64,000 nucleotides of DNA from positions 75,426-139,425 of the forward strand of contig CALWZC010000004.1 in assembly GCA_944385935.1 (NCBI GenBank), written 5' to 3'. Numbering within the stretch: the stretch's first letter is position 1; each line of letters begins with the position of its first letter. Origin of the DNA: an uncultured Anaerofilum sp. (GTDB lineage Bacteria; Bacillota; Clostridia; Oscillospirales; Ruminococcaceae). Shown here piece after piece: positions 1 to 64,000 of the stretch. Both the position numbers and the translations under genes were made by a program. The notes below the pieces were generated by a model. It did no database searches. It was not told the origin of the DNA and saw only the letters and a list, made by a program, of their open reading frames with translations.

Positions 1-161
1 CTACTAGAAAAGATTCCACCGTACTGGGCCATGCCACAAAAAAGGCTTTTTTCCATAGCTCTTTGGTGGTGGGAAGGTCTCCTTTTGGGGGATATTTTCC
101 CAAAAGGGCGGGGGCAGAAATAAACTTGCTTGCAACAGACATGGTATTTTTTCGCCTCCCC

Positions 162-635
162 TTACAGAACTACAAATCCATCCCATAAGGGCAAGGCAGA
201 CAAAATGGCGGCGCATTGCTCCAGACCTTCCTTATCTTCTGGAGAAAAGCGGTTTTTGATGGGGCTGTCAATATCCAATACCCCAACAACAGAGCCATTT
301 ACAACCAGTGGTACCACAATTTCACTTTCGCTGGCAGCGTCACAAGCAATATGCCCGGCAAAGGTATGTACATCTTCTACCACCACTGTGGAGCGGCTTT
401 GTGCTGCATGACCGCATACACCACGGCCAAAGGGAATTTGCAAGCAAGCAGGTTTTCCGCCAAAAGGCCCCAAAATAAGTTGTTCCCCCTTAGTAAGGTA
501 AAATCCTGCCCAGTTAATTTGGGGTAGGCTGTGGTAAAGCAATGCCGCAGCATTGGACAAAGCAGACACCAGAGAAGGGCAATTTTGGGTGAGCCCCTGT
601 AGCTGTTGGCATATCTCTTTGTAAGATGGTTCCAT
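162..635 (-). CDS. GAF-domain protein (free methionine-(R)-sulfoxide reductase-like)
   Basis: The ORF 162..701 was trimmed to the internal ATG at 635 (MEPSYKEICQQ...), which is preceded by AAGGAGG on the minus strand. The translation has a GAF-fold pattern (…GFYL…GPFGGKPAC…) typical of the YebR/fRMsr family. Confidence 0.65.
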   Translation of the reverse strand: MEPSYKEICQQLQGLTQNCPSLVSALSNAAALLYHSLPQINWAGFYLTKGEQLILGPFGGKPACLQIPFGRGVCGHAAQSRSTVVVEDVHTFAGHIACDAASESEIVVPLVVNGSVVGVLDIDSPIKNRFSPEDKEGLEQCAAILSALPLWDGFVVL

Positions 636-812
636 GATACAATTCCTCCTTAGGGATTTTTGCCAGTATAAAAATGCAAGGAATGGCAAAAATTCTTTCA
701 TAATTTTACAAATATATTACTTATAATACTATGTTTCCCATAAAGTGTAAAGAGCAGCCCCCACAGAATTCAATCTGGAAGAGCTGCCCCAAAATCTAAT
801 ATTTTTTATATT

Positions 813-1427
813 TCATTCAGAAAGAATGGTAATGGATTCAATGACAGGTTGTTGTTCGGCTGAAATGGTTCCATTGGAGTCCTCAGGTTGTGCATCTTTG
901 CAGATGGCATCCACAATGTCCATACCTTCTGTTACATGACCAAAGCCAGCATAGCTGCCGTCGAGATAGGTAGAATCCTGCTGCACAATGAAAAACTGGG
1001 AGCTAGCACTGTCCATATCTTGCGCACGAGCCATGGAAATGGTTCCACGAGTGTGAGAAATGGGGTTTTCTATTCCGTTTTTAGAAAATTCCCCCTGAAT
1101 GGTGCTATCAGAACCGCCAGTGCCATCGCCTTTTGGGTCGCCTCCTTGTATCATAAAACCGTCAATAATGCGATGGAAAGTTAGCCCATCATAAAAACCA
1201 TCTTTGGCAAGGGTTACAAAATTTGTTACTGAAATAGGGGCAGTGTCTGCATCCAGTTCCACCGAGATGGTGCCATAGTCTTTTACTACAATTTCAGCTT
1301 CATATTTTCCCGAAAGTAGGTCTTGTTGTTGGGAGGAAGAAGCAGAAGAGGAGGCAGACTGTCCACAAGCAGAACACACAGCACATATAACCACTGCCAT
1401 CAAAAAGCCAACGAATCTTTTCGCCAT
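813..1427 (-). CDS. ppiB: cyclophilin-type peptidyl-prolyl cis-trans isomerase, lipoprotein
   Basis: Cyclophilin motifs are present (FHRIIDGFMIQGGDP, GTISMARA). The start was placed at MAKRFVGFLMAVVICAVCSACGQ, which is a signal peptide with a lipobox cysteine. The N-terminal extension of the raw ORF is discarded. Confidence 0.8.
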   Translation of the reverse strand: MAKRFVGFLMAVVICAVCSACGQSASSSASSSQQQDLLSGKYEAEIVVKDYGTISVELDADTAPISVTNFVTLAKDGFYDGLTFHRIIDGFMIQGGDPKGDGTGGSDSTIQGEFSKNGIENPISHTRGTISMARAQDMDSASSQFFIVQQDSTYLDGSYAGFGHVTEGMDIVDAICKDAQPEDSNGTISAEQQPVIESITILSE

Positions 1428-1577
1428 ATACAACCTCACTTTTATACTAGGGCAAAATTGCCCGAATTTGTTTTCCAGTATACCATTCTTATGGGCAGGG
1501 TGCAACGTGTTAAAATACAAAGAATTTGACACAACTGTACCAGCTAGATATACTTAGGGCAATTATTTTATAAGAAA

Positions 1578-2186
1578 ATGGGGGATTGTGTGAAACGTAC
1601 TAGCACTACCAAAAAACGGATTGTCACTGCTGCATGGAAGCTGTTTTATGAACAGGGGTATGACAACACCACAGTAGAGGAAATTATTTTTGAATCGGGA
1701 ACCTCAAAGGGTTCTTTTTATCATTATTTTGAGGGAAAGGACGCCTTGCTTAGTTCTCTATCCTATTTGTTCGATGAAAAATATGAGGAGCTGGTACATC
1801 AGCTCACACCAGAACAAGATGCTTATGAAAAATTGATTTTTTTAAATCGCAATTTATTTGAAATGATTGACAATGGAATTTCACCAGAGCTGTTGACCCG
1901 ATTGTATTCCACCCAGCTTACCACAAGGGGAGAAAAACACCTATTGAACCGCAGCCGATTCTATTACAAGTTGCTGCATAAAATTATGTTGGAAGGGCAA
2001 CAGGCAGACCAGTTGTGTCATGATATGACAGTGGGGGAATTGGTAAAATATTATGCCATGTGTGAAAGGGCATTGATTTATGAATGGTGTATGATAGGTG
2101 GAGAATATTCCTTGAGAGAATATTCGGCAAAAATTTTACCTAAAATGCTCCAAAGTATCCGTAGCCCACAATCAAATATTGAATAA
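1578..2186 (+). CDS. TetR/AcrR family transcriptional regulator
   Basis: The N-terminal HTH (IVTAAWKLFYEQGYDNTTVEEIIFESGTSKGSFYHYF) is a typical TetR_N domain, and the size is about 200 aa. Confidence 0.8.
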   Translation: MGDCVKRTSTTKKRIVTAAWKLFYEQGYDNTTVEEIIFESGTSKGSFYHYFEGKDALLSSLSYLFDEKYEELVHQLTPEQDAYEKLIFLNRNLFEMIDNGISPELLTRLYSTQLTTRGEKHLLNRSRFYYKLLHKIMLEGQQADQLCHDMTVGELVKYYAMCERALIYEWCMIGGEYSLREYSAKILPKMLQSIRSPQSNIE

Positions 2187-2412
2187 AAAATTTTTGTCTG
2201 TATTATTATCTGATAGTTTCTCTAAAAAGAGTATAGAAATAAAAAACGTATTATCAATAAAAAACTGTAATTATTGCAAAAATGAACAGAATATAGTCTA
2301 TACTTTGTTCTGTATTGTAGTCTAATTTTGCTTATGATATGATACCCCCAATACAAGCAAAGCAGCAGAAAGACAGCAATGGAACTGTTGCCGAGAATAG
2401 GGGGAATTTGCT

Positions 2413-3951
2413 ATGACCAGTGAGCACATTATCATGAGTATCACAATTTTGGTTTACTTGGCAGGAATGTTATGGGTGGGGGTACTTTGCTCCAAACAGA
2501 ACAAAGATACCACAGATTTTTATTTAGGAGGAAGAAAGCTAGGGCCTTTGGTAACTGCTATGAGTGCAGAGGCCTCAGATATGAGTTCTTGGCTGCTAAT
2601 GGGATTGCCGGGATTGGCCTACCTAACAGGGGTGGCAGATGCTGGATGGACTGCCATTGGTCTTGCCATTGGAACCTATATCAACTGGTTCCTGGTGGCA
2701 AAACGGTTGCGGGTGTATACGCATATTGCAGGAAATGCCATCACCTTGCCGGATTTTTTCCACAACCGCTATCGGGATAAAAGCCGGTTGTTGATGTTGT
2801 TTTCCAGCTTAATGATAGTGTTGTTTTTTATTCCATACACAGCTTCAGGGTTTGCTGCTTGTGGCAAGTTGTTTTCTTCTCTATTTGGTGTGGACTACAC
2901 AACAGCTATGGTGGTTAGTGCCATAGTAATTGTGGGATACACAGCAACAGGTGGTTTTTTGGCAGCCTCCACCACCGATTTTATTCAGTCCTTAGTGATG
3001 TCGGTAGCCTTAGTTTTGGTGTTGCTGTTTGGAGTACACACAGCAGGGGGATGGTCTGTTGTAATGGAACGTGCAGCACAACTTCCCGGTTATTTGGGAA
3101 TGTTCCAAACCCATCAGCCAGAAACAGGCACCGCTGTGGCATATCCCGCTTTGAGTATGTTTTCTACCATTGCATGGGGACTAGGATATTTTGGAATGCC
3201 TCACATTTTATTGCGGTTTATGGCCATTGAGGACAAAGAAAAACTAACATTGTCCCGCCGCATTGCGACCATCTGGGTGGTAATTTCCTTGGCAGTGGGT
3301 GTGACCATTGGCATTGTGGGCATGGCTATGACAAAAACAGGTGTGTTGCCTGTGTTACAAGGAGCCTCTAGCGAAACAATTTTGGTGGTAATTGCGGATT
3401 TAATGAGTAAAAATGGATGGTTACTGGCGATTTTTGCAGGACTAATTTTAGCTGGAATCCTTGCCTCTACCATGTCCACAGCAGATTCTCAGCTATTGGC
3501 AGCCTCTAGTTCTGTTTCGCAAAACCTTTTGCAAGGAGTATTTCAGGTTCCCATCAACAAAAAAGCAGAAATGCTTTGTGCAAGAGGAACTTTAATTGCT
3601 ATTGCATTGTTGGGAATGTGGATTGCAAAAGACCCCAATAGCTCTATTTTTGGTATCGTTTCTTTTGCGTGGGCTGGTTTTGGTGCTTGTTTTGGCCCTG
3701 TCGTTATTATGGCTCTATTTTGGAAACGTTCCAACCGATGGGGGGCTTTGGCAGGAATGCTGGTGGGAGGAACTATGGTATTTGTGTGGAAATACCTTGT
3801 AATACCTTTGGGAGGTTTTTGGAATATTTATGAGCTTCTGCCGGCCTTTGTAGCTGCTTGCGTGGCTATCGTAGTAGTAAGCCTGTTGACAGCTCCACCG
3901 GAGAAAGAAATCTGCGTGGAATTTGACAAAGTTTGCAAAGAATGCCGCTGA
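2413..3951 (+). CDS. putP: sodium:proline symporter (SSS family)
   Basis: This is a 512-aa polytopic membrane protein. It carries SSS/PutP signatures (FYLGGRKLGP, GLPGLAY, GYLGMFQ…). Confidence 0.85.
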   Translation: MTSEHIIMSITILVYLAGMLWVGVLCSKQNKDTTDFYLGGRKLGPLVTAMSAEASDMSSWLLMGLPGLAYLTGVADAGWTAIGLAIGTYINWFLVAKRLRVYTHIAGNAITLPDFFHNRYRDKSRLLMLFSSLMIVLFFIPYTASGFAACGKLFSSLFGVDYTTAMVVSAIVIVGYTATGGFLAASTTDFIQSLVMSVALVLVLLFGVHTAGGWSVVMERAAQLPGYLGMFQTHQPETGTAVAYPALSMFSTIAWGLGYFGMPHILLRFMAIEDKEKLTLSRRIATIWVVISLAVGVTIGIVGMAMTKTGVLPVLQGASSETILVVIADLMSKNGWLLAIFAGLILAGILASTMSTADSQLLAASSSVSQNLLQGVFQVPINKKAEMLCARGTLIAIALLGMWIAKDPNSSIFGIVSFAWAGFGACFGPVVIMALFWKRSNRWGALAGMLVGGTMVFVWKYLVIPLGGFWNIYELLPAFVAACVAIVVVSLLTAPPEKEICVEFDKVCKECR

Positions 3952-3961
3952 AAAGTGCCAA

Positions 3962-4010
3962 AAAACTCTGGATTTTGAGCTAAATTGACATCAAAGTCCA
4001 GAGTTTTTTG
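3962..4010 (+). terminator. rho-independent terminator after putP
   Basis: Stem AACTCTGGA (3965-3973) pairs with TCCAGAGTT (3996-4004) and is followed by TTTTTT. An A-run lies upstream, so it may act in both directions. Confidence 0.7.
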
Positions 4011-4308
4011 TTGAATTTTTCATGAATAAATTATTAAATTTTACAAAAAATGGTACAAAATATTCCAAAAACACCAAAAATATACATGCAAAATGATATT
4101 TTTCTCACAAATAAAGGGGCAATTTGCGGGTTTGCGTGGAATTTCGTGTATTGAAGGCACAGTGGAATCTATCGTATAATGATGATGTTCCGAAATGCAA
4201 AGGAATAGTAAAAACTACACTACACCATGCAAGGTTGTATTTGTGGAAAAAGATGGATTTGCCTGCATGATGTAGAGATACTGTGTAAGAGTGGGCGGAG
4301 GATTTTTT

Positions 4309-4584
4309 ATGGAAACAAATTGCACTTTGATGTTGGAGAAAAGCTTTTCTCAGTTGGGCAAACTGCAAGACGAAATGCAGTTGCAGTACGCCATGAGTGT
4401 GCAACCCAATGGTGTAGAGTTTTGCGTTAGAAAAATACAAAACCACAACCAACAGTGGGAAAATAGCATGGTGGATGGATTGTCTTCAGAACAAGGAGAA
4501 CTGATTATAAACTTTATGCACCAAAATGCAGTTCCCTTTGAAAACTGGAGAGATATTCTGGAAGATTTGTTGTGCATTGTATAA
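4309..4584 (+). CDS. hypothetical 91-aa protein upstream of the spo0A-like regulator
   Basis: GGAGGA lies 7 nt upstream of ATG 4309. The composition is protein-like, and the overlapping antisense ORFs look spurious. No family was recognised. Confidence 0.35.
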   Translation: METNCTLMLEKSFSQLGKLQDEMQLQYAMSVQPNGVEFCVRKIQNHNQQWENSMVDGLSSEQGELIINFMHQNAVPFENWRDILEDLLCIV

Positions 4585-4725
4585 GGCAGCGGACCGGACT
4601 TTGAAAAAGGGCAACAGTAATATGTTTTGTCAGCAAGGGCTGCCCGTTTGGGTGGCTCTTTTTGCGTAGTAGCTCTTATGGGGCTGCTGGTGTAAAATGC
4701 CCATAGTAAAGGAGAGTAGAGTTTC

Positions 4726-5505
4726 ATGGCACAGGGCATTCGGGTACTTTTGGTGGAAGATAATTTGAATTTGGCAACTTTACAAGCACAAATGCTGAAA
4801 CTTCAACCCGAAAATTATCAGGTGCAGATAGCCTATACAGGGCAACAGGCAAAAGCTGCCTTGCAAGACTCTCTGCCAGATATTATTTTACTGGATTTAA
4901 CATTGCCTGCGCCAGATGGTCTTTCAATTTTGCGTTGGATGCAAACTCAGAAAAAGCCCATGCCACCAGTGATTGTCACTACCAGTTGCACCGAGGAAAG
5001 TGTTCAATGGGAGGCGTTGCGGCTGGGAGCAAAATATTTTATGATTAAGCCTTATCATTTGGATGATTTGTTAGGAAATATCCGAATGTTGCTACGAAAA
5101 CCTGCCAATGGATTTTTTGAATCTGGTATTCATCCAGAGAAAGTAGAATATCTACACCGTGTCAAAATGCTATTAAACCAGATGACCAGCCAAGTGGAAA
5201 GTGAAGGTTATCGCTATGTGTTGATGGCTATGGATAATTATTTTGACCATGGCAGACAGGGAATTTCCATCAAGGCATTAAGTGAAAAGGCAGGGCAACC
5301 TATAAACAACACCGGTGGAAATAATCTTATTGAGGCGGCAATTTATCGTTTGGTCTATCAAATTTGGAGAAAAAACTCTCCTGCATACCAACAGCTTTGC
5401 AGTTTTTGTGGATTGCCCAACGGAAGCCGAATGCCTGTCCGAAGATTTTTGTCTGCACTGGCACAGGTGGCACAAAGAGAACACACTTTGCCAAAGGAGA
5501 GGTAA
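4726..5505 (+). CDS. Spo0A-family response regulator (CheY-like receiver plus Spo0A_C-type DNA-binding domain, divergent)
   Basis: The receiver has the conserved E/D pair (VEDN), the phospho-acceptor Asp (ILLDLTLP), Thr (VTTS) and Lys (IKPY). The C-terminal half aligns to the Spo0A effector domain (…EGYRYVLMAM…, …LIEAAIYRLVYQIWRKN…, …LCSFCGLPN…), but the canonical recognition helix is not conserved. AAAGGAGAG lies 9 nt upstream of ATG 4726. Confidence 0.75.
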   Translation: MAQGIRVLLVEDNLNLATLQAQMLKLQPENYQVQIAYTGQQAKAALQDSLPDIILLDLTLPAPDGLSILRWMQTQKKPMPPVIVTTSCTEESVQWEALRLGAKYFMIKPYHLDDLLGNIRMLLRKPANGFFESGIHPEKVEYLHRVKMLLNQMTSQVESEGYRYVLMAMDNYFDHGRQGISIKALSEKAGQPINNTGGNNLIEAAIYRLVYQIWRKNSPAYQQLCSFCGLPNGSRMPVRRFLSALAQVAQREHTLPKER

Positions 5506-5506
5506 A

Positions 5507-6301
5507 ATGAAGGCTGAGCAAAACAAAGAATTGTACCATCAAATGAAAATGGTGACTGCTGTTGCCTATGACCTGCGAGACCCTGCAACGGTAATTTTAA
5601 TGGCCAAAGATGCTCTGGAAAAGTTGGTCATTGCCCAGCTGCCAGAGAAGGATCAAAAAAAGGCACAGGGGCCTTTGCGATATATCGAAAAAAGTGTAAA
5701 CCGATTGGAAAGAATCAGCATGAATCTGTTGGATATTTCCCGCAGTTCCACAGGAGAACTAAAACCCCACTGGGAGTCGGTTTGTATTTCAGCAGCATGT
5801 AAAGAACTATGTGAAGAAGCCAGAGCTATGCGCCAAGGGAAAAATATTGTTTGCAGTGTTCCAAAACATCCTGTTGTTATACAAACAGATTGCTATTTTT
5901 TTGACCGCATTTTACTAAATCTCCTTAGCAATGCTATGACAGCTTGTCCAGAGGGCAAAATTTGGGTGGAATTGAAGGAATACTCCAATGAAGTGGTTTT
6001 AGTGGTAAAGGACAGCGGGCCGGGCTTGGATGCCCACCGCTTGCAAAGCCCTTTTGCACCAGTCTACCGCACCGAGGATTCTTCCATGCGTTTGGGGCTG
6101 TATATTTCAGATTTGTTGGCAAAGCAAATGTACGCAACCCTTAGCGCAGAAAATATGCCTAAAGGTGGAGCAAGGTTTGTGTTACGTATTCCTGTGGAAG
6201 AGCAAGGTGGACAACAAGCCTTTTGTGCTCCTGTTCGACAGGAACAACAAACCCGAAAGCGATATGTTGAAGCAGAGTTTTCTCTATTTGACCCAATGTA
6301 A
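5507..6301 (+). CDS. cytoplasmic histidine-kinase-like protein whose H-box His codon is TAT (Tyr); possible pseudokinase or phosphatase
   Basis: The start is ATG 5507, 1 nt after the spo0A-like stop (TAA 5503-5505), with AAGGAGAGG as RBS. The DHp motif reads VAYDLRDPATV where HisKA has H-E-L-R-T-P. The N-box (LLNLLSNAMTA), G1 (VKDSGPGLD) and G2 (GLGLYISDLLAK) are present. There are no TM segments. Confidence 0.7.
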   Translation: MKAEQNKELYHQMKMVTAVAYDLRDPATVILMAKDALEKLVIAQLPEKDQKKAQGPLRYIEKSVNRLERISMNLLDISRSSTGELKPHWESVCISAACKELCEEARAMRQGKNIVCSVPKHPVVIQTDCYFFDRILLNLLSNAMTACPEGKIWVELKEYSNEVVLVVKDSGPGLDAHRLQSPFAPVYRTEDSSMRLGLYISDLLAKQMYATLSAENMPKGGARFVLRIPVEEQGGQQAFCAPVRQEQQTRKRYVEAEFSLFDPM

Positions 6302-6339
6302 GGGTAAAGTCAGCAAAATATATCTTTTTCAAAAAGCCT

Positions 6340-6386
6340 TTGCCAGTAGTTTTGGTACAAGGGCTTTTTGCGGTTGTCGTAATTCC
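6340..6386 (+). terminator. possible terminator after the kinase-like gene
   Basis: CAAAAAGCCTTTG pairs with CAAGGGCTTTTTG with one mismatch, and a T-run follows. Confidence 0.4.
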
Positions 6387-6476
6387 TGCATACAGTACCT
6401 TGTAAAACCATCAGGATTGTAGTATACTAAAACAGTATAGTCCAAATACACACAGGAATTTTATGAGGTATACAGA

Positions 6477-7859
6477 TTGAACCGGATTGATTTTACACAC
6501 AATACACAAGCGGCAGAGGTAATTGCTGCCCATTACGACAGCCCACCTTTGGCCTTTGTCCATTCTTATGGCTGTCAGCAAAATGTAAACGATGGAGAAA
6601 AAATCAAAGGTGTGCTGGTGGATGCTGGTTACGGCCTTTGTGACAAGTTTGAGGATGCAGACCTGATTTTGTTTAATACCTGCGCTGTGCGAGAGCATGC
6701 TGAGGAGCGTGTTTTTGGCAATGTGGGAGCACTCAAACAGCTAAAAGCTAAAAATCCCCGTCTGATTATTGGCATTTGTGGTTGCATGACCCAACAAGAA
6801 GGCGTGGTAGAGCGTTTGCGCAAAAGCTACCCCTTTGTAGATTTGGTCTTTGGGGTAAATGGCATTGACACACTGCCCCAACTGTTGGCGGAGAAAATGG
6901 GGGCAGGAAAGCGACTGCTAAAAACCCCAACCCAGCGATATGATGTGGTAGAGCAGATTCCCATTCAACGAGATTCTACCTTCCGAGCATGGTTGCCTAT
7001 CATGTATGGATGTGACAACTTTTGCTCTTACTGTATTGTTCCCTATGTACGAGGCAGAGAGCGCAGCCGGAAGAGCCAAGATATTTTGGCAGAGTTTCGC
7101 CAGCTGATAGAGCAGGGATACAAGGAAATTACCCTTTTGGGGCAAAATGTAAACTCTTACGGAAAAGGATTGGAGGAAACAATAGACTTTGCCGACCTGC
7201 TGGAGCAGCTCTGCCAGCAACCGGGGGATTACCATATCCGCTTTATGACCAGCCATCCTAAGGATGCTACCAAAAAGCTCATTGACACTATGGCAAAATA
7301 TCCCCAGCTTTGCAATCATCTGCATTTGCCAGTGCAAAGCGGCAGCAACCGAATCCTAAAGGAAATGAACCGCCACTATACTGTGGAGCAGTATATGGAG
7401 CTAATCAACTATGCAAAGGAGAAAATTCCTGGCATTACCTTCTCCAGTGATATTATTGTAGGATTTCCCGGGGAAACGGAAGAGGAATTTGAACAAACAC
7501 TAGACCTTATTTCCAAAGTGGAATATATGCAGTTGTTTACCTTCATTTATTCCAAAAGAACCGGAACCCGTGCCGCAGAAATGCCCGACCCCTTTACCCA
7601 CAAAGATAAAACCAACCGAATGGCAAGACTGTTGAAAACACAGGAGGAGATTGCCAGCCGTTTGGCAAAGGGAATGATAGGCAAGCAATGCCGTGTGCTG
7701 GTGGAGGGACATTCCCGACAACCGGGTACCCTTGCAGGTAGATTGGATAACAATCTTGTAGTGGAATTTGCAGGGGATGCTGCTCTCATTGGTAGCTATA
7801 CTACTGTAAACATTGAAGATGCTCGTGTAACCATGCTGAAAGGCAGCTTGCAAGCTTGA
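6477..7859 (+). CDS. miaB: tRNA-i6A37 methylthiotransferase MiaB
   Basis: An MTTase N-terminal domain (YGCQQNVNDGE) is followed by a radical SAM CxxxCxxC (CSYCIVPYVRG) and a TRAM C-terminus. The start codon is TTG. Confidence 0.9.
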   Translation: MNRIDFTHNTQAAEVIAAHYDSPPLAFVHSYGCQQNVNDGEKIKGVLVDAGYGLCDKFEDADLILFNTCAVREHAEERVFGNVGALKQLKAKNPRLIIGICGCMTQQEGVVERLRKSYPFVDLVFGVNGIDTLPQLLAEKMGAGKRLLKTPTQRYDVVEQIPIQRDSTFRAWLPIMYGCDNFCSYCIVPYVRGRERSRKSQDILAEFRQLIEQGYKEITLLGQNVNSYGKGLEETIDFADLLEQLCQQPGDYHIRFMTSHPKDATKKLIDTMAKYPQLCNHLHLPVQSGSNRILKEMNRHYTVEQYMELINYAKEKIPGITFSSDIIVGFPGETEEEFEQTLDLISKVEYMQLFTFIYSKRTGTRAAEMPDPFTHKDKTNRMARLLKTQEEIASRLAKGMIGKQCRVLVEGHSRQPGTLAGRLDNNLVVEFAGDAALIGSYTTVNIEDARVTMLKGSLQA

Positions 7860-7966
7860 TAAATTGGATTTTGCTGGTACAAATTTGTACTTTCAAAATA
7901 AATACTTTTCCGCTTTTAAAAAACGGAAAGAATCCCTTCAAATAAAAGCAAAAGGAGATATACAAA

Positions 7967-8374
7967 ATGGATTGCATTGAACTGTTTAAAAAAGCCGCTG
8001 CCGCTATGCAGGCAGACCCTCGCTGTGTAGCTTTGAACACCACACAAAAAGCCTGCGACGAAGATGAAACCTTGCAGGATTTAATTGGTCAGTTTAACCT
8101 TGCTCGTATCGACATGAACGAGGAAGTGGGCAAACCAGAGCGCAACAACCAGCGCATTGCTGAGCTCAACGAGAAGGTTGGCAAAATCTACAACGAAATT
8201 ATGGAAAATCCCAAAATGGTAGCATACAACGAAGCTAAAAAAGAGGTTGAAGGTATGATTAACCATATCAATGCCATTGTAAACACCGCTGTAGAGGGTG
8301 GCGACCCCATGCTGGTGGAGCAACCTGCTGAGGCTTGCACTGGAAGCTGCTCCAGTTGCAGCGGATGCCATTAA
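7967..8374 (+). CDS. ymcA: YlbF/YmcA-family regulator (RicA-like) with C-terminal Cys cluster
   Basis: The coiled-coil architecture is YheA/YmcA/YlbF-like. Its position between miaB and mutS matches B. subtilis ymcB-ymcA-(cotE)-mutS synteny. The protein ends CTGSCSSCSGCH. The RBS is AAAGGAGA. Confidence 0.65.
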   Translation: MDCIELFKKAAAAMQADPRCVALNTTQKACDEDETLQDLIGQFNLARIDMNEEVGKPERNNQRIAELNEKVGKIYNEIMENPKMVAYNEAKKEVEGMINHINAIVNTAVEGGDPMLVEQPAEACTGSCSSCSGCH

Positions 8375-8406
8375 AAGCAACCAGCAAGCCCATTGCACAC
8401 CGACCG

Positions 8407-8446
8407 GCACCATTTCCGGTCGGTGTGCCTTTTTGCAAGATTGGGT
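8407..8446 (+). terminator. rho-independent terminator after ymcA-like gene
   Basis: CACCGACCGG (8407-8416) pairs with CCGGTCGGTG (8426-8435) and is followed by TGCCTTTTTGC. Confidence 0.8.
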
Positions 8447-8526
8447 TTGTGCTGTGGAATACCCGAAGGATAAACCCAATTTTACAAGGATACTGTTGAA
8501 GATGATATACAAGGAGGCGACTTTCA

Positions 8527-11124
8527 GTGGCAAAACTGTCCCCTATGATGCAACAATATTTCCAGTTGAAGGAAGATTATAAAGACGAAATTCTGTTCTT
8601 TCGCTTGGGCGATTTTTATGAAATGTTTTATGATGATGCTCTTTTAGCGTCTAAAGAGTTGGAACTCACCCTCACAGGAAGGGACTGCGGACAAGAGGAG
8701 CGTGCCCCTATGTGTGGGGTGCCCTTTCATAGCAGCGAAAGCTATATTGCCCGACTGATTGCAAAAGGGTATAAAGTTGCCATCTGTGAACAGGTGGAAG
8801 ACCCTGCCTCTGCAAAAGGACTGGTAAAACGGGATGTCATTCGTGTGGTTACTCCCGGCACAGTCATTGAAAGTAGCATGCTGCCAGAAGACCGCAACAA
8901 TTACATTGCCAGCATTGCGGTACAAAAGGGAAGGGCTGGAATCTGCTTTGCAGATGTTTCCACAGGAGAAGCACAAGTTACCCTGTTGGAAGGAGAAAAC
9001 TTGGCAGACCAGATTCTTTCGGAACTATGCCGCTTTTCTCCCAGTGAGGTGTTAATGAATCCCACTTTACTGGACTATAAACAGGTAACAGATTACATAA
9101 AAAATAAACTTTCCTGTTCTGTGGAAATGATGGAAGAAAAAGACTATAAACCCACTGTGGTGGATGCTGTTATGCAGAGGCAGTTTGGCAAGGAATATGC
9201 CACACAGTTGGATATGGATAGCAGCGACTTAGAATGTTCCGCTTTGGCGGTGCTGTTGGAATATATTCTCCATACCCAGAAAAAAGGCTTGGAGCGAATG
9301 AAAACCGTTCACCGCTATGCAGAAAAGCAATTTATGCACCTTTCTCCCACAACACGCAACAATTTGGAATTGACCCAAACCATGCGAGGCAAGGAGAAAA
9401 AAGGAACCTTGCTGTGGGTGCTGGACAAAACAGCCACTCCTATGGGTAGGCGACTTCTGCGGAAATGGGTAGAACAACCACTGGTTTCTGCGGTGGCTAT
9501 CAACCATCGGTTGGAAGCAGTGGAACAACTGGTACAGGATACTGTAGGGCGTGGAGATATTTTTCAGGTATTGGATTGTATCTTTGATATGGAAAGGTTG
9601 ACCACTCGCACGGTATATGGTTCTGCAAGCCCCAAAGAGGTATATGCTTTGTCCGTCGCCTGTCAACAAATGCCCCAACTAAAGCAATTTGCAGCCAAAT
9701 ACACAGGGCAGGAATTGCAGCAAATCAGCAAGGACATTGACCCCCTAGAAGATATTTGCCAATGTATTCGGGATGCACTGGAAGAAACAGCCCCTGCCAC
9801 TCTAAAGGATGGCAATGTAATTCGGGCAGGATACAACGCTGAAGTGGACGAGCTGCGAGAAATTATGCACGGGGGCAAGGGATATCTTGCTACATTGGAA
9901 GCAAAGCTAAAAGAAGAAACAGGCATCCGTACCCTAAAGGTGGGCTATAATCGGGTATTTGGCTATTATATCGAGGTAAGCCGCAGTTTTTCCAGTCAAG
10001 TTCCCGAAACCTTTATCCGAAAACAAACCCTTGCCAATGCAGAGCGATACATCACCGACGAGCTAAAACAACTGGAATCCAAGATTTTGGGTGCCAGCGA
10101 GCGACTGTTGAACTTGGAAAAGGAATTGTTTGACCAGCTTTTACAAAAGATTGCTCAGCAGCTTGTACGGATTCAGCAAACCGCCACAGCCGTGGCAAAA
10201 CTGGATGTTCTGTGCTCTTTGGCGCAAGTGGCAGTGGAAAACAACTATACTCGTCCCATTGTGGAGGAAAACAATCTATTGAATATCCAGCAGGGGCGGC
10301 ATCCTGTCATTGAAAAAATTATGACAGGAGGGCTGTTTGTTCCCAATGATACGGTGATGGATTGCGATAGAAACCGGATGTTAATGATTACCGGCCCCAA
10401 TATGGCGGGAAAATCCACCTATATGCGGCAAAATGCCCTAATTGTGCTGATGGCACAGATTGGCAGCTTTGTTCCTGCACAGCATTGCAGAGTGGGAGTA
10501 GTAGACGCAATTTTCACCCGTGTAGGTGCCGCTGATGATTTGGCGGCAGGTCAATCTACATTTATGGTAGAAATGAACGAGGTTGCCGAAATTTTGCAGC
10601 ATGCAACCCATAAAAGTTTGGTGATTTTGGACGAAATTGGCAGAGGTACTTCTACCTTTGATGGTATGAGCATTGCCCGTGCTGTGGTGGAATACATTGC
10701 AGACAAAACAGGGCATTTGGGTTGTAAGACCCTATTTGCTACCCATTACCATGAGTTGACCGAAATGGAACATACCACAGATGGCGTGAAAAACTATTCC
10801 ATTGCTGTAAAAAAGAGGGGAGATGACATCACATTCCTGCGCAGAATTATTGCAGGCCCCGCAGATGATAGCTATGGAATCCAAGTGGCAAAATTGGCAG
10901 GTTTACCAGAAGCAGTGATTGACCGTGCAAAAGAAGTGTTGCAACAGTTGGAAACCTCTATGCCCAGCCCAGACAAAGCAATTCAGATGGATTGGAGCCA
11001 GATGGAAGAAAAGCCACAAGAATTGCCCCAACAAATGGTGGAAAAACTGCAAAAGGTGGACTTGGAAACCGTAACACCTTTGGAAGCCTTAAACCTCCTA
11101 TACCAACTCAAACAAATGGTGTAA
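8527..11124 (+). CDS. mutS: DNA mismatch repair protein MutS
   Basis: The N-terminus is TPMMQQY and the ORF is 865 aa. The Walker A motif is GPNMAGKST, and ST(F/Y)MVEM motifs are present. A GTG start lies 9 nt after AGGAGG. Confidence 0.95.
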   Translation: MAKLSPMMQQYFQLKEDYKDEILFFRLGDFYEMFYDDALLASKELELTLTGRDCGQEERAPMCGVPFHSSESYIARLIAKGYKVAICEQVEDPASAKGLVKRDVIRVVTPGTVIESSMLPEDRNNYIASIAVQKGRAGICFADVSTGEAQVTLLEGENLADQILSELCRFSPSEVLMNPTLLDYKQVTDYIKNKLSCSVEMMEEKDYKPTVVDAVMQRQFGKEYATQLDMDSSDLECSALAVLLEYILHTQKKGLERMKTVHRYAEKQFMHLSPTTRNNLELTQTMRGKEKKGTLLWVLDKTATPMGRRLLRKWVEQPLVSAVAINHRLEAVEQLVQDTVGRGDIFQVLDCIFDMERLTTRTVYGSASPKEVYALSVACQQMPQLKQFAAKYTGQELQQISKDIDPLEDICQCIRDALEETAPATLKDGNVIRAGYNAEVDELREIMHGGKGYLATLEAKLKEETGIRTLKVGYNRVFGYYIEVSRSFSSQVPETFIRKQTLANAERYITDELKQLESKILGASERLLNLEKELFDQLLQKIAQQLVRIQQTATAVAKLDVLCSLAQVAVENNYTRPIVEENNLLNIQQGRHPVIEKIMTGGLFVPNDTVMDCDRNRMLMITGPNMAGKSTYMRQNALIVLMAQIGSFVPAQHCRVGVVDAIFTRVGAADDLAAGQSTFMVEMNEVAEILQHATHKSLVILDEIGRGTSTFDGMSIARAVVEYIADKTGHLGCKTLFATHYHELTEMEHTTDGVKNYSIAVKKRGDDITFLRRIIAGPADDSYGIQVAKLAGLPEAVIDRAKEVLQQLETSMPSPDKAIQMDWSQMEEKPQELPQQMVEKLQKVDLETVTPLEALNLLYQLKQMV

Positions 11125-11163
11125 GGATAGGTATTCCATAGAACGAGAAAAGGAGGAGATTGC

Positions 11164-13140
11164 ATGGCAGTCATTCATGTATTGGACAAGCATACCGCCG
11201 AATTGATTGCGGCAGGGGAGGTAGTGGAGCGTCCGGCATCGGTAGTAAAGGAATTGCTGGAAAATTCCATTGATGCTGGAGCCAAACAGATAACAGTTTC
11301 CATTGTCCGTGGTGGTGTGGCGCAAATTGAAGTGTCTGACAATGGAAGTGGTATTGAAGTAGAGTATATTGCCACCGCTTTTATTCGCCATGCTACTAGT
11401 AAAATCTCCTGCCAACAAGATTTGGAATCCATTGGAACCTTGGGATTCCGTGGAGAAGCTCTAGCCTCCATTGCCAGCGTTGCCCGAATACAGCTTGTCA
11501 CCTGCACCCCTCAAGATGAGTTTGCTTACTGCTACCGCATAGAGGGAGGCGAGGAAATAGGCATAGAGCCGGCGGCCCGTCCAGTGGGAACAACTATCAC
11601 TGTTTCGGACTTGTTTTACAATACTCCAGCCCGCATGAAGTTTTTGAAAAAGGATTCTAGTGAAGGAACCTTTGTGGCAGAAACCATACAAAGGATTGCT
11701 CTTTCTCATCCAGAAGTAAGCATTGCTTTTATTCGTGAGGGAAAGCAGCAATTTCGTACCCCCGGCACAGGAAAGTTGATGGATACTATTTACACTGTGC
11801 TAGGTAGGGAATTTTCAAAGGAATTGCTGTCTGTAGAAAGCCAGAGTGGAGCCTATCAGGTAAAAGGATGGATTACCCCGCCTCGTTGCTGTCGTGCCAG
11901 TCGAGCAATGCAATATTTCTATATCAATGGGCGTTTTGTAAAAAATAAAACCATGATGGCAGCCCTAGAAACGGCCTACAAGGGAACAGTTATGCAAGGG
12001 AAATTTCCCGGGTGTGTGTTGGAATTGCAGTTGCCCCCGGAATTGGTGGATGTAAATGTGCATCCAGCAAAAATTGAGGTGCGCTTTGCTCATGAACAGG
12101 ATGTTTTTGATGCTGTGTACAAAGGAGTAAAATTGGCTTTGTCGGTGCCACAAGCCTCCCAAAAGCAGTTGGAGTTTTCTACAAAGCCACAGCCAGAGCA
12201 TAAACAAATGCAAATGCCTTCCATTTCTGTGCCACCACAAACCTCTGTAATTCCCAAGCAGGAAACAATCATTTTGGCAAAACAGCAACCTACACTATCA
12301 CAAATTACACCAAACGTTTCTACAAAAGAGGAAATACGGCAAGAAAAATATGTGATTACCACGCGAAATCCAAAAGCATTTTCTGGGCTGTGTTCTTCCA
12401 GTTTGCCCTATACTGTGCACCACAAAGAACCAGACCTTGATGTTATGGTAGAGGAAGATGATTCTTTTCCTGTTGTGGAGCAGCCAGCAGCAGAAACAGA
12501 ATTACCTACCCAAGAGGAAGTAGTACCTTCTCAGATGGAACTGGTTTCCCAAGAGGAGGAGAACAAAGGTTCAGCCCCTTTGCAAATTGTAGGGGAGATG
12601 TTTGGAACCTATATCCTTGCCCAGCGAGGACAGGAAATGTGCTTTATTGATAAACATGCAGCCCATGAGCGTATTTTGTATGAAAAGTTAAAGAATCAGC
12701 AAATGGCAGATGGACAGCTGTTGATGGAGCCTGTAAGCGTGCAGCTTTCCGCAGAACAAAAAAATGCTGTGCTGCAACAGGCGGATTTGCTGGAACAGCA
12801 AGGAATCCAGTTGGAGGACTTTGGTGGGTCTACGGTGTTGGTGCGAACGGTTCCTTTGGATATTTCCCCCAGTGAAGTGGAACCTTTGGTTGAGGAATTG
12901 GCATCCAACTTGGTGCTAAACAATCGCCAAAGCCGAACAGAAAAAGCGGAATGGGTGTTGCATTCCATTGCTTGCCGTGCTGCGGTAAAAGCTGGTGACC
13001 ACAACAGCACAGAAGAACTGTTGCACTTGGCACAACAAATTTTAGAGGGGGAAATTCCCCTATTCTGTCCCCATGGCAGACCGGTGATTTTAAAATTGAC
13101 ACAAAAGGAGCTGGAAAAACAGTTTGGTAGACAAGGATAA
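11164..13140 (+). CDS. mutL: DNA mismatch repair protein MutL
   Basis: The GHKL ATPase N-terminus is present (ELLENSIDAG, DNGSGI). The C-terminal dimerisation domain is present (HAAHERILYE, CPHGRP). Confidence 0.95.
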   Translation: MAVIHVLDKHTAELIAAGEVVERPASVVKELLENSIDAGAKQITVSIVRGGVAQIEVSDNGSGIEVEYIATAFIRHATSKISCQQDLESIGTLGFRGEALASIASVARIQLVTCTPQDEFAYCYRIEGGEEIGIEPAARPVGTTITVSDLFYNTPARMKFLKKDSSEGTFVAETIQRIALSHPEVSIAFIREGKQQFRTPGTGKLMDTIYTVLGREFSKELLSVESQSGAYQVKGWITPPRCCRASRAMQYFYINGRFVKNKTMMAALETAYKGTVMQGKFPGCVLELQLPPELVDVNVHPAKIEVRFAHEQDVFDAVYKGVKLALSVPQASQKQLEFSTKPQPEHKQMQMPSISVPPQTSVIPKQETIILAKQQPTLSQITPNVSTKEEIRQEKYVITTRNPKAFSGLCSSSLPYTVHHKEPDLDVMVEEDDSFPVVEQPAAETELPTQEEVVPSQMELVSQEEENKGSAPLQIVGEMFGTYILAQRGQEMCFIDKHAAHERILYEKLKNQQMADGQLLMEPVSVQLSAEQKNAVLQQADLLEQQGIQLEDFGGSTVLVRTVPLDISPSEVEPLVEELASNLVLNNRQSRTEKAEWVLHSIACRAAVKAGDHNSTEELLHLAQQILEGEIPLFCPHGRPVILKLTQKELEKQFGRQG

Positions 13141-14104
13141 AACTACAATCATTGCCATTGGCGGCCCCACTGCCAGCGGAAAAACCAGCCTTTCGGTGGA
13201 ATTGGCAAAGGCATGGAATGGGGAGATTATTTCAGCGGATTCCATGCAGATTTACAAAGGGCTAGATATTGGCACCGCCAAAGCAACCCCAGAGGAACAG
13301 CAGGGAATCCCTCATCATCTGGTAGATATTCTATCCCCTGAACAACGGTTTAGTGCGGCAGATTTTGTGGAAAGGGCACAGCAATGTATTGAGGAAATTG
13401 TACAGCGTGGAAAATTGCCCATTGTGGTGGGGGGCACAGGGCTATATATAGAAAGTTTGTTGAAAGGGGTACAATTTACCAAAGAAGAATTTGACCCCAA
13501 TCTTCGCAATAAGCTGGAGCAGGAAGCCGCTTTGTATGGTGCAGAAGAAATGCACCGCCGGTTACAACAAATCGACCCAGAGTATGCAGCTACCTTACAC
13601 CCCAACAATCAGGGCCGTGTCCTTCGTGCTATAGAGCTGTATTTACAAACAGGAACCACCATGACCGAGCAGCGAAAAAACTCTTTGCCTCCACAGCAAC
13701 CATACAACAGCTTGCTGTTGGTTTTGGGTTGTGAAAATCGGCAAACGTTATATGACCGAATCAATCTTCGGGTAGACCAAATGGTACAGCAGGGCCTAGA
13801 ACAAGAGGCACGCTATGTATACCAACACAAACACACCTTTGCTACCGCTGCACAAGCCATCGGCTACAAGGAGTTTTTTCCATATTTTGAGCAACAGCAA
13901 ACCTTGGAAGAATCGGTGGAGCAGTTGAAACAGGCCACACGAAAATATGCAAAGCGACAACTTACATGGTTCCGACGGATGGAAGGGGTACATTGGTTGC
14001 AACTAGACCAAAATCCCTTGCAGGAGGCAATGTCCTTGGTAGAACAACACTTGCAAAAGGTTGAAGGGAACTGTGGAAAGGAAAAATTGCTATGGGACAA
14101 GTAA
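13124..14104 (+). CDS. miaA: tRNA dimethylallyltransferase MiaA
   Basis: The P-loop is GPTASGKT and the MiaA motifs match (ADSMQIYKGLDIGTAK, HHL(V)D). The start is TTG and overlaps the mutL 3' end by 17 nt. Confidence 0.9.
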   Translation: MVDKDKTTIIAIGGPTASGKTSLSVELAKAWNGEIISADSMQIYKGLDIGTAKATPEEQQGIPHHLVDILSPEQRFSAADFVERAQQCIEEIVQRGKLPIVVGGTGLYIESLLKGVQFTKEEFDPNLRNKLEQEAALYGAEEMHRRLQQIDPEYAATLHPNNQGRVLRAIELYLQTGTTMTEQRKNSLPPQQPYNSLLLVLGCENRQTLYDRINLRVDQMVQQGLEQEARYVYQHKHTFATAAQAIGYKEFFPYFEQQQTLEESVEQLKQATRKYAKRQLTWFRRMEGVHWLQLDQNPLQEAMSLVEQHLQKVEGNCGKEKLLWDK

Positions 14105-15330
14105 AACGATATCTGGGTATTACTGCCATGTTGCTATTAGGGGCAGCAGTTTTATACTTAGTTATGCAAATTTATGCAATTATGAACCCCAGCTACCGCA
14201 CCGAAACAGCCATCTACTATGAAATGTCGGAAAACATCGAAATGAAAGCAGCGGCTGTATTTCAACGGCAAACCATAGAAGGTGGAGGTACATTGGGCTA
14301 CTTGGTGGAGGATGGTGAGCGAGTGCACCCCGGGCAGGTGATAGCAGAGCGATATTCTAGCCCACAACAGGCACAAGCACAGGCACAATACCGCCAGCTT
14401 CAAAGGCAAGTAGAGATGTTGCAAAGCTCTAGCAAGGTGCAAGGAGTGGATGTAGGTGCCATTACAAGGCAGTTGCAAGATGGCCTATATTCACTTGTGG
14501 CAGACTTAGGACAGAGCAATTATTACGATTCAACGGAATATTTTAATAGTTATTTGGTAGCGGCAAATAAGGTACAATGTTTGACTGGAAAGACCAGTGG
14601 ATTTGACCAACGAATCGCCCAAATTCAGGGGCAAATGGAGGCACTGTCTGCCACAGTAGGAACCCCAGAAACCATAGGTTCTCCTGCCAGTGGCTATTTT
14701 GTGCGCAGCGAGCAAGCAGGAGTGCAGCCCTTTTCCCAAGAACAGTTGGAACAGATGACACCCCAGCAACTGCTGGAGGAATTGGATAAAACCTTCCCCG
14801 ACAATTCTCAGGGAGTGGGGGAAATTATTACAGACTATCGTTGGAGTTTGTATGGCACAACAGATTCATCATTAGCACAACAGCTAAAAGCGGGACAAAG
14901 TGTCACTTTGCGCCTTCCAGAACGGGGTGGGCTGGAATTTCCAGTAAAGGTGGAGCAGGTTCAGGCAGATAGAGAAAATGGGTTATACAAAATAAAACTC
15001 AGCTGTCAAAACATTACGCCACAAGCCTTGGGATTAGGTGTGGAACGGGTAGAAGTTGTGGTAAATGAATACGAAGGAATCCGTGTTCCCCGCAGTGCAG
15101 AACACATTCATATTTCCACCGATGAAAATGGGAAAGAAGTGGAAGAATATGGTGTATATGTAAAATTGGGAACCTTGATGTATTTCCGTAAAATTACAAA
15201 TAAGCTCTACCAAAATGAGGAATACATGTTGTTGCCTTTGAATCCAAGTGAAGAAGATGGCGACGAAGTGCGGTTGTATGATGAAGTAATTGTAGAGGGC
15301 ACAGATTTGGACAATGGAAAGCTGATTTAA
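14092..15330 (+). CDS. HlyD-like / membrane-fusion-like protein with N-terminal TM and coiled coil
   Basis: An N-terminal TM helix is followed by a biotin-lipoyl-like hairpin (GYLVEDGERVHPGQVIAE) and a long Q-rich coiled coil. The function is unclear. Confidence 0.45.
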   Translation: MGQVKRYLGITAMLLLGAAVLYLVMQIYAIMNPSYRTETAIYYEMSENIEMKAAAVFQRQTIEGGGTLGYLVEDGERVHPGQVIAERYSSPQQAQAQAQYRQLQRQVEMLQSSSKVQGVDVGAITRQLQDGLYSLVADLGQSNYYDSTEYFNSYLVAANKVQCLTGKTSGFDQRIAQIQGQMEALSATVGTPETIGSPASGYFVRSEQAGVQPFSQEQLEQMTPQQLLEELDKTFPDNSQGVGEIITDYRWSLYGTTDSSLAQQLKAGQSVTLRLPERGGLEFPVKVEQVQADRENGLYKIKLSCQNITPQALGLGVERVEVVVNEYEGIRVPRSAEHIHISTDENGKEVEEYGVYVKLGTLMYFRKITNKLYQNEEYMLLPLNPSEEDGDEVRLYDEVIVEGTDLDNGKLI

Positions 15331-15368
15331 GGTGTTTTTGTCGAAACAACAGAAAGTTTGCCGGAGTT

Positions 15369-15397
15369 GTTGACATTGCAAACAAAAAAAGAGATAA
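15369..15397 (+). promoter_or_regulatory. sigma-A-type promoter for the sepF cluster
   Basis: TTGACA (15369-15374) is followed by a 17-nt spacer and GATAAT (15392-15397). Confidence 0.5.
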
Positions 15398-15486
15398 TTA
15401 AAAAAACATCTCAACATGCTTCATGAAAAGAAAATGGAAATATGAACATGTGCCGTTTACAAATCGCATAAAAGGAGAAAACGGGT

Positions 15487-15939
15487 ATGTCTTTTTTAGG
15501 AAATATCAAAGGCTTTCTAAAGGGAGAGTCTGATGACGATTATGAGTACGAAGATTATGAAGAGGAAGAAATGGAAGAGCAGCCAGCCCCCGAACTGCCT
15601 GCATCTGTCCCTTCCGAGCAGGAAAATCGCCGTGGAAAAGTAGTTGCTATGGGTTCTGCTGCACCTTTGCAAGTGGTGTTAGTAAAACCAGAAAAGTTTG
15701 ATGATGCCAGCAGCATAGCCAACCACCTAAACCAGAAAAGAACAGTGGTATTAAACTTAGAGTCCACCAATAAAGAAATTTCTAAACGGTTGGTGGATTT
15801 TCTAACCGGTGTTGCCTATGCAAACAAAGCAAATATCAACCGTGTGGCTACCAATACATTCATTATTACCCCTCAAAATGTAGATTTGATGGGTGGTGAC
15901 ATTTTAGGAGATATGGAAAACAATGGCTCCTTCTTCTGA
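15487..15939 (+). CDS. sepF: cell division protein SepF
   Basis: An acidic N-terminal region precedes a SepF/DUF552 core (VVLVKPEKFDDASSIANHL…VVLNLES…RLVDFLTGVAYA). The RBS is AAAGGAGAAA. Confidence 0.85.
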   Translation: MSFLGNIKGFLKGESDDDYEYEDYEEEEMEEQPAPELPASVPSEQENRRGKVVAMGSAAPLQVVLVKPEKFDDASSIANHLNQKRTVVLNLESTNKEISKRLVDFLTGVAYANKANINRVATNTFIITPQNVDLMGGDILGDMENNGSFF

Positions 15940-15994
15940 GAAACAGCCGGCAGCAAAGCGGGGGTTTATCCCCCCGCAAAATGCCGAGGAACAA

Positions 15995-16720
15995 ATGTTG
16001 ATGCGTCGTGTGGAGGAGTTGTGCAAGCGAGTGCAGTATGGCCAGCGTCCTCGCAACACCGATTTCCTCAGCGACCGCCAACAGCAGTTGGCACAGGCAG
16101 CCATGAACCGTTGTGGCAGCGATTGCAGGATTCTATGGGATGGTGGATATGATGGCGCAGAGCGGAAAATGCTCACACTGTTGCCAGAAGGTATGGAATA
16201 TCAACAGCCCTTTTGTGGATTGCGTTTGTGCCCTATCGCCTCCAATGCCCATTTGCAACATAGAGATTGCTTGGGAGCAATTCTAGGGTTGGGATTGGAC
16301 AGAAAGAGCATAGGGGACATTTTGCTGCAAGAAGACGGCAGCAGTGTGGTGTTTTGTACATTTCCAGCAGCTGACCTTATTACACAAGAATTGGCCCAAA
16401 TTGGCAAAGAAACAGTGACTGTGGAACCCTATGAACAACTGCAAACACTTGCATTGCAAGCAACCTTGCAAACTGCCACTGTTGCTTCTTTGCGAGTGGA
16501 TGCCGTATTAGCAGCCATGCTCCATACCAGCAGAGAAAAGGCTGTCCAGCTCATTCGAGCAGGAAAGCTGGAAATAAACCATCTCCCTGTAACTGCCGCA
16601 CATATGCAGGTATATGAACAGGATGTGTTTACTGTTCGAGGTGTTGGGCGGTTTCGGTTGGAGCAAATTGGGGGGAAAAGTCGAAAAGACCGCATATTTA
16701 TTCAATATTACCAATATTAA
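15995..16720 (+). CDS. ylmH: YlmH-like S4-domain RNA-binding protein
   Basis: The position downstream of sepF and the C-terminal S4-like domain support the call. The start was chosen at ATG 15995/16001 because it is preceded by GAGGA. The ORF-track start at 15923 would overlap sepF. Confidence 0.7.
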   Translation: MLMRRVEELCKRVQYGQRPRNTDFLSDRQQQLAQAAMNRCGSDCRILWDGGYDGAERKMLTLLPEGMEYQQPFCGLRLCPIASNAHLQHRDCLGAILGLGLDRKSIGDILLQEDGSSVVFCTFPAADLITQELAQIGKETVTVEPYEQLQTLALQATLQTATVASLRVDAVLAAMLHTSREKAVQLIRAGKLEINHLPVTAAHMQVYEQDVFTVRGVGRFRLEQIGGKSRKDRIFIQYYQY

Positions 16721-16756
16721 GATAACCTTAGGTAAATAGGGAAAGGGGAATACTTT

Positions 16757-17311
16757 GTGTTAAAGAGTAGCGAAATTCGTGCTGTAACCTTTGATAAAAC
16801 AATGCGTGGCTATCGCTGTGAAGATGTGGATGCCTTCCTGCGAAAGGTTGCAGACCAAGTAGACGACCAAGATGCCACAATCGCAGATTTGGAGAAAAAG
16901 CTGCAAATTTTGGCCCAGCGTATTGAAGGATATCGAGCTGATGAAGATACCCTAAAAACCGCTTTGCTCAATGCTCAGCGTTTGGGTGAAAATGTTATCC
17001 ATGAGGCAAAGCAGAAAGCCGAAAGCATTCTGCGGGAAGCTTCCTTGAAGGCAGAAAGCCTTACTGAACAGGCAAAAGGACAAGTTCTAGAACAGAAGAT
17101 GGAACTGGAGAGAGTGCAAAGCGAAGTGGCACACTTTAAAGCCAGTGTTCTTAGCTTGTACAAAAGCCATATTGAATCCCTAAGCACTTTGCCTGGAAAT
17201 GAGCCAGAGCAACCAGAGGAAGAGGAGCAACCAGAGGAAACAGAGCAAGCCCAAGAGGAAATTGCACTGGAGGAGTTGGGAGAAGAATCCCAAGAGGGTT
17301 TGGAAGAGTAA
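16757..17311 (+). CDS. divIVA: cell division protein DivIVA
   Basis: The DivIVA N-terminus (LKSSEIRAVTFDKTMRGYRCEDVDAFL) is followed by a coiled coil and an acidic tail. A GTG start lies 8 nt after GAAAGGGGAA. Confidence 0.85.
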   Translation: MLKSSEIRAVTFDKTMRGYRCEDVDAFLRKVADQVDDQDATIADLEKKLQILAQRIEGYRADEDTLKTALLNAQRLGENVIHEAKQKAESILREASLKAESLTEQAKGQVLEQKMELERVQSEVAHFKASVLSLYKSHIESLSTLPGNEPEQPEEEEQPEETEQAQEEIALEELGEESQEGLEE

Positions 17312-17317
17312 AATGCA

Positions 17318-17360
17318 CAGGCGGTGTAGCCCCAAGGACACACCGCCTGCCCTTTTGTTT
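17318..17360 (+). terminator. rho-independent terminator after divIVA
   Basis: CAGGCGGTGT (17318-17327) pairs with ACACCGCCTG (17339-17348) and is followed by CCCTTTTGTTT. Confidence 0.8.
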
Positions 17361-17397
17361 GTGGCTGTATGCAATATCCACTTTGTGGAAAGGATGA

Positions 17398-17901
17398 TTG
17401 TGTTTGAAAGATAAAAAAACATTGTTGTTTGTACTATTTTCTGTGGTAATGATTGCAGTAGACCAAGTGTTGAAAGTATGGGCAACTGCCGCCCTTGCCC
17501 CCATTGGACAGGCGGATTTAATTCCCGGATTTTTGGGGTTGCAGTATGTTCTGAATGACGGAATGGCTTTTAGTATGTTTGCAGGTGCCCGGTGGTTGTT
17601 GGTGGTTGTTACCTCCATTGCATTAGTGCTTTTGGTTGGTTATGTGGTAGTAAAAAAGCCCACAGGTTTGTTCTTTTGGGCCTGTGCCTGTTTATTTGCT
17701 GGTGGTGTAGGAAACTTGATAGACCGTATCCGCACCGGTTTGGTGGTGGATTATCTAGCATTCCAGTTTGTTTCTTTTCCTGTGTTTAACTTTGCGGATA
17801 TTTTGGTCACCACCGGAGCAGGACTGCTATTGCTTTGGGCGGTCTTAGATACCATACAGGAAAGAAAAAAGGCCAAGGAGCAACCCAATGGAACAGCTTG
17901 A
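17398..17901 (+). CDS. lspA: lipoprotein signal peptidase II
   Basis: Four TM helices carry LspA motifs (NDGMAFSMF, NLIDRIR, FNFADI). The start is TTG. Confidence 0.85.
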   Translation: MCLKDKKTLLFVLFSVVMIAVDQVLKVWATAALAPIGQADLIPGFLGLQYVLNDGMAFSMFAGARWLLVVVTSIALVLLVGYVVVKKPTGLFFWACACLFAGGVGNLIDRIRTGLVVDYLAFQFVSFPVFNFADILVTTGAGLLLLWAVLDTIQERKKAKEQPNGTA

Positions 17902-18802
17902 GTTTATATGTGAGGAACAGCAACCAACCAGACTGGACAAGCTACTGACGGAATTTTTGCCGGATTACAGCCGCAGCGCATTGAGCCAACTTATTGCAGA
18001 TGGAATGGTGCAGCTCAATGGCAAACAAGCCGCAAAAAGTGCAAAACCGAAAAAAGGAGATATTTTACTTGTTTCCTTGCCTGACCCAGTAGAGCCGGAT
18101 GCACAACCAGAGGATATCCCTCTAAATATTGTCTATGAAGATAACAGTTTGTTGGTAGTGAATAAACCCAAAGGAATGGTAGTGCACCCAGCAGCAGGAA
18201 ACTACAATGGAACATTGGTAAATGGCTTGTTGTATCATTGCAAAGGCAGCCTTTCTGGAATTGGGGGGCAACTACGGCCAGGTATCGTCCATCGCATTGA
18301 TAAAAATACCAGTGGACTTTTGGTGGTGGCAAAAACGGACACTGCCCATAGCTTTTTGTCCCAGCAGATGGCAGAACACACTGTACAGCGTACATACCAT
18401 GCAGTTGCCTATGGGAGATTTCGGGAGCAAGAGGGCTTTGTAGAAGGAAATATTGGTCGTCATCCCCAAGACAGAAAGAAGATGGCTGTGGTGAGCACAG
18501 GGGGCAAATATGCTTATACCGGATGGAAGGTATTGGAGCAATTTCAAGGATTTGCCTATTTACAGTTGCAGCTAAAGACCGGAAGAACCCATCAGATTCG
18601 AGTACATATGGCCAGCATAGGGCACCCTTTGGCAGGGGATGATGTATATGGCCCCAAAGCTGTGATTCAAAAATTACAGGGACAGTGCCTTCATGCAAAA
18701 ACACTGGGCTTTGTCCATCCCGAAAGCCGCCAGTGGATGCAGTTTGATTCCCCCTTGCCAGAATATTTCGAGCAATTTTTGCAAACGCTGAAAAAGGAAT
18801 GA
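17888..18802 (+). CDS. rluD: RluA-family pseudouridine synthase (RluD-like)
   Basis: An S4 N-terminus is followed by the catalytic motif HRIDKNTSGLLVVAK. The gene overlaps lspA, as in the B. subtilis lspA-rluD pair. Confidence 0.85.
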   Translation: MEQLEFICEEQQPTRLDKLLTEFLPDYSRSALSQLIADGMVQLNGKQAAKSAKPKKGDILLVSLPDPVEPDAQPEDIPLNIVYEDNSLLVVNKPKGMVVHPAAGNYNGTLVNGLLYHCKGSLSGIGGQLRPGIVHRIDKNTSGLLVVAKTDTAHSFLSQQMAEHTVQRTYHAVAYGRFREQEGFVEGNIGRHPQDRKKMAVVSTGGKYAYTGWKVLEQFQGFAYLQLQLKTGRTHQIRVHMASIGHPLAGDDVYGPKAVIQKLQGQCLHAKTLGFVHPESRQWMQFDSPLPEYFEQFLQTLKKE

Positions 18803-18806
18803 GCCA

Positions 18807-19625
18807 ATGAAAAAAACATTGAAAGATGTATTGGTGATATGCAATTTAGATAATGCACTGATGACACCAGCACAAGAAATTCTTTCTTGCAATGTGGAAA
18901 TGGTGCGTTTGTTTTGCACGTTGGGGGGAAGGTTTACCATTGCCACTGCAAGAACTCTTTCCTCAACCAAAGAAGTAGTGAAAGACTTGTGTATCAATGC
19001 ACCAGTGGCAGTGTGTGGCGGGGGAATGGTAGTAGATTGGGAAAGTGAACAGGTGTTGCAAAAACACTGTTTAGACAGTCAAACAGCACTGCAACTGATA
19101 CAAGATGTACAGAGCAGATTTCCTGATACAGGCATTGAAATTGTGGACGATATGGGAAAAGTATTGGTATTACAGTCCTCAGCCTATACCAACGAGCATA
19201 TTATTCGTGAAAATCTGGAGTGTATTTATCAACCTCTAGAGGATATGCAATCCCCATGGACAAAAATTGTATTTACAGATTCTTCCAAAATGTTGCAGCG
19301 GATTTCTGCTTTTGTAGCAGATAGAAATTATTTCCAGTTACAGCCAGTGTTTACCAACCATATCTATTATGAAATAATGCCAGAAAAAGCAACAAAAGGC
19401 AATGCTTTAAAGACAATCTGCCAAAAAATTGATTTCCCTCTTGAAAACACTGTCGCAATCGGCGATTATTATAATGATATGGAGTTGTTAAAAACAGCCG
19501 GTTACGCTGTTGCAATGGGCAATGCCCCTTCGGAGGTAAAGCTCATCGCAGACCAAGTAACTGACGATTGCCAAGATGGGGGCGTCGCATCCTATTTATA
19601 CCATCTAATTAAACATTATGCGTGA
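18807..19625 (+). CDS. Cof-type HAD-IIB hydrolase
   Basis: The HAD motifs are present (C/DxD near the N-terminus, GDYYNDMELLKTAGYAVAMGNA). Confidence 0.75.
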   Translation: MKKTLKDVLVICNLDNALMTPAQEILSCNVEMVRLFCTLGGRFTIATARTLSSTKEVVKDLCINAPVAVCGGGMVVDWESEQVLQKHCLDSQTALQLIQDVQSRFPDTGIEIVDDMGKVLVLQSSAYTNEHIIRENLECIYQPLEDMQSPWTKIVFTDSSKMLQRISAFVADRNYFQLQPVFTNHIYYEIMPEKATKGNALKTICQKIDFPLENTVAIGDYYNDMELLKTAGYAVAMGNAPSEVKLIADQVTDDCQDGGVASYLYHLIKHYA

Positions 19626-19638
19626 GGTGTTAAAACAC

Positions 19639-20484
19639 ATGGAGCAAACTCGCAAAAGAGAGCTGCAAAAAATAGCCAACCGGATTCGTCAAGGCGTTCT
19701 GGAAGCCACTTTTTCCGCACAAAGCGGTCATCCCGGTGGTTCCTTGTCAATCTCTGACACATTGGCATACTTGTATTTTGAGCAGATGAACCTTGACCCT
19801 TCCAACCCCAAATGGGAAGAGCGTGACCGTTTGGTTTTGTCAAAGGGACATTGCTGCCCAGCCTTGTACACAGCATTGGCAGAGAAAGGATACTTTGACA
19901 AAAGTGAGTTGAAGGGATTCCGCCGTATTGGTGCAATGCTGCAAGGCCATCCTGATATGAAAAATATCCCTGGTGTGGACATGAGCTCTGGTAGCTTGGG
20001 ACAGGGTATTTCTGCTGCCTGTGGTATGGCATTGGCTGCAAAGCTGTCTGGAAAGAACTGGAAGGTATACACCATTTTGGGTGATGGCGAATTGCAAGAA
20101 GGTCAGGTGTGGGAGGCTGCTATGTTTGCAGGTTTCCGCAAGCTGGATAACCTCATCGCCATTGTGGACAATAACAATTTGCAGATTGATGGCAAGGTAA
20201 GCGATGTTTGCTCGGTCTACCCCATTGAAGATAAGTTTGCAGCATTTGGATGGCATACAATTTCTGTGGATGCCCACGATTTTGACAGTCTGGATGCAGG
20301 ATTTAAAGAGGCATTGACCATCACTGGAAAACCCGTTGTACTGGTACAAAAGTCTGTAAAGGGCAAGGGCGTTTCCTTCATGGAGAACAATGCTGGCTGG
20401 CATGGTAAAGCTACCAATGCACAAGAATATGAGCAGGCAATGGGCGAGTTAAAGGCCGCTTATGCAGAACTGGAGGTAGAATAA
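19639..20484 (+). CDS. transketolase, N-terminal (TPP-binding) subunit
   Basis: Transketolase motifs are present (GHPGGSLSISD, GDGELQEG). The start was moved to ATG 19639, which is preceded by GAGGTG. Confidence 0.9.
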   Translation: MEQTRKRELQKIANRIRQGVLEATFSAQSGHPGGSLSISDTLAYLYFEQMNLDPSNPKWEERDRLVLSKGHCCPALYTALAEKGYFDKSELKGFRRIGAMLQGHPDMKNIPGVDMSSGSLGQGISAACGMALAAKLSGKNWKVYTILGDGELQEGQVWEAAMFAGFRKLDNLIAIVDNNNLQIDGKVSDVCSVYPIEDKFAAFGWHTISVDAHDFDSLDAGFKEALTITGKPVVLVQKSVKGKGVSFMENNAGWHGKATNAQEYEQAMGELKAAYAELEVE

Positions 20485-20486
20485 CC

Positions 20487-21428
20487 ATGGCAGAAACCAA
20501 AAGAATTGCAACTCGTGACAGCTATGGCAAAGCATTGGCAGAGCTGGGCCGAGAAAACGAAAATATTGTGGTACTGGATGCAGACTTAGCAGACTCCACC
20601 CGAACTTCCGTGTTCCGCAAGGAATTCCCTGATAGACATATTGACTGCGGTATTGCAGAATCTAACATGATGAGCATTGCAGCAGGTTTGGCTGCCGCAG
20701 GAAAGATTCCCTTTGCTTCCAGCTTTGCCATGTTTGCCGCAGGTCGTGCCTATGAGCAGATTCGTAACTCCATTGGTTATCCTCACTTGAATGTGAAGAT
20801 TTGTGCAAGCCATGCAGGCATTTCTGTAGGTGAGGATGGTGCTACCCATCAATGCAATGAGGATATGTTATTGATGCGCAGCATTCCCGGAATGGTGGTT
20901 ATTAACCCCGCTGATGATGTGGAAGCTCGTGCTGCGGTAAAGGCTGCCGCTGCTTATGAAGGCCCCGTTTACATCCGTTTGGGCCGTTTGGCTGTACCTG
21001 TGGTAAATGACGAGGAAAGCTTTACCTTCCAGATTGGCAAGGCTGTTACATTGCGTGAAGGCAATGACATTACCATTATTGCCACTGGCTTGATGGTAGA
21101 ACGTGCATTGCAGGCCGCCGACCAATTGGAAAGCCAAGGCATTCATGCTCGTGTAATTGATATGCATACCATCAAACCCATTGACCGTGAGGCTATTCTG
21201 TCCGCTGCACGGGAAACCAAGGGTATTGTTACCGCTGAGGAACACAGTGTTATTGGTGGTTTGTATAGTGCAGTATGCGAGGTGGTGTGTGCTGAAGCAC
21301 CCTGCGAGGTCGCACCTGTTGCAGTAATGGATGAGTTTGGTTGTTCTGGAGCAGCATTGGACTTGTTGGAGCTGTACAACCTAAATGCCAAAACCATCGT
21401 GGAAAAAGCAAAAGAAATTTTGGCATAA
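20487..21428 (+). CDS. transketolase, C-terminal (pyrimidine-binding) subunit
   Basis: Motifs ESNMMSIAAGLA and GEDGATHQ match the split transketolase family. Confidence 0.9.
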   Translation: MAETKRIATRDSYGKALAELGRENENIVVLDADLADSTRTSVFRKEFPDRHIDCGIAESNMMSIAAGLAAAGKIPFASSFAMFAAGRAYEQIRNSIGYPHLNVKICASHAGISVGEDGATHQCNEDMLLMRSIPGMVVINPADDVEARAAVKAAAAYEGPVYIRLGRLAVPVVNDEESFTFQIGKAVTLREGNDITIIATGLMVERALQAADQLESQGIHARVIDMHTIKPIDREAILSAARETKGIVTAEEHSVIGGLYSAVCEVVCAEAPCEVAPVAVMDEFGCSGAALDLLELYNLNAKTIVEKAKEILA

Positions 21429-21452
21429 ATTTATAACAAAATAGGATAAAAA

Positions 21453-21489
21453 CTACCCTGTACGGCTTTTTGTGCAGGGTAGTTTTTTG
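21453..21489 (+). terminator. rho-independent terminator after transketolase genes
   Basis: CTACCCTG pairs with CAGGGTAG and is followed by TTTTTTG. Confidence 0.8.
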
Positions 21490-21528
21490 TAACCCTAGTA
21501 AATGATACTATATATTTATAGATATTAC

Positions 21529-21557
21529 TTGACAAAAATGTAATTGCAGAGTACAAT
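21529..21557 (+). promoter_or_regulatory. putative sigma-A promoter
   Basis: TTGACA (21529-21534) is followed by a 17-nt spacer and TACAAT (21552-21557). Confidence 0.45.
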
Positions 21558-21597
21558 GAACATTGTTCAATTTCTGTTTACTTAAGGAGGAAGATGT

Positions 21598-22017
21598 ATG
21601 AAAATGAAAAGGTATTTTATGAACAGCAGTCTATTGTATACTGTACTGGCTATGGTTTTTGGTGTGTTTTATCGTGAGTTTACAAAATTCAATAGCTTTA
21701 TGGCTCCCACAAAATTATCCTTTATTCACCCTCATTATTTTGTGTTAGGAATGGTATTCTTTTTGCTGTTGTTGATTCTGGAAAAGCAATTTTCTTTTTC
21801 CACAGAAAAAACAAAAAAGATTTTGGTTGCATATCATGTTGGTTTGAATATTGCGGTAGCAGGATTTTTGGCAAGAGGAATTATGCAGGTGTGGGATATT
21901 GTGCCCTCTAAAGCACTGGATGCTTCTCTGTCTGGTATTGCAGGTATTGGCCATGTGTTGCTGGGCGTTTCTATGATTTTGATTTCTCTGCAAATTCGCA
22001 AGAGTGTAGCAGAATAA
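21598..22017 (+). CDS. small polytopic membrane protein (DUF2871-like), hypothetical
   Basis: The 139-aa product has four predicted TM helices. AAGGAGGAAG lies upstream of the start. Confidence 0.5.
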   Translation: MKMKRYFMNSSLLYTVLAMVFGVFYREFTKFNSFMAPTKLSFIHPHYFVLGMVFFLLLLILEKQFSFSTEKTKKILVAYHVGLNIAVAGFLARGIMQVWDIVPSKALDASLSGIAGIGHVLLGVSMILISLQIRKSVAE

Positions 22018-22105
22018 AACCTAATTTCGTGAAAATTTTCTTGTCAAAAGCAGAAAATTTTTGTACAATGTTTTTGACGAAAAATAGCGAAAAGAGGAGA
22101 AAAAT

Positions 22106-22846
22106 ATGGGATTATGGGCAATGCTAAAAGGGGAGGAGCCGAGTTTCTTTCAACAGAAGTCTTTGCCACGAGATACCGGACAACGAGGGGAATATCTGAT
22201 TGCCTATGCACTGAAACATGGCAGACTCAAAGGAAAATACCGAATTTTTCAAAATTTGTATATCCCCACTGCAAATGGCACCACCGAAATTGATATTTTG
22301 CTTTTACATGAAAAAGGGCTTTTTGTGATAGAGAGCAAAAACTATCAGGGAAGTATTTTTGCTGACCCTCAAAATCGAAATTGGATGCAGGTTATCAAAA
22401 AGCAACCCTATGGATTTTTTAACCCCATCCGACAAAATCAAATCCATATTCATGCTTTGGCACAGTATTTGAATATCCCTACTGAGCATTGTACCTCCCT
22501 TGTGGTATTTTCCAACAAAAGTAGAGTAACAATTTTGCCACATACCTATCCACAAACTTTTGTTATCCGCCGAAAACAGCTTTTGTCTCTCCTTCGCAGA
22601 CAACTTAGACAGATGCAAAAATTGTATTTTTCTAGGCAGATAGATGATTTTTCTTTCTTGTTGGAAAGGACAATCAATGTGACATCGCAACAGAAGCAAC
22701 AGCATATTCATCAAGTGCAAAATCGTGTAGAGCCTCCCTGTTGCCCTATATGTTATAGCCCTATGGTAAGAAGAAAAGGACCCTATGGAGAGTTTTGGAG
22801 TTGCAGTAGCTACCCACATTGCCAATATACTTCAAAATTGCAATAA
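22106..22846 (+). CDS. NERD-domain protein with C-terminal topoisomerase-type C4 zinc ribbon
   Basis: The N-terminal 150 aa form a nuclease-related (NERD) domain (EIDILLLHEKGLFVIESKNY). The C-terminus is CPICYSPM…FWSCSSYPHC. Confidence 0.65.
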   Translation: MGLWAMLKGEEPSFFQQKSLPRDTGQRGEYLIAYALKHGRLKGKYRIFQNLYIPTANGTTEIDILLLHEKGLFVIESKNYQGSIFADPQNRNWMQVIKKQPYGFFNPIRQNQIHIHALAQYLNIPTEHCTSLVVFSNKSRVTILPHTYPQTFVIRRKQLLSLLRRQLRQMQKLYFSRQIDDFSFLLERTINVTSQQKQQHIHQVQNRVEPPCCPICYSPMVRRKGPYGEFWSCSSYPHCQYTSKLQ

Positions 22847-22915
22847 AACCTCGTTTTGTAACCCATAATTTTTTAGTGACTGCGTAAAAAAGCGACAAAT
22901 TTCCCAAAAGGAAGA

Positions 22916-22944
22916 TTGACAAGCGGCAGGGAATACACTATCAT
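22916..22944 (+). promoter_or_regulatory. putative sigma-A promoter of guaA
   Basis: TTGACA (22916-22921) is followed by a 17-nt spacer and TATCAT (22939-22944). The 5'UTR is short, with no room for a purine riboswitch. Confidence 0.45.
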
Positions 22945-22985
22945 GTAAATAATTATACTTGCTTTTGTATTGCAGGAGGAATAGA

Positions 22986-24527
22986 ATGTCACAGAGTGTA
23001 TTAGTAGTGGATTTTGGTGGCCAATACAATCAGCTGATTGCAAGGCGTGTGCGTGAGTGCAATGTATACAGTGAAATTGTACCGTATACCAAAGCACTAG
23101 AGGCAGCCAAAGAGAAAAAGCCCATGGGTATTATCTTCACCGGTGGCCCCAATAGCGTGTATGAGGACAATGCACCTACCATCAACACTGAGATTTTTGA
23201 GCTGGGAATTCCTGTTTTGGGCATTTGCTATGGCTCTCAGTTGATGATGCATTTACTGGGTGGTCATGTATGCAAGGCTCCTGAACGGGAATATGGAAAA
23301 ACAGAGGTAATGGTAGATACTTCTAGCAAGATGTTCCAAGGAGTAAGCCCCACTACTATCTGTTGGATGAGCCATAACGACTACATCGAAACCGCTGCGC
23401 CGGGCTTTGCAATTTCTGCCCATACTGCCAACTGTCCCGTGGCAGCAGTAGAAATGCCCGAAAAGAATTTGTATGCAGTACAGTTCCATCCAGAGGTATT
23501 GCATACACAAGAAGGCAAAAAGATGTTGGCCAACTTTGTGTATAATGTATGTGGCTGTGCCGGCGATTGGAAGATGGATTCTTTTGTGGAGCAGTCTGTA
23601 GCAACCCTGCGAGAGAAAATCGGCAGTGGCAAGGTGCTTTGTGCTCTTTCTGGTGGTGTAGATTCCTCTGTAGCTGCTGTTATGTTGGCAAAAGCTGTTG
23701 GCAAACAGTTAACTTGTGTGTTTGTAGACCACGGTTTGTTGCGTAAAAATGAGAGTGAAGAAGTAGAGGCAGTGTTTGGGCCAAACGGGCCTTATGACCT
23801 GAACTTTATCCGTGTGGATGCTCGCCAGCGGTTCTATTCCAAGTTGAAGGGCGTAGAAGACCCTGAAACCAAACGCAAGATTATTGGCGAAGAGTTTATC
23901 CGTGTGTTTGAAGAAGAAGCCAAAAAGATTGGTACAGTAGACTTTTTGGTTCAAGGAACCATCTATCCCGATGTTGTAGAAAGTGGTTTTGGTGGAGAAT
24001 CTACTGTAATTAAAAGTCATCATAATGTAGGCGGTCTGCCAGATTATGTAGACTTCAAGGAGATTGTAGAGCCTTTGCGTGACCTGTTCAAGGACGAAGT
24101 TCGTCAGGCAGGCCGTGAAATGGGAATCCCAGAATATCTGGTAAGCCGTCAGCCTTTCCCCGGCCCCGGTTTGGCAATCCGTATCATTGGAGAGGTAACA
24201 GAGGAAAAAATTAAGATGGTGCAAGATGCAGATGCTATCTGGCGTGAGGAAATTGCTGCCAGCGGCGAGGATAAGCATTTAGGTCAGTATTTTGCAGCAC
24301 TTACCAATATGCGTAGCGTAGGTGTTATGGGTGATGAGCGCACCTATGATTATGCCATTGCTTTGCGTGCAGTAACCACCACTGATTTTATGACCGCAGA
24401 GCCAGCCTACCTACCTTGGGATTTGATTGCAAAAGTTACCAGTCGTATTGTAAACGAAGTGCCCCATATTAACCGTGTCATGTACGATTGCACAGGAAAA
24501 CCTCCCGCAACCATCGAATTTGAATAA
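22986..24527 (+). CDS. guaA: GMP synthase (glutamine-hydrolysing)
   Basis: The GATase domain is present ([23 protein letters not shown]). The ATP-PPase motif (SGGVDSSV) and the C-terminal dimerisation domain are also present. The start ATG 22986 follows AGGAGGA. Confidence 0.95.
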
Positions 24528-24533
24528 ATAATA

Positions 24534-24577
24534 CAACCCCGGAAATCCCGTATTTATGCGGGTTTCCGGGGTTTTTA
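24534..24577 (+). terminator. rho-independent terminator after guaA
   Basis: AACCCCGGAAATCCCG pairs with CGGGTTTCCGGGGTT and is followed by TTTT. Confidence 0.8.
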
Positions 24578-24592
24578 TGCCTTGTTTGAAAG

Positions 24593-24615
24593 ACATATTT
24601 CTCAAAGAAATATGT
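24593..24615 (+). promoter_or_regulatory. perfect 9-bp inverted repeat in mgtA promoter region (putative operator)
   Basis: ACATATTTC-tcaaa-GAAATATGT lies about 27 nt upstream of the mgtA ATG, between the guaA terminator and the RBS. Confidence 0.4.
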
Positions 24616-24641
24616 GTAAATAAAGAAAAGAGGATAGTGGT

Positions 24642-27299
24642 ATGGCAAAAAAGAACGTTGTAGAGGAAGCAAAAAAATCTGCTTATCAAACAGTAGAACA
24701 ACTGTGTCAACAACTAGAAATCACACCAAATGGTTTAAAAGAATCGCAAATAGAAACAATGCGACAAGGATATGGAGCAAATGTTTTTTACCAGAAAAAA
24801 AGAATGCGAGTTGTAAACGCTCTGGCAAAAGCATTTATCACTCCTTTTCATGGTATTCTGTTTTTATTGGCTGTAATATCTGTGACAACAGATGTGTTTG
24901 TAGGCCAGAATTTTGCGAGAAACACCAGTACGGCGTTTATTATTTTTGCAATGATTATCATTAGTGGTACAATCCGCTTGGTGCAAGAGTTACGGGCAAA
25001 GTATGCCGCAGACCAACTAGACAAGCTATTACATGGGAATGTTTTAGTAAAGCGAGATAACATCTGGAAAGAAATTCCCGCAGAAAAACTGGTTGTAGGG
25101 GATTTGGTTTCCTTTGCCGCAGGGGATAGAATCCCCGCAGATATACGCTTGACCCAGACAACAGACCTATTTATTTCTCAAGCTGCCATTACAGGGGAAA
25201 GTGCCATATTAGAAAAAAATAGTGATGTGGTGCCTCCTTTAGACAAAGGAGCTTTAACGGAAAAAAGCAATCTTGCCTTTACAGCCACAGTGGTGATAAG
25301 TGGAAAAGGGCAAGGCATTGTAGTAGCTGTGGGAGAAAATACCCTATATGGTAGTGCTGCAAAAACACAAGGAGCAAGAAAAAATTCCTTTCAAAAAGGA
25401 GCAAACTCCATTGCTTGGGTTATGCTGCGATTTATGGCTGTTTTAATACCTATTGTATTTGTTGTAATTGGTATTACAGGAGGAAAATGGGCAGAATCTC
25501 TTGCCTTTGCCCTTTCGGTGTCGGTGGTGCTAATTCCCGAAATGCTCCCTATGGTCATTACTGCCTGCCTCGACAAAGGTAGCCTTTCTATGAGCAAAAA
25601 GCAAACCATTGTAAAAAATATCAATGCCATGCAGAGCTTTGGCAGTATGGATGTACTTTGCATGGATAAGACGGGAACCTTGACCAATGAAAGCATTTTG
25701 CTGGAGTACTATATGGATGTGTTGGGCAACGAAAAGCCCAAGGTGCTGGATTTTGCCTATCTAAACAGTAGTTATCATTCTGGTGTGCGCAATCCCATTG
25801 ATAACGCCATTCTTGCTTGTCATACAATGCCCAATAAACAACAGCATTTTTGCAACCTAACAAAGCAGTATCACAAAATGGATGAAATCCCTTTTGATTA
25901 TACCCGAAAAATAGCAAGTGTTCTTGTACAAGATAATACAGGTAGCTGTGAAATGATTGTAAAAGGGGATATTGAGGAGGTAGTTCGACGCTGTACGTCC
26001 ATTGAGTATCAGGGGCAAGTATTGCCAATGGAAAACCAAAGCATGGAAAATGTATGGTCTGTGGTGGAAGAAATGCTGCAAGATGGAATGAAAGTAATTG
26101 CAGTAGCCAGCAAGCCTATCTGTGGTCAAACCATTTGCCAAAAGGATGAACAAGAATTGACCTTGATGGGGTACATTGCATTTTTTGATGCACCAAAAGC
26201 CACAGCCAAAGAATCTATAAAAGCATTGCAAAAGTTGCAGGTTGCCCCCAAAATACTTACAGGAGATAAAGCACAGGTTGCAATGTCCATCTGTCGGCGT
26301 GTGGGAATTTCTCCACAGGGACTGCTAACAGGAGCACAACTGGAAGAATTAACAGAACAACAGCTCGTTGACGCCGTGCAGAGAGTGAATGTATTTGCCG
26401 AGCTTACCCCCAGCCAAAAGGTGAGCTTGGTTGCCGCTTTGCAAAAAAACAATCACACGGTGGGATTTTTGGGGGATGGAATCAATGATATTCCTGCTAT
26501 GAATCAAGCTGATGTGGGAATTTCGGTGGATACCGCAGTGGATGCCGCAAAAGAGGCGGCAGATGTGGTGTTGCTGCAAAAGGATTTGAATGTTTTGGAA
26601 CAGGGAATTTTGGAGGGCCGCAGGATTTTTACCAACATGCTAAAGTACATAAAAATTACTGCCAGTTCCAATTTTGGAAACATTTTGTCCATTGTTTGTG
26701 CCAGTGCCTTTTTGCCTTTTTTGCCCATGACATCCATTCAGATTCTCTTACTCAACCTGTTGTATGACACTCTATGTATTGTTTTACCTTGGGATGCAGT
26801 AGATGATGAGGCTATTGCTTGCCCAAAGGAATGGAATGGAAAAACACTGGGACGTTTTATGAGATGGTTTGGCCCAATTAGCTCTTTGTTTGATATTGGA
26901 ACATTTGTGTTTTTATACTATATTATTTGCCCTATGTTGTGTGGGGGACAGCTATACCACACCATTTCAGACAGAGCATTGCAAATGCAATACATTGCTG
27001 TTTTTCAAACAGGGTGGTTTTTGGAATCCATGTGGACACAGATTTTGATTTTACACTTTTTGCGAACACCTAAAATTCCTTTTATCCAAAGTAGACCTTC
27101 TATTCCTGTTGTCTGTATCACCTTTGTTGGGCTTCTTGTCTTGACAGCACTTCCCTTTGTGGCAACAGGGGCATTGTTTGGGTTTACAAAACTTCCTTTT
27201 TGGTATTTTGGATTTTTGGCAGTGACAGCATTGTGTTATATGATATTAAGTACATTATGTAAATCCCGCTATCAAAAAAAATATCAGGAGCTTATCTAA
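24642..27299 (+). CDS. mgtA: Mg2+-importing P-type ATPase
   Basis: The 885-aa product has P-type ATPase motifs (DKTGTLT, TGD, GDGINDIPAMNQADVGISV) and the characteristic MgtA C-terminal membrane domain. AAAGAGGAT lies upstream. Confidence 0.9.
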   Translation: MAKKNVVEEAKKSAYQTVEQLCQQLEITPNGLKESQIETMRQGYGANVFYQKKRMRVVNALAKAFITPFHGILFLLAVISVTTDVFVGQNFARNTSTAFIIFAMIIISGTIRLVQELRAKYAADQLDKLLHGNVLVKRDNIWKEIPAEKLVVGDLVSFAAGDRIPADIRLTQTTDLFISQAAITGESAILEKNSDVVPPLDKGALTEKSNLAFTATVVISGKGQGIVVAVGENTLYGSAAKTQGARKNSFQKGANSIAWVMLRFMAVLIPIVFVVIGITGGKWAESLAFALSVSVVLIPEMLPMVITACLDKGSLSMSKKQTIVKNINAMQSFGSMDVLCMDKTGTLTNESILLEYYMDVLGNEKPKVLDFAYLNSSYHSGVRNPIDNAILACHTMPNKQQHFCNLTKQYHKMDEIPFDYTRKIASVLVQDNTGSCEMIVKGDIEEVVRRCTSIEYQGQVLPMENQSMENVWSVVEEMLQDGMKVIAVASKPICGQTICQKDEQELTLMGYIAFFDAPKATAKESIKALQKLQVAPKILTGDKAQVAMSICRRVGISPQGLLTGAQLEELTEQQLVDAVQRVNVFAELTPSQKVSLVAALQKNNHTVGFLGDGINDIPAMNQADVGISVDTAVDAAKEAADVVLLQKDLNVLEQGILEGRRIFTNMLKYIKITASSNFGNILSIVCASAFLPFLPMTSIQILLLNLLYDTLCIVLPWDAVDDEAIACPKEWNGKTLGRFMRWFGPISSLFDIGTFVFLYYIICPMLCGGQLYHTISDRALQMQYIAVFQTGWFLESMWTQILILHFLRTPKIPFIQSRPSIPVVCITFVGLLVLTALPFVATGALFGFTKLPFWYFGFLAVTALCYMILSTLCKSRYQKKYQELI

Positions 27300-27306
27300 A
27301 AGGGGG
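26977..27306 (+). repeat. copy A of a diverged segmental duplication (mgtA 3' end, stop and following RBS)
   Basis: The nucleotide and protein similarity to 27691..28020 is clear (e.g. GGTGGTTTTTGGAATCCATGTGGAC vs GGCTGGTTTGTAGAATCCATGTGGAG). Both copies end stop-AAGGGGG. Confidence 0.5.
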
Positions 27307-27315
27307 TGTTGTGGA

Positions 27316-28014
27316 TTGAAACAGAAAATCAGCTTTGTTCCTTTGGATGCAGACTTGCAACTTTGGCTATTGGAAAAATTGTTAAAGGAGCCACCCCAAA
27401 GCCCCTACACAGCAGAGTTTTTGCAAGGGGTTCGCAATCTAATTTGTGGACAAACGAGCTCGCTACTTCTAGGAAGTCCTGAACAAAAGGGAGTAGTGGA
27501 ACAGGGATTGTCCGAAAGCATTGTAGTGGGAGAGTTGGAAATATCCCCTAAAAATAGAAAGGTCATCCTACAAGGGAAAGAGATAAGCCTCACCCCAAAA
27601 GAATTTGATATTTTGTATTTTTTGGTGGAAAATAGGGGAGGAGTGTTATTCAACGACTTGCCTGCCCATTTTAGTGGAGCAGAGTTGGCAGCGGTACAAG
27701 CAAAATATATCGGGCTATTTCAAGCCGGCTGGTTTGTAGAATCCATGTGGAGCCAAACATTGGTGATTCACATGATTCGTACCCCAAAATTGCCTTTCTT
27801 GCAAAGCCGAGCTTCTGCACCTGTCACACTGCTTACCATGGCGGGAATTGTGGTGCTTACTATCATTCCTTTCACTGGTTTTGGTGCTATGCTAGGATTT
27901 ACTTCTTTGCCCATTGTTTATTTTGCTTATCTCATTCCTTGCATTGTGCTGTATATGGCTTTGGCAACCAGCTTGAAAAAAGCCTACGTTCGCCACTATG
28001 GAGAATTGCTATAA
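27316..28014 (+). CDS. chimeric membrane protein: truncated OmpR-type winged-helix domain fused to a paralogue of MgtA TM9-10
   Basis: Residues ~60-115 match trans_reg_C (IVVGELEISPKNRKVILQGKEISLTPKEFDILYFLVENRGGVL). Residues ~120-232 align with the MgtA C-terminus (FQAGWFVESMWSQTLVIHMIRTPKLPFLQSRAS… vs FQTGWFLESMWTQILILHFLRTPKIPFIQSRPS…). The start is TTG, 10 nt after AAAAGGGGG and 17 nt after the mgtA stop. Confidence 0.55.
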   Translation: MKQKISFVPLDADLQLWLLEKLLKEPPQSPYTAEFLQGVRNLICGQTSSLLLGSPEQKGVVEQGLSESIVVGELEISPKNRKVILQGKEISLTPKEFDILYFLVENRGGVLFNDLPAHFSGAELAAVQAKYIGLFQAGWFVESMWSQTLVIHMIRTPKLPFLQSRASAPVTLLTMAGIVVLTIIPFTGFGAMLGFTSLPIVYFAYLIPCIVLYMALATSLKKAYVRHYGELL

Positions 28015-28020
28015 AGGGGG
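27691..28020 (+). repeat. copy B of the mgtA 3'-end duplication
   Basis: See copy A. The duplicated unit spans the two final TM helices plus the stop codon and a GGGGG RBS. Confidence 0.5.
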
Positions 28021-28027
28021 GTACCTG

Positions 28028-28184
28028 CATGAATTGGAAAGCTGTATGGATGACCCTATTTCATACCACCAATTGGATGGGCATTGATGTAGGATTTTGG
28101 GTTGTATTCACTGCTGTGCTGCTGATTGTAGTGGCAATGAACCTTGTATTTTGGAGTATGAAGCCAAGACAATCGAAAAAATAA
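28028..28184 (+). CDS. 51-aa single-TM small membrane protein downstream of mgtA locus
   Basis: ATG 28028 is preceded by AAGGGGGG. The sequence is MNWKAVWMTLFHTTNWMGIDVGFWVVFTAVLLIVVAMNLVFWSMKPRQSKK (hydrophobic core, basic C-terminus). A terminator follows. Confidence 0.4.
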
Positions 28185-28192
28185 AAAACGAA

Positions 28193-28240
28193 AAATCCTT
28201 CAAAGGTCTTATTTCAAAGGCCCTTGAAGGATTTTTTTGT
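28193..28240 (+). terminator. rho-independent terminator after small membrane protein
   Basis: ATCCTTCAAAGG pairs with CCCTTGAAGGAT (one imperfection) and is followed by TTTTTTT. Confidence 0.65.
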
Positions 28241-28246
28241 TTACCT

Positions 28247-28299
28247 GTTGACAAGACTGTGCTATCTGTATATACTGTATATATACAGATAAGAGGTGA
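28247..28299 (+). promoter_or_regulatory. promoter with overlapping palindromic operator for GntR-ABC operon
   Basis: TTGACA (28247-52) is followed by a -10 TATACT. The inverted repeat CTGTATATA-ctg-TATATACAG overlaps the -10 and +1, as in a typical YtrA-subfamily autoregulatory site. Confidence 0.55.
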
Positions 28300-28300
28300 T

Positions 28301-28681
28301 ATGGTGCATATCTTTATAGATAATAAAAGTGGTGCTCCCATCTATGACCAAATCTATACCCAGATTAAAAATCAAATTATTAGCGGAGAGCTGGAGGAAA
28401 ATCAGCCTTTGCCTTCTATTCGTAATTTGGCGAAGGATTTGCGGGTGAGTGTAATCACAACAAAGCGAGCCTATGATGAATTGGAACGGGAGGGATTTAT
28501 TTACACATTGCCAGCAAAGGGGTGCTTTATTGCTCCCAAAAATGTGGAGCTTTTAAAGGAAGAAACCTTGAAAAAAATAGAACAACATATACAAGAAATT
28601 ATGCAGTTGGGTGCAGTTTGCAACCTTACAAACGAAGAACTATTAGAAATGGTTCGAGTGAATTTGGAGGAATTACCATGA
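28301..28681 (+). CDS. GntR-family (YtrA-subfamily) transcriptional regulator
   Basis: The 126-aa product has a winged HTH (LPSIRNLAKDLRVSVITTKRAYDELEREGFIY) plus a short C-terminal helix. The RBS is AAGAGGTGA. Confidence 0.8.
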   Translation: MVHIFIDNKSGAPIYDQIYTQIKNQIISGELEENQPLPSIRNLAKDLRVSVITTKRAYDELEREGFIYTLPAKGCFIAPKNVELLKEETLKKIEQHIQEIMQLGAVCNLTNEELLEMVRVNLEELP

Positions 28682-29520
28682 ATGCTTTGGAAATTACCAA
28701 CCTAACAAAGAAATACAAGGATTTTCAACTGGATAATCTCAATCTTACATTACCAAGTGGCTGCATTTTGGGGTTGATTGGGGAAAATGGTGCAGGCAAA
28801 AGCACAACCATCAAATTGATTTTAGATATGATAAAAAAGGACAGTGGAACCATCACAATTTTTGGCAAAGACAATCAAACAGATATACACCTTACCAAAC
28901 AGGATATTGGCGTAGTTTTGGATGATGTGGGCATTCCTGAACAGTTTACCCCAAAGCAAGTGGGAAAAATTATGGAACATACTTTTGCTAATTGGGACAA
29001 TGCCTTGTATGAAAGATACATCAATCAATTACAAATTCCAAAGGAAAAAATCTTTAAAGAGTTTTCTCGTGGTATGAAGATGAAGCTGGGCATTGCAGTG
29101 GCAATGGCACATCATCCCAAATTGTTGATTTTAGACGAGGCAACTTCTGGGCTAGACCCTGTGGTTCGAGATGAAGTAGTGGAGATGTTTGGGGAGTTTA
29201 CTCGTGATGAAAGCCATTCTGTGTTGATTTCCTCCCACATTGTTAGCGATTTGGAAAAAATTTGTGATTATATCGCCTTTTTACACAAGGGAAAATTGCT
29301 TTTGATGGAAGAAAAAGATATACTTCTGGAGCAATACGGAATTTTGCAGTGCACACAGGAGCAACTTGCTCAGTTGCCCCAGCAGGCAATCAAGGGGAAA
29401 AAGGTGCTTCCCTATGGAGTGCAAGCACTGGTGCAAAAAGAATTTATTCCAGATGGAATGGATGTTCTTCCAGTAACCATAGAAGAACTGTTTATTTTTA
29501 TGGTAAAGGAGTGTGCTTGA
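28678..29520 (+). CDS. ABC transporter ATP-binding protein
   Basis: Walker A is GENGAGKST, the signature is FSRGMKMKLG, and Walker B is LLILDE. The start ATG overlaps the GntR stop. Confidence 0.85.
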   Translation: MNALEITNLTKKYKDFQLDNLNLTLPSGCILGLIGENGAGKSTTIKLILDMIKKDSGTITIFGKDNQTDIHLTKQDIGVVLDDVGIPEQFTPKQVGKIMEHTFANWDNALYERYINQLQIPKEKIFKEFSRGMKMKLGIAVAMAHHPKLLILDEATSGLDPVVRDEVVEMFGEFTRDESHSVLISSHIVSDLEKICDYIAFLHKGKLLLMEEKDILLEQYGILQCTQEQLAQLPQQAIKGKKVLPYGVQALVQKEFIPDGMDVLPVTIEELFIFMVKECA

Positions 29521-29521
29521 T

Positions 29522-30145
29522 ATGAAAGGGCTATTGCTAAAAGATTTTTACATGACAATCAAATATGGTAAAACTTTGTTTCTGGTGGTCTTGGTTTTTT
29601 GGGCAATTTCTTGTTTTGATGATGGGGGAAGTTTTTTCCTGGTATACCCTATGATTTTAGCCGGAGTGCTTCCAATGTCCCTGATTTCTTTGGATGAACG
29701 GGAAAAATGGGTACAATACAGCGGAACATTGCCGTATACCAGAGCACAGTTAGTATCTTCAAAATATATCATAGGGCTTTTGTTGGGCGTTGGAGCATTT
29801 ATTCTTTCTATGGCGACTACTGCTGGCCGTATGTGGATGAATGGATATTTTTCTTTGTTAGAGTTTGGAACAATAGCCTCTCTTCTTCTTGTGTTGGGGT
29901 TGTTGCCGCCCACCATTTTACTGCCCTTTGTTTTCAAATTTGGAGCAGAAAAAGGCAGAATCATGTTTTATGTGGTGATTGGCTTGGCAACTGCTATTGG
30001 TACTTTATTGGCAGGGTTTGGATTTCAAATGCAGATGCAGACCAATGAATTTGCAATACTATTTGTAATGTGCACTGTGGCAGTATTGTTATATCTTGGC
30101 TCTTGGTGCCTTTCCGTTGCTTTTTATAAAAAACGAGAATTATAA
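29522..30145 (+). CDS. ABC-2-type membrane protein
   Basis: Six TM helices are predicted. AAGGAG lies 10 nt upstream, and the gene is the third member of the GntR-ABC operon. Confidence 0.6.
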   Translation: MKGLLLKDFYMTIKYGKTLFLVVLVFWAISCFDDGGSFFLVYPMILAGVLPMSLISLDEREKWVQYSGTLPYTRAQLVSSKYIIGLLLGVGAFILSMATTAGRMWMNGYFSLLEFGTIASLLLVLGLLPPTILLPFVFKFGAEKGRIMFYVVIGLATAIGTLLAGFGFQMQMQTNEFAILFVMCTVAVLLYLGSWCLSVAFYKKREL

Positions 30146-30309
30146 TGTACAAAAAGGTTTTGTTTTTTCAAAAAGAGAACAGAACCTTTTTCTTTTGGTG
30201 TATTTTTCTGACAAAATGCCCTCTTTTTGCTAAAGTTCTGTTCACAAGTGAACAGAAATATGGTAGAATTACAAAAACATCTATCCATGACAAAGGAGGG
30301 AAAGCATCA

Positions 30310-31506
30310 ATGGACTTGACACAAGAAAAAGTGGAAAATTTTGTGTGCGAGAATTGCGGCGGAACATTAAAATGGAATATAGCAAAAAAGCAATTGGAGT
30401 GTGGGTCTTGTCACACTCCCTATACTCTGCAACAGGAATCTGTTATACAAGAGCATCCCTTTGAGGAATATCATCAGCGTGAGCAGCGAACAGAAGCATT
30501 TCCTGATGAAACAGTGGTAAAGTGTAACTCTTGTGGTGCAGAAGTAGTGTTTGATAGAGATGACACGGCAAAGGTCTGCCCTATGTGTGGGGCAACTCAG
30601 ATTTTGCCACAAAAGCAGGTGCAAGGTGTTCCACCAGATGGAGTTTTGCCCTTTGAAATAGATAAACAGGCAGCCCAGCAAAAATTTAAAAAATGGGTAA
30701 GAAGTCGTTGGTTTGCCCCCAATAAGCTAAAAACCGTTTACCAAGAGGGAAAACTGAATGGGGTGTATATTCCTTTCTGGACCTTTGACACACAAGCAAA
30801 TGGCGAGTACCATGGTAGAGGTGGCAAGGAGCATGTTCGAGAGGACAAAGACGGCAACAGACGTGTGGAAGTTCGTTGGATACCTGTAAGCGGGCATGTG
30901 GGAAAATTTTTTGATGATATCCAAATTTCTGCCTCCATGGGACAGGTGAATGAGGTTGTAGATAAGGTTTTACCCTATTCTACACAAACAAAGCTACATG
31001 GATATTCTCCTATGTATCTTTCGGGATTTTCGGCAGAACGATATGCCATTCCAGCAACACAGGCCGCCGAAACCATGAAAGAGAAAGTTCGGCGAGAGTT
31101 GAAACGGATGGCAGAGGAGGATATTCGGTCAAGAGGGTTTGACCGAGCAGATGTACAACACTTGAAACTGGATTTAGAAGATACTACCTATAAGCAAGTG
31201 TTGTTACCTGCATGGTTTTCTTCCTATGCCTACGGAAAAAAGCAGTATATGTACATTATCAATGGTGAGACCGGCGAAGTAGGAGGACAGAGGCCTTATA
31301 GCATCCCCAAAATTGCAGCGGCTGTTGTGGCTGCACTTGCGTTGGTGGGGCTAATTGTTTGGGGCTCTTCCGAAAAAACAGAGGCAGCCGTTTTTGCCAC
31401 ACCAACCACAGAGGTGGTTTATCAGCAGGAACAACCTGCAAATACAATTTTGATGAAAGAAGGAAATGCAAATGGCTTGGTTTGGACAAGGAAAGGACAC
31501 AATTGA
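30310..31506 (+). CDS. zinc-ribbon-containing membrane-anchored protein (hypothetical; partner of SPFH protein)
   Basis: There are two N-terminal CxxC…CxxC ribbons (CENCGG…CGSC; CNSCGA…CPMCG) and a C-terminal TM segment (IAAAVVAALALVGLIVWG). AAGGAGGG lies upstream of ATG 30310. Confidence 0.5.
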   Translation: MDLTQEKVENFVCENCGGTLKWNIAKKQLECGSCHTPYTLQQESVIQEHPFEEYHQREQRTEAFPDETVVKCNSCGAEVVFDRDDTAKVCPMCGATQILPQKQVQGVPPDGVLPFEIDKQAAQQKFKKWVRSRWFAPNKLKTVYQEGKLNGVYIPFWTFDTQANGEYHGRGGKEHVREDKDGNRRVEVRWIPVSGHVGKFFDDIQISASMGQVNEVVDKVLPYSTQTKLHGYSPMYLSGFSAERYAIPATQAAETMKEKVRRELKRMAEEDIRSRGFDRADVQHLKLDLEDTTYKQVLLPAWFSSYAYGKKQYMYIINGETGEVGGQRPYSIPKIAAAVVAALALVGLIVWGSSEKTEAAVFATPTTEVVYQQEQPANTILMKEGNANGLVWTRKGHN

Positions 31507-32530
31507 GTGGGAAGAATTTCGAGATGATGTGCTATTTTACAAATGGCCCGGAAAGGAGATTAAAAAGGGTGCTCATCTAATTTTGCGCCCCGGACAAAAG
31601 GCAATCTTCTATGCAGATGGAGAAGTGGGAGCAGTATTTGAACGAGAGGGCAACTTTGATATTGCGTCGGAAATTGTACCCTTCTTTTCTACTCTAAAGG
31701 GATGGTTTAGCCTGCGAGGGGACAGCGGTATGCGGGCAGAGGTCTATTTTGTAAATGCAAAACAGCTTTTGCTCAACTGGGGAACCCGTCAGCGTGTAAT
31801 GATTCCTACCCCACAGGTTCCCGCAGGAATTCCAGTAGGTTGCAATGGTAATCTGGTGGTTGCTTTCCGAGATTATCAGCGGTTTATTCAAACAGTAGCT
31901 GGAGTACGCAGTACATATAGCCTAGAGGATATTTCTGAGCGAATTATGGGAGAACTAAGCCCCATTCTTTCTGAGGCAATTCTAGGCAAACAACAAATGA
32001 TAGGTGTCAATGCTTTGACAGGCCTCCAGCAAAACAGTAGAACCATTAGCAAGTTTATCTGTGAGGAATTGGACAAAGAGCTTTCTGATTTTGGTTTAGG
32101 TGTACAGGATGTCAATATTTTGGCATTCAATTACCCACCAGAAGTAGAAGCAATGGCTGCCAAAGTTGCTGGGCAAGCATTTGTAGGGGATGTAGGACGA
32201 TATGCCACCATCAGCATGGCAGATAGCTTTTCCACACCCAATGCAGCAGGTTCTGCAGCGGCTGGTGGCATGGGCTTAGCAATGGGTATGCAGATGGCAG
32301 GGCAGATGATGGGTACAATGGCAGGACAACAAAACCAGCAACCCCAACAACCCGCACAAACCTGTACAGCCTGTGGAATGAGTATACCCCAAGGGGCTAA
32401 ATTCTGCCCGGGATGTGGTGCAGCTGTGACCGCCGCACCCCAACAAACAGAAGGAGACCGCTTCTGTCCCAATTGCCGCAAAATGGTTTCTGGTAATTTC
32501 TGCCCAGATTGTGGAACAAAAACAGTATAA
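31472..32530 (+). CDS. SPFH/band-7 family protein with C-terminal zinc ribbons (COG4260/YdjI-like)
   Basis: The N-terminus reads WEEFRDDVLFYKWPGKEIKKGAHLILRPGQ (YdjI-like). It is followed by a Gly/Met-rich linker and two CxxC…CxxC ribbons at the C-terminus. Confidence 0.65.
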   Translation: MAWFGQGKDTIEWEEFRDDVLFYKWPGKEIKKGAHLILRPGQKAIFYADGEVGAVFEREGNFDIASEIVPFFSTLKGWFSLRGDSGMRAEVYFVNAKQLLLNWGTRQRVMIPTPQVPAGIPVGCNGNLVVAFRDYQRFIQTVAGVRSTYSLEDISERIMGELSPILSEAILGKQQMIGVNALTGLQQNSRTISKFICEELDKELSDFGLGVQDVNILAFNYPPEVEAMAAKVAGQAFVGDVGRYATISMADSFSTPNAAGSAAAGGMGLAMGMQMAGQMMGTMAGQQNQQPQQPAQTCTACGMSIPQGAKFCPGCGAAVTAAPQQTEGDRFCPNCRKMVSGNFCPDCGTKTV

Positions 32531-32592
32531 AACGTAACTGACCTTATAGTTTATTGAAATATCTTGTTCTATCTGGACTATTGTTGCTTTTT

Positions 32593-32637
32593 AGCCGCAA
32601 AAACATGGATTTTTTCATGTTTTGCGGCTTTTTTTAA
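32593..32637 (+). terminator. rho-independent terminator
   Basis: AGCCGCAAAAACATG pairs with CATGTTTTGCGGCT and is followed by TTTTTTT. Confidence 0.85.
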
Positions 32638-32786
32638 TTGAATTTTTAGGGGAAATAGCTTTTTTTATTTGCTTTTTGTTACTAAATAACAAGAAAAATG
32701 AAGCATTTTTGTAACAGAAAGTTATTTTCTGTAAAATATGCCTGATTTTATTTGCAGTATGGGAAAAAAGTTTGTTTTTTTAACAC

Positions 32787-32814
32787 TTGCTTTCCTGTTA
32801 AGATGTGATATAAT
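32787..32814 (+). promoter_or_regulatory. putative promoter of V-ATPase operon
   Basis: TTGCTT is followed by a 16-nt spacer and an extended -10 TGATATAAT. It sits in a 350-bp AT-rich intergenic region. Confidence 0.45.
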
Positions 32815-32882
32815 TCTAACAGGTAATCTTTATATTAGAAAAATCTAATGAATTGTTTTGTGTTAGAAAGGGGTGCCTAAAA

Positions 32883-33206
32883 ATGAGTAATGAAACAAAT
32901 GTTTTGTTACAGTCGGTGTTGGAAATGGACCGGCAAGAACGGCTACGCACACAGGAGGCGGAGGACTACCGTGGAAAGGCCATGGCTCAGCTGGAGGACA
33001 GCCGTAAGGACATTCACCAAAAACACCAGCAGTTGGCACAGCAAAAAATAGAAGCATATACCCAACAGGAAAATGAACGTATGCAACAAACCTTGCAGAC
33101 CTTACAACAAAAAAGTGCAGCAGTAAAGCAAACACTAAACGCCACAAAGTCTGCCAAACAGGAACAATGGGTAGAAACAATTTTTGAGCGTGTTTTGGAA
33201 AGGTGA
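32883..33206 (+). CDS. V/A-type ATPase small coiled-coil subunit (G/H-like)
   Basis: The 107-aa all-helical charged protein is the first gene of the operon. GAAAGGGGTG lies upstream. Confidence 0.5.
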   Translation: MSNETNVLLQSVLEMDRQERLRTQEAEDYRGKAMAQLEDSRKDIHQKHQQLAQQKIEAYTQQENERMQQTLQTLQQKSAAVKQTLNATKSAKQEQWVETIFERVLER

Positions 33207-33214
33207 GGCGTTTT

Positions 33215-34273
33215 ATGGCAATTCCTTCCTTTGGTTCAAATGCAGTGTTGGCAAAGTGCCGTGCAATGTATGGCAAAAGCCTGACTGCTCGCAATTATAC
33301 AGAGTTGCTTGCCTGCCATACTGTGCCGGAAGTAGCAGCTTACTTGAAAACAAAAACCCATTATGCTTCTTGTTTGTCGGGGGTTACTCCTCAAGTAATT
33401 CACCGTGAACAGTTGGAAATTTTATTAAAGCGGTATCTGTTTGGACAATATGCTGCCCTTAGTCGATATGAAATTAGCTTAGGGCAGGATTTTTATTCCT
33501 ATTTTGTGGTAAAAAGCGAACTGGAAATGGTTTTAGCACAACTGCATAAAATCAATGCACAGGAACATATCCCTGTTATGGGCGCAGAGCCTGATTTTGT
33601 AAAAAAGTTTTCTCAGCTAAATGAAAGCAAAATTTCCTCTGCAAATAATCTCATGCAGTTGGCACACGCTTTGGATGGCACTCCCTATGGCAAAATTATT
33701 CATTCCTTTGTGGAAAAAACAACTTTTGATTTGCAAAGAGATGGCACATTGGAAATTGAAGCAGCCTTGATGGACTACGAGTATAGTGTCATGGAGGAGC
33801 TTTCCCAGAAACATCTAAAAGGAAAACAGTTGCAAGAAGTACTGGAAATTTTGAAACGTCAAAGCGATGTACAGGCAATTATCAATATGTTCCGTATGAA
33901 GAAGATGTTGCAATCTCCCAGTATGTATGTACGGCGCAGAGTTTCCATGCAACACACACAGCTTTCTTCTCAAAAAATCAATCAGCTTTTGGATGCGGAA
34001 AATGAGGAAGATTTTGTACGGGTGCTAAAAACTACCAGCTATGGAAAAGAACTGGCAAAGGTGGCATACGACTATATTGAAGAGGGAATGCAAAAGGTGC
34101 AGTACCATTTTCATTTAAAAAAATTCCGTTTTTCCACCAATCCCAGTGCAGTTATGCTGTGCTATTTGTTTTTGGCAGAAAATGAATTGACCAATGTTAC
34201 CCACATTATAGAGGGCATTCGATATGGAATGTCGCCAGAAGAAATTGAACGTCTTTTGGTAGGAATCCAGTGA
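33215..34273 (+). CDS. ntpC: V/A-type ATPase subunit C (d)
   Basis: The protein is about 350 aa and has an AC39-like helical architecture with a family-typical C-terminal region. The RBS is AAAGGTGAGG. Confidence 0.7.
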   Translation: MAIPSFGSNAVLAKCRAMYGKSLTARNYTELLACHTVPEVAAYLKTKTHYASCLSGVTPQVIHREQLEILLKRYLFGQYAALSRYEISLGQDFYSYFVVKSELEMVLAQLHKINAQEHIPVMGAEPDFVKKFSQLNESKISSANNLMQLAHALDGTPYGKIIHSFVEKTTFDLQRDGTLEIEAALMDYEYSVMEELSQKHLKGKQLQEVLEILKRQSDVQAIINMFRMKKMLQSPSMYVRRRVSMQHTQLSSQKINQLLDAENEEDFVRVLKTTSYGKELAKVAYDYIEEGMQKVQYHFHLKKFRFSTNPSAVMLCYLFLAENELTNVTHIIEGIRYGMSPEEIERLLVGIQ

Positions 34274-34290
34274 GGAAGGAGAGGTAAACC

Positions 34291-35253
34291 GTGTTTTTTG
34301 ATGAAAAAATACAGTTGGTATGGGTGGATGGCTCGGTGCAGCTTTTGGAAAGTTTTGTACAGAAGTGTTGCATGGGGGATGAACGTGTACATCCTACCAC
34401 AGCCAGCGATAAAATGAGCGCAGGCATGGGCTTTGCCCCCCCAGAAATAGAAAATAATTGGGCGCAGCGCATTGAGGAAATGGAACAGATGGCCCAAGGG
34501 CTGGAACTTCCAGTGGTAGAGCCTGCTTTTGAGGATGCTCGTTCTCCCAAATTGGATGGATATTTGCAGCGAGTCAAAACCGCTTTGGATGAGAAACGGA
34601 ATATTCTGAAAGATTTGGAGGCACAACAGGTTTTGTGTCAGCAGGGCATAGAGCAATTTTCCCATTTTGAAGAACTGGATGTGGATTTGAGCAAAGCTCT
34701 TGAATGTGAATACATTTCCATCCGTTTTGGAAAACTGCCCAAAGCTGGGTTTGAAACTCTGTTGAGGGAACACGGCGATGACCCTTATGTGTTCTTTATT
34801 CGGTGCAGCGAAGACAAGGATTTTTACTGGGGAATGTATTTTGCTCCCCGTGAAAAACGAGCTTTGGTAGATGGTATCTTTGCAGGCTTGTACTTTGAAC
34901 GAGTACGGTTGCCCGGTGCAGGGGGAACCCCAAAAGAAATTGTAGAAAATCTTCAACACAATGTAGAGATTTTGCGCAGCCAAATTTTGCAAGCACAAGA
35001 CCAACTACAACAGGTATGGGGAGCAGAAAAATGGCGTTGCGCTGGTATTTATGCCTCTTTTTGCAGTTTGGCCCGTGTAGCAGAGTTGTGCAAGTGTGCT
35101 GCTGTGCGGGGAGAGCATTTCTTCTATGCAGTATGGGTGGAACAAACTGCTATGGAAGCCTTTGTATCTCGCTGCGAATCTGTGGGCAAACTGCATATGG
35201 CAATGGATATGACCCTTCCCAGAAAGAAATGGAAACAGCTCCATCAGCAATAA
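34291..35253 (+). CDS. stand-alone paralogue of the cytoplasmic N-terminal domain of V-ATPase subunit I
   Basis: The 320-aa product is collinear with residues 1-~330 of the downstream subunit I (IQLVWVDGSVQLLESFVQKCC vs MKLVRVDGLLSQLDDFILRCC; YISIRFGKLP…DDPYVFFIRCSEDKDFYWGMYFAP…DGIFAGLYFER vs YINIRFGFLP…DDPYVFFVPCSQENGGYWGLYFTP…DGIFSMLYFER). It has no TM domain. A GTG start lies 9 nt after GAAGGAGAGG. Confidence 0.6.
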   Translation: MFFDEKIQLVWVDGSVQLLESFVQKCCMGDERVHPTTASDKMSAGMGFAPPEIENNWAQRIEEMEQMAQGLELPVVEPAFEDARSPKLDGYLQRVKTALDEKRNILKDLEAQQVLCQQGIEQFSHFEELDVDLSKALECEYISIRFGKLPKAGFETLLREHGDDPYVFFIRCSEDKDFYWGMYFAPREKRALVDGIFAGLYFERVRLPGAGGTPKEIVENLQHNVEILRSQILQAQDQLQQVWGAEKWRCAGIYASFCSLARVAELCKCAAVRGEHFFYAVWVEQTAMEAFVSRCESVGKLHMAMDMTLPRKKWKQLHQQ

Positions 35254-35294
35254 CGGCGGCTTATACCGCATGAGAAAGGACGATGAACTGATTC

Positions 35295-37226
35295 GTGGCC
35301 ATTGAAAAAATGAAGCTCGTCCGAGTGGATGGGCTGCTCAGTCAGTTGGATGATTTTATCCTGCGATGTTGCATTAATGGTGATTTTCAACCTGAACCTG
35401 CTATCCAGTATATGTCTGCTTCCAGTAAAAACATGTCCTTGGTGGAGGAAAACCCCTATCCACCTATGGTGCAGGCAGTAGAAGAATTGTTTGCTCTGGC
35501 AGAATATACCCCCCAAGAGGATAATAAAACCGAAAAAGAACGTACCATAGACCCCAAAGCCTTGGAAGCAGTGCAAACTGTAAAAGAAGAGTTGAAAGTT
35601 TTACAGCAACAGCAAAAAACACAACAGCGAGAACTGGCACAGCTTCAAGAGCGCAGCAACCAATATTCCCACTTTGAGTCGTTGGAAACTCCCCTAGAGG
35701 AACTGGAGGCGACAAAGTATATCAATATCCGTTTTGGATTTTTGCCGGGAGAGAGCTATCAAAAAATGCAGACCAGTTATGCAGATGACCCTTATGTATT
35801 TTTTGTGCCTTGCAGTCAGGAAAATGGCGGATATTGGGGATTATACTTTACCCCTCATCGGGTAGCAGATGAGATTGATGGCATTTTTTCCATGCTGTAC
35901 TTTGAGAGAATTTCTTTGGAAAACGATACTGGTACAGTAAAAGAAATTATGCAAAAGCTGCAAACACAAATCGACCAGTTGCAGCAAGAACTGGACAAAA
36001 CCAATGCAGCCATACAAAAGTTGTGGGAAGAAAATAAAGAATATTGCATTGGTGTGTACAGCCAGTTGAAATGGTTAGACCAAGTGTTTGAACTGCGGCA
36101 TTATGCAGCTTATCGGGATAACTATTTCTTCTATGTGGGATGGATTCCTGAAAGAGCTGTGCCAGAGTTTAGCAAGCAGGTAAAATCTCTGCGCAATATG
36201 AAAATTACCGTTACCGACCCCAGCAAACAGGACAAAATTGCTCCGCCGGTAAAGTTAAGGAACCTTTTACCCTTCCGGCCCTTTGAGATGTTTGTTGGAA
36301 TGTATGGCCTTCCCAGTTATGGAGAAATGGACATCACCGAATTTGTTGCCATTACATTTACTTTATTGTTTGGCATTATGTTTGGTGATATGGGACAGGG
36401 AGCTGTGCTTGCCATTGGTGCCTTTATCCTGTATAAGTGGAAGGGTATTGCTTTGGCGAAACTGGTTATTCCTTGTGGAATTTCTTCCATGTTCTTTGGG
36501 TTCATTTTCGGTTCGGTATTTGGATTTGAACATTTGCTAGACCCGGTATACCACGCCTTAGGCTGGAAAGGAAAGCCACTGGAAGTAATGGAATCCATCA
36601 ACACAGTGCTATTGGTTGCCATTGGTATTGGTGTTTCCTTGGTAATTGCTTCTATGTTGCTAAATGTTGTCGCTTCTGCACGAAAAGGACATTGGGGAGA
36701 GGCTATCTTCTCCAACAATGGTTTGGTAGGATTGGCAGTGTATATTTCTGGTGTAAACCTAGTAAGTGGATTTATGGGCGGCCCCAGCCCCATCCCTGCG
36801 CAAGTGGGACAATTCCTCATTGGTGCTGGTCTGGTTTTGCTGTTCTTTAAAGAGGTGCTGGTAGGTAAATTTGACGGGCACCCCGACTGGAAACCAGAAA
36901 GCTGGAGCGACTATGCTATGCAGAACTTGTTTGAACTACTGGAATATGTGCTTTCTTATTTTTCAAACACTGTTTCCTTCTTGCGTGTAGGTGCTTTCGT
37001 AATTGTCCATGCTGCTATGATGATGGTGGTATTTAGTCTGGCAGGAGACCCTGCAAACCCTGTGGTTGTGGTATTGGGCAATGCTTTGGTAATCTGTTTG
37101 GAAGGTTTGCTGTCTGGTATTCAGGGATTGCGTTTGGAATTCTATGAAATGTTTAGCCGCTGCTATGAGGGCGGTGGACGTCCTTTCCGGGGAGTTCGTC
37201 TTGCACCGGAAAAACAAAAGCACTAA
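35295..37226 (+). CDS. ntpI: V/A-type ATPase subunit I (a)
   Basis: The 643-aa product has an N-terminal cytoplasmic domain followed by about eight TM helices. A GTG start gives MAIEKMKLVRV. Confidence 0.85.
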   Translation: MAIEKMKLVRVDGLLSQLDDFILRCCINGDFQPEPAIQYMSASSKNMSLVEENPYPPMVQAVEELFALAEYTPQEDNKTEKERTIDPKALEAVQTVKEELKVLQQQQKTQQRELAQLQERSNQYSHFESLETPLEELEATKYINIRFGFLPGESYQKMQTSYADDPYVFFVPCSQENGGYWGLYFTPHRVADEIDGIFSMLYFERISLENDTGTVKEIMQKLQTQIDQLQQELDKTNAAIQKLWEENKEYCIGVYSQLKWLDQVFELRHYAAYRDNYFFYVGWIPERAVPEFSKQVKSLRNMKITVTDPSKQDKIAPPVKLRNLLPFRPFEMFVGMYGLPSYGEMDITEFVAITFTLLFGIMFGDMGQGAVLAIGAFILYKWKGIALAKLVIPCGISSMFFGFIFGSVFGFEHLLDPVYHALGWKGKPLEVMESINTVLLVAIGIGVSLVIASMLLNVVASARKGHWGEAIFSNNGLVGLAVYISGVNLVSGFMGGPSPIPAQVGQFLIGAGLVLLFFKEVLVGKFDGHPDWKPESWSDYAMQNLFELLEYVLSYFSNTVSFLRVGAFVIVHAAMMMVVFSLAGDPANPVVVVLGNALVICLEGLLSGIQGLRLEFYEMFSRCYEGGGRPFRGVRLAPEKQKH

Positions 37227-37320
37227 GTGCTACTAAATGTTTGCCATGTTTCGCACATTGTGCGATATGGAAAGTGAAAATCACTTTTATAAAATCTTTT
37301 ATCATTTGGAGGAAGAATCT

Positions 37321-37773
37321 ATGAATACTCTGTTTCAACTGTTGTTTGCACTGGCTCCCGTAGCCATTTTGATGGGAGCAACCGCTCTGATTGCTCGCAA
37401 GGTAAGCGCAGGCAAAATTAGTGTGAAGAAGTCCTTTGGTATGAACTTGGCTGTCTTTGGTGTGATTATGGTAGTAGGCTGCATGATGGCTATGACTGTA
37501 TTTGCTGCTGATGGTGCCGCTGCAATGACCGCCGCAGAGCGTGCAGCAAGCAACCAGAGCATGGGTCTGGGTCTGTTGGCTGCTGCATTGGTAACCGGTT
37601 TGGCAGGTATCGGCGGTGGTATCGCTGTTGCCGCAGGTGCTCCTGCTGCTATCGCAGCTGCAAGCGAAGACCCCAAGAGCTTTGGTAAGTCCTTGATTTT
37701 CGTTGCTTTGGGCGAGTCTATTGCATTGTATGGTGTTGTTATCTCCATCTTGATTCTGAACAAGTTGGTATAA
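37321..37773 (+). CDS. ntpK: V/A-type ATPase proteolipid subunit K (c)
   Basis: The protein has four TM helices and is Ala/Gly-rich. The conserved carboxylate lies in the last helix (ALGESIALYG). The RBS is GGAGGAAG. Confidence 0.8.
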   Translation: MNTLFQLLFALAPVAILMGATALIARKVSAGKISVKKSFGMNLAVFGVIMVVGCMMAMTVFAADGAAAMTAAERAASNQSMGLGLLAAALVTGLAGIGGGIAVAAGAPAAIAAASEDPKSFGKSLIFVALGESIALYGVVISILILNKLV

Positions 37774-37795
37774 GCCGGAAGGAAGGCGAAATCCA

Positions 37796-38104
37796 ATGCG
37801 TTTTTATCTAATCAGTGATAATGTAGATACATTGGTGGGCATGCGTTTGGCAGGCATTGAGGGAGTAGTAGCCCACGAAGATGCCGAGGTACAGCAAGCT
37901 CTGGATGAGGTGCTGAAAGCCGATGATATCGGCATGATTTTGGTTACTGAAAAGTTGATGCGCCAATTTGGTGAGCATTTTGACCAAGTGCGCCAAACCA
38001 TGACAAAGCCCCTAATTGTGGAAATTCCCGACCGGCATGGTGCCGTAAACGGAAAAGACCGCATTACCAAATATGTGCGTGATGCCATTGGCGTCAAGAT
38101 TTGA
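37796..38104 (+). CDS. V/A-type ATPase subunit F
   Basis: The 102-aa product has a Vma7-like pattern (DTLVGMRLAGIEGVV…IGMILVTEKL). Confidence 0.75.
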   Translation: MRFYLISDNVDTLVGMRLAGIEGVVAHEDAEVQQALDEVLKADDIGMILVTEKLMRQFGEHFDQVRQTMTKPLIVEIPDRHGAVNGKDRITKYVRDAIGVKI

Positions 38105-38114
38105 GGTGTAAAGG

Positions 38115-38708
38115 ATGATTCAGCAACAAGAGCGTGCAGAAAAGTTTTTTCGGGCAATTCGCAGAGATGCTGAACGGCGGCGTAAGCAGATTATCAGCCA
38201 AATTGATGAATATATCGCCGCAGAAACCGAAAAAATAGAGCAGGCGGAATTGCAATCTGCCAATGAACGGGTACAATATGAAACCCAACGTATACAATCC
38301 CAAACCAACAGCCAGTTGGCAAAGGAAACCACCGAAATCAGTGCAGAGTTGGCTGCCTACCGTAGCGCAATTACCAAAGAGGTATTTGAACAAGTGGCAC
38401 AGAAGCTGGCAGTATTTGTGAAAAGCCAACAGTATCAGCAATGGTTGTCTGATGGATTGGGCCAAATGGAAAAACTTCTTGGTGCGGGGATGACAGTGTA
38501 TGCTGCCCCTGCTCAGGTGGAACAGGTAGAAAAAGCTGTTGCAATGGCAAAGGTAGACTGTACAGTCAAAGCAGACGAAAACATCCATTTGGGTGGTGTT
38601 CGTGCAGAAAAAGGCAGCAAAAAGGTGGATGACACACTGGACAGCCGCCTGAAAAGTCAAGAGGATTGGTTCTACCAGAACTCTGGTCTTTCCATTGCAA
38701 TTCAGTGA
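38115..38708 (+). CDS. V/A-type ATPase subunit E
   Basis: The 197-aa product has a long N-terminal helix and a globular C-terminus. Its position before A is consistent with an E-like stator subunit. Confidence 0.6.
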   Translation: MIQQQERAEKFFRAIRRDAERRRKQIISQIDEYIAAETEKIEQAELQSANERVQYETQRIQSQTNSQLAKETTEISAELAAYRSAITKEVFEQVAQKLAVFVKSQQYQQWLSDGLGQMEKLLGAGMTVYAAPAQVEQVEKAVAMAKVDCTVKADENIHLGGVRAEKGSKKVDDTLDSRLKSQEDWFYQNSGLSIAIQ

Positions 38709-38723
38709 AACGAGGTGTAAGCG

Positions 38724-40502
38724 GTGAGTGAACCGATTCGGATTCATGGCATCAATGGCCCAGTTGTTACCATTCAGGGAAAAACTGGCCTTGGCATGAT
38801 GGAAATGGTGTATGTAGGCGACCAGCGACTGGTGGGTGAAGTCATCGGGCTGGATAGCAATAAAACCACCATTCAGGTATATGAGGAAACAGGCGGCCTT
38901 CGTCCCGGTCAGCCAGTATTCTCTACTGGTGGCCCCATGTGTGTAACATTGGGCCCCGGCATTTTAAAAAATATTTACGATGGTATTCAGCGGCCGCTGC
39001 CTGCCATTGAGAAACAATCAGGGGCATTTATTGGCAAGGGTGCCGATGTTCCTGCTCTAGACCCCGATGCAGTATGGGATGTAACTTTGACTGTAAAAGA
39101 GGGGGATACTCTCTCTGCTGGTCAAGTGTACGCCACTTGTCCCGAAACTCCCATCATTCTACATAAATGTATGTTGGCTCCGGGCAAAAGTGGAACCATT
39201 GTATGGGTTGCTCCAAACGGAAGCTACCGAGTCAATGATGTTGTGGCAAAATTGCAACGGCAGGACGGAACCATTGAGGAGTTGACCTTGTGCCAAAAAT
39301 GGCCCATCCGTACTCCTCGCCCAGTAACCAACCGCATGGGTGCAACCCGCCCCTTGATTACTGGTCAGCGTGTAATTGATACCATGTTCCCCATTGCAAA
39401 GGGCGGTGCAGCCGCCATCCCTGGTGGATTTGGTACCGGTAAAACTATGACCCAGCACCAGTTGGCAAAATGGTGTGACGCAGATATTATTATTTACGTG
39501 GGCTGTGGCGAACGTGGTAATGAGATGACACAGGCTTTGACCGAGTTCGGTGAGATTACCGACCCCAAGTCTGGCCGTCCCCTAACAGATAGAACCGTGT
39601 TGATTGCCAATACTTCCAATATGCCTGTGGCTGCCCGTGAGGCTTCCATCTACACAGGCGTTACCTTGGCAGAATATTACCGTGATATGGGCTATCATAC
39701 TGCTATGATGGCAGACTCTACCAGCCGTTGGGCGGAGGCATTGCGTGAAATTAGCGGACGTTTGGAAGAAATGCCTGCGGATGAAGGCTTCCCCGCATAT
39801 CTGCCCAGCCGTTTGGCAGAGTTTTACGAGCGTGCAGGTTATGTGTCTACCTTGAACGGGCAAGAAGGTTCTGTCACCTTGATTGGTGCAGTTAGCCCAC
39901 AGGGTTCCGACTTTTCCGAGCCTGTTACCCAGAATACAAAGCGGTTTACCCGTTGTTTCTGGGCATTGGATAAGGCATTGGCTTATGCTCGTCACTATCC
40001 GGCCATCAACTGGAACGACAGCTACTCAGAGTATACCAGCGATTTGGCACATTGGTACTATGACCATGTAGGCCCTGACTTTATGGCTTACCGTGAGGAA
40101 TTGGCAGGAATTTTGTTGCAGGAAAACAGCTTGATGGAGATTGTAAAGCTGATTGGTTCCGATGTATTGCCCGATGACCAAAAACTGGTTATTGAGATTG
40201 CTCGTGTGGTTCGGGTAGGATTCTTGCAGCAAAATGCTTTCCACAAGGATGACACCTTTGTACCTATGGAAAAGCAATTAAAAATGATGCAGGTAATTTT
40301 GCACCTGTATCACAAATGCCAAGATATTGTGGCACGACAGGTGCCCCTTTCCCAGATTATTAAATTGGGATTGTTTGATAAAGTGATTAAGATTAAATAT
40401 GATGTACCCAATGACCAACTAGATTTGCTGGATGGGTATATCACAGAAATCAATCAGGCGTTGGGGCAGTTCCTCAACACCGATTACAGAAAGGGGGAAT
40501 AA
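38724..40502 (+). CDS. ntpA: V/A-type ATPase catalytic subunit A
   Basis: The P-loop is GGFGTGKT, and the non-homologous region and overall A-subunit collinearity are present. The start is GTG. Confidence 0.95.
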
Positions 40503-40505
40503 GGG

Positions 40506-41882
40506 ATGATTCTGGAGCATATTGGTCTTTCTCAGATTAACGGTTCTCTGGTAGTTCTAGATGATGTGGAAGATGCCAGCTATGATGAAATGGTGGAAAT
40601 GCACCTAGACGACGGCAGCCACCGTGTAGGCCGTGTGGTTATGATTGAAGGTAGTCGTATTGTTGTTCAGGTGTTTGAGGGAACCCGTGGTCTTTCTTTG
40701 GATAATACCCGCACCGTACTTACCGGCCATCCCATGGAAATTGACCTTTCCCCGGAAATTTTGGGCCGTACCTTTGATGGATTGGGTCGCCCCATTGATG
40801 GCATGGGAGCCATCTTCCCACAGGTTCGCCGGGATGTAAATGGTTCGCCCATCAACCCCGTTTCCCGTGTCTATCCCCGAAACTACATTCGTACTGGTAT
40901 TTCCAGTATTGACTGCTTAGCCACCTTGATTCGTGGTCAAAAACTGCCCATTTTCTCTGGTTCCGGTATGAAACACAACGAATTGGCAGTACAGATTGTA
41001 CAGCAGGCAAATGTATCGGATGGAAGTGAATTTGCCATCGTATTTGCGGCAATGGGTGTAAAAAACGATGTAGCGGAGTACTTTAAGTCCAGTTTTGAAA
41101 AAGCCAATGTTATGGACAGGGTTGTTATGCTGCTAAATTTGGCAAATGACCCCATCATTGAACGTATTTTGACCCCCCGTTGTGCATTGACTATTGCAGA
41201 GTATCTTGCCTTTGATTTGGGCATGAATATTCTGGTGGTTATGACCGATATGAGTAGTTATTGTGAGGCGTTGCGTGAGTTCTCCTCCTCCAAAGGAGAG
41301 ATTCCAGGAAGAAAAGGCTTCCCCGGCTACCTCTACTCCGACCTTGCCAGCTTGTATGAACGTGCCGGCATTGTGCAGGGCAAAAAGGGTTCTGTGACTC
41401 AGATTCCCATTTTGACTATGCCTGGTGATGATATTACTCACCCTATTCCTGACTTGACCGGATATATCACCGAAGGCCAGATTGTTTTGGATAGAAGTCT
41501 GGATGCTACTGGTGTATATCCTCCTGTTAGTGTGTTGCCTAGCTTGTCCCGTCTGATGAAGGACGGCATTGGCGCAGGCTATACCCGCGATGACCATTCG
41601 GCATTGTCTAACCAGTTGTTTGCATTGTATGCCCGTGTGCAGGATGCAAAGGCATTGGCCAGTGTTATTGGTGAAGATGAGCTTAGTCCGGCTGACAAGC
41701 GAGTATTGCAATTTGGTAAAGCCTTTGAACAGCGTTTTGTAGGGCAAGGCTTTACCAACCGAACCATGGAAGAAACCCTAGATTTGGGCTGGGAGCTGTT
41801 GGGTATGCTTGACCGCAGCGAGCTTGACCGTGTGGATGATGCTATCCTAGACCAGCACTACAAGCCCTATCAGGCGGAATAA
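40506..41882 (+). CDS. ntpB: V/A-type ATPase subunit B
   Basis: The 458-aa product shows B-subunit collinearity (…[14 protein letters not shown]…). A canonical P-loop is absent, as expected for B. Confidence 0.95.
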
Positions 41883-41915
41883 TGCCTTTAGGCTGGGGCA
41901 AGGAGGGAAAGCAAC

Positions 41916-42542
41916 ATGGCACAACAGGTATTTCCTACAAAAAGCAATCTAATGGCAACCAAAAAAAGCCTTGCTCTGTCCAAACAGGGCTATGAACTCA
42001 TGGACCGCAAACGAAACATTTTGGTGCGGGAAATGATGCAGTTGATTGACCGTGCTGCTGAGATTCAAACAAAAATCGAGGTAGCATATTCCAGTGCATA
42101 CCGCGCTTTGCAGCGAGCCAATGTAACACTGGGAATGGTTGGCAAATTTGCCAACAGTGTGCCCCAAGAGGAAGGCTTACAACTGGAGTTTCGCAGTGTA
42201 ATGGGTGTGGAATTGCCCATCGTAAAGCTGGAAAGCCAGCAGCCAACACAGTTTTACTATGGATTGTACTCCACCAACAGCCAGCTTGATGATGTATATG
42301 AGCAGTTTGAGGAAGTAAAGCGGTTGACTGTGGAATTGGCAGAAGTAGAGGGAAGTGTTTATCGTCTTGCGGTAGCCATCAAAAAGACCCAAAAACGAGC
42401 CAATGCCTTAAATAACATTATGATTCCGAAATTCACTGCCACTATCAAGTTTATTACAGAGGCTTTGGAGGAAAAGGAGAGAGAGGAATTTTCTCGCCTA
42501 AAGGTTATTAAAAGCCAAAAGGACAAGGCCGAACAACAGTAA
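41916..42542 (+). CDS. ntpD: V/A-type ATPase subunit D
   Basis: The 208-aa coiled-coil central stalk protein is the last gene of the operon. Confidence 0.9.
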   Translation: MAQQVFPTKSNLMATKKSLALSKQGYELMDRKRNILVREMMQLIDRAAEIQTKIEVAYSSAYRALQRANVTLGMVGKFANSVPQEEGLQLEFRSVMGVELPIVKLESQQPTQFYYGLYSTNSQLDDVYEQFEEVKRLTVELAEVEGSVYRLAVAIKKTQKRANALNNIMIPKFTATIKFITEALEEKEREEFSRLKVIKSQKDKAEQQ

Positions 42543-42674
42543 TTTGTTGCCATAAAAACAGCACCTTATTTTTTGCCACTGTAGCAAAGAATAGGGTGTT
42601 TTTTGTATTGCAATTACCTGTGGAAAAAATAGGGTGTGTATGATACAATAGACAAAAATCAAAGGAGGACAAGA

Positions 42675-43421
42675 ATGCATAAAGAACGATTTGGAATGCT
42701 GGACGGATTGCGAGGGTTTGCCCTTGCCAATATGATTATTTATCATACATTGTATGATATTGTGTATATCTTTGGTCATCCTATGGCATGGTATCAAGGC
42801 ACAGCAGGATATTTATGGCAACAAAGCATTTGTTGGTGCTTTATTTTGCTTTCTGGCTTTTGTTTTTCTATGGGCAGTCGTCCTCTCAAGCGGGGAGCAA
42901 TGATTTTCGCTTTTGGGTGTGCCATTAGTTTGATAACTGCTGTGATGATGCCAGAACAACAGGTATGCTTTGGAATTTTAAGCCTTGTGGGAAGCAGTAT
43001 GATGATTACCTATCTTACAGAACCTTTTTTGAAGGGTGTAAAACCACTGTTGGGCTTGTTTATTTGCTTTGGTGTGTTTTTGATAACAAAGTCTGTTCCA
43101 ATGGGTGGCATTGGTGTAGGAGATAACATAGTATCAACCTTGCCCCATGTTCTTTACCAGTGGGAGTGGGGCTATCCATTGGGGTTCCCCAGTGCAGGCT
43201 TTTTCTCCAGCGATTATTTTCCCTTGTTGCCATGGCTGTTTTTGTATTGGACTGGATGGTATGGAAAAAGAGTGGTGGGGGATTTATCCAGATTTTCGTG
43301 GTTAAAGCCCACACCGCCAATACTGGGATGGATGGGGAAAAATAGCATTTGGTTGTATCTTGTCCATCAACCGGTGGTTTACATCATTCTATTTCTACTA
43401 AACCAATGGAAGATTGTATAA
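42675..43421 (+). CDS. DUF1624/HGSNAT-like membrane acyltransferase-family protein
   Basis: The N-terminal motif is RFGMLDGLRGFALANMIIYH, and about eight TM helices follow. AAGGAGG lies upstream of ATG 42675. Confidence 0.55.
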   Translation: MHKERFGMLDGLRGFALANMIIYHTLYDIVYIFGHPMAWYQGTAGYLWQQSICWCFILLSGFCFSMGSRPLKRGAMIFAFGCAISLITAVMMPEQQVCFGILSLVGSSMMITYLTEPFLKGVKPLLGLFICFGVFLITKSVPMGGIGVGDNIVSTLPHVLYQWEWGYPLGFPSAGFFSSDYFPLLPWLFLYWTGWYGKRVVGDLSRFSWLKPTPPILGWMGKNSIWLYLVHQPVVYIILFLLNQWKIV

Positions 43422-43549
43422 AAGACATGTGGCAAAATATCTGATTTTTTTTGTCCAATTGTGGAACAAAATAGTTACTCTTTGCAAAAAGAAAGTTTGC
43501 GCAGTATAATGAGGGCAAAGAAAAGATAATTTTGCAAGGAGGGTTATTT

Positions 43550-44959
43550 TTGCAGAAGAAAAATATTTTGTGGATTATGACCGACCAACACCGCTTTGAT
43601 GGTCTTTCCTGCATGGGAGGGCTTTCGGGGCTAACACCACACTTGGATGCACTGGCAGCAGATGGCATTGTTTTTGAAAATTGCTATACACCGTCCCCAG
43701 TGTGTGGACCTGCCCGCACTGCGCTAAAAAGTGGCCGCTTTCCAGCCGCTTGTGGGGCAGTAAAAAACTGGGTTCCCAGCCATTCTCCCGACTGGCTTCC
43801 TGAACGGTTGCAAAAGGTTGGATACCACACAGGCATGGCAGGAAAACTCCATATTTGCCCTTGTGAGGAAAATTATGGCTTTGATTGGAAAGTCCTCAGC
43901 GATGCGCCCTATTCGGTATATGCCAACGATGACAAACATTCCAAATACATAGAGTGGTTGCGTGAAAAATGGAATGGAAAAGACCCAGTTCCTCTCTTTG
44001 ATAAGGACGAGTCCTCCTATGACAATGATTTCTACCATTTTTGTGCCGGAAGCGGATTCCGCACTGTAGAAGAGCATGAAACAGGCTGGACTACAGACCA
44101 ATTTTTCCGCTATTTAGAGGAACGAGATAAGCAAAAGCCATTTTTCTTTTTCCTGTCCTACTTTGGGCCCCATCATCCTTATTTGCCGCCGGCTCCCTAT
44201 GATAGCTGGATTGCTGCGGAGGATGTTCAGCTTCCCCAAAGCTACTATGATGACCTGATGAAAGACCATCCTGTTTTTGAACGGACAGCCCGTGTACTAC
44301 GAGAAAAAGTAAAGGCAGAGTTGACAGAAGAACAGGTAAAACAGTTGGTAGCCCAATATTATGGTCAAATTAAAATGCTGGATGATTCCATCGGGCAAGC
44401 AATCGAAACCCTAAAACAGCAAGGACTATATGAGGATACCACAATCATTTTCACCTCTGACCACGGCGACCATATGGCACAATATGGTCTATTTTTCAAA
44501 AGCCAAATGTATGACTCCTGCTGCAAGGTTCCCTTGATTATCAAGCCGGCTGGAGGTTGCGTTCCCTTCCGCACAAAACAGGTGGTAAGTAGTTTGGATT
44601 TGTATGGAACCATTTTGGATTTGGCAGAGGACAAAGACTGGAGAAAACCAGATGTGGAGGCAGGTTCTCTGGTTCCCTTGACACAGGAAAACTTTGAACA
44701 AGAAGGAGAGGCGTACTCCATCTATGGCCCCAATCATGACAAAGCACTGGCAATGCTGCGGCAAGGGCCTTGGAAATTGATTCGTTTGGCAGATGGCAGC
44801 AAAACACAAGCCGTTTATGAACTGTACAACATGGAGCAAGACCCACAAGAAACAAAGGATTTATACCCCAACCAAAAAGATACAGAACTTTGCAAACAAC
44901 TGCAAAACAAGCTAGATGATTGGTTCTATGCACAATATGACCGGTATCCCAAACTGTAA
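43550..44959 (+). CDS. sulfatase (arylsulfatase family)
   Basis: The N-terminus reads ILWIMTDQHR, and the formylglycine motif CTPSPVCGPARTALKSGR (C-x-P-x-R) is present. The start is TTG, 6 nt after AAGGAGGG. Confidence 0.8.
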   Translation: MQKKNILWIMTDQHRFDGLSCMGGLSGLTPHLDALAADGIVFENCYTPSPVCGPARTALKSGRFPAACGAVKNWVPSHSPDWLPERLQKVGYHTGMAGKLHICPCEENYGFDWKVLSDAPYSVYANDDKHSKYIEWLREKWNGKDPVPLFDKDESSYDNDFYHFCAGSGFRTVEEHETGWTTDQFFRYLEERDKQKPFFFFLSYFGPHHPYLPPAPYDSWIAAEDVQLPQSYYDDLMKDHPVFERTARVLREKVKAELTEEQVKQLVAQYYGQIKMLDDSIGQAIETLKQQGLYEDTTIIFTSDHGDHMAQYGLFFKSQMYDSCCKVPLIIKPAGGCVPFRTKQVVSSLDLYGTILDLAEDKDWRKPDVEAGSLVPLTQENFEQEGEAYSIYGPNHDKALAMLRQGPWKLIRLADGSKTQAVYELYNMEQDPQETKDLYPNQKDTELCKQLQNKLDDWFYAQYDRYPKL

Positions 44960-45019
44960 CAACTTGCAGAAAAAACGGATTTTTTTATAAAATCCCTTGC
45001 ATTTTATTGGGAATTATGA

Positions 45020-45130
45020 TATCCTATTAGGGCGTTAGTGTCCGCTGGCTCCACCAGTGGGGTTAATGTAAATCATTAAACGGATGGTCCTCTGACGGCA
45101 GAATTGTCGGGTATGAACATCTTATAAAAA
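45020..45130 (+). ncRNA. possible rplS (L19) leader element
   Basis: A GC-rich stretch that looks able to form secondary structure (…GTGTCCGCTGGCTCCACCAGTGGGG…) lies immediately upstream of rplS. Firmicutes carry an L19 autoregulatory leader at this position. The covariance model was not evaluated. Confidence 0.3.
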
Positions 45131-45146
45131 ATGGAGGATGAATAGA

Positions 45147-45491
45147 ATGGACGCAATGAAGATTATCACCGAAGGCATGATTAAAGAGAACCGCCCCGAG
45201 TTTAACGTAGGTGACACTGTTCGTGTTTCTGTACGTATTAAGGAAGGCGAGCGTGAGCGTATTCAGGCTTTCGAAGGAACCGTTATCGCAAAGAAACATG
45301 GCGGTGTTGCTGAGACCTTTACCGTTCGCCGCACCTCTTATGGCGTTGGCGTAGAGCGTGTATTCCCTGTAAACTCTCCCTTTGTTGAGAAGGTTGAAGT
45401 AGTTCGTAAGGGTAAAGTTCGCCGTGCAAAATTGTTCTACCTGCGCAGCCGTACTGGTAAGGCAGCTAAGGTTAAAGAGCAGATTCGATAA
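45147..45491 (+). CDS. rplS: 50S ribosomal protein L19
   Basis: The L19 core is strongly conserved ([41 protein letters not shown]). The RBS is GGAGGA. Confidence 0.9.
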
Positions 45492-45503
45492 TCAAGGCGC
45501 AAA

Positions 45504-45547
45504 AAGGGGGAGCAGCCACAGGTTGTTCCCCCTGTTTTTGTTTTTTA
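45504..45547 (+). terminator. terminator/attenuator between rplS and rbgA
   Basis: AGGGGGA pairs with TCCCCCT across a 13-nt loop and is followed by GTTTTTGTTTTTT. Confidence 0.55.
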
Positions 45548-45579
45548 TGGAAAACAGGAAGGATAAAGGAGGAAATGCC

Positions 45580-46491
45580 ATGGCACAGGAATTTGTAAAT
45601 CGCCGTAATATTCAGTGGTTCCCCGGCCATATGATGAAAACCCTTCGATTGATTGAAAAGGATGTAAAAAATGTGGATGCGGTGTTGCAACTTTTGGATG
45701 CTCGTATCCCTTACAGCAGCTTGAACCCAGAAATTCAACGATTGGTAAAACATAAACCCCGTTTATATGTATTAAACAAAGCTGACCTTGCTGACCCAGC
45801 GGTAACAACTCGATGGACAAACTGGTTTAAACAACAGGGGGCTGGATGTGTTTCTATTAGCAGCAAAACCAAGGGTGCCGCTGCCGCTGTTCGCACACAG
45901 ATTGAAAAAGAACTGGCAGAGTTGATTGCCCGCCGTGAGGAAAAAGGTACCCAAGGTGCCGCCATTCGTGTAATGGTGTTGGGCATTCCCAATGTAGGCA
46001 AGTCCACTTTTATTAACTGTTGGGCAGGAGCTGCCAAGGCAAAGGCTGCCGACCGTCCCGGTGTTACCCGTGGTAAACAGTGGATTAGTGTACCGGGATA
46101 TGAATTGCTGGATATGCCAGGTGTCCTTTGGAAAAAATTCGACTCGTTGGAAATTGCCACCAATTTGGCTTTTATTGGCTCCATCAAGGATAACATTCTT
46201 GATATTGAGGAGTTAGCAATGGGCTTGTTGGCACAGGTGAAAGAAATGTACCCCCAACGGCTTTTGGAACGATACAAGCTAAAGGAAGAAGATTTGCAGC
46301 TAGACCCATGGGAGCTACTAGAGGCCATTGGTCGCCGTCGAGGGATGCTGATTTCTGGCGGAGAGGTAAACACCGAACGGGCAGCCATTATGGTGGTGGA
46401 CGAGTTCCGTGCCAGCAAATGGGGAAGAATTTCTTTGGAACAACCCCCTGCAAAAAGTGAGGAAGAAACCAATGAAACCAGAGCTTTATGA
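45580..46491 (+). CDS. rbgA: ribosome biogenesis GTPase A (YlqF/RbgA)
   Basis: The circularly permuted GTPase has motif order NKAD…(G)IPNVGKST…DMPG. AAAGGAGG lies 6 nt upstream. The synteny is rplS-ylqF-rnhB. Confidence 0.85.
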
Positions 46492-47077
46492 GTTTGACCG
46501 CAAACTAACAGAAACATGGGGCACAATTTGTGGTGTAGATGAAGCAGGGCGAGGGCCTTTGTGTGGCCCAGTTGCAGTGGCCGCTGTAATTTTAGACCCA
46601 CAAGCCCCTATTTTAGGTGTAGATGATTCAAAAAAGCTGTCCGAGAAAAAGAGAGAAGCCCTCTACCAACAGATTATGGAAAAAGCATTCGATGTGTCTG
46701 TGGTACTGGTACAGCCAGAGGAAATTGACAAGCTGAATATCTTACACGCCACCATGAAGGGCATGGCGCAGGCTATTTCTAATCTTAAGGAAGTGCCCGC
46801 TTTGGCGTTGATTGATGGAAACCGCTGCCCTCCCACAGATGTGAAGTGTCAAGCTGTAGTAAAGGGAGATGCCAACAGTGCAGCCATTGCCGCCGCTTCC
46901 ATTGTGGCAAAGGTAACCCGTGACCATTATATGATAGAGCTAGACAAGGAATACCCACAATATCAACTTGCAAAGCATAAAGGATACCCCACTAAATTGC
47001 ACTATGAATTGCTGGATGCTTATGGAGTGGCACCCTTTTACCGCAAGAGCTTTTTGAAAAAACGGGGCTATGTGTGA
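46472..47077 (+). CDS. rnhB: ribonuclease HII
   Basis: The catalytic motifs are [19 protein letters not shown] and D…D. Confidence 0.9.
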
Positions 47078-47453
47078 TATGGAAAAACGCTCTTTGTCTA
47101 ATATTGTAGGGGCCAAAGGGGAGGAAATTGCTGCAAAGTGGTATAAAAAGAAAGGCTTTCGAGTATTGCAACAAAACTACCGCACACCATTGGGAGAAAT
47201 TGACCTGATTGTGGAAAAAAGGGGCAGGTGGTTGGTATTTGTGGAGGTAAAAACCCGCACAGGAACCCCTCTGGCTCGCCCTTGTGAAGCTGTAGATGCT
47301 CGCAAACAGCGAAAACTCATTGCCGCCGCCCAACAGTATCTTTGTGACATACCTCAAACAGAAGAAAATATCCGCTTTGATGTCATGGAAATATGGCTTG
47401 ACGAAAAAGGGCATCCAACCATTTCTTGCATTGAAAACGCCTTTTGGTTGTAG
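47070..47453 (+). CDS. yraN: YraN-family (UPF0102) endonuclease
   Basis: The motif [22 protein letters not shown] is conserved in this family, and the position after rnhB is as in B. subtilis. Confidence 0.8.
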
Positions 47454-47614
47454 TAAGTGTATTTGTATAGAATACAACTGTAACTTTAATAGAAAAACAC
47501 TGTACAAAAACATCTGATTTTTGGTTACAGTATCACTGTGAATTTTTTCTTAGGTATGGTATGATTTTAAGTAGAAATTTCGCCAATACCAAAACAGAGA
47601 GGAACGAAAAAATT

Positions 47615-49087
47615 ATGATGTTTACCAGTACACGAAACAACAACCTTTCGGTTTCGGCAGCACAAGCCATTTTGCAGGGGCTTTCCACAGAGGGCGGTCT
47701 GTTTGTGCCCCAGCAGTTTCCTCAACTTTCCGTAGAAACAGTATACCAAATGGACTACTGCCAAATGGCAGAAAAAGTATTAGGTAGTTTTCTTACAGAT
47801 TATGACCCACAGTTTTTACAGCAGGCAGTAAAACAGGTGTATGGTTCTGCTTTTGGTACAAAGGCTGGTTATGTACAGCAGGTAAATAAAAACACTTGGT
47901 CTTTGGAATTGTGGCATGGACCTACCTGTGCCTTTAAGGATTATGCCTTGCAGATGATGCCTAAATTGTTGGTACAAGCAAGAACGATGTTGAGCAGCAC
48001 AGATACCACCGTAATTTTGGTGGCAACCTCTGGTGATACAGGAAAAGCTGCTTTGGAGGGGTATCGGGATTTAGAGGGAATCCGAATAAAGGTATTTTAT
48101 CCCACCGGAGGAACCAGCGAAATTCAGCGGTTGCAAATGGCAACCCAGCAGGGCAACAATGTAGAGGTGTATGCTGTAGAAGGCAATTTTGATGCAGCAC
48201 AAACGGGGGTAAAAAAAGTATTTGCTGACCAAGCCATTGGACAGCTTTTGAAAGAAAAGGGTGTGTCCCTATCCAGTGCCAATTCTATCAACTGGGGCAG
48301 ATTGGTGCCACAGATTGTCTACTACTTTTACAGCTATTCTCAACTGGTAAAACAGGGAGTGATAGCCTTGGGCAATCCAGTGGATTTTTGTGTGCCCACT
48401 GGAAACTTTGGAGATATTTTAGCCGGCTGGTATGCCAAACAAATGGGTCTGCCTGTTGGCAAACTGATTTGTGCTTCCAATAAAAACAATGTTCTCAGCG
48501 AGTTCTTTGCAACTGGTGTCTACAATGCAAAGCGGGAATTTTTCAAAACTACATCTCCTTCTATGGACATCTTGATTTCTTCCAACTTGGAACGGCTTCT
48601 TTACCATGTGAGTGGAGGAAATGATACATTAGTGGCAGAGTTGATGGACAGCCTTTCAAAAACTGGAAGCTATACTTTGCCAAAAGATTTATTGGAAAAA
48701 ATTCAGCAGGATTTTGCAGCAGGTTGGGCAGATGACCAACAGGCCGCCGACGAAATAAAACATAGATGGGATACAGATGGGTATTTGTGTGACCCCCACA
48801 CAGCAGTTGCATTCCGAGTGGCAGAGCAAACCGCCCATACCAAGGATGCGCCTTGTGTGGTGCTTTCCACAGCCAGCCCTTACAAATTCCCTATGGCTGT
48901 TTTGCAGGCTTTGGGTTGCCCTGTGCCACAGCAGGATTTTGAGGCATTGCGCCAGTTGGAAACCTTTAGTGGTGTGCAAGCACCAACCCAACTAAAAGAA
49001 CTGGAGCAAAAGCCCCAACGATTTAGCAAAGTGATTTTGCCTTCTGACATTGTGAAGGCAGCAACAGAGGAAATTTCTGCGCTATAA
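47615..49087 (+). CDS. thrC: threonine synthase (long form)
   Basis: The N-terminus reads LFVP…FP…, and the PLP lysine motif is GPTCAFKDYALQ. The size is about 490 aa. The RBS is AGAGAGGAACG. Confidence 0.85.
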   Translation: MMFTSTRNNNLSVSAAQAILQGLSTEGGLFVPQQFPQLSVETVYQMDYCQMAEKVLGSFLTDYDPQFLQQAVKQVYGSAFGTKAGYVQQVNKNTWSLELWHGPTCAFKDYALQMMPKLLVQARTMLSSTDTTVILVATSGDTGKAALEGYRDLEGIRIKVFYPTGGTSEIQRLQMATQQGNNVEVYAVEGNFDAAQTGVKKVFADQAIGQLLKEKGVSLSSANSINWGRLVPQIVYYFYSYSQLVKQGVIALGNPVDFCVPTGNFGDILAGWYAKQMGLPVGKLICASNKNNVLSEFFATGVYNAKREFFKTTSPSMDILISSNLERLLYHVSGGNDTLVAELMDSLSKTGSYTLPKDLLEKIQQDFAAGWADDQQAADEIKHRWDTDGYLCDPHTAVAFRVAEQTAHTKDAPCVVLSTASPYKFPMAVLQALGCPVPQQDFEALRQLETFSGVQAPTQLKELEQKPQRFSKVILPSDIVKAATEEISAL

Positions 49088-49110
49088 AGATGAATTTTTA
49101 CAGATAACAA

Positions 49111-49150
49111 AAAGCCGGAACCGCCCTTTTGAGGCTGTTCCGGCTTTGGT
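49111..49150. terminator. bidirectional terminator shared by thrC (+) and the convergent small Cys-rich gene (-)
   Basis: AAAGCCGGAAC pairs with GTTCCGGCTTT. On the minus strand the stem is followed by TTTTTGTT. On the plus strand it is followed by a weaker TTTGGTG. Confidence 0.7.
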
Positions 49151-49173
49151 GAGCGCAAAGGAATAGATGGGGA

Positions 49174-49323
49174 TTATTCTGCACAGAAGGTGCTGCACAT
49201 GGTGGTTTTGGGGGAACCACAACAGTTTACTTCAATTTGTGCGGCATTGCAGCCATTGCCGCCATCGTGGTAAATGCACCGTTCTACAGTGCAGTGTACT
49301 CCATTGGTGGGACGCTTGTTCAT
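49174..49323 (-). CDS. small Cys-rich protein (DUF1540-like)
   Basis: The 49-aa product is MNKRPTNGVHCTVERCIYHDGGNGCNAAQIEVNCCGSPKTTMCSTFCAE, with 8 Cys. On the minus strand GGAAGGAG lies 8 nt upstream of ATG 49323. Confidence 0.45.
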   Translation of the reverse strand: MNKRPTNGVHCTVERCIYHDGGNGCNAAQIEVNCCGSPKTTMCSTFCAE

Positions 49324-49434
49324 TGTAAAAACTCCTTCCATCATTGGGTTTGTATCCGCTGCGGCAGGTCTTTGTAAGAACTTGCCGTACACAAAGAGTA
49401 TCCCCATAAAAGTAACTTTTAAACGGAGGGATTT

Positions 49435-50136
49435 ATGGCAATTTTTGTAATTGCAGATTTACATCTTTCTTTGGGGTGTGAAAAGCCTATGGATATTTTT
49501 GCTGGCTGGGAAAATTATCAGCAGCGACTAGAAACAAACTGGAGAAATCTGGTTCAACCACAGGATACTGTAGTAATTGCTGGGGACATTTCATGGTCTA
49601 TGCGACTGGAGGAGTGCAAAGCAGATTTTGCTTTTTTGCACAGTTTGCCAGGTAAAAAAATATTACTCAAAGGAAACCATGACTACTGGTGGAGCACCAA
49701 AGCAAAAATGGATAAATTTTTGCAGCAAGAGGGCTTTGACACTTTGCAAATTTTGCACAACAACAGCTTTTTTGTGGAAGGTATGTGGATTTGTGGAAGC
49801 CGAAGCTGGATGTTTGACCTGCAAGAAGAAGCAGATGAAAAAGTAATGGCACGAGAGCTGGGTAGGCTTGCCGCCAGTCTTTCCAGTGCAGGAGAGGGAG
49901 AAAAGCTGGTGTTTTTGCATTATCCTCCTGTTTACCCCGGTGCAAGTTCTCAAGGTGTAGTAGAACTGTTGCATCAATTTGAAGTGAAAAAGTGCTTTTA
50001 TGGGCACTTGCATGGAGCAGCTACCCGTTTTGCTGTGCAAGGGGAGAGAGACGGCATTCAATACAAGCTGGTTTCTGCGGATGCTTTGGAGTTTTGTCCA
50101 TATAAAATTTATTCAGGAACAGTACTGGAAATTTGA
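49435..50136 (+). CDS. calcineurin-like metallophosphoesterase
   Basis: Motifs DLHL, GDIS and GNHDYWW place it in the MPP superfamily. Confidence 0.75.
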   Translation: MAIFVIADLHLSLGCEKPMDIFAGWENYQQRLETNWRNLVQPQDTVVIAGDISWSMRLEECKADFAFLHSLPGKKILLKGNHDYWWSTKAKMDKFLQQEGFDTLQILHNNSFFVEGMWICGSRSWMFDLQEEADEKVMARELGRLAASLSSAGEGEKLVFLHYPPVYPGASSQGVVELLHQFEVKKCFYGHLHGAATRFAVQGERDGIQYKLVSADALEFCPYKIYSGTVLEI

Positions 50137-50362
50137 AAAAGAATGTGATATAATACTCGGCAGGTGTTTATTATACTGGTGTTTGCAAAACAGATACGGC
50201 AACCTTGCATTGATAGCAAAGGGCTGTTTTGGCAAAGGATACAACCGGGCTTGTTGTCCGGCAAGAGTTCTGCATATTTTGCAGAAGATTTACCACAAAC
50301 CTATTGTTTTTTTGGGGTTTATGGTATAATAAACCAAAATTCGTTTATCTGGAGGAAATACA

Positions 50363-51715
50363 ATGAGTCTGGTAAAATGTGAAAAACTGGAAAACAGCAT
50401 GGTAGAGTTGGAGTTCTCTGCAACTGCAGAGGAGTTTAAGGCTGCTGTTGATAAGGTTGCAAAGCGTGAGGCAAAGAAATACACTCTGCCCGGTTTCCGT
50501 AAAGGTAAGGCACCCCGCCACCTGATTGAGAAAATGTATGGTGCAGATATTTTCCATTATGATGCAATCAACGACCTGTTCCCTGCTGCATACGCTGCTG
50601 CTGTGGAAGAGGCTAATGTAGAGCCTGTAAGCCGCCCCGAAGCAGATGTTGTTTCTTCTTCTTTGCAAGATGGCGTTGTTTTGAAGGCTAAGGTATATGT
50701 AAAGCCTGAAATCACTGTTGGTGAATATAAGGGTTTGAAAGCTACTAAATCTGTCAATCCTGTAGAGGAGAGCCGTGTAGACGAGGAAATCAGCCGTATG
50801 CAGCAGCGCAATGGCCGTGTAGTTACTCGTGAGGGCAAAGCTGAAAAGGGCGACGTTGCAAAGTTTGACTTTGAGGGCTTTGTAGATGGTGTTGCTTTTG
50901 AAGGCGGCAAGGCTGAAAACTACACCTTGGAGCTGGGCAGCGGTCAGTTTATCCCTGGCTTTGAAGACCAGATGATTGGCCACGAGGCTGGCGATGAATT
51001 TGATGTAAATGTAACCTTCCCCGAGGAGTACCATGCAAAAGAGTTGGCAGGTAAGCCCGCTGTATTCAAAATTAAGCTCCATGAGGTTACCACCAAAGAG
51101 CTGCCCGCTTTGGATGACGAGTTTGCAAAAGACGTTAGTGAGTACGACACTCTGGACGAGCTGAAAGCAAGCATTCGCAAGGGTATGGAGGAGCAAGCTG
51201 AGAAACAGGCTGAGCTGGAAGTAGAAAATGCTTTGGTTGACCAAGTAATTGAAACCATGCAGGGCGACATTCCTCAGGTAATGTTTGACAATCGTTTGGA
51301 CGAGATGGTAAACGATTATCGTTTCCGTTTGGAGCAGCAGGGCTTGAAGTTGGAGATGTATCTGCAATATTTGGGCCAGACTGTAGAGGAGTTCCGTGAG
51401 GGCTTTAAGGAGCAGGCTGAAAAGCAGGTAAAGATTCGTCTGGCTTTGGAGGCTATCGCTGCACAAGAGAAGATTGAGGCAACCGAAGAGGAGTTCGAGG
51501 CTGAAATCAACCGCATTGCAGAGATGTACAAGATGGAAGCAGACAAGGTAAAATCTTTGGTAAATGAAACCGAAGTAAAGAAAGACTTGGCTGTAAATAA
51601 GGTAATTGATTTCATCAAAGAAAACGCCAAAATTACCCAAAAAGCTGCCCGCAAAACCGCAGGCCGCAAAAAAGCAGCAAAAACCGAGGAAGCAGCAGAG
51701 GAAACCGCTGAATAA
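50363..51715 (+). CDS. tig: trigger factor
   Basis: The ribosome-binding N-terminus (GFRKGKAPR) is followed by an FKBP PPIase domain and a C-terminal arm. The RBS is GGAGGA. Confidence 0.95.
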   Translation: MSLVKCEKLENSMVELEFSATAEEFKAAVDKVAKREAKKYTLPGFRKGKAPRHLIEKMYGADIFHYDAINDLFPAAYAAAVEEANVEPVSRPEADVVSSSLQDGVVLKAKVYVKPEITVGEYKGLKATKSVNPVEESRVDEEISRMQQRNGRVVTREGKAEKGDVAKFDFEGFVDGVAFEGGKAENYTLELGSGQFIPGFEDQMIGHEAGDEFDVNVTFPEEYHAKELAGKPAVFKIKLHEVTTKELPALDDEFAKDVSEYDTLDELKASIRKGMEEQAEKQAELEVENALVDQVIETMQGDIPQVMFDNRLDEMVNDYRFRLEQQGLKLEMYLQYLGQTVEEFREGFKEQAEKQVKIRLALEAIAAQEKIEATEEEFEAEINRIAEMYKMEADKVKSLVNETEVKKDLAVNKVIDFIKENAKITQKAARKTAGRKKAAKTEEAAEETAE

Positions 51716-51752
51716 GCCACTGCTGTTTACATAAGCCGGCTTTTGGATAAGG

Positions 51753-51785
51753 ATGACCGATACGGCGTGTGTTCGTATCGGTCAT
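51753..51785 (+). terminator. weak hairpin between tig and clpP
   Basis: ATGACCGATACG pairs with CGTATCGGTCAT across a 9-nt loop. The downstream T-tract is poor (TTAT). Confidence 0.3.
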
Positions 51786-51837
51786 TTATACATCGGCAGG
51801 TTTAGACATTTTTTTACAAAAGGAGTGACAACTACAA

Positions 51838-52421
51838 TGAGTTTGGTACCTTACGTTGTGGAGCAAACTGCTCGTGGAGAGCGTTCCTATGATATTTTCT
51901 CTCGTCTGTTGAACGACCGCATTATTATGCTGTCGGATGAGGTAAATGATGCCACTGCTAGTTTGGTGGTAGCACAGCTTTTGTACTTGGAAGGACAAGA
52001 CCCCGAAAAGGACATCAGCCTATATATCAACAGCCCCGGCGGTTCCATCAGTGCAGGTTTGGCAATTCATGACACAATGAAATATATTAAGTGTGATGTT
52101 TCTACCATCTGCATGGGTATGGCTGCCTCTATGGGTGCATTTTTGCTGGCAAGTGGAACCAAAGGCAAAAGAATGGCTTTGCCCAATAGCGAGATTATGA
52201 TTCATCAGCCTTTGATGGGAGGCTTGAAGGGACAAGCAACCGATATCAAAATTCATGCTGACCATATTGTACGCACCAAAGAGCGTTTAAATAAGATGTT
52301 GGCAGAGTATACCGGACAGTCTATTGAACAGATTTGTCTGGATACCGAGCGTGACAATTTCCTCACCGCACAACAGGCTTTGGAATATGGTCTGATTGAC
52401 ACAGTAATTGAGAAGCGATAA
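51838..52421 (+). CDS. clpP: ATP-dependent Clp protease proteolytic subunit
   Basis: ClpP motifs are present ([11 protein letters not shown], catalytic Ser/His/Asp context). The RBS is AAAGGAGTG. Confidence 0.95.
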
Positions 52422-52434
52422 AAGGTGGAAGCAA

Positions 52435-53742
52435 ATGGCAAATACAACACAAAAAGGTGGCAAAGATAAGCCACTGATTTGCAGTTTTTGCGGAAAGAGC
52501 CAAGATGATGTAGAACGCATGATTATAGGCCCTGGTGTGAATATCTGCAACGAATGTATTGAACTTTGCTCCTCTTTGCTGGATGAGGAGACACCTGCTG
52601 CCCCCAAACAGCGCAGAGGACAAAAGCAGCCTTCTCCATCGGAGGAGGGAATCAATATCCTTACTCCTAAAGAGATTAAGGAAGGATTAGACCAATATGT
52701 CATTGGGCAGGATGAAGCAAAAACTGTTCTGGCAGTATCGGTTTACAACCATTACAAGCGTATTTTTAATGGCCAAGATAATAATGTTGACCTGCAAAAG
52801 AGCAATGTGCTGTTGCTGGGTCCCTCTGGTGTAGGAAAAACCCTGTTGGCACAAACTTTGGCAAAGATGTTAAACGTTCCCTTTGCCATTGCAGATGCAA
52901 CTACTCTCACAGAAGCTGGCTATGTAGGCGAAGATGTGGAAAACATTTTGCTGAAGTTGATTCAAGCTGCTGATTTTGACATCGCCCGTGCAGAAACTGG
53001 TATTATCTATGTGGATGAGATTGATAAGATTACCCGTAAAAGTGAGAATCCCTCTATTACTCGTGATGTAGGTGGCGAGGGTGTACAGCAGGCACTGCTG
53101 AAAATCATTGAGGGTACCGTCAGCAATGTACCTCCACAGGGTGGACGTAAACATCCGCAACAGGAGTTTATTCAGATTAACACCAAAAATATTTTGTTTA
53201 TTTGTGGTGGTGCCTTTGATGGTTTGGAAAAACATATCCAAAGGCGTACCGATACCTCTGCTTTGGGCTTTGGCAGTAAGTTGAAAGAAGACCACGAAAA
53301 AATCAAGGAAAACCTTTTGAAAAAGGTAGAACCAGATGATTTGGTCAAATTTGGACTAATTCCAGAGTTGATTGGTCGGTTGCCCATTGTAACTGTACTC
53401 AATCAACTGGATGAAGAGGCACTGATTCGGGTATTGAAAGAGCCTAAAAACAGCCTGTTGCGCCAATACCAAGCATTGTTCCAGATGGATAATGTGGAAA
53501 TTGAATTTACAGATGAGGCATTGCATGAGATTGCATCCAAAGCACTGAGCCAAAAGAGTGGTGCTCGTGGATTGCGTAGAATTATGGAACATATTCTCAT
53601 CCCCATTATGTATGAGATTCCCAGTGATAATACCATCATAAAAGTGACCATTGACAAGGATACAGTGGATGGTGGTCAGCCTATTTTGGAACATGGAGCA
53701 AAGCAGCAAAGGTATACAGGGGAAACTTTTCCCATTGGATAA
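52435..53742 (+). CDS. clpX: ATP-dependent Clp protease ATP-binding subunit ClpX
   Basis: The N-terminal C4 zinc finger is CSFCGK…CNEC. Walker A is GPSGVGKT, and the layout is AAA+. Confidence 0.95.
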
Positions 53743-54120
53743 TAGCTAAAAATACGGCGGAAGTAGCTTTTTATAGTTTACTTCTGCCGTAAATTTTTTG
53801 TAAAATATAACGTGAATGAGAACAAAAACTTTACAAATAAAATATTTGTAAAGAATTTGATAATTATGTAACAATTTGTAGAAATCGGTATTGAAGTAGG
53901 TAACTATTTATGTTAAAATTATGTTAATAAAATGAAGGTGGAAAAATTTGCATTTTAAATTTGTTACCGGACTATGTTGATTAAAGGAGGCAATGTAGAG
54001 ATAAGTATGAAGGGCAGATTTTGTCTATGACTTCATAGAGTTGTGTCTGTAGGAATGAAAGAACTCTCTTACAGAATAAAATGTTGGTGTAAGACCTGTA
54101 TGGAAAGAGGGATATTACAA

Positions 54121-55914
54121 ATGAAAAACTTAAAATTGTTCCACAAGTTTTTGCTTTCTTTTGGAATTATTTTGTTGTTAATTGTAACAATTGGCGTTGC
54201 ATATTTGCTTTCTGCTAACCGATTGAGCGGTGTAACAGATGTATATGCTACTCAATCCATTCCAGCAGTAAAAGAGATGTGGGCTTTGCGCAGGAATGTT
54301 CTTTCCACCCAAAGATACGCTCTGGAAACAATTGTTGCCGATAATATGGATGACTTTTCTACCACCCAGAATGATTTGGAAACAGAACGACAAAAAATAA
54401 ATGAGGGAATTGATAAATTATTGGTATTAACACCTCCCTACAAGGAGGAGCTGGAAGAAATCAAGACCCTATTAGGCGATGCTGGACAATATCGAGAGCA
54501 GATTGTTGCAGAAGCACAAAAACTTACAGACGAAGGAAAAGCCAAGGCATACGACATTTATCAAAACAGCTATGAACCCGCTTTTGTCAAAGCAGCAGAT
54601 GCAATAGTTGCTTTACAAGCACAGCTGGATACTGCCATTGAAAATCAATATACAAGGTCTGTAAATACACAAAATACTGCTATTGTAATTGTAATTGTTT
54701 TGGTATCAGCTACACTGGCGGTTTCTGCGTTTATCACAGTTTCTCTGACTAAATCTATTATTCATCCTGTCAAAGAAATTAAAGATGCTATGAATGCCTT
54801 CTCTAAAGGTGAGTTTTCTAAGGCAAAAATTACATACGAATCCAAGGATGAGATGGGCGATGTGTGCAATTCTGCACGAGAATTGGTACAGCATATTGAA
54901 CGTATGGTAGACGATTTGTCCGATGGCTTGCAGGGAATTTCTAAAGGTAACTTCACCGTACAAAGCTCCGATGATAATATGTATGTAGGCAATTTTGCTC
55001 CTTTGGCAGTTTCTACTTATAAAATTTTGGATAGCTTGAGTGAAACCATTCGTAAAATTGGTATGGCTGCCGACCAGGTGGCTAGTGGTGCTGACCAAGT
55101 TTCTGGCGGTGCACAAGCACTAAGTCAAGGTGCAACAGAACAGGCTAGCAGTGTACAAGAGCTATCTGCAACTCTGTCTGAGATTTCCAACCAAGTCAAC
55201 CAGAATGCAGAAAATGCACTGAAAGCCCGGAAAGAAGCAGAAAAAGTCAACGAAGAAGTGCAGACAAGCAATGAACAAATGCGCGACATGATTGCTGCCA
55301 TGGGCGATATTAGCGGAAAATCCAACGAGATTGGAAAGATTATCAAAGCTATTGAGGATATTGCCTTCCAAACCAATATTTTGGCATTGAATGCAGCTGT
55401 AGAGGCGGCTCGTGCTGGTGTAGCGGGCAAAGGCTTTGCTGTGGTTGCAGATGAAGTACGTAACCTTGCACAAAAATCCAGTGAGGCTGCAAGTAACACT
55501 ACTTTGCTGATTGAAGAAACTGTGCAGGCTGTAAATCGTGGTGTATCCATTGCAAACAATACTGCTGAATCTATGCAAAATGTAGTAAAAGATGTTGCTC
55601 AAGCGGTAGCATTGATTGATGAGATTGCACAGGCTTCGGAAGACCAAGCAGTGGCAGTTACACAGGTAACTACTGGTATTGAACAAATTTCTAGTGTTGT
55701 ACAGACAAACAGCGCAACGGCAGAGCAGAGCGCAGCTGCTAGTGAGGAATTGTCTGGTCAAGCAGCACTTATGAAAGAGCTGGTAAGTGTATTTAAGTTG
55801 GTAGATAACGGATATGAAACATCTCTGGTAGATTCCAACAGTATGGGTGCATATCCTTCCTCGGCACAAAGTGTGTCCAACGAGTTTGATACCATGGGTA
55901 GTGGAAAATATTAA
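54121..55914 (+). CDS. methyl-accepting chemotaxis protein (4-helix-bundle sensor, HAMP, MCP signalling domain)
   Basis: Two TM helices bracket a periplasmic 4HB-like domain. They are followed by a HAMP domain and a highly conserved MCP signalling region (…[12 protein letters not shown]…[13 protein letters not shown]…). Confidence 0.85.
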
Positions 55915-55936
55915 AAATATTTGCTTTGTCACAATA

Positions 55937-55971
55937 GGAGAGGTAGTTTATAAGCTACTTCTCCTTTTTGA
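55937..55971 (+). terminator. rho-independent terminator after MCP
   Basis: AGGAGAGGTAG pairs with CTACTTCTCCT (one mismatch) and is followed by TTTTTG. Confidence 0.65.
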
Positions 55972-56172
55972 GTCTAGTTCATGGATTTGAATGAAGTCAA
56001 AAGGATATATTTGCAGAAAATACAGCAATGGGATAAGGTTGGGTTGTTGCAATCCATTGAAAAATCAGGTAAAATGATAACTGTATCATTTTGGGCAAAG
56101 ATTATGTGAATTGTTAGCACAACTTTGCTCTACCATATTTCCAAACAATTTGTTTGGACAGGAGGAACCTGA

Positions 56173-58032
56173 ATGTTTAACGAAACGTTGAAAGCTGCTC
56201 TTGCTGCTGTGCAAAAACCGGGCAGATACACTGGCGGTGAGCCGGGCTGTGTATACAAAGACAAAACCCAGTTGGATTTGCGCTTTGCCTTTTGCTTTCC
56301 AGACACCTATGAGGTTGGAATGTCCTTTTTGGGAATGAAAATTCTGTATGAGGAACTGAACAAAAATCCTCGTTGGTGGTGCGAAAGAGCCTTTATGCCT
56401 TGGGTGGATATGAAGGAAGAAATGGAGAAACGGAATATTCCCTTGTACTGCCTAGAAAGCAAAGACCCCTTAACCGATTTTGATATTGTGGGCTTTACCT
56501 TGCAGTATGAGCTTTCCTATACCAATATTTTGGCTATGCTGGATATGGCTGGAATCCCTTTGCGCGCTGCTGACCGTGGAGAGGACATGCCTCTGATTGT
56601 GGCAGGTGGCCCCTGTGTTTGCAATGCTGAACCTTTGGCAGATTTTTTTGACATGATGATGTTAGGCGAAGGGGAAGAGCAGCTTCCTGCTGTATGTGAA
56701 TTGACTGTAAAGGCAAAAAAAGAGGGATGGAGCAAGAAAAAACTGTTGCGAGCCATGGCAGATATTCCTGGCTGCTATGTCCCTAGTTTGTATCAGGTTA
56801 ATTATTTTGAGGACGGGCGAGTAAAAGAAATTTTGCCCTTGGATGGTGTGCCGGCTGTTGTGACAAAGGCAATTATTAAGGATATGAACACCCAGCCCAT
56901 TCCTACCAATTTTATTGTGCCAATGGTAGGGGCTGTCCATGACCGTGGTCAAATTGAGGTATTGCGTGGTTGTGTTCGTGGCTGCCGTTTCTGTCAAGCT
57001 GGATTCTTGTACCGTCCCATGAGAGAGCGTAACGCTGATATGCTCAACAAGGGCGCACAAGATTTGTGTGGCAGCACTGGTTATGATGAGGTAAGTTTGA
57101 CCAGTTTGTCCACCTCTGACCATAGCCAACTGGAAACTTTGCTGGATGAAATGCTGGAATGGACTCCCGAACAACATGTAAATATCGCTTTGCCTAGCTT
57201 GCGTATTGATAATTTTAGTGAAAGTTTGATTGAAAAGACCACAAAGGTTCGCAAAAGTGGCTTGACCTTTGCTCCTGAAGCAGGCACCCAACGACTGCGT
57301 GATGTTATCAACAAAAATATCACGTGGGAAGAGATTGAAAAAAGCTGTCGTATTGCCTTTGAAGCAGGCTATACCGGCGTAAAGCTGTATTTTATGATGG
57401 GCTTACCCACCGAAACCATGGAAGATATCGAGGGCATTGCAGAAACTGCCCAGAAAATTGTGGATTTGTACTATCAAAATCCCAACAAGCCAAAGGGCAG
57501 GGGAGTACAAGTAACAATTAGTGTTTCCTGTTTTGTGCCAAAACCACACACGCCATTCCAATTTTGTCCACAAGACACCAAAGAAATGCTGGAGGCAAAA
57601 CAAAAACATCTGGTAAGCAGTGTGAAAAGCAAAAAAATTACTGTCCGTTATCATGACAGCAAAACCAGCTTTTTGGAGGCAGTCTTTGCCAAAGGTGACC
57701 GACGTTTGGGGGCTGTTTTGGAGGAAGCATACCGCCGTGGTTGTTATTTTGATGGCTGGGATGACCAGTTTAAGTATGACACATGGCTGGAAGTATTCCG
57801 AGATTTAGGGGTAGATATGGAATTCTATGCCAACCGCTTTATCCCTACCGATGAAGTAACTCCTTGGGAGCATTTACACTATGGTGTCACAAAGCGGTAC
57901 TTGATTTCCGAGTACGAAAATGCTTTGAAAGCTCAAACAACTCCTCCCTGTAACCGTCATTGTGCAGGATGTGGAGCCAATAAACTGCTGGGAGGTGCCT
58001 GTTTTGAATACAATACGAGCATGGTTCACTAA
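56173..58032 (+). CDS. radical SAM protein, TIGR03960 family (B12-binding-like N-terminus)
   Basis: The cluster-binding motif is CVRGCRFCQAG (CxxxCxxC). The N-terminal motif FCFPDTYEVGMSFLG and overall collinearity match TIGR03960. The RBS is GGAGGAAC. Confidence 0.8.
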   Translation: MFNETLKAALAAVQKPGRYTGGEPGCVYKDKTQLDLRFAFCFPDTYEVGMSFLGMKILYEELNKNPRWWCERAFMPWVDMKEEMEKRNIPLYCLESKDPLTDFDIVGFTLQYELSYTNILAMLDMAGIPLRAADRGEDMPLIVAGGPCVCNAEPLADFFDMMMLGEGEEQLPAVCELTVKAKKEGWSKKKLLRAMADIPGCYVPSLYQVNYFEDGRVKEILPLDGVPAVVTKAIIKDMNTQPIPTNFIVPMVGAVHDRGQIEVLRGCVRGCRFCQAGFLYRPMRERNADMLNKGAQDLCGSTGYDEVSLTSLSTSDHSQLETLLDEMLEWTPEQHVNIALPSLRIDNFSESLIEKTTKVRKSGLTFAPEAGTQRLRDVINKNITWEEIEKSCRIAFEAGYTGVKLYFMMGLPTETMEDIEGIAETAQKIVDLYYQNPNKPKGRGVQVTISVSCFVPKPHTPFQFCPQDTKEMLEAKQKHLVSSVKSKKITVRYHDSKTSFLEAVFAKGDRRLGAVLEEAYRRGCYFDGWDDQFKYDTWLEVFRDLGVDMEFYANRFIPTDEVTPWEHLHYGVTKRYLISEYENALKAQTTPPCNRHCAGCGANKLLGGACFEYNTSMVH

Positions 58033-58657
58033 GACAGGGGAGGCATCCTATATCTCCCATTTGGATTTGCAGCGAGTAATGGGTCGTGCCATGCGGCGGG
58101 CAAAGTTGCCAGTGTGGTATTCCAAAGGCTTTAATCCCCATATTTATATGACCTTTGCCCTTCCTCTCCCACTGGGACAAGAAAGCCTTGTAGAGAGTGT
58201 GGATTTCCGCAGTGAGGAAGAAAATTTAGACTTTGAAGCCATGGCAAAAGCCCTTAGTGAGGCCCTGCCTCGTGGTATTGATGTAAAAAAAATGTACCTT
58301 GCAGATACTGATGCTGCTAAAATTGCATCTGCAAAATATCAAGTGCGGGTTCCCGGGGATTGGACAAAAGCAATAGAGCAATACAATGCACTGTCTGAAG
58401 CAATCGTTGAGAAAAAGACCAAACGAGGCACAAAACCATTGAACCTGAAAGAGCAAATTCCTTCTGTGGAGAGTTGGCTGCGGGATGGTCAAACCTGTTT
58501 CACCTTGACTTTGCCAGCAGGCAGCAGCGGACTGAATTTGAATCCCACCTTGTTGCTGCAATATTTGCAAGAGCAATATGGTTTGCCTGTTTCCACAGCG
58601 GAGATTTTGCGGGTAGCAATTTATACCGAAGATGGTAATAAATTTTTGGGTGAATAA
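58004..58657 (+). CDS. DUF2344 (TIGR03936) protein, partner of TIGR03960 radical SAM
   Basis: The N-terminus FTKTGEASYISHLDLQRVMGRAMRRA is typical of the family. A TTG start lies 7 nt after GGGAGGTG and overlaps the radical SAM 3' end. Confidence 0.7.
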   Translation: MNTIRAWFTKTGEASYISHLDLQRVMGRAMRRAKLPVWYSKGFNPHIYMTFALPLPLGQESLVESVDFRSEEENLDFEAMAKALSEALPRGIDVKKMYLADTDAAKIASAKYQVRVPGDWTKAIEQYNALSEAIVEKKTKRGTKPLNLKEQIPSVESWLRDGQTCFTLTLPAGSSGLNLNPTLLLQYLQEQYGLPVSTAEILRVAIYTEDGNKFLGE

Positions 58658-58717
58658 AAAAGCAATACCCCAATAGAATCCTTATATCGTTTATTGAAAA
58701 TAAGAGTTTTATTGTAT

Positions 58718-58766
58718 AAAAAAGCACCAAACCCAGCCAAATGGTTGGATTTGGTGCTTTTTCTAT
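58718..58766. terminator. bidirectional terminator between convergent genes
   Basis: AAAGCACCAAA pairs with TTTGGTGCTTT. An A-run lies upstream and a T-run downstream. Confidence 0.7.
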
Positions 58767-58774
58767 ATTCTAGA

Positions 58775-61246
58775 TTAAATAAACAGGTTTACATTGGATT
58801 CTTCGGCATCCCCCAGATAGGCACCTACACCACCCAATTCTACACCATCAATCAATTCTTCCTTGCGGATACCCATAACCTCCATACTCATGGTGCAAGC
58901 AACAATTTTTACACCGGCAGCCATTGCCTTTTTGATGAGGGTTTCCAGAGAGTCCACATTTTTATCTGCCATAATTTTTTTCATCATAGCAGTGCCCATA
59001 CCACCCATATTCATCTTAGACAGCTTTAATTTGCTGCTGCCTCGGGGCATCATAGCACCAAACATAGACTCCATAAAGGTCTTTTTGATGGGCTGTTTCT
59101 GGGATTTTCTCAGGGCGTTTAATCCCCAGAAGGTAAAGAACATAGTAACAGGACGCCCTAAAGCAGCGGCACCATTGGCAATGATGAAGCTGGCAAGAAC
59201 TCGGTCAAGGTCGCCTGAAAATACCACCAAGGTTTTTCCCTCGGGGGTATCTTTTATAACAGGAGCCGCTGCACCGCCCTTTTGCAGCAGTGCTGTATAG
59301 TCGCTTCCATTGCGGCCGGTGGAAAGAAGTTGGTTTCCAGTTCGGCGGCACCATGCCCCTACATCTCGCAAAAAGCCGGGGTCAGATGCGGACACTTCTA
59401 CCACGTCCCCATCTTTCATTTCCTTCATGGTTTCAAATACCTTCATGATGGGGCCGGGGCATTGCATTCCACTGCAATTTAGACGGATAGAAGTGGCAGG
59501 AGCAGACTTAGAAGGGCAAGGGGTTACATCTCCATTATCCGAAACTGTGCCACAGTTTCCACTGGGAGAAGCGGGGGAAAGGGGCTGTGGTTTGGTGTGT
59601 AAAGACTGATAAAAACGGCTGCCACCGGGATACACTTTCACATTGGAAAATCCATTTTGCATAAGGATTCGAGCACCATTATAAGCCCGCACACCAATGG
59701 CACAAAATACAATGATTTCACGGTTTTTGTCCAACTCCTTCCAGCGGTTGCGCAACTGCCCCAAAGGAATGTGTATCGCATTGGGGATGGAAAATGCCAT
59801 TACTTCCATATCCTCTCGCACATCCAAAAGCAGGGCACCGGGATGTTGATGATGGACATCCCAATGAGCAAAGCGAACCAATCCCGTCAAAATATTTTCT
59901 GCCACAAAACCAGCCATATTTACAGGGTCTTTTGCAGAAGAATAGGGAGGTGCATAAGCAAGCTCTAATTCCTTCAACTGCACAACATCAGCCCCCAGCC
60001 GCATAGCAACAGCAAGGGTATCAATGCGCTTGTCAACACCATCTAAGCCCACAATTTGCGCTCCCAAAATGGTGGAACCATCCGTAGTAAACAGCACCTT
60101 TATGGTCATGGGTTGAGCACCGGGGTAGTAGCCTGCATGGGAATTTTGGGTAATGATAAGGGTTTCGTAATCTTTGCCTTTTTCCAAGCCTTTTTTCTGC
60201 AAAGCCTTTTCATTGGCACCAGTGGATGCAGCGGTAAGGTCAAATATTTTTGCTACAGAGGTACCCTGTGTGCCTTTGTATGTTTGATTTCTGCCAGCAA
60301 TATTGTCAGCAGCAATGCGCCCTTGTTTGTTGGCAGGCCCTGCCAAAGGAATCATAGTGGGGGATTTTAGTACAAAATCTTCCACCTCAATTACATCGCC
60401 CACGGCATAAATATCAGGCTGAGAGGTGCGCAAATATTCATCCACAACAATGCCGCCACGTTCATTAACAGCAAGCCCAGCTTCTTTCGCCAGCTCTCCA
60501 TTGGGGCGCACTCCAATGGAAAGAATCACTAGGTCTACCTTGATAATTTCACCGCTGTTTAAGTGAACATCCACACCATTGCCGTTATCTACAAAGGAGC
60601 TTACCCCATTTTTTAGATATAAGTGAACGCCGTTTTGCACCAGATGTTCATGGAGAAGCTGTGCCATCTCAAAGTCCAACGGTGCCATTACCTGTTCAAC
60701 GGCTTCAATCAAGGAAACTTCCAGTCCTGCATGACGAAGATTTTCTGCCATTTCCAAACCGATAAAACCGCCACCAATAACCGCTGCAGTTTTTACATTT
60801 TCCTGTTGTACCATTTTGCGGATACGGTCAGTGTCGGGGACAGTCCAAAGGGTTTGAATACGGGGAGAGTCAATGCCGGGAATGGGAGGGCGCACAGGAG
60901 AAGAACCGGTAGAAATAACCAAAGAATCATAGCTTTCCTCATAGGTTTCGCCAGTGGCCAACCGTTTCACAGTAATAGTTTTGCCAGTAGGATGGATGGA
61001 CAACACCTGATTTTGTACACGAACATCAATGTTAAATTTCTTTTGCATGGCTTCTGGTGTTTGCAACAGCAAAGCATCACGGGAAGAAATTACATCTCCC
61101 ACATGATAGGGCAAACCACAGTTGGCATAGGAGATATACTCTCCACGTTCCAAAAGAATGATTTCTGCTTCTGCATCCAATCGACGCAAACGGGCAGCAC
61201 AGCTTGCACCACCAGCTACACCACCAATAATAACAACTTTACTCAT
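58775..61246 (-). CDS. multidomain CoA-disulfide/persulfide reductase: FAD/NAD(P) disulfide oxidoreductase, rhodanese, TusA-like and DsrE-like domains
   Basis: The N-terminus carries VVIIGGVAGG and the redox Cys context (ANCGLPYH). A rhodanese domain follows (CAIGVRAYNG). The TusA CPxP motif is CSGMQCPGPIMKV, and a C-terminal DsrE/DsrF-like domain is present. On the minus strand GGAGG lies 9 nt upstream of ATG 61246. Confidence 0.8.
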   Translation of the reverse strand: MSKVVIIGGVAGGASCAARLRRLDAEAEIILLERGEYISYANCGLPYHVGDVISSRDALLLQTPEAMQKKFNIDVRVQNQVLSIHPTGKTITVKRLATGETYEESYDSLVISTGSSPVRPPIPGIDSPRIQTLWTVPDTDRIRKMVQQENVKTAAVIGGGFIGLEMAENLRHAGLEVSLIEAVEQVMAPLDFEMAQLLHEHLVQNGVHLYLKNGVSSFVDNGNGVDVHLNSGEIIKVDLVILSIGVRPNGELAKEAGLAVNERGGIVVDEYLRTSQPDIYAVGDVIEVEDFVLKSPTMIPLAGPANKQGRIAADNIAGRNQTYKGTQGTSVAKIFDLTAASTGANEKALQKKGLEKGKDYETLIITQNSHAGYYPGAQPMTIKVLFTTDGSTILGAQIVGLDGVDKRIDTLAVAMRLGADVVQLKELELAYAPPYSSAKDPVNMAGFVAENILTGLVRFAHWDVHHQHPGALLLDVREDMEVMAFSIPNAIHIPLGQLRNRWKELDKNREIIVFCAIGVRAYNGARILMQNGFSNVKVYPGGSRFYQSLHTKPQPLSPASPSGNCGTVSDNGDVTPCPSKSAPATSIRLNCSGMQCPGPIMKVFETMKEMKDGDVVEVSASDPGFLRDVGAWCRRTGNQLLSTGRNGSDYTALLQKGGAAAPVIKDTPEGKTLVVFSGDLDRVLASFIIANGAAALGRPVTMFFTFWGLNALRKSQKQPIKKTFMESMFGAMMPRGSSKLKLSKMNMGGMGTAMMKKIMADKNVDSLETLIKKAMAAGVKIVACTMSMEVMGIRKEELIDGVELGGVGAYLGDAEESNVNLFI

Positions 61247-61381
61247 ATACATTTACCTCCCCAATACAGGAACTGGAATTATATCTGTTTACATTGGTAT
61301 AGTATCAGTTTATGCAGCTTTTTTCTGTGACAAACTCACATAAAAGAGTTTTTTTGAAGGGTAAGTACAAAATAAATGGAA

Positions 61382-62206
61382 TTACAATAGTTTTCGGTAC
61401 TGGGTGGGAGAAATGCCGAAACAGTTTTTAAAAGCAGATGAAAAATGATAGGGGGTGCTATACCCCAAAATCTCACTTACCTGACCAATGGAATAGTCTT
61501 TATTGCCTAGGAGAGAACAGGCTCGCCTTAGTCGTACTTGTTGTAAATACTCCATAAGGGTATGACCTGTATATTGGCGAAATAGTCGAATAAAGTAATA
61601 TTTGGAAATGCCTAATTTTTCGGCTAAAAAATCCAGTGATATGGTGTAGTCGGTGGTAGTTTCTATGTATTGTACTGCCATACGAATGAGGTTTGTCTGC
61701 TGACTTGATAAAGCAGAGGTTTGTACATAATCCACCAAGCTACACAAAATTTGGGTAAGGAGAGATTCCGCAAACAAAACATCTGCAAACCCTCTGGCAG
61801 TCCGCAATTTTTCAAGCAACTGCTGAAAAAGTCCTATAATGCCTGAGGCAGGCAAAGGGAGTATTTCTGAGGGGTAAATTTGCTCACAAAGAGCATGCAA
61901 TGTTTCTCCTGTACAATGAAGCCATAATAGACTCCATCCATTTTCTGCGTTGCCATAGGAGTGGGGAACTTCTGGGGGTAGCAGAATAATTTCCCCTGCT
62001 TTTACTGGGATTTTTTCTTTTTTGTCCAGTTGAACCCATCCACTTCCTCCCACACACAGCAAAATAACCCACTCACAGATGGTGCGGGGAGCCAAAAAGT
62101 GGTGGTGCATATCTTGATAATTTCCAGCCAAAAGGATACGCATATCTCGCTCCGCAATAGAGGCAGTTTGATACATTGGTACAGAGATAGATTCAATGGT
62201 TTCCAT
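61382..62206 (-). CDS. AraC-family transcriptional regulator (cupin N-terminus plus AraC HTH)
   Basis: The C-terminus has tandem HTH motifs (ISLDFLAEKLGISKYYFIRLF…GYSTPYHFSSAFKNCFGISPTQYR). The start was placed at the ATG preceded by TAGGAGTG. Confidence 0.75.
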   Translation of the reverse strand: METIESISVPMYQTASIAERDMRILLAGNYQDMHHHFLAPRTICEWVILLCVGGSGWVQLDKKEKIPVKAGEIILLPPEVPHSYGNAENGWSLLWLHCTGETLHALCEQIYPSEILPLPASGIIGLFQQLLEKLRTARGFADVLFAESLLTQILCSLVDYVQTSALSSQQTNLIRMAVQYIETTTDYTISLDFLAEKLGISKYYFIRLFRQYTGHTLMEYLQQVRLRRACSLLGNKDYSIGQVSEILGYSTPYHFSSAFKNCFGISPTQYRKLL

Positions 62207-62386
62207 AAGAAAAAACACTCCTAAGGGATGGATAAAAGTGAAGTAAAACAAAAGAAAAACGAAAGAGCAATTTTTTGTATTTTTTAGACAATGTGGCGCA
62301 TTTTGATGAACCTTTCACCGTGCTATAATCGATGGTGATAATATTGGTAATTCCTGAAAGGATGAACCAAAAGGAGAGAAGAAGCA

Positions 62387-63626
62387 ATGATGACCCAAAC
62401 CGAACTGGAAAGGCTGCGTATGTTGGCCCAAAAACAGTTGGAGGTATATCACAGCCCTGTAAATCAGGAACGCATTCAACAATGGTTCCGCCACAATGCC
62501 TGCCAGCCGGGTCGCCCCATGGTGCATGTGGAAATGGATACTTTTGAGGAAGAAGTATTGATGTCAAAGCTGCAATGTGAAAGCCCCATTGCACGGCGAC
62601 TGGAGGCGGATTTGTACCGCAATTTTATGAATATCACAGAGTTTGATGACGACTGGGTAACACCAAACTTCTTTGGTATTCGCTGGGAAAGCTGGTTCCA
62701 TCCTCTGGGCCATGAAATTACCGCCCATTCTGCCACAGATACCAGCGGCAGAACTGTTGGACATCAGTTCGATTTTATCATTGAGGACTTGGAGGACGAC
62801 TGGGACAAGCTGGGGGAAACAAAGTTTGGTGTAAACAAAGAAAGCACCGAAAAATACTTCCAAGCTGCACAGGAAGCCTTTGGGGATATTTTGCCTGCAA
62901 AGATGATTATGCAAAGCCCGGGAGCAGTTCCCACACAGCAGGTTGTCCACCTGATGGGCATGGAAAACATGTGCTTTGCCATGTATGATTATCCCGATTT
63001 ATTTAAAGAACTGATGGACCGCATTGCAGATGGCTATTTAGCATATTTCAATTATTTGACCAAAGAGGGCTTTTTGTTGCCCACTGCTGGCTTTGAGCTG
63101 TTGAATCAGGGCAGCAAGTGCTTTACAAAGGATTTGCCTGCTGACCATGTAACAGACATGAAGCAGATGTGGGGCTTTATGGATTCTCAGGAAACTGTAA
63201 GCATTTCGCCAGAAATGTTCCACGAATTTATCTTCCCTTGCTACCAAAAAATTGGTGCACGGTATGGAAAACTTTCCTATGGTTGCTGTGAGCCTGTAAG
63301 GGCAGTGTGGGATGACATCAAAACCTTCCCCAACTTGTGCAAGGTAAGTATCTCTCCTTGGTGTGATGAGGAGTTTATGGGACAACAACTCAAGGGAAGC
63401 AAAATTATTTATCATCGTAAGCCAAGCCCCAACTATCTGGGTGTTGGAGAAACAATGGATGAAGAAAGGTCTGCGTAAACACATTCAAAAGACACTGAAA
63501 GCCGCTGAAGGCTGTACCTTGGAATTTACCCAGCGTGATGTATACACAGTAGCAAACAACCCCCAAAAGGTTCGCCGCTACATTGAAATTCTTCGACAGG
63601 AAATTGAAACTCACTGGAAGGGATAA
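62387..63626 (+). pseudogene. URO-D-like (uroporphyrinogen decarboxylase family) gene interrupted by +1 frameshift
   Basis: Frame 1 (62387..63478) ends at TAA after …GVGETMDEERSA. Frame 2 (through 63626) continues as GLRKHIQKTLKAAEGCTLEFTQRDVY…, which reads as the natural C-terminus. The junction lies in GAAGAAAGG (AAA run 63466-68). Confidence 0.55.
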
Positions 63627-63637
63627 CACCACAAGGG

Positions 63638-64000
63638 CTATTTTTTCCAGCAGTGAAAATACTCGGCAGGGGGCACACCAAACCGCTCTTTAAAGGCACG
63701 GGAAAAGTGTGCCAAACTGCTGAAACCGGTGTCCAACGCCACATGGCTTAAGGGGTAGTTTCCTTTGTGGGCAGACATCAATTCCACCGCTTTGCTAAGC
63801 CTAAAATACACAAGATAGGAAGCAAAAGAAATATTTAGATATTGCTTAAACAGTTTGGAAAGCTGACGACAGGAAATTCCACATTCCAATGAAATATTTT
63901 CAAGAGAGATTGTTTCGCTGTAGTGGTTTTGTATGTAGGTCAAGACCAACAAAAGGTGACGATTTTGGAAAAAGGTAAAGCGGGAACAATCGTGGTAAAC
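63638..64000 (-). CDS. AraC-family transcriptional regulator, 5'-partial (extends beyond window end)
   Basis: The AraC HTH C-terminus is SLENISLECGISCRQLSKLFKQ…GFSSLAHFSRAFKERFGVPP. The N-terminal domain must lie past 64000. Confidence 0.6.
   Translation of the reverse strand, partial: VYHDCSRFTFFQNRHLLLVLTYIQNHYSETISLENISLECGISCRQLSKLFKQYLNISFASYLVYFRLSKAVELMSAHKGNYPLSHVALDTGFSSLAHFSRAFKERFGVPPAEYFHCWKK

What the first reader, a model, noticed from the sequence alone, without database searches (positions are those of the whole stretch)
4726..5505. Divergent Spo0A-family response regulator with non-canonical recognition helix
The protein has an intact receiver domain and a C-terminal domain collinear with the Spo0A effector domain. 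The otherwise near-invariant Spo0A DNA-recognition region is replaced by GGNNLIEAAIYRLVYQIWRKN. The genomic context (putP and a small ORF upstream, a kinase-like gene downstream) is not the usual spoIVB-spo0A arrangement. The gene is either a highly diverged Spo0A or a Spo0A_C-family paralogue with different target sites, so its regulon is unpredictable.
Basis: partly seen in the sequence, partly recalled or inferred. Interest (0 to 1): 0.6.

Follow-up and report, generated by a model that had tools for sequence, protein, structure and literature searches.

The report
Diverged Spo0A-like regulator with degenerate kinase
This gene encodes a response regulator whose output domain has the fold of the sporulation master regulator Spo0A but almost none of its sequence, and it sits in a conserved three-gene operon with a kinase-like protein lacking its phosphorylatable histidine, found only in a small group of gut Ruminococcaceae.

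Summary
ORF 4726-5505 (+) encodes a 259-aa protein with an intact receiver domain. Its closest known relatives are Spo0A receivers.

The near-invariant Spo0A helix SRVERAIRHAIEVAW reads NLIEAAIYRLVYQIW. Only the Glu and Trp are kept; Arg211, Arg214 and Arg217 are replaced.

The gene is the middle of a conserved operon:
- an uncharacterised 91-aa protein (4309-4584);
- the regulator;
- a sensor-less kinase core (5507-6301), translationally coupled, with Tyr where the phospho-His should be. Orthologues have H, Y, C or K there.

The cassette occurs only in Anaerofilum. A more degenerate form occurs in Gemmiger/Subdoligranulum-type genomes, usually next to pyrH-frr.

The C-domain is under strong purifying selection (dN/dS about 0.1).

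A conserved promoter carries two tandem 10-bp units ending in CGTR. This is a candidate autoregulatory site.

Whether a canonical spo0A co-exists in the genome could not be tested.

Verdict: a real, new variant of a known kind, of moderate interest.

The parts
4129..4148 (+). Candidate operator. Two tandem 10-bp units, GGTTTGCGTG and GAATTTCGTG, each ending in CGTR, abut the -35 element. This is inferred, not demonstrated.
   Evidence: The same arrangement at the same distance from the -10 element is seen in orthologous loci L008, L012, L014 and L005. It is weaker in L013 and absent or unclear in L010. The exact motif GAAWWWCGTRTA occurs only once in the 64-kb window, here.
4151..4180 (+). Predicted sigma-70-type promoter of the cassette: -35 TTGAAG, 18-nt spacer, -10 TATAAT.
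   Evidence: Consensus scan, 10 of 12 matches. The -10 TATAAT and the -35 position are conserved in 6 orthologous loci.
4309..4584 (+). Conserved 91-aa protein of unknown family, the first gene of the cassette.
   Evidence: A homologue lies directly upstream of the regulator in every locus examined. Alignment A5 has invariant F13, S14, L16, Q20, Y27, N73, E78 and L84. There was no significant Pfam, PDB-sequence or PADLOC match.
4726..5100 (+). Receiver (REC) domain of the regulator, residues 1-125, with phospho-acceptor D57.
   Evidence: Pfam Response_reg E=7.6e-20. The best PDB sequence and fold matches are Spo0A receivers. E11, D12, D57, T/S86 and K108 are conserved.
5134..5505 (+). Spo0A_C-like six-helix output domain, residues 137-259. 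The predicted recognition helix is residues 201-216 (LIEAAIYRLVYQIWRK), encoded at about 5326-5373.
5507..6301 (+). Sensor-less histidine-kinase-like protein (DHp + CA, 264 aa), translationally coupled to the regulator. It has Tyr21 at the canonical phospho-His position.
   Evidence: HATPase_c E=1.6e-17 and a weak HisKA match. Y21 aligns with the His of SHDLRTPL in KdpD (6lgq) and in 8u4x. Orthologues carry H, Y, C or K at this column, while the N-box, G1 and F motifs are invariant. The regulator's TAA stop at 5503-5505 is followed by the kinase ATG at 5507.
6333..6369 (+). Likely intrinsic terminator of the cassette: a 10-bp stem, a 15-nt loop and a T run.
   Evidence: Read directly from the sequence. 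The scan tool did not report it because its loop limit is 8 nt. This is my own inference.

Best explanation
The gene encodes a Spo0A-derived response regulator. It has a phosphorylation-competent receiver fused to a strongly diverged but selectively maintained Spo0A_C-type helix-turn-helix domain.

It is the middle gene of a three-gene operon: small 91-aa protein, regulator, cytoplasmic kinase-like ATPase. The operon is specific to an Anaerofilum / Gemmiger-Subdoligranulum branch of Ruminococcaceae.

I infer that it is a lineage-specific paralogue-type offshoot of Spo0A and not the sporulation master regulator itself. I infer that it acts as a transcription factor whose DNA specificity differs from the 0A box. 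The Arg residues of the Spo0A recognition helix are replaced (R211->L, R214->A, R217->Y), while Glu213 (E203) and Trp224 (W214) are kept.

A plausible target is its own promoter, where two head-to-tail 10-bp units ending in CGTR abut the -35 element. This geometry is like tandem 0A boxes.

The partner kinase-like protein cannot autophosphorylate on the canonical His in this genome, because that position is Tyr21. D57 is therefore probably phosphorylated by another donor. The partner and the small protein more likely modulate the regulator by binding or dephosphorylation than by classical His-Asp transfer.

Shown here: gene structure, domain identity, predicted fold, loss of signature residues, cassette conservation, purifying selection and the His-to-Tyr change. 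Inferred: DNA binding, the operator, autoregulation, and the roles of the partner and the small protein.
For: - Receiver: Pfam REC E=7.6e-20. Spo0A receivers are the best PDB hits by sequence and by fold, and TIGR02875 is the best NCBIfam model. tblastn with B. subtilis Spo0A aligns residues 2-264 across the whole ORF.
- Transitive homology: the family profile hits only 3 close plus 5 marginal representatives among 1.84 billion proteins. The marginal ones are REC-like + Spo0A_C-like proteins, and one passes the Pfam Spo0A_C cutoff at 31.5 bits. hhalign gives family versus these at 98.8%, E=4.7e-17. They occupy the same cassette next to pyrH-frr.
- Signature loss: canonical Spo0A_C keeps SRVERAIRHAIEVAW invariant in 26 diverse sequences. 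The family has NN(P/L)(V/I)EAA(I/L/M)YRL(V/I)..IW. A single R211E change abolishes sporulation in B. subtilis (PMC13577027).
- Function maintained: dN/dS of the C-domain is 0.08-0.11.
- Operon: cassette conserved in different flanking contexts. Stop and start are 1 nt apart.
- Promoter and repeats conserved.
- Degenerate kinase.
Against: - Direct sequence evidence for Spo0A_C is not significant. Pfam gives 13-15 bits against a cutoff of 25. hhalign against canonical Spo0A_C gives probability 1.4%. My own canonical HMM gives about 0 bits. The family profile finds no Spo0A chain in PDB by sequence.
- The fold evidence comes from a prediction built on a 14-sequence alignment, not from a solved structure.
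- The helix-turn-helix has a 2-residue longer, Gly/Asn/Pro-rich, low-confidence turn (residues 189-200, pLDDT 53-69). DNA binding is therefore not assured.
- The operator is supported by only about 3 independent lineages and is not evident in L010. One-mismatch copies elsewhere in the window are no more frequent than chance.
- Paralogy is unproven, because I could not test whether the same genome has a canonical spo0A. The base-contact roles of E213, R214 and R217 are recalled from the 1LQ1 paper and were not verified here.
Confidence: 0.6

Rival explanations
1. It is the lineage's true Spo0A orthologue. After this Ruminococcaceae branch lost sporulation, it was released from constraint and re-purposed, diverging beyond HMM recognition.
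For: - Both domains are most similar to Spo0A and collinear with it.
- No other spo0A lies in the 64 kb window.
- Anaerofilum, Gemmiger and Faecalibacterium were reported to lack spore-protein genes (PMC6069880).
- A 'highly degraded' spo0A is reported in an asporogenous Macrococcus (bioRxiv 10.1101/2022.02.25.481979).
- In the Gemmiger-type copies even the receiver pocket has degenerated.
Against: - The gene always comes with its own kinase-like gene and a small gene. It usually sits next to pyrH-frr, not next to spoIVB.
- The same paper states that the remaining sporulation genes are present in Anaerofilum, which would fit a separate canonical spo0A.
- Strong purifying selection shows a defined function, not decay.
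- spo0A paralogues are already known in Clostridiales.
Confidence: 0.22
2. The Spo0A_C-like domain no longer binds DNA. The three proteins form a protein-protein switch, such as a partner-switching or thiol/redox module, in which the kinase-like ATPase and small protein act on the regulator without His-Asp transfer or transcription.
For: - The phospho-His is absent in 4 of 6 Anaerofilum orthologues and not conserved in the Gemmiger type. The ATP-binding motifs stay invariant.
- The receiver acidic pocket is degenerate in the Gemmiger type.
- The Arg residues of the recognition helix are lost.
- The helix-turn-helix turn is enlarged.
- Cys residues are invariant in the regulator (C88, C225, C228) and in the kinase-like protein (C93, C98, C102, C147).
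Against: - The recognition-helix segment is the most conserved part of the C-domain. E203, A205, Y207, R208, L209, I213 and W214 are invariant, and R208 is kept even in the Gemmiger type.
- Receiver catalytic residues are fully conserved in Anaerofilum.
- There is a conserved repeat-bearing promoter.
- No homology to STAS or anti-sigma partners was found.
Confidence: 0.13
3. The C-terminal half is an unrelated helical domain. The Spo0A_C resemblance is an artefact of weak alignment plus a structure predictor trained on 1FC3/1LQ1.
For: All direct sequence comparisons with canonical Spo0A_C are non-significant. The alignment used for prediction was shallow at 14 sequences.
Against: - All five models score pLDDT about 86, and the helix boundaries match those from an 8-sequence full-length run.
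- Every weak alignment, from Pfam, hhalign and tblastn, gives the same register.
- A positional orthologue, P0074, passes the Pfam Spo0A_C cutoff.
Confidence: 0.05

Closest known systems
Spo0A, the sporulation master regulator (B. subtilis / G. stearothermophilus; PDB 1QMP/1DZ3 receiver, 1FC3/1LQ1 effector domain; TIGR02875; Pfam PF08769)
   Same: - Same two-domain order and similar length (259 against 267 aa).
- Its receiver is the closest known relative by sequence and by fold.
- Conserved landmarks: G161-Y162 (Spo0A G172-Y173), G179/K183 (G191/K195), E203 (E213), W214 (W224), P237 (P247), F241 (F252).
   Different: - About 13-16% identity in the effector domain, below the Pfam and TIGRFAM cutoffs.
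- Signature SRVERAIRHAIEVAW is lost (R211L, R214A, R217Y, H218R).
- The sigma-A-activating segment SSLFGYTV is replaced by LCxxCG.
- The helix-turn-helix turn is 2 residues longer.
- It is encoded with its own kinase-like gene and a small gene, instead of being an orphan next to spoIVB.
- It is found in a group reported as lacking spore proteins.
Paralogous spo0A genes of Clostridiales (10 of 118 Spo0A+ genomes with two copies, Anaerostipes hadrus with three; Galperin et al., bioRxiv 10.1101/2022.02.25.481979)
   Same: They are additional Spo0A-type regulators in Clostridia, including asporogenous species.
   Different: Those paralogues were recognised as spo0A by standard models. This family is annotated only as 'response regulator' or 'hypothetical protein'. 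It is far more diverged and travels in a fixed three-gene cassette. I did not compare the sequences directly.
Pseudo-histidine kinases such as Caulobacter DivL, which has Tyr in place of the phospho-His (recalled from memory, not tested here)
   Same: The partner protein keeps DHp and CA domains with ATP-binding motifs but has Tyr at the H-box His position.
   Different: There is no sensor or PAS domain and no membrane anchor. The residue varies (H/Y/C/K) among close orthologues. There is no evidence that it binds the phosphorylated regulator.

Membership tests
Spo0A proper (NCBIfam TIGR02875 equivalog) | Whole-protein score at or above the curated cutoff (200 bits), covering both domains | tested here: not met
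   The score is 80.3 bits. Only residues 5-127 align, to model positions 3-126 of 262.
Spo0A proper (NCBIfam TIGR02875 equivalog) | Receiver domain with acidic pair, phospho-Asp, Thr/Ser and Lys | tested here: met
   E11, D12, D57, T86 and K108 align to the Spo0A catalytic residues and are conserved in the family.
Spo0A proper (NCBIfam TIGR02875 equivalog) | Near-invariant recognition-helix signature SRVERAIRHAIEVAW | tested here: not met
   The signature is invariant in 26 diverse canonical sequences. Here it reads NLIEAAIYRLVYQIW, and only E, A, I and W match.
Spo0A proper (NCBIfam TIGR02875 equivalog) | Usual gene context: orphan regulator downstream of spoIVB (established knowledge) | tested here: not met
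   In the window the gene lies between a small ORF and a kinase-like gene, flanked by putP and miaB. In relatives the cassette lies next to pyrH-frr.
Spo0A proper (NCBIfam TIGR02875 equivalog) | Binds the 0A box TGTCGAA and controls entry into sporulation | not testable with these tools
   This needs DAP/ChIP-seq and genetics. The candidate operator units (..TTCGTG) share only the TTCG core with the 0A-box complement TTCGACA.
Pfam Spo0A_C (PF08769) domain family | HMM score at or above the gathering threshold (25 bits) | tested here: not met
   13.0 bits (E=0.11) for the full-length protein and 15.3 bits (E=0.02) for the C-domain alone. Only 1 of 8 members matches at all.
Pfam Spo0A_C (PF08769) domain family | Six-helix Spo0A effector fold containing the helix-turn-helix | tested here: met
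Pfam Spo0A_C (PF08769) domain family | Demonstrable sequence homology, direct or transitive | tested here: inconclusive
   Direct hhalign gives probability 1.4%. The transitive chain holds: family to Gemmiger-type group at 98.8%, E=4.7e-17; group member P0074 passes Pfam Spo0A_C at 31.5 bits and is a positional orthologue.
Classical HisKA two-component pair | Phospho-acceptor His in the H-box of the kinase | tested here: not met
   Y21 aligns to the His of SHDLRTPL in two solved kinases. Orthologues have H, Y, C or K at this column.
Classical HisKA two-component pair | Catalytic ATP-binding domain with N, G1 and F boxes | tested here: met
   HATPase_c E=1.6e-17. N138/N142, D169-x-G171-x-G173 and F183 are invariant. 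The G2 box is reduced.
OmpR/PhoB, NarL/FixJ, LytTR and other common response-regulator output families | Recognisable output-domain HMM match | tested here: not met
   No Trans_reg_C, GerE, LytTR or other output-domain hit appears in Pfam at E up to 1.

The most novel reading that the evidence does not exclude
This would be a Spo0A-derived signalling module that has left classical His-Asp phosphotransfer behind.

In a lineage of former spore-formers, a copy of the sporulation master regulator was captured in a fixed trio with a histidine-less, cysteine-rich kinase-like ATPase and a novel small protein. The module now works as a different kind of switch, for example thiol/redox or partner binding. 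It controls a non-sporulation regulon through a new DNA motif.
Probability: 0.2. Interest if true: 0.7.

Novelty: new variant of a known kind. Interest (0 to 1): 0.5.

Why it matters
The Spo0A effector domain is regarded as one of the most conserved DNA-binding domains in Firmicutes. Its presence or absence is used to call sporulation ability in gut genomes.

This family shows that the fold can persist under purifying selection with the recognition signature rewritten, invisible to the standard HMMs. Genome surveys would score these genes as plain 'response regulators'.

It offers three things:
- a natural experiment on how Spo0A-type DNA specificity can be re-coded;
- a testable case of what happens to sporulation regulators in lineages that stop sporulating;
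- an example of a kinase partner drifting through H/Y/C/K at the phospho-acceptor site while the rest of the protein stays conserved.

The organisms are gut Ruminococcaceae related to Faecalibacterium, Gemmiger and Subdoligranulum. The regulon could therefore bear on gut colonisation or oxygen tolerance.

Tried and rejected
- **Direct sequence searches.** The C-domain profile against PDB sequences found no Spo0A chain. My own HMM of 26 canonical Spo0A_C sequences gave about 0 bits for family members. hhalign of the family against canonical Spo0A_C gave probability 1.4%. Direct sequence homology is therefore not demonstrable, and I relied on fold and the transitive chain.
- **Full-length model against PDB.** The search was swamped by receiver hits, so I re-predicted the C-domain alone.
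- **afdb50 fold library.** It was not available.
- **Third homologue search.** The search with the combined C-domain alignment returned only two Gemmiger-type fragments and added nothing.
- **Defence-system hypothesis.** PADLOC gave only receiver-level noise. Rejected.
- **Riboswitch or leader RNA.** Rfam gave only spurious miRNA hits on the putP terminator hairpin. The 141-nt spacer fold has a z-score of -1.0. Rejected.
- **Small protein identity.** Pfam and PDB profile searches gave only weak, inconsistent hits such as aphrodisin and BTB. It remains unknown.
- **Regulon prediction.** One-mismatch copies of the operator unit are not enriched in the window: 5 found against 2.4 expected.
- **Canonical spo0A in Anaerofilum.** Literature and supplement searches gave no per-genome answer.
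- **DNA-contact residues of Spo0A.** I could not find the list in the held papers, so the E213/R214/R217 roles are from memory.

Full report
**1. Checking the observation**

ORF 4726..5505 (+) exists as described. It has an ATG start and encodes 259 aa, and its translation contains GGNNLIEAAIYRLVYQIWRKN. A Shine-Dalgarno-like AAGGAGAG precedes the start.

Pfam finds a receiver domain at residues 7-119 (E=7.6e-20). It also finds a nearly full-length but sub-threshold match to Spo0A_C: residues 147-246 align to model positions 2-101 of 104, at E=0.11 and 13 bits against a 25-bit cutoff.

The best NCBIfam model is TIGR02875 (Spo0A), but it covers only the receiver and scores 80 bits against a 200-bit cutoff. 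The best PDB sequence matches are Spo0A receiver domains, 1dz3 and 9phz at E=1.4e-19, ahead of ArlR and PmrA at about 1e-15. The alignment shows the acidic pair, D57, T86 and K108 in place.

- a putP-like SSF transporter at 2413-3951;
- a small ORF whose conserved start is 4309;
- a HisKA/HATPase_c protein at 5507-6301.

**2. Is the C-terminal half a Spo0A effector domain?**

Direct sequence evidence is weak.
- Only 1 of 8 family members reaches even E=0.02 against Pfam Spo0A_C.
- A family profile finds no Spo0A chain in the PDB.
- An HMM I built from 26 canonical Spo0A C-domains gives family members about 0 bits. The B. subtilis sequence in that set was verified as identical to 1LQ1.
- hhalign of the family against canonical Spo0A_C gives probability 1.4%. 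The aligned register is nevertheless the expected one.

Structure prediction decides the question. The C-domain alone (residues 130-259, 14-sequence alignment) folds with pLDDT 86.3 and pTM 0.82 into six helices. Their boundaries are identical to those in the independent full-length model.

Foldseek against the PDB returns seven Spo0A effector-domain chains (1lq1, 1fc3) as the top seven hits. They have probability 0.98-1.00 and TM 0.57-0.75. Everything else has probability of 0.15 or less.

A transitive chain of homology agrees with this.
- An exhaustive HMMER search of 1.84 billion representatives with the C-domain profile finds only 3 close and 5 marginal hits.
- The marginal ones are REC-like + Spo0A_C-like proteins, and one of them (P0074) passes the Pfam Spo0A_C cutoff.
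- hhalign links them to the family at 98.8%, E=4.7e-17.
- They sit in the same gene cassette.

tblastn with full-length B. subtilis Spo0A aligns residues 2-264 across the whole ORF.

I conclude that the domain is a strongly diverged Spo0A_C-type domain. The caveat is that the fold is predicted, not solved.

**3. The recognition helix**

All alignments (Pfam, hhalign, MAFFT, HMM on P0074) give one register. The mapping from Spo0A to this protein is:

| Spo0A | S210 | R211 | V212 | E213 | R214 | A215 | I216 | R217 | H218 | A219 | I220 | E221 | V222 | A223 | W224 |
|---|---|---|---|---|---|---|---|---|---|---|---|---|---|---|---|
| This protein | N200 | L201 | I202 | E203 | A204 | A205 | I206 | Y207 | R208 | L209 | V210 | Y211 | Q212 | I213 | W214 |

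In 26 diverse canonical sequences this segment is invariant. In the family E203, A205, Y207, R208, L209, I213 and W214 are invariant.

The three arginines are therefore gone. Published work shows that R211E alone abolishes sporulation in B. subtilis (PMC13577027). The crystal structure is reported to show specific contacts with G2, C4 and G5 of TGTCGAA (PMC3485338). That E213, R214 and R217 make those contacts is my recollection of the 1LQ1 paper, and I did not verify it here.

The turn of the helix-turn-helix is two residues longer, rich in Gly, Asn and Pro, and predicted with low confidence (residues 189-200).

The segment that in Spo0A activates sigma-A (SSLFGYTV, a role recalled from memory) reads LCSFCG. 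C225 and C228 are invariant in the eight sequences of alignment A1, all taken to be Anaerofilum-type, though only two clusters carry Anaerofilum names.

**4. A functional gene, not a relic**

Nei-Gojobori dN/dS for unsaturated orthologue pairs is 0.08-0.11 for the C-domain and 0.15-0.24 for the receiver. The effector domain is thus the more constrained half.

**5. The surroundings: a three-gene cassette**

The same trio appears in every locus recovered: a roughly 90-aa protein, the regulator, and a roughly 265-aa soluble kinase-like protein. The flanks differ:
- window: putP ... miaB-ylbF-mutS-mutL;
- L005, L014, L010 and L013: upstream of pyrH-frr;
- L008: after lrgAB.

In the window the regulator's TAA (5503-5505) is followed one base later by the kinase ATG (5507), with an RBS inside the regulator's 3' end. 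A hairpin with a T-run follows the kinase gene at about 6333-6369.

The small protein has no detectable relatives outside the cassette.

**6. The kinase-like partner**

The partner has no sensor domain. Its DHp H-box reads A-Y-D-L-R-D-P. Y21 aligns exactly with the phospho-His of SHDLRTPL in KdpD (6lgq) and 8u4x.

Among six Anaerofilum orthologues that column is Y, Y, C, K, H and H, and no other His is conserved. The N, G1 and F boxes, four cysteines (C93, C98, C102, C147) and a C-terminal Q..R.....AEF tail are invariant. The Gemmiger-type partners also lack a conserved His.

Classical autophosphorylation and transfer to D57 is therefore unlikely in this genome. The receiver's catalytic residues remain perfectly conserved, so phosphorylation from another donor is plausible.

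By analogy with pseudo-kinases such as DivL (from memory), the partner may bind or dephosphorylate the regulator. This is inference.

**7. Taxonomic range**

A scan of one genome per GTDB species finds the family only in four Anaerofilum MAG species. NCBI names members only 'response regulator' or 'hypothetical protein', for example Anaerofilum sp. An201 WP_087290544.1.

The diverged positional orthologues come from contigs whose PyrH and Frr are named Gemmiger or uncultured Subdoligranulum. In most of them Pfam no longer detects a significant receiver, and P0071 has lost the acidic pair.

One study of chicken-gut isolates reports that Anaerofilum, Faecalibacterium and Gemmiger lack spore-protein genes but keep other sporulation genes (PMC6069880).

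The 64-kb window holds no second spo0A and no sporulation-specific gene. It carries housekeeping genes, a V-ATPase operon and tig-clpP-clpX.

Whether a canonical spo0A lies elsewhere in the genome could not be tested, so orthologue versus paralogue remains open. I favour a paralogue-type offshoot for three reasons:
- the fixed cassette;
- the non-spoIVB position;
- spo0A paralogues are already documented in Clostridiales (bioRxiv 10.1101/2022.02.25.481979).

**8. A candidate binding site**

Upstream of the small gene is a sigma-70-like promoter: TTGAAG, 18 nt, TATAAT, at 4151-4180. Its -10 element and -35 position are conserved in orthologous loci.

Abutting the -35 are two head-to-tail 10-bp units ending in CGTR:

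| Locus | Distal unit | Proximal unit |
|---|---|---|
| window | GGTTTGCGTG | GAATTTCGTG |
| L014 | GAAAAACGTT | GAATTTCGTA |
| L005 | GAAATACGTT | GAAATTCGTA |
| L008 | GCTCTGCGTA | GAAAAACGTG |

The exact extended unit occurs once in the window.

The 10-bp head-to-tail phasing next to the -35 resembles how tandem 0A boxes are arranged (my recollection of the 1LQ1 paper). The units share TTCG with the 0A-box complement TTCGACA.

This is a hypothesis resting on about three independent lineages. L010 shows no clear copy.

**9. Verdict**

What is new beyond it:
- the fold-level proof;
- the cassette with a conserved unknown small protein;
- the histidine-less partner;
- the narrow Ruminococcaceae distribution, including a more degenerate Gemmiger-type form;
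- the strong selection on the rewritten effector domain.

It is a new variant of a known kind, a Spo0A-type response regulator, and not a new class. Interest is moderate at 0.5. It would interest specialists in two-component signalling and in the evolution of sporulation loss. Its function and regulon remain unknown.

Noticed in passing
window 5507-6301 (+); orthologues in L010, L012, L013, L014, L005: The kinase-like partner has Tyr21 at the canonical phospho-His position. Close orthologues have H, Y, C or K there, while the ATP-binding motifs stay invariant. A conserved C-terminal tail Q248..R250.....A256-E257-F258 follows the CA domain.
   Followed up: yes
window 4309-4584 (+): A 91-aa protein with no detectable family is conserved directly upstream of the regulator in every locus, including the Gemmiger type. 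Its invariant residues are F13, S14, L16, Q20, Y27, N73, E78 and L84.
   Followed up: partly
regulator residues C88, C225, C228 (window about 4987-4989, 5398-5409); kinase-like residues C93, C98, C102, C147: There are invariant cysteines in both proteins. The regulator has LCxxCG where Spo0A has its sigma-A-activating segment. The kinase-like protein has C-x4-C-x3-C plus a fourth Cys. This may be a thiol, metal or redox site in an oxygen-sensitive anaerobe.
   Followed up: no
L015 4713-6652; L017 2737-4413: Gemmiger/Subdoligranulum-type contigs carry a positional orthologue of the cassette next to pyrH-frr-cdsA-dxr. In L015 it has the full three-gene form. In L017 no small ORF was called upstream. 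The L015 regulator (P0071 cluster) no longer scores as a Pfam REC domain and has lost the acidic pair, while the L017 regulator (P0074) still has a REC hit (33 bits). Neither partner has a conserved His.
   Followed up: partly
window about 4635-4664 (+): A hairpin of about 11 bp followed by UUUUUG lies in the 141-nt spacer between the small gene and the regulator. This spacer is much longer than in other loci (0-69 nt). It could be a partial internal terminator. The overall fold z-score is not significant (-1.0).
   Followed up: partly
window 3949-4022: The putP terminator hairpin gives weak, spurious Rfam matches to plant and animal miRNA precursor families (E=0.007-0.9, far below the gathering scores).
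   Followed up: yes
window 24642-28014 (+): A P-type cation ATPase (885 aa) is followed immediately by a 232-aa ORF that matches only the Cation_ATPase_C domain. This may be a duplicated or split C-terminal fragment. A one-mismatch copy of the operator unit (GAAATATGTGTA, 24607-24618) lies just upstream of the ATPase start and is probably chance.
   Followed up: no
window 58775-61252 (-): An 825-aa fusion protein combines pyridine nucleotide-disulphide oxidoreductase, rhodanese, TusA and DsrE-like domains. It is one of the few large genes on the minus strand.
   Followed up: no
window 30145-31506, 34291-35253 and 62387-63478 (+): ORFs of 453, 320 and 363 aa have no Pfam match at E <= 1e-5 (453 aa) or 1e-6 (320 and 363 aa). 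The 320-aa one lies inside the V-type ATPase operon (33203-42542).
   Followed up: no
whole window: Nearly all large genes are on the + strand, and GC skew is positive from about 2 kb to 58 kb (cumulative skew rises steadily). This fits a leading-strand segment. An MCP gene (54043-55914) suggests a motile organism.
   Followed up: no
literature (PMC6069880, supplement file 3): Anaerofilum sp. An201, which carries a family member, has far higher values (8.74, 8.74, 8.13, 7.48) than the neighbouring Clostridiales rows, mostly 0 in the last two columns, in what appears to be the paper's air-exposure survival table; the column headings were not read. This has no demonstrated link to the cassette.
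   Followed up: no

Follow-up and report, generated by a model that had tools for sequence, protein, structure and literature searches.

A sensor-less, histidine-less kinase-like protein encoded directly downstream of a Spo0A-family regulator in an Anaerofilum-like lineage

How is a Spo0A-type regulator controlled when the histidine kinase-like protein encoded beside it carries tyrosine at the position of the phospho-accepting histidine? The gene spo0A is encoded in most non-spore-forming Clostridia (32 of the 42 in one survey), Faecalibacterium expresses several "Spo0A homologues", and clostridial kinases acting on Spo0A are considered "orphans", with their genes at other places in the genome. 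In one lineage of the Oscillospirales, a kinase gene lies immediately 3′ of a Spo0A-family gene. A locus of this kind was analysed in a 64 kb stretch of DNA from an uncultured Anaerofilum sp. (the window).

The locus is a conserved module of three genes, encoding an orphan protein of about 90 aa, a Spo0A-family regulator and a histidine kinase or kinase-like protein. The following features were located in the window:

4151..4180, + strand: promoter-like site TTGAAG-18-TATAAT preceding the module (consensus scan, 10/12 matches; pattern match only)
4309..4584, + strand: first module gene, encoding the ~90-aa orphan protein, which precedes the regulator gene in all related loci
4726..5505, + strand: regulator ORF (stop codon TAA at 5503-5505), encoding a response regulator with an intact receiver and a six-helix C-terminal domain, probably a highly diverged Spo0A_C (Pfam, PDB search, AF2)
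5492-5500, + strand: Shine-Dalgarno sequence AAGGAGAGG of the kinase-like gene, located in the 3′-terminal part of the regulator gene (direct sequence reading)
5507..6301, + strand: sensor-less and His-less kinase-like gene, 264 aa (ATG at 5507, ORF end at 6301)
6330..6370, + strand: terminator-like hairpin and U-run at the operon end (RNA fold of 6299-6400, -26.9 kcal/mol, z = -2.66)

Only 1 nt separates the regulator stop codon from the kinase-like ATG, and the Shine-Dalgarno sequence of the downstream gene lies within the upstream one, in agreement with the translational coupling claimed in a preliminary description of the locus. Close spacing of the two genes, from -40 (overlap) to +4 nt, is conserved in related loci. 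No other kinases or regulators were found within the 64-kb window, and an Rfam scan of the same 64 kb matched no RNA element. The sole other GHKL match in the window is the ORF at 11131-13137, which is probably mutL, as judged from synteny with the related locus L082.

The regulator receiver was identified by Pfam (Response_reg, 7.6e-20), and its best PDB matches are Spo0A receivers, for example 1dz3 at 1.4e-19. Regulator orthologues have D57 and K108 without exception, and all complete sequences contain the E11-D12 pair; T/S85-86 is also retained in this lineage. The AF2 model of the regulator has a pLDDT of 87.9. Its C-terminal domain gave a weak match to Spo0A_C that covers the full model length (E=0.11, or 0.019 for the isolated domain); a PDB profile search with this domain returned no Spo0A match, the hhalign comparison with 1lq1 was not significant (E=0.097), and TIGR02875 matched the receiver part only. 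Regulators of related modules matched Spo0A_C in 10/10 cases tested (E 7.7e-21 to 0.08), five of them above the gathering score, and that of L058 scored 195 bits on TIGR02875 (cut-off 200). The receiver matches and the regulators of the related modules together support the membership of the Spo0A family that had been claimed for the partner.

The 264-aa protein, described at the outset as kinase-like and soluble, was found to be both. Pfam HATPase_c is matched at residues 132-231 (1.6e-17) and HisKA at residues 14-82 (1.9e-4; 21.9 bits, below the gathering threshold of 26.9 bits), and there is a weak match to HATPase_c_2 (E=0.042). The AF2 model (pLDDT 88.7) begins in DHp helix 1 and consists of a DHp hairpin and a CA domain, without a sensor or membrane segment. 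Its best Foldseek matches are ZraS, YycG, HK853, CpxA and DivL (E about 1e-13). Within the gene, the following parts were assigned:

5510..5749, + strand: DHp helical hairpin, residues 2-81 (AF2 helices 2-40 and 47-81; weak HisKA match)
5567..5569, + strand: TAT codon 21, encoding Tyr21 at the phospho-accepting His position, within V-A-Y-D-L-R-D-P
5774..6193, + strand: CA (HATPase_c) domain, residues 90-229 (AF2 strands and helices 90-229; Pfam)
5906-5944, + strand: N box (motif columns compared with 86 histidine kinases)
6011-6025, + strand: G1 box (same comparison)
6083-6100, + strand: degenerate G2 box, SMRLGL (same comparison)
6236..6280, + strand: extra C-terminal helix, residues 244-258, with the signature R..[IV].AEFS (AF2 helix)

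In the comparison with 86 generic histidine kinases, N138 and N142 of the N box and D169, G171 and G173 of G1 were invariant both in the family and in the generic set. The G2 box reads S193-M-R195-L-G-L, whereas G-x-G-L-G-L is present in 86/86 generic kinases; position 195 is R, K or Q throughout the core family. The N-box Lys/Arg (position 145) is replaced by Thr, and the whole core family lacks both this Lys and the glycines of the G2 lid. The N, G1 and G2 motifs had all been described as intact, which is correct for the N-box asparagines and G1 but not for G2 or for the N-box Lys/Arg. Four residues after the His site (H+4), the protein has D25 (D22-L-R-D25) and the core family has D, E or S, compared with T, Q, A, N or S in generic kinases and T in the long relatives described below (SHEFKTP). 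The protein thus has the DHp and CA fold and the N and G1 boxes of a functional HisKA kinase, and lacks its H-box His and its G2 box.

The column occupied by Tyr21 contains His in 67 of the 86 aligned ordinary kinases and Pro in the other 19, which confirms that Tyr stands in for the phospho-accepting His of the H box. For a single residue, conservation was the relevant test. In the 90%-identity cluster that contains this gene, Tyr was carried by all full-length sequences (14/14), contributed by many independent assemblies; taking the three nearest 90% clusters, Tyr was found in 14/14, 2/2 and 3/3 full-length sequences. Another 90% cluster has Cys (15/15), and four further clusters have His in all 38 readable members. 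Tyr also occurs in orthologues at 75, 61, 54 and 43% identity, and the codons seen at site 21 are TAT (four loci), TGC, AAG and CAC. The orthologue alignment that had been proposed as a check therefore showed Tyr to be conserved, and a pattern of uniform His with Tyr in this strain alone was not seen.

Five of the nine core lineages have Tyr, the three of the window clade among them; in sister lineages the site holds G, C, K or H. These five residue types give site 21 an entropy of 1.95 bits, the maximum of the H-box core, against 0-0.9 bits for positions 18-24. The flanking A-x-DLRD motif is kept, R24, V29 and L31 are invariant, and acidic residues are conserved at H+1 (D22) and H+4 (D25). 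The residue differs between well-supported sisters: L083 (Y) and L002 (C) pair at 100% bootstrap and are joined by P0005 (G) at 100%, L099 (H) and L087 (Q) pair at 100%, and L097 (H) and L088 (N) at 92%. As judged from these alignments, the histidine was shown to have been lost long ago and permanently, with the site flipping between close relatives. No alternative conserved His was found in the family; H11 (H10 in L082) is confined to the window clade and shifts register. Tyr was also considered as a conserved alternative phospho-acceptor of the family, and this was rejected because sisters carry G, C or K. Within the window clade, Tyr is kept in the three lineages despite dS of 1.2-2.2 (saturated), so that the residue is not free to vary there, and it may have a specific role in this clade. 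Parsimony on the core family gave the same count for the ancestral state, 5 steps, whether Tyr or His was placed first; when distant modules are added, the deep NJ nodes have 16-49% support.

Relatives of the window protein were found in Anaerofilum and other Oscillospirales. An exhaustive search of 1.84 billion representatives returned three 50%-identity representatives only, followed by generic histidine kinases, and by this measure the family is a narrow one. A profile search with the small protein recovered the same gene in Ligaoa zhengdingensis (L058), a Subdoligranulum MAG (L029) and L004, where the next gene codes for a regulator that matches Spo0A_C significantly and TIGR02875 close to threshold, and the one after that for a long kinase with LSHEFKTP and GxGLGL motifs. 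The long kinases of L058 and L029 have 440-700 aa and GAF/PAS sensors, and about 26-31% of residues match between them and the window protein. The tail motif R..[IV].AEFS is common to the short His-less forms and the long kinases of L058, L029 and L004, and L029 has the same pyrH-frr synteny as the short forms. His is present in 3/3 long forms compared with 3/19 short lineages, the other 16 short, sensor-less lineages having Y, G, C, K, N, Q or E. Supports in the NJ tree of the kinase core are 16-49%, too low to connect long and short forms, and the evidence for their link comes from synteny, the small protein and the tail motif. The best explanation is that the ancestor of the pseudokinase was a sensor kinase whose gene directly followed that of a Spo0A-family regulator; most descendants of that kinase would now be sensor-less pseudokinases, yet retained by selection.

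The module is also variable on the regulator side. The phospho-Asp is replaced by Asn in L088, by Glu in L097, and by Ser in L100/L101 and the human-gut group L105-L126, and the kinase-like gene persists in these modules. Gene order and coupling are conserved in two different chromosomal contexts, and the reading frame is intact in every related locus that reaches far enough downstream. In the ~90-aa protein F13, S14, L16, G17, L19, Q20, Y27, N73 and W80 are invariant across related loci, and searches of Pfam and NCBIfam returned no family match, including no recognisable STAS or Hpt domain.

Outside site 21, the kinase-like protein is under purifying selection in both domains. Between L083 and L002, which differ at this site, omega was 0.13 (DHp 0.11, CA 0.15; dS 0.56), and between L087 (Q) and L099 (H) it was 0.05. 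Across His-less orthologues dN/dS ranged from 0.07 to 0.26. Constraint was weaker in the human-gut group with a pseudo-receiver (omega about 0.42 for the kinase-like gene), and retention of the gene is therefore a weaker argument in that group.

We favour, with a probability of roughly 0.55, the reading that the protein is a pseudo-histidine kinase that is retained for docking on the regulator and not as a phosphate donor. The Anaerofilum-like lineage of the window would have lost both its phospho-accepting His and, at the N terminus, the GAF/PAS sensor region, and would have kept the DHp hairpin for dimerisation and docking, a CA domain with N and G1 boxes and an altered G2 lid, and the family-specific C-terminal helix. 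Such a protein would not be expected to autophosphorylate at the canonical site, and so would have no role as phosphodonor for the regulator. Docking of the receiver on the conserved DHp surface would instead allow the state of the regulator to be controlled or read out by protein-protein contact, perhaps in a nucleotide-dependent manner, as for DivL with DivK~P. The window-lineage regulator keeps all of the phospho-chemistry residues and is presumably phosphorylated by something else, for example an unlinked kinase or acetyl phosphate.

The preliminary description had offered two readings of the tyrosine, a dedicated phosphatase in the style of His-less histidine kinase paralogues, or a recent inactivating CAT-to-TAT transition. 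A His-less paralogue coupled to a regulator with an intact receiver is what was found, D57 and K108 being invariant. The phosphatase itself, a less probable reading than docking but one to be taken seriously, would have the His-less DHp dock on the phosphorylated regulator and dephosphorylate it with a nucleotide cofactor, the phosphate coming from a separate kinase or acetyl phosphate. It draws on the retention of E11-D12, D57, T/S85-86 and K108 in the regulator, on purifying selection across the DHp alpha-1 docking region and the N and G1 boxes, on the conserved acidic H+1 and H+4 residues, and on precedents in which HisKA kinases without His can keep phosphatase activity (EnvZ substitutions, LuxN and C. 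difficile PtpB-H664A; preprint summary). The HisKA phosphatase motif, however, is E/DxxT/N directly after the His, and its T/N is required for phosphatase activity (PMC12963549 and a preprint); this defining H+4 residue is Asp here and Asp, Glu or Ser in the core family, although Thr in the long relatives. In addition, Gly, Lys and Glu are tolerated beside the would-be active site, and related modules retain the kinase-like gene beside regulators with Asn, Ser or Glu at the phospho-Asp. The phosphatase claim is weakened by these observations; residual phosphatase activity is possible, though it would not be the conserved function of the family. D22 and D25 could support a non-canonical hydrolytic mechanism, and the fully canonical receiver of the window lineage fits a phosphatase well. 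As for the transition, His and Tyr codons are indeed one step apart, but a strain-specific mutation or sequencing error is ruled out, at a probability close to nil, by Tyr being fixed in the species-level cluster, in independent assemblies, and in the more distant orthologues.

Two other accounts fare worse than the phosphatase. Kinase activity by another route, whether by autophosphorylation of Tyr21, trans-phosphorylation of a canonical histidine kinase within a heterodimer, or phosphorylation of a partner protein on Ser/Thr, would explain why the Mg- and adenine-binding residues N138, N142, D169, G171 and G173 are kept in a CA domain with omega of 0.15 and why Tyr survives deep divergence in the window clade; the co-encoded small protein has an invariant Ser and Tyr, with S14 a candidate SpoIIAB/RsbW-like substrate site, and the HATPase_c_2 match points the same way. 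This is nevertheless improbable. Sisters with Gly, Cys or Lys in place of Tyr keep everything else, so that Tyr phosphorylation cannot be the family mechanism; the G2 lid glycines and N-box Lys, which are normally needed for catalysis, are gone from the core family; a second histidine kinase is absent from the 64-kb window; and the small protein has no STAS or Hpt match. More improbable still is a functionless relic, a sporulation kinase decaying after the loss of sporulation. The loss of the sensor domain and His, the degenerate G2, the highly diverged Spo0A_C of the partner and the relaxed gene of the human-gut group could all be attributed to decay, but the ORF is intact in all related loci extending far enough downstream, omega is 0.05-0.26 in the core family and the L087/L099 pair, and gene order and coupling have been conserved in two chromosomal contexts.

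Beyond retention for docking, a broader and decidedly tentative proposal concerns the module as a whole. In gut Oscillospirales, including Anaerofilum relatives and a common human-gut lineage, the entire spo0A-kinase operon might have been converted to a module independent of His-to-Asp phosphotransfer, in which the pseudokinase and the 90-aa protein would form a nucleotide-dependent partner-switch, possibly involving Ser phosphorylation of the small protein at S14. The stages of such a conversion would be represented by His lost and Asp kept (window), both lost (L088, L100 and L105-L126) and a phosphomimetic Glu (L097). The related loci make up a natural series with intermediate states at the His site and at the Asp site alike, and the small soluble pair with its 90-aa component is a testbed for Spo0A-type control without a cognate phosphodonor.

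Among known systems, the long kinases of L058 and L029 are likened to the pseudokinase by the shared module and C-terminal tail motif (and, for L029, the pyrH-frr neighbourhood), and differ from it in length, in their GAF/PAS sensors and in their LSHEFKTP and GxGLGL motifs. The orphan kinases/phosphatases PtpA, PtpB and PtpC of C. difficile are also of the HisKA type and exert direct control over a Spo0A-family regulator, with no phosphorelay in between. Some of them have a negative effect, and complementation is still obtained with PtpB-H664A. They are, however, large proteins with sensor domains that keep both His and E/DxxT/N and are encoded away from spo0A, whereas the pseudokinase and its long relatives lie directly downstream of the regulator and the pseudokinase has no sensor, His or T/N. 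Proteins of the SpoIIAB/RsbW type have HATPase_c_2 without a DHp and act on a STAS substrate; the pseudokinase has a full DHp and only a weak HATPase_c_2 match, and its small partner, unlike their substrates, had no STAS match in Pfam or NCBIfam. In PsmA of Streptomyces the His site is variable (E/D/Q) and followed by a conserved motif, D/ExxT/N is missing, and the domain, once purified, shows no autophosphorylation (PMC12963549). The pseudokinase family resembles it in having a variable residue before a conserved DLRD and in the absence of D/ExxT/N. PsmA, a large hybrid histidine kinase-like protein, contains PAS and REC domains, has DivIVA as its binding partner at hyphal tips, is without a transcription-factor partner and is of unrelated origin; because of this difference in architecture the pseudokinase is not a PsmA member and shares its signature only.

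The closest parallel to the proposed mechanism is DivL of Caulobacter crescentus, which has Tyr550 at the His site (Ala in one genus, Magnetospirillum), shows neither kinase nor phosphatase activity, and is a binding partner of DivK~P (PMC4211667). Both proteins have a HisKA-type DHp and CA core with Tyr at the phospho-His position, where Tyr is common but not universal; the 264-aa model matches the DivL structure 4q20 with a Foldseek E of 3e-13; and DivL uses the normal docking surface to bind a phosphorylated response regulator, as is proposed for the pseudokinase. DivL differs in being a large, membrane-anchored, multi-PAS protein of the Alphaproteobacteria, with the single-domain DivK as partner and an output through PAS to CckA. 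The pseudokinase, in contrast, has 264 aa and no sensor or output domain beyond a short C-terminal helix, belongs to the Firmicutes, and shares a transcript with the 90-aa protein and a DNA-binding Spo0A-family regulator. It would be an independently evolved addition to the few known bacterial pseudo-histidine kinases, DivL and PsmA.

The kinase-like gene of the window starts one base past the stop codon of the Spo0A-like regulator gene, in agreement with the preliminary description, and the locus is laid out as follows:

4309-4584 (+): small protein of about 90 aa, the first gene of the module in all cases
4726-5505 (+): regulator ORF, stop codon TAA at 5503-5505
within the 3′ end of the regulator gene: Shine-Dalgarno sequence AAGGAGAGG of the kinase-like gene
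5507-6301 (+): kinase-like ORF of 264 aa, ATG at 5507
5567-5569: TAT, codon 21 of the kinase-like gene, in the motif V-A-Y-D-L-R-D-P
6236-6280: extra C-terminal helix past the CA domain (residues 244-258), motif R..[IV].AEFS
about 6330-6370: hairpin and U-run closing the operon

No other kinase or receiver gene is present within the 64-kb window, and no Rfam family reached its gathering score between 1 and 64000. The window has a G+C content of 43.8%; values for loci with related modules lie between 38% and 63%. Positions 4585-4725, which separate the small gene from the regulator gene, fold into a GC-rich hairpin with a U-run after it (GGGCUGCCC...GGGUGGCUCUUUUU), a possible attenuator or terminator inside the operon; in the closest relative, L082, an extra 152-aa ORF occupies this place.

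The window protein gave a clear Pfam match to HATPase_c (1.6e-17) and a sub-threshold match to HisKA (1.9e-4; 21.9 bits against a cut-off of 26.9). Its AlphaFold2 model (pLDDT 88.7, 97 sequences) has a DHp hairpin (helices 2-40 and 47-81) followed by the CA alpha/beta domain and contains no sensor or membrane segment, consistent with the soluble, kinase-like protein originally described, and Foldseek against the PDB returned the HisKA-type cores ZraS, YycG, HK853, CpxA and DivL (4q20), all near E = 1e-13. Since 67 of 86 ordinary kinases have His in the alignment column of Tyr21, the core of the earlier observation, a Tyr at the phospho-His site, is correct. The accompanying statement that the N, G1 and G2 motifs are intact holds for the N-box Asn residues and G1 (DxGxG), but not for G2, which reads SMRLGL where 86/86 generic kinases have GxGLGL, nor for the N-box Lys/Arg, which is absent; the features defining a functional HisKA kinase from which the protein departs are the His and G2. 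The C-terminal helix motif is kept in the short His-less forms and in the long canonical kinases of the module, and is a family signature.

A search covering 5.8 billion proteins recovered a tight close family of ~264-aa proteins (46-100% identity), beyond which scores fell sharply to generic kinases; none of this close family had a precomputed HisKA match. In the family alignment the His site is Tyr in the window protein and in relatives at 75, 61 and 54% identity, Gly in one relative, Cys in another, and His (AAAAHDLREL) in one clade at 46-51% identity. The residue is fixed within 90%-identity clusters: 14/14 full-length sequences in the window's cluster, taken from dozens of independent contigs, have Tyr, the Candidatus Anaerofilum excrementigallinarum cluster has Cys (15/15), and four clusters, Anaerofilum sp. 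An201 included, have His in all readable members. A scan of genome collections contributed a variant with Lys, encoded by an uncultured Anaerofilum; the nearest named relatives are MAGs of Anaerofilum, with identities not exceeding 61%. When 1.84 billion representatives were searched exhaustively with an HMM, the family yielded just three 50%-identity representatives, among them a new one, 43% identical and again Tyr. The codons at the site are TAT (four loci), TGC, AAG and CAC. Sequencing error or recent mutation is ruled out by the 14/14 cluster members and by relatives down to 43% identity. The recent CAT-to-TAT transition suggested earlier is not compatible with a Tyr fixed in its own cluster and shared by relatives at 75, 61, 54 and 43% identity, and the pattern that would have indicated it, orthologues all with His and Tyr in one strain alone, is absent.

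The core family is monophyletic (91-100% bootstrap) in neighbour-joining trees, whose deep nodes are weak, and well-supported sisters differ at the site (Y/C, with G sister to both, all at 100%). Position 21 takes five residue types in the core family, with an entropy of 1.95 bits against 0-0.9 bits for the surrounding positions 18-24; R24, V29 and L31 do not vary. The kinase-like gene is constrained and not decaying, because dN/dS between two His-less loci, L083 (Tyr) and L002 (Cys), is 0.13 at an unsaturated dS of 0.56 (DHp 0.11, CA 0.15); values for the regulator and the upstream small gene are 0.13-0.22. Within the window's own clade, Tyr is always encoded by TAT and is kept despite synonymous divergence of more than one substitution per site, and is not simply neutral there.

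The kinase-like gene lies directly 3′ of the regulator in every related locus, the two genes overlapping by as much as 40 nt or being separated by no more than 4 nt. The three genes move together, since the module sits at miaB-ylbF-mutS-mutL in the window and in the closest relative but at pyrH-frr-uppS-cdsA-dxr-rseP in the other loci. Between miaB and mutS, a 135-aa ORF with a Cys-rich C-terminus (7967-8374, +) has an L082 counterpart annotated Com_YlbF (PF06133), the family of B. subtilis YlbF/YmcA, proteins that influence the Spo0A phosphorelay; its position is probably explained by conserved synteny of miaB and mutS and not by a tie to the module. The small protein matches no Pfam or NCBIfam family, has invariant residues F13, S14, L16, G17, L19, Q20, Y27, N73 and W80, and might provide an input to the kinase or kinase-like protein or act as its partner. 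More distant copies of the module were retrieved with a profile of the small protein, and every distant locus with enough downstream sequence again carried a regulator and a kinase or kinase-like gene.

The canonical form of the module was found at three loci, from Ligaoa zhengdingensis NSJ-31 (L058), a Subdoligranulum MAG (L029) and an uncultured Clostridia MAG (L004), where the regulators are clear Spo0A-family proteins (Pfam Spo0A_C 7.7e-21, 2.8e-14 and 1.7e-12). Over the full length of the L058 and L029 regulators, TIGR02875 scored 195 and 149 bits, and because these fall just below the equivalog cut-off of 200 the two may be Spo0A paralogues. Spo0A_C was matched by 10/10 module regulators tested, with E grading from 7.7e-21 to 0.08. 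The window regulator matched it only at E = 0.11, across the whole model; the most fitting reading is a strongly diverged member of the same Spo0A-family lineage, because the best PDB matches of its receiver are Spo0A receivers, it retains D57 and K108, invariant in the alignment, and the E11-D12 pair, present in every complete sequence, and six helices are predicted in its C-terminal domain. The long kinases (about 440 to 700 aa) have the H-box LSHEFKTP, G2 GxGLGL and, in common with the window protein, the tail motif R..[IV].[AI]E[FL]S; that of L058 has GAF and PAS sensor domains, HisKA and HATPase_c. At L058:3672-6535 and L029:4409-6564 the Spo0A-family regulator stands directly 5′ of a GAF/PAS kinase with a canonical H-box, and the small protein precedes both pairs. 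These loci provide a linked kinase for a Spo0A-type protein, whereas the Spo0A kinases of clostridia are generally called orphans. The L029 module lies upstream of pyrH-frr, as do short forms. The short form would be a sensor-less derivative of a Spo0A-linked kinase, a link drawn from synteny, the small protein and the tail motif rather than from the kinase phylogeny, which does not resolve it.

The His site is His in 3/3 long forms. The 19 short, sensor-less lineages have the following residues:

Tyr: 5 lineages
Gly: 4 lineages
His: 3 lineages
Gln: 2 lineages
Glu: 2 lineages, one alignment-dependent
Cys: 1 lineage
Lys: 1 lineage
Asn: 1 lineage

The H-box alignment is uncertain in the most divergent group, L112. 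Flips occur between near relatives: L087 (Gln) shares 77% identity with L099 (His), at an omega of 0.05, and L097 (His) and L088 (Asn) are sisters (92% bootstrap). The regulator's phospho-Asp is also replaced, by Asn in L088, Glu in L097 and Ser in L100/L101. The L097 regulator (L097:319-1074), with Glu at this position, often a phosphomimetic substitution, has a kinase-like partner with His and with Gln at H+1. In L105-L126, about 20 contigs (about 59% GC, many labelled human-gut metagenome; for example L112:3799-4524 and 4541-5332), the regulator is a pseudo-receiver with Ser at the phospho-Asp and Glu at the conserved Lys. The kinase-like gene is retained in all of these phospho-Asp-less branches, under weaker constraint in L105-L126 (omega about 0.42, against 0.03-0.11 for the regulator), where it is 78% identical between contigs with 99% identical regulators.

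The canonical phospho-acceptor has long been absent, unrelated residues are tolerated in its place and the protein is still selected; for these reasons the conserved role of the short form apparently cannot be phosphate donation from position 21. A docking pseudokinase is the favoured mechanism, at a probability of roughly 55%: the conserved DHp surface would bind the regulator's receiver, the bound protein would hold the regulator or read its state, and nucleotide in the partly degenerate CA domain might modulate docking. The dedicated phosphatase proposed in the preliminary description could still operate in the window lineage, whose regulator has an intact receiver, and dephosphorylation by HisKA proteins can proceed in the absence of the His (preprint), but it is less likely than docking. 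The residue that defines HisKA phosphatase activity is T/N at H+4 (preprint; PMC12963549), which is Thr in the long relatives but Asp in the window protein and D/E/S across the core family; the gene persists where the regulator offers no Asp~P to hydrolyse; and Gly, Lys and Glu are all accepted beside the would-be catalytic centre. Docking is favoured over phosphatase action on these three grounds. The small remaining probability is divided between a functionless relic and non-canonical kinase activity, both doubtful, the latter including phosphorylation of the small protein, in which Ser14 is invariant.

Pseudo-histidine kinases as such are already known, and two published ones are precedents for the docking mechanism. 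DivL, with Tyr550 (Ala in one genus), has neither kinase nor phosphatase activity and binds DivK~P via its normal docking surface (PMC4211667), and PsmA has a variable His-site residue followed by a conserved motif, lacks D/ExxT/N and does not autophosphorylate (PMC12963549). A sensor-less pseudokinase derived from a Spo0A-linked kinase, accompanied by a natural series of intermediates at the His and Asp sites and by a third, conserved orphan component, was undescribed in the literature searched. The window protein may resemble DivL and PsmA in mode of action but belongs to neither family, as it has no PAS or REC domain, another partner, another phylum and an independent origin. In contrast to the clostridial Spo0A orphan kinases and phosphatases, it is encoded beside its regulator and has no sensor region, no His and no T/N.

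Follow-up and report, generated by a model that had tools for sequence, protein, structure and literature searches.

The V/A-type ATPase operon of an uncultured Anaerofilum sp. carries a tenth gene between those for subunits C (d-type) and I (a), and the question raised by this locus is what its 320-residue product, here called X, is and what it may do in the enzyme. Descriptions of the bacterial and archaeal V/A-type ATPases give them nine subunits, with a collar that consists of subunit a alone and holds two peripheral stalks. In the published literature that was searched, no description was found of a stand-alone paralogue of the subunit I arm or of a double-arm subunit I in prokaryotes. 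The arrangement with X appears to be undescribed; the databases name the protein "hypothetical" and it goes unrecognized by Pfam. The gene lies in a stretch of 64,000 nucleotides, the whole of which is referred to as the window.

The operon and the place of X within it

The operon occupies positions 32853-42542 of the window on the + strand and is compact, with the gene order G/H-like, C, X, I, K, F, E, A, B, D. Its features and those that flank it are as follows.

32709..32737, + strand: promoter-like site TTGTAA-17-TAAAAT upstream of the operon, from a consensus scan; a pattern match alone (9/12 positions), the count of such sites in the region being about the shuffle expectation
32853..33206, + strand: first operon gene, G/H-type peripheral-stalk subunit, a coiled-coil protein of 117 aa
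33203..34273, + strand: subunit C (AC39, d-type), 356 aa; PF01992, E 1.8e-56
34274..34290, + strand: spacer of 17 nt between C and X, carrying the ribosome-binding site AGGAGAGG
34291..35253, + strand: X, 320 aa, 36.8 kDa, pI 5.2, stand-alone paralogue of the soluble N-terminal arm (a_sol) of subunit I
35295..37226, + strand: full-length subunit I (a), 643 aa; PF01496, E 9.6e-24, and NCBIfam subunit I models, E 1e-58
37321..37773, + strand: subunit K (c, proteolipid), ~150 aa; PF00137 and orthologue lengths (the mechanical ORF begins at 37237; orthologues have 150-151 aa)
37796..38104, + strand: subunit F, 102 aa; PF01990, E 1.1e-24
38115..38708, + strand: subunit E of the peripheral stalk, 197 aa; PF01991, E 9.2e-9
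38724..40502, + strand: catalytic subunit A, 592 aa; ORF, with ATP-synt_ab domains in orthologues and 93-94% identity to Anaerofilum MAGs
40506..41882, + strand: subunit B, 458 aa; ORF, with orthologue domains and 95-96% identity to Anaerofilum MAGs
41916..42542, + strand: subunit D of the central stalk, 208 aa; PF01813, E 8.8e-56
~42560..42610, + strand: terminator-like hairpin of 17 pairs followed by a T-run, 18 nt past the stop of D

The start of subunit C overlaps the stop of the preceding gene by 4 nt. X begins with a GTG codon, and its ribosome-binding site, read directly from the sequence, stands 7 nt upstream. A gap of 41 nt separates X from the gene for subunit I, which is in a different reading frame and has an alternative ATG start at 35310; the position directly upstream of a full-length subunit I, noted in the first-pass annotation, is thus correct. 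The hairpin after D is the strongest terminator-like site on the + strand in 32300-43000, and no + strand site of comparable strength was found in the interval from G to D. The mid-operon place of X and its strong ribosome-binding site suggest that it is co-transcribed with its neighbours and translated, with a co-expression that would be roughly stoichiometric and constitutive.

The full canonical set of G/H-like, C(d), I, K, F, E, A, B and D is present. Since all nine canonical subunits are there, X is an addition and not a replacement, and the earlier idea that it might substitute for a missing stator component falls away. It had also been remarked that the operon has one clear E gene and one short G-like gene; the count is right, but it is no sign of a missing part, since this is the normal state. 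The 117-aa G/H-type protein had no Pfam or NCBIfam family match and its sole hint among PDB sequences was ATP synthase subunit b (E 0.009); in all related operons, the first position is filled by an ORF of 103-108 aa.

Two further ORFs on the + strand, of 453 and 354 aa, lie directly upstream of the operon (window 30145-32530). In the ORF list, zinc-ribbon-like CxxC motifs occur several times in each, and a low-complexity stretch rich in Q, G and M is found in the second.

Relation of X to the arm of subunit I

X is a paralogue of the arm of subunit I alone and not a subunit I, because the membrane domain with the ion half-channels is missing. In a single BLASTP comparison over 314 aa, residues 5-315 of X were found to be collinear with residues 4-314 of the adjacent subunit I, with 33% identity, 53% positives, 6 gaps and an E value of 4e-50, which upholds the original description of X as a stand-alone copy of the N-terminal half. 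X ends at residue 320, its terminus coinciding with the boundary between arm and membrane domain, and the C-terminal half of I has no match in it. The highest Kyte-Doolittle mean over 19 residues in X is 1.09, with no window above 1.6, and the membrane domain is therefore absent, as had been claimed; the C-terminal half of I contains 52 such windows above 1.6. The subunit I encoded downstream has its own N-terminal arm (about residues 1-318 in the domain map), followed by the PF01496 membrane domain.

A split gene, a read-through or a frameshift joining X to I was considered and ruled out, since the frames differ, the two genes are always separate in relatives and I keeps its own complete N-terminal domain. 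Fusion of the two ORFs in close relatives had been named at the first pass as a finding that would speak for a split gene; X and I are separate in 11/11 GTDB species, and fusions are known only in a distant clade. A subunit I that is truly frameshifted or split was seen elsewhere, at 6604-8546 of locus L023 (Clostridiales bacterium MAG HRGM_Genome_3390). There, I is broken into overlapping ORFs of 322 aa (the arm) and 344 aa (the membrane domain), in contrast to the arrangement of X plus a complete I.

When X was compared with Pfam, no family was found at E <= 0.1, PF01496 and the subunit C family (PF03223) included. The NCBIfam subunit I models (PRK05771) match X at E 8e-10, with 37.5 bits against a cut-off of 766, and a profile of the X family matched nothing relevant among PDB sequences. 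Because Pfam and the PDB sequence profile gave no useful match, a model was needed for the fold assignment. An AlphaFold2 model was built from an alignment of 87 sequences, comprising the X family, other N-only proteins and full-length I subunits, and reached a pLDDT of 94.4 and a pTM of 0.81. According to this model, X folds as a complete soluble a/I arm with two alpha/beta lobes and a long antiparallel coiled coil: strands and helices 6-67 and 271-318 make up the proximal lobe, 88-124 is a long helix, 133-199 is the distal alpha/beta lobe and 214-267 is the second long helix. On searching the PDB with Foldseek, the top match was found to be subunit a of the Thermus V/A-ATPase (6r0z_N, E 1.5e-12, TM 0.65), followed by mammalian and yeast a subunits and the crystal structure of the Meiothermus I N-domain (3rrk). 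Chains of the eukaryotic subunit C appeared lower in the list (7uzf_G, E 1.3e-8; 1u7l, E 6.6e-8; TM ~0.3), and the likeness of the modelled X to subunit C is remote.

Conservation differs among the regions of X. The distal lobe (125-213) is the region most like a genuine subunit I, being 48% identical to the cell's own I, and its identity to single-copy I subunits is 45%, compared with 47% for I itself. The proximal lobe has an identity to the family of 19-26% in X versus 25-36% in I's own arm, and of 47-50% within X. The linker and the second long helix are conserved at 40% and 47% within X versus 17% and 35% within I's arm. The family-wide motifs RFGxLP, WGxYFxP, DGIF, FER and GTP are all present in X. 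The arm of I in X-containing operons likewise keeps all family motifs in both lobes, and its identity to single-copy I subunits is 36% for proximal-N and 47% for the distal lobe. The alignment of X (10 clusters, down to 49% identity) contains 106 invariant columns, and the start MFFD is invariant in 10/10 members of the family.

Two further peculiarities of the sequence were observed. The tail of X (window 35241-35253) carries a conserved basic-aromatic motif, P-x-(K/R)-(K/R)-W-(K/R), in which W314 is invariant; it occupies the place of the subunit I motif PPxKLxN, which leads into the membrane, and may be a remnant of that motif or an element for docking on the membrane or a partner. X also has 10 cysteines, compared with 4 in I's arm. 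Seven of them (C26, C27, C116, C139, C172, C258 and C269) are invariant in the family, four of the seven being absent from I, and the cysteines might serve as a metal or redox site.

Distribution of X and of other extra arms

A word-indexed search found 10 clusters of X with 49-100% identity, all of 319-321 aa and none (0/10) with a Pfam domain; only one source named the protein, calling it "hypothetical protein" in Candidatus Fournierella merdipullorum. In a species scan with one genome per GTDB species, X was identified in 11 species, namely two of Anaerofilum, two of uncultured "Gemmiger", six of Candidatus Allofournierella and one other Oscillospiraceae MAG. It lies between C(d) and I in all 11, directly upstream of an I of 642-664 aa, and several metagenome contigs likewise carry it as a separate gene in this place. 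Across these species and contigs, its length is 313-322 aa. In the window, the 11 species and the contigs alike, X is encoded inside the ATPase operon and is co-inherited with it. All sequences of X, of I and of their relatives come from MAGs and metagenomes. The view taken at first sight, that the copy is diverged and not an assembly artefact, is supported, since many samples, assembled independently, contain the ~320-aa ORF with a complete I after it.

The same scan gave 69 further loci, nearly all from Oscillospirales and including L023, with a single I and no X. The order was C-I-K-F-E-A-B-D in 19/19 of the X-lacking loci that were checked, and a G-like ORF was detected upstream of C in 5/19, a count that reflects the divergence of G, which is too fast for detection with the window's sequence in the remaining loci. 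As the X-lacking loci otherwise share the gene order, X is the sole extra gene, and because the single-copy operons of close relatives evidently work without it, it is not essential to the basic machine. On an Allofournierella-like contig (L003, 11079-12803), a repeated K-F segment was seen, reading K, a 72-aa F fragment, a 55-aa ORF, K and F, which reflects either a mistake of assembly or a tandem duplication at that place.

X evolves at the pace of a stator subunit, and purifying selection acts on it as strongly as on the N-domain of I. In the Anaerofilum relatives, the amino-acid identities to the window are 73-76% for X, 72-74% for the I N-domain, 69-73% for C, 65-70% for E, 66-71% for G, 93-94% for A and 95-96% for B; in Allofournierella, they are 46-50%, 45-48%, 45-46%, 43-46%, 30-33%, 78-79% and 85%, respectively, the figures for A and B being taken from full-length matches only. 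The identity of A marks the source as an Anaerofilum-like member of the Oscillospiraceae. For pairs with unsaturated dS, dN/dS is 0.05-0.18 for X and 0.05-0.19 for the I N-domain. In bootstrapped neighbour-joining trees, X and the I N-domains encoded in the same operons formed two clades, each with 100% support and with the same split between Anaerofilum and Allofournierella; the deeper nodes are weakly resolved and the reading is confined to these two clades. The mirrored, fully supported clades indicate that the duplication predates the separation of the genera Anaerofilum and Allofournierella, which supplies the date that a phylogeny had been proposed to give. It is concluded with high confidence that X is a real and functional gene.

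A search of 1.84 billion representative proteins with the X profile gave 735 matches, among which were full-length I subunits, many N-only proteins of ~306-338 aa and I proteins of 750-950 aa with 2-3 N-domain matches. Other Bacillota lineages have genes for N-only proteins (315-338 aa) in the slot between C and I. The ten-gene order with such a gene was found in L091, L093 (a Clostridiaceae MAG, 110-kb contig), L094 (a Bacillota MAG, 141-kb contig) and L095, and on the short contigs L088 and L092 the N-only gene is followed by the start of an I gene. Further N-only proteins occur in Izemoplasmatales and Tenericutes MAGs, where they are named "hypothetical protein" on longer contigs and, in a few cases on very short contigs, partial subunit I.

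The identity of the N-only protein to its own I is 33% in the window and 37-38%, 42%, 53%, 59% and 60% (L093) in other cases. The trees join the N-only copy to its own I in L088, L091 and L093 (98-99% bootstrap). Between lineages, the score of one N-only protein with another usually does not exceed its score with a foreign I subunit; L091 departs mildly from this, the window's X being matched slightly better by its N-only copy than by its I. A single ancient family containing all stand-alone N-only proteins was ruled out by the grouping with the own I together with the cross-lineage scores. The repeated copies may stem either from recurrent duplication of I's 5' half or from gene conversion between the adjacent genes, and the sequences would fit both. 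That the stand-alone copies of different lineages act by a single common mechanism is an assumption, because they share no features specific to X.

The extra arm is also found in cis. A double-arm subunit I of 935-947 aa, with two tandem arms followed by the membrane domain, is represented by 23 clusters (P0043 and 22 more) from uncultured Clostridiales MAGs, and it sits in the same slot of a G-C-[I]-K-F-E-A-B-D operon. Its model shows the two-lobe pattern in both arms at a pLDDT of ~80-90, with the N-terminal strand of the proximal lobe lost from the second arm and the membrane part poorly modelled. The arms of P0043 and P0089 have 18-23% identity to the window's X and I N-domain, and as they cluster together at 92% bootstrap, the double-arm I represents a separate, independent duplication. 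Extra arms have thus been added repeatedly, in trans and in cis. The recurrence of the add-on in other Bacillota suggests an extra stator subunit, and the fused forms, in which I is complete, argue for physical association with I and not for a split gene.

Other variants of subunit I were observed among the profile matches. In I proteins of ~750-840 aa (P0014, P0017, P0021, P0055, P0062, P0080, P0081, P0092, P0097, P0134 and P0139), 2-3 overlapping N-domain matches to the X profile were found; in P0014 (L090, 150-2534), for example, the matches [5-158][96-231][159-303] precede the membrane domain in an otherwise normal I-K-F-E-A operon fragment. By the pattern of these matches, the variants would amount to an extra module of distal lobe and helix within the arm. 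The I proteins P0066, P0084 and P0136 have 786-812 aa. In P0066 and P0084, the membrane domain is interrupted, between positions 202 and 213 of the window's C-terminal half, by a distal-lobe-like stretch (X profile ~123-210, 37-44 bits); P0136 has a comparable gap at the same place, where no lobe match was detected.

Possible role in the collar and relation to known systems

It is proposed that X is a tenth, separately encoded stator (collar) subunit of the bacterial V/A-type ATPase, a reading that draws on sequence and model and is held with about as much doubt as confidence. The proximal and distal E-G stalks of Thermus are attached to the two lobes of a_sol (PMC7367684). X would have arisen when the 5' half of the gene for subunit I was duplicated. 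Its distal lobe would grip an E-G peripheral stalk at the N-terminal end, a role given to this lobe because it is the part kept most like a genuine I. The proximal lobe and the coiled coil, diverged yet conserved in the family, may dock on I's arm, on subunit d or on a neighbouring stalk. The collar enlarged in this way would brace the two usual stalks or anchor a third stalk on the otherwise free B subunit, and X would work like the eukaryotic subunit C beside a_NT. Binding of X to the complex is itself a prediction. The more specific claim that a second arm copy, free or fused in cis in another clade, anchors a third E-G stalk on the third B subunit in some Bacillota is regarded as unlikely.

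The same lobe allows a different reading, in which X is not a permanent subunit but a regulator, brake or assembly factor that binds transiently to d or to free E-G/V1; it could block rotation or proton leak through unassembled Vo, chaperone the stalks or compete with I's arm. In isolated Thermus Vo, the proximal and distal lobes of the arm clamp subunit d and mechanically inhibit proton conductance (PMC7367684), and X has retained the distal lobe, its gene being the next after that for C(d). Since this lobe contacts d in isolated Vo, its conservation cannot separate a structural from a braking role. The existence of relatives that lack X in otherwise identical operons is what an accessory modulator predicts. 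The roughly stoichiometric, constitutive co-expression suggested by the place of X and its ribosome-binding site, however, does not favour transient action; the covalently fused double-arm I makes a permanent structural role simpler than a reversible one, and according to the Thermus paper (PMC7367684) regulated dissociation has not been reported for bacterial V/A-ATPases. A braking or assembly role is hence considered possible, if rather improbable, and is the main rival reading; the assembly factor, cap or decoy suggested at the first pass are likewise possible. Subfunctionalization, with two stalks in total, of which I's arm keeps one and X anchors the other, would be in line with the retention of distal-lobe motifs in both copies and with the diverged proximal lobe of X (19-26% vs 25-36% for I's own arm), as a division of work predicts. 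The arm of I, however, shows no sign of a lost stalk site, because its motifs are kept in both lobes and its similarity to single-copy I is normal (36% proximal-N, 47% distal), and such an alternative anchor is judged distinctly improbable.

That X is a by-product without function, whether left over from a tandem duplication, split from I or created in assembly, is hardly credible. Tandem duplication of the 5' half of a gene does naturally give a truncated copy directly upstream, the arrangement arose or was homogenized repeatedly, and the related locus L023 carries a frameshift-split I. A remnant would not, however, be expected to keep a length of 319-321 aa and 106 invariant columns across 10 clusters down to 49% identity, with a dN/dS of 0.05-0.18 and retention across genera whose A subunits are 78% identical; an artefact or a split gene is opposed by the presence of X in independent assemblies from many samples and by the complete I downstream.

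A conserved tenth gene that is selected like the other stator parts, its recurrence in several Bacillota lineages and the fused double-arm I together point to an undescribed stator architecture in abundant gut anaerobes. The three-stalk collar (a_NT + C + H) has been treated as eukaryotic, and subunit C has been said to have no prokaryotic homologue (PMC6131620). If a third stalk were indeed anchored, X would be a functional analogue of subunit C that evolved independently and repeatedly, and a living model for the origin of subunit C from a duplicated a_NT. The operons offer a simple system for studying how stalk number and collar complexity evolve and whether a duplicated a_NT can turn into a C-like subunit, and annotation is now possible for a whole set of V-ATPase operon proteins so far called "hypothetical".

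Among known proteins, X shares its two-lobe, bent coiled-coil fold with a_sol/I_NT of Thermus thermophilus (6R0Z/6QUM, chain N) and Meiothermus ruber (3RRK), and the family motifs of the distal lobe are common to X and the a/I arm. It differs from that arm in being a separate polypeptide without membrane domain, proton channel or membrane tether, in having its own conserved sequence in the proximal lobe, the linker and the second long helix, and in scoring below the thresholds of Pfam PF01496 and of the NCBIfam subunit I models. The eukaryotic subunit C (Vma5p, PDB 1U7L) is, like X, soluble and separately encoded, and its two lobes and coiled-coil neck bear a remote likeness to the model of X, which Foldseek aligned with subunit C chains at E 1e-8 to 1e-6 and TM ~0.3. 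Subunit C is placed next to a_NT in the collar, where it anchors E-G stalks, EG3 through its head and EG2 through its foot (PMC6131620). The double-arm I of Clostridiales resembles X in carrying an extra copy of the arm at the same position in an otherwise standard operon; unlike X, the copy is fused in cis to I and stems from an independent duplication. The eukaryotic a isoforms (Vph1/Stv1, a1-a4) are, like X, paralogues of the same subunit, and divergence of their N-terminal arms alters regulation (PMC10313074). They are, however, complete alternative subunits that occur in different complexes, whereas X is an arm only and is encoded in one operon with a complete I.
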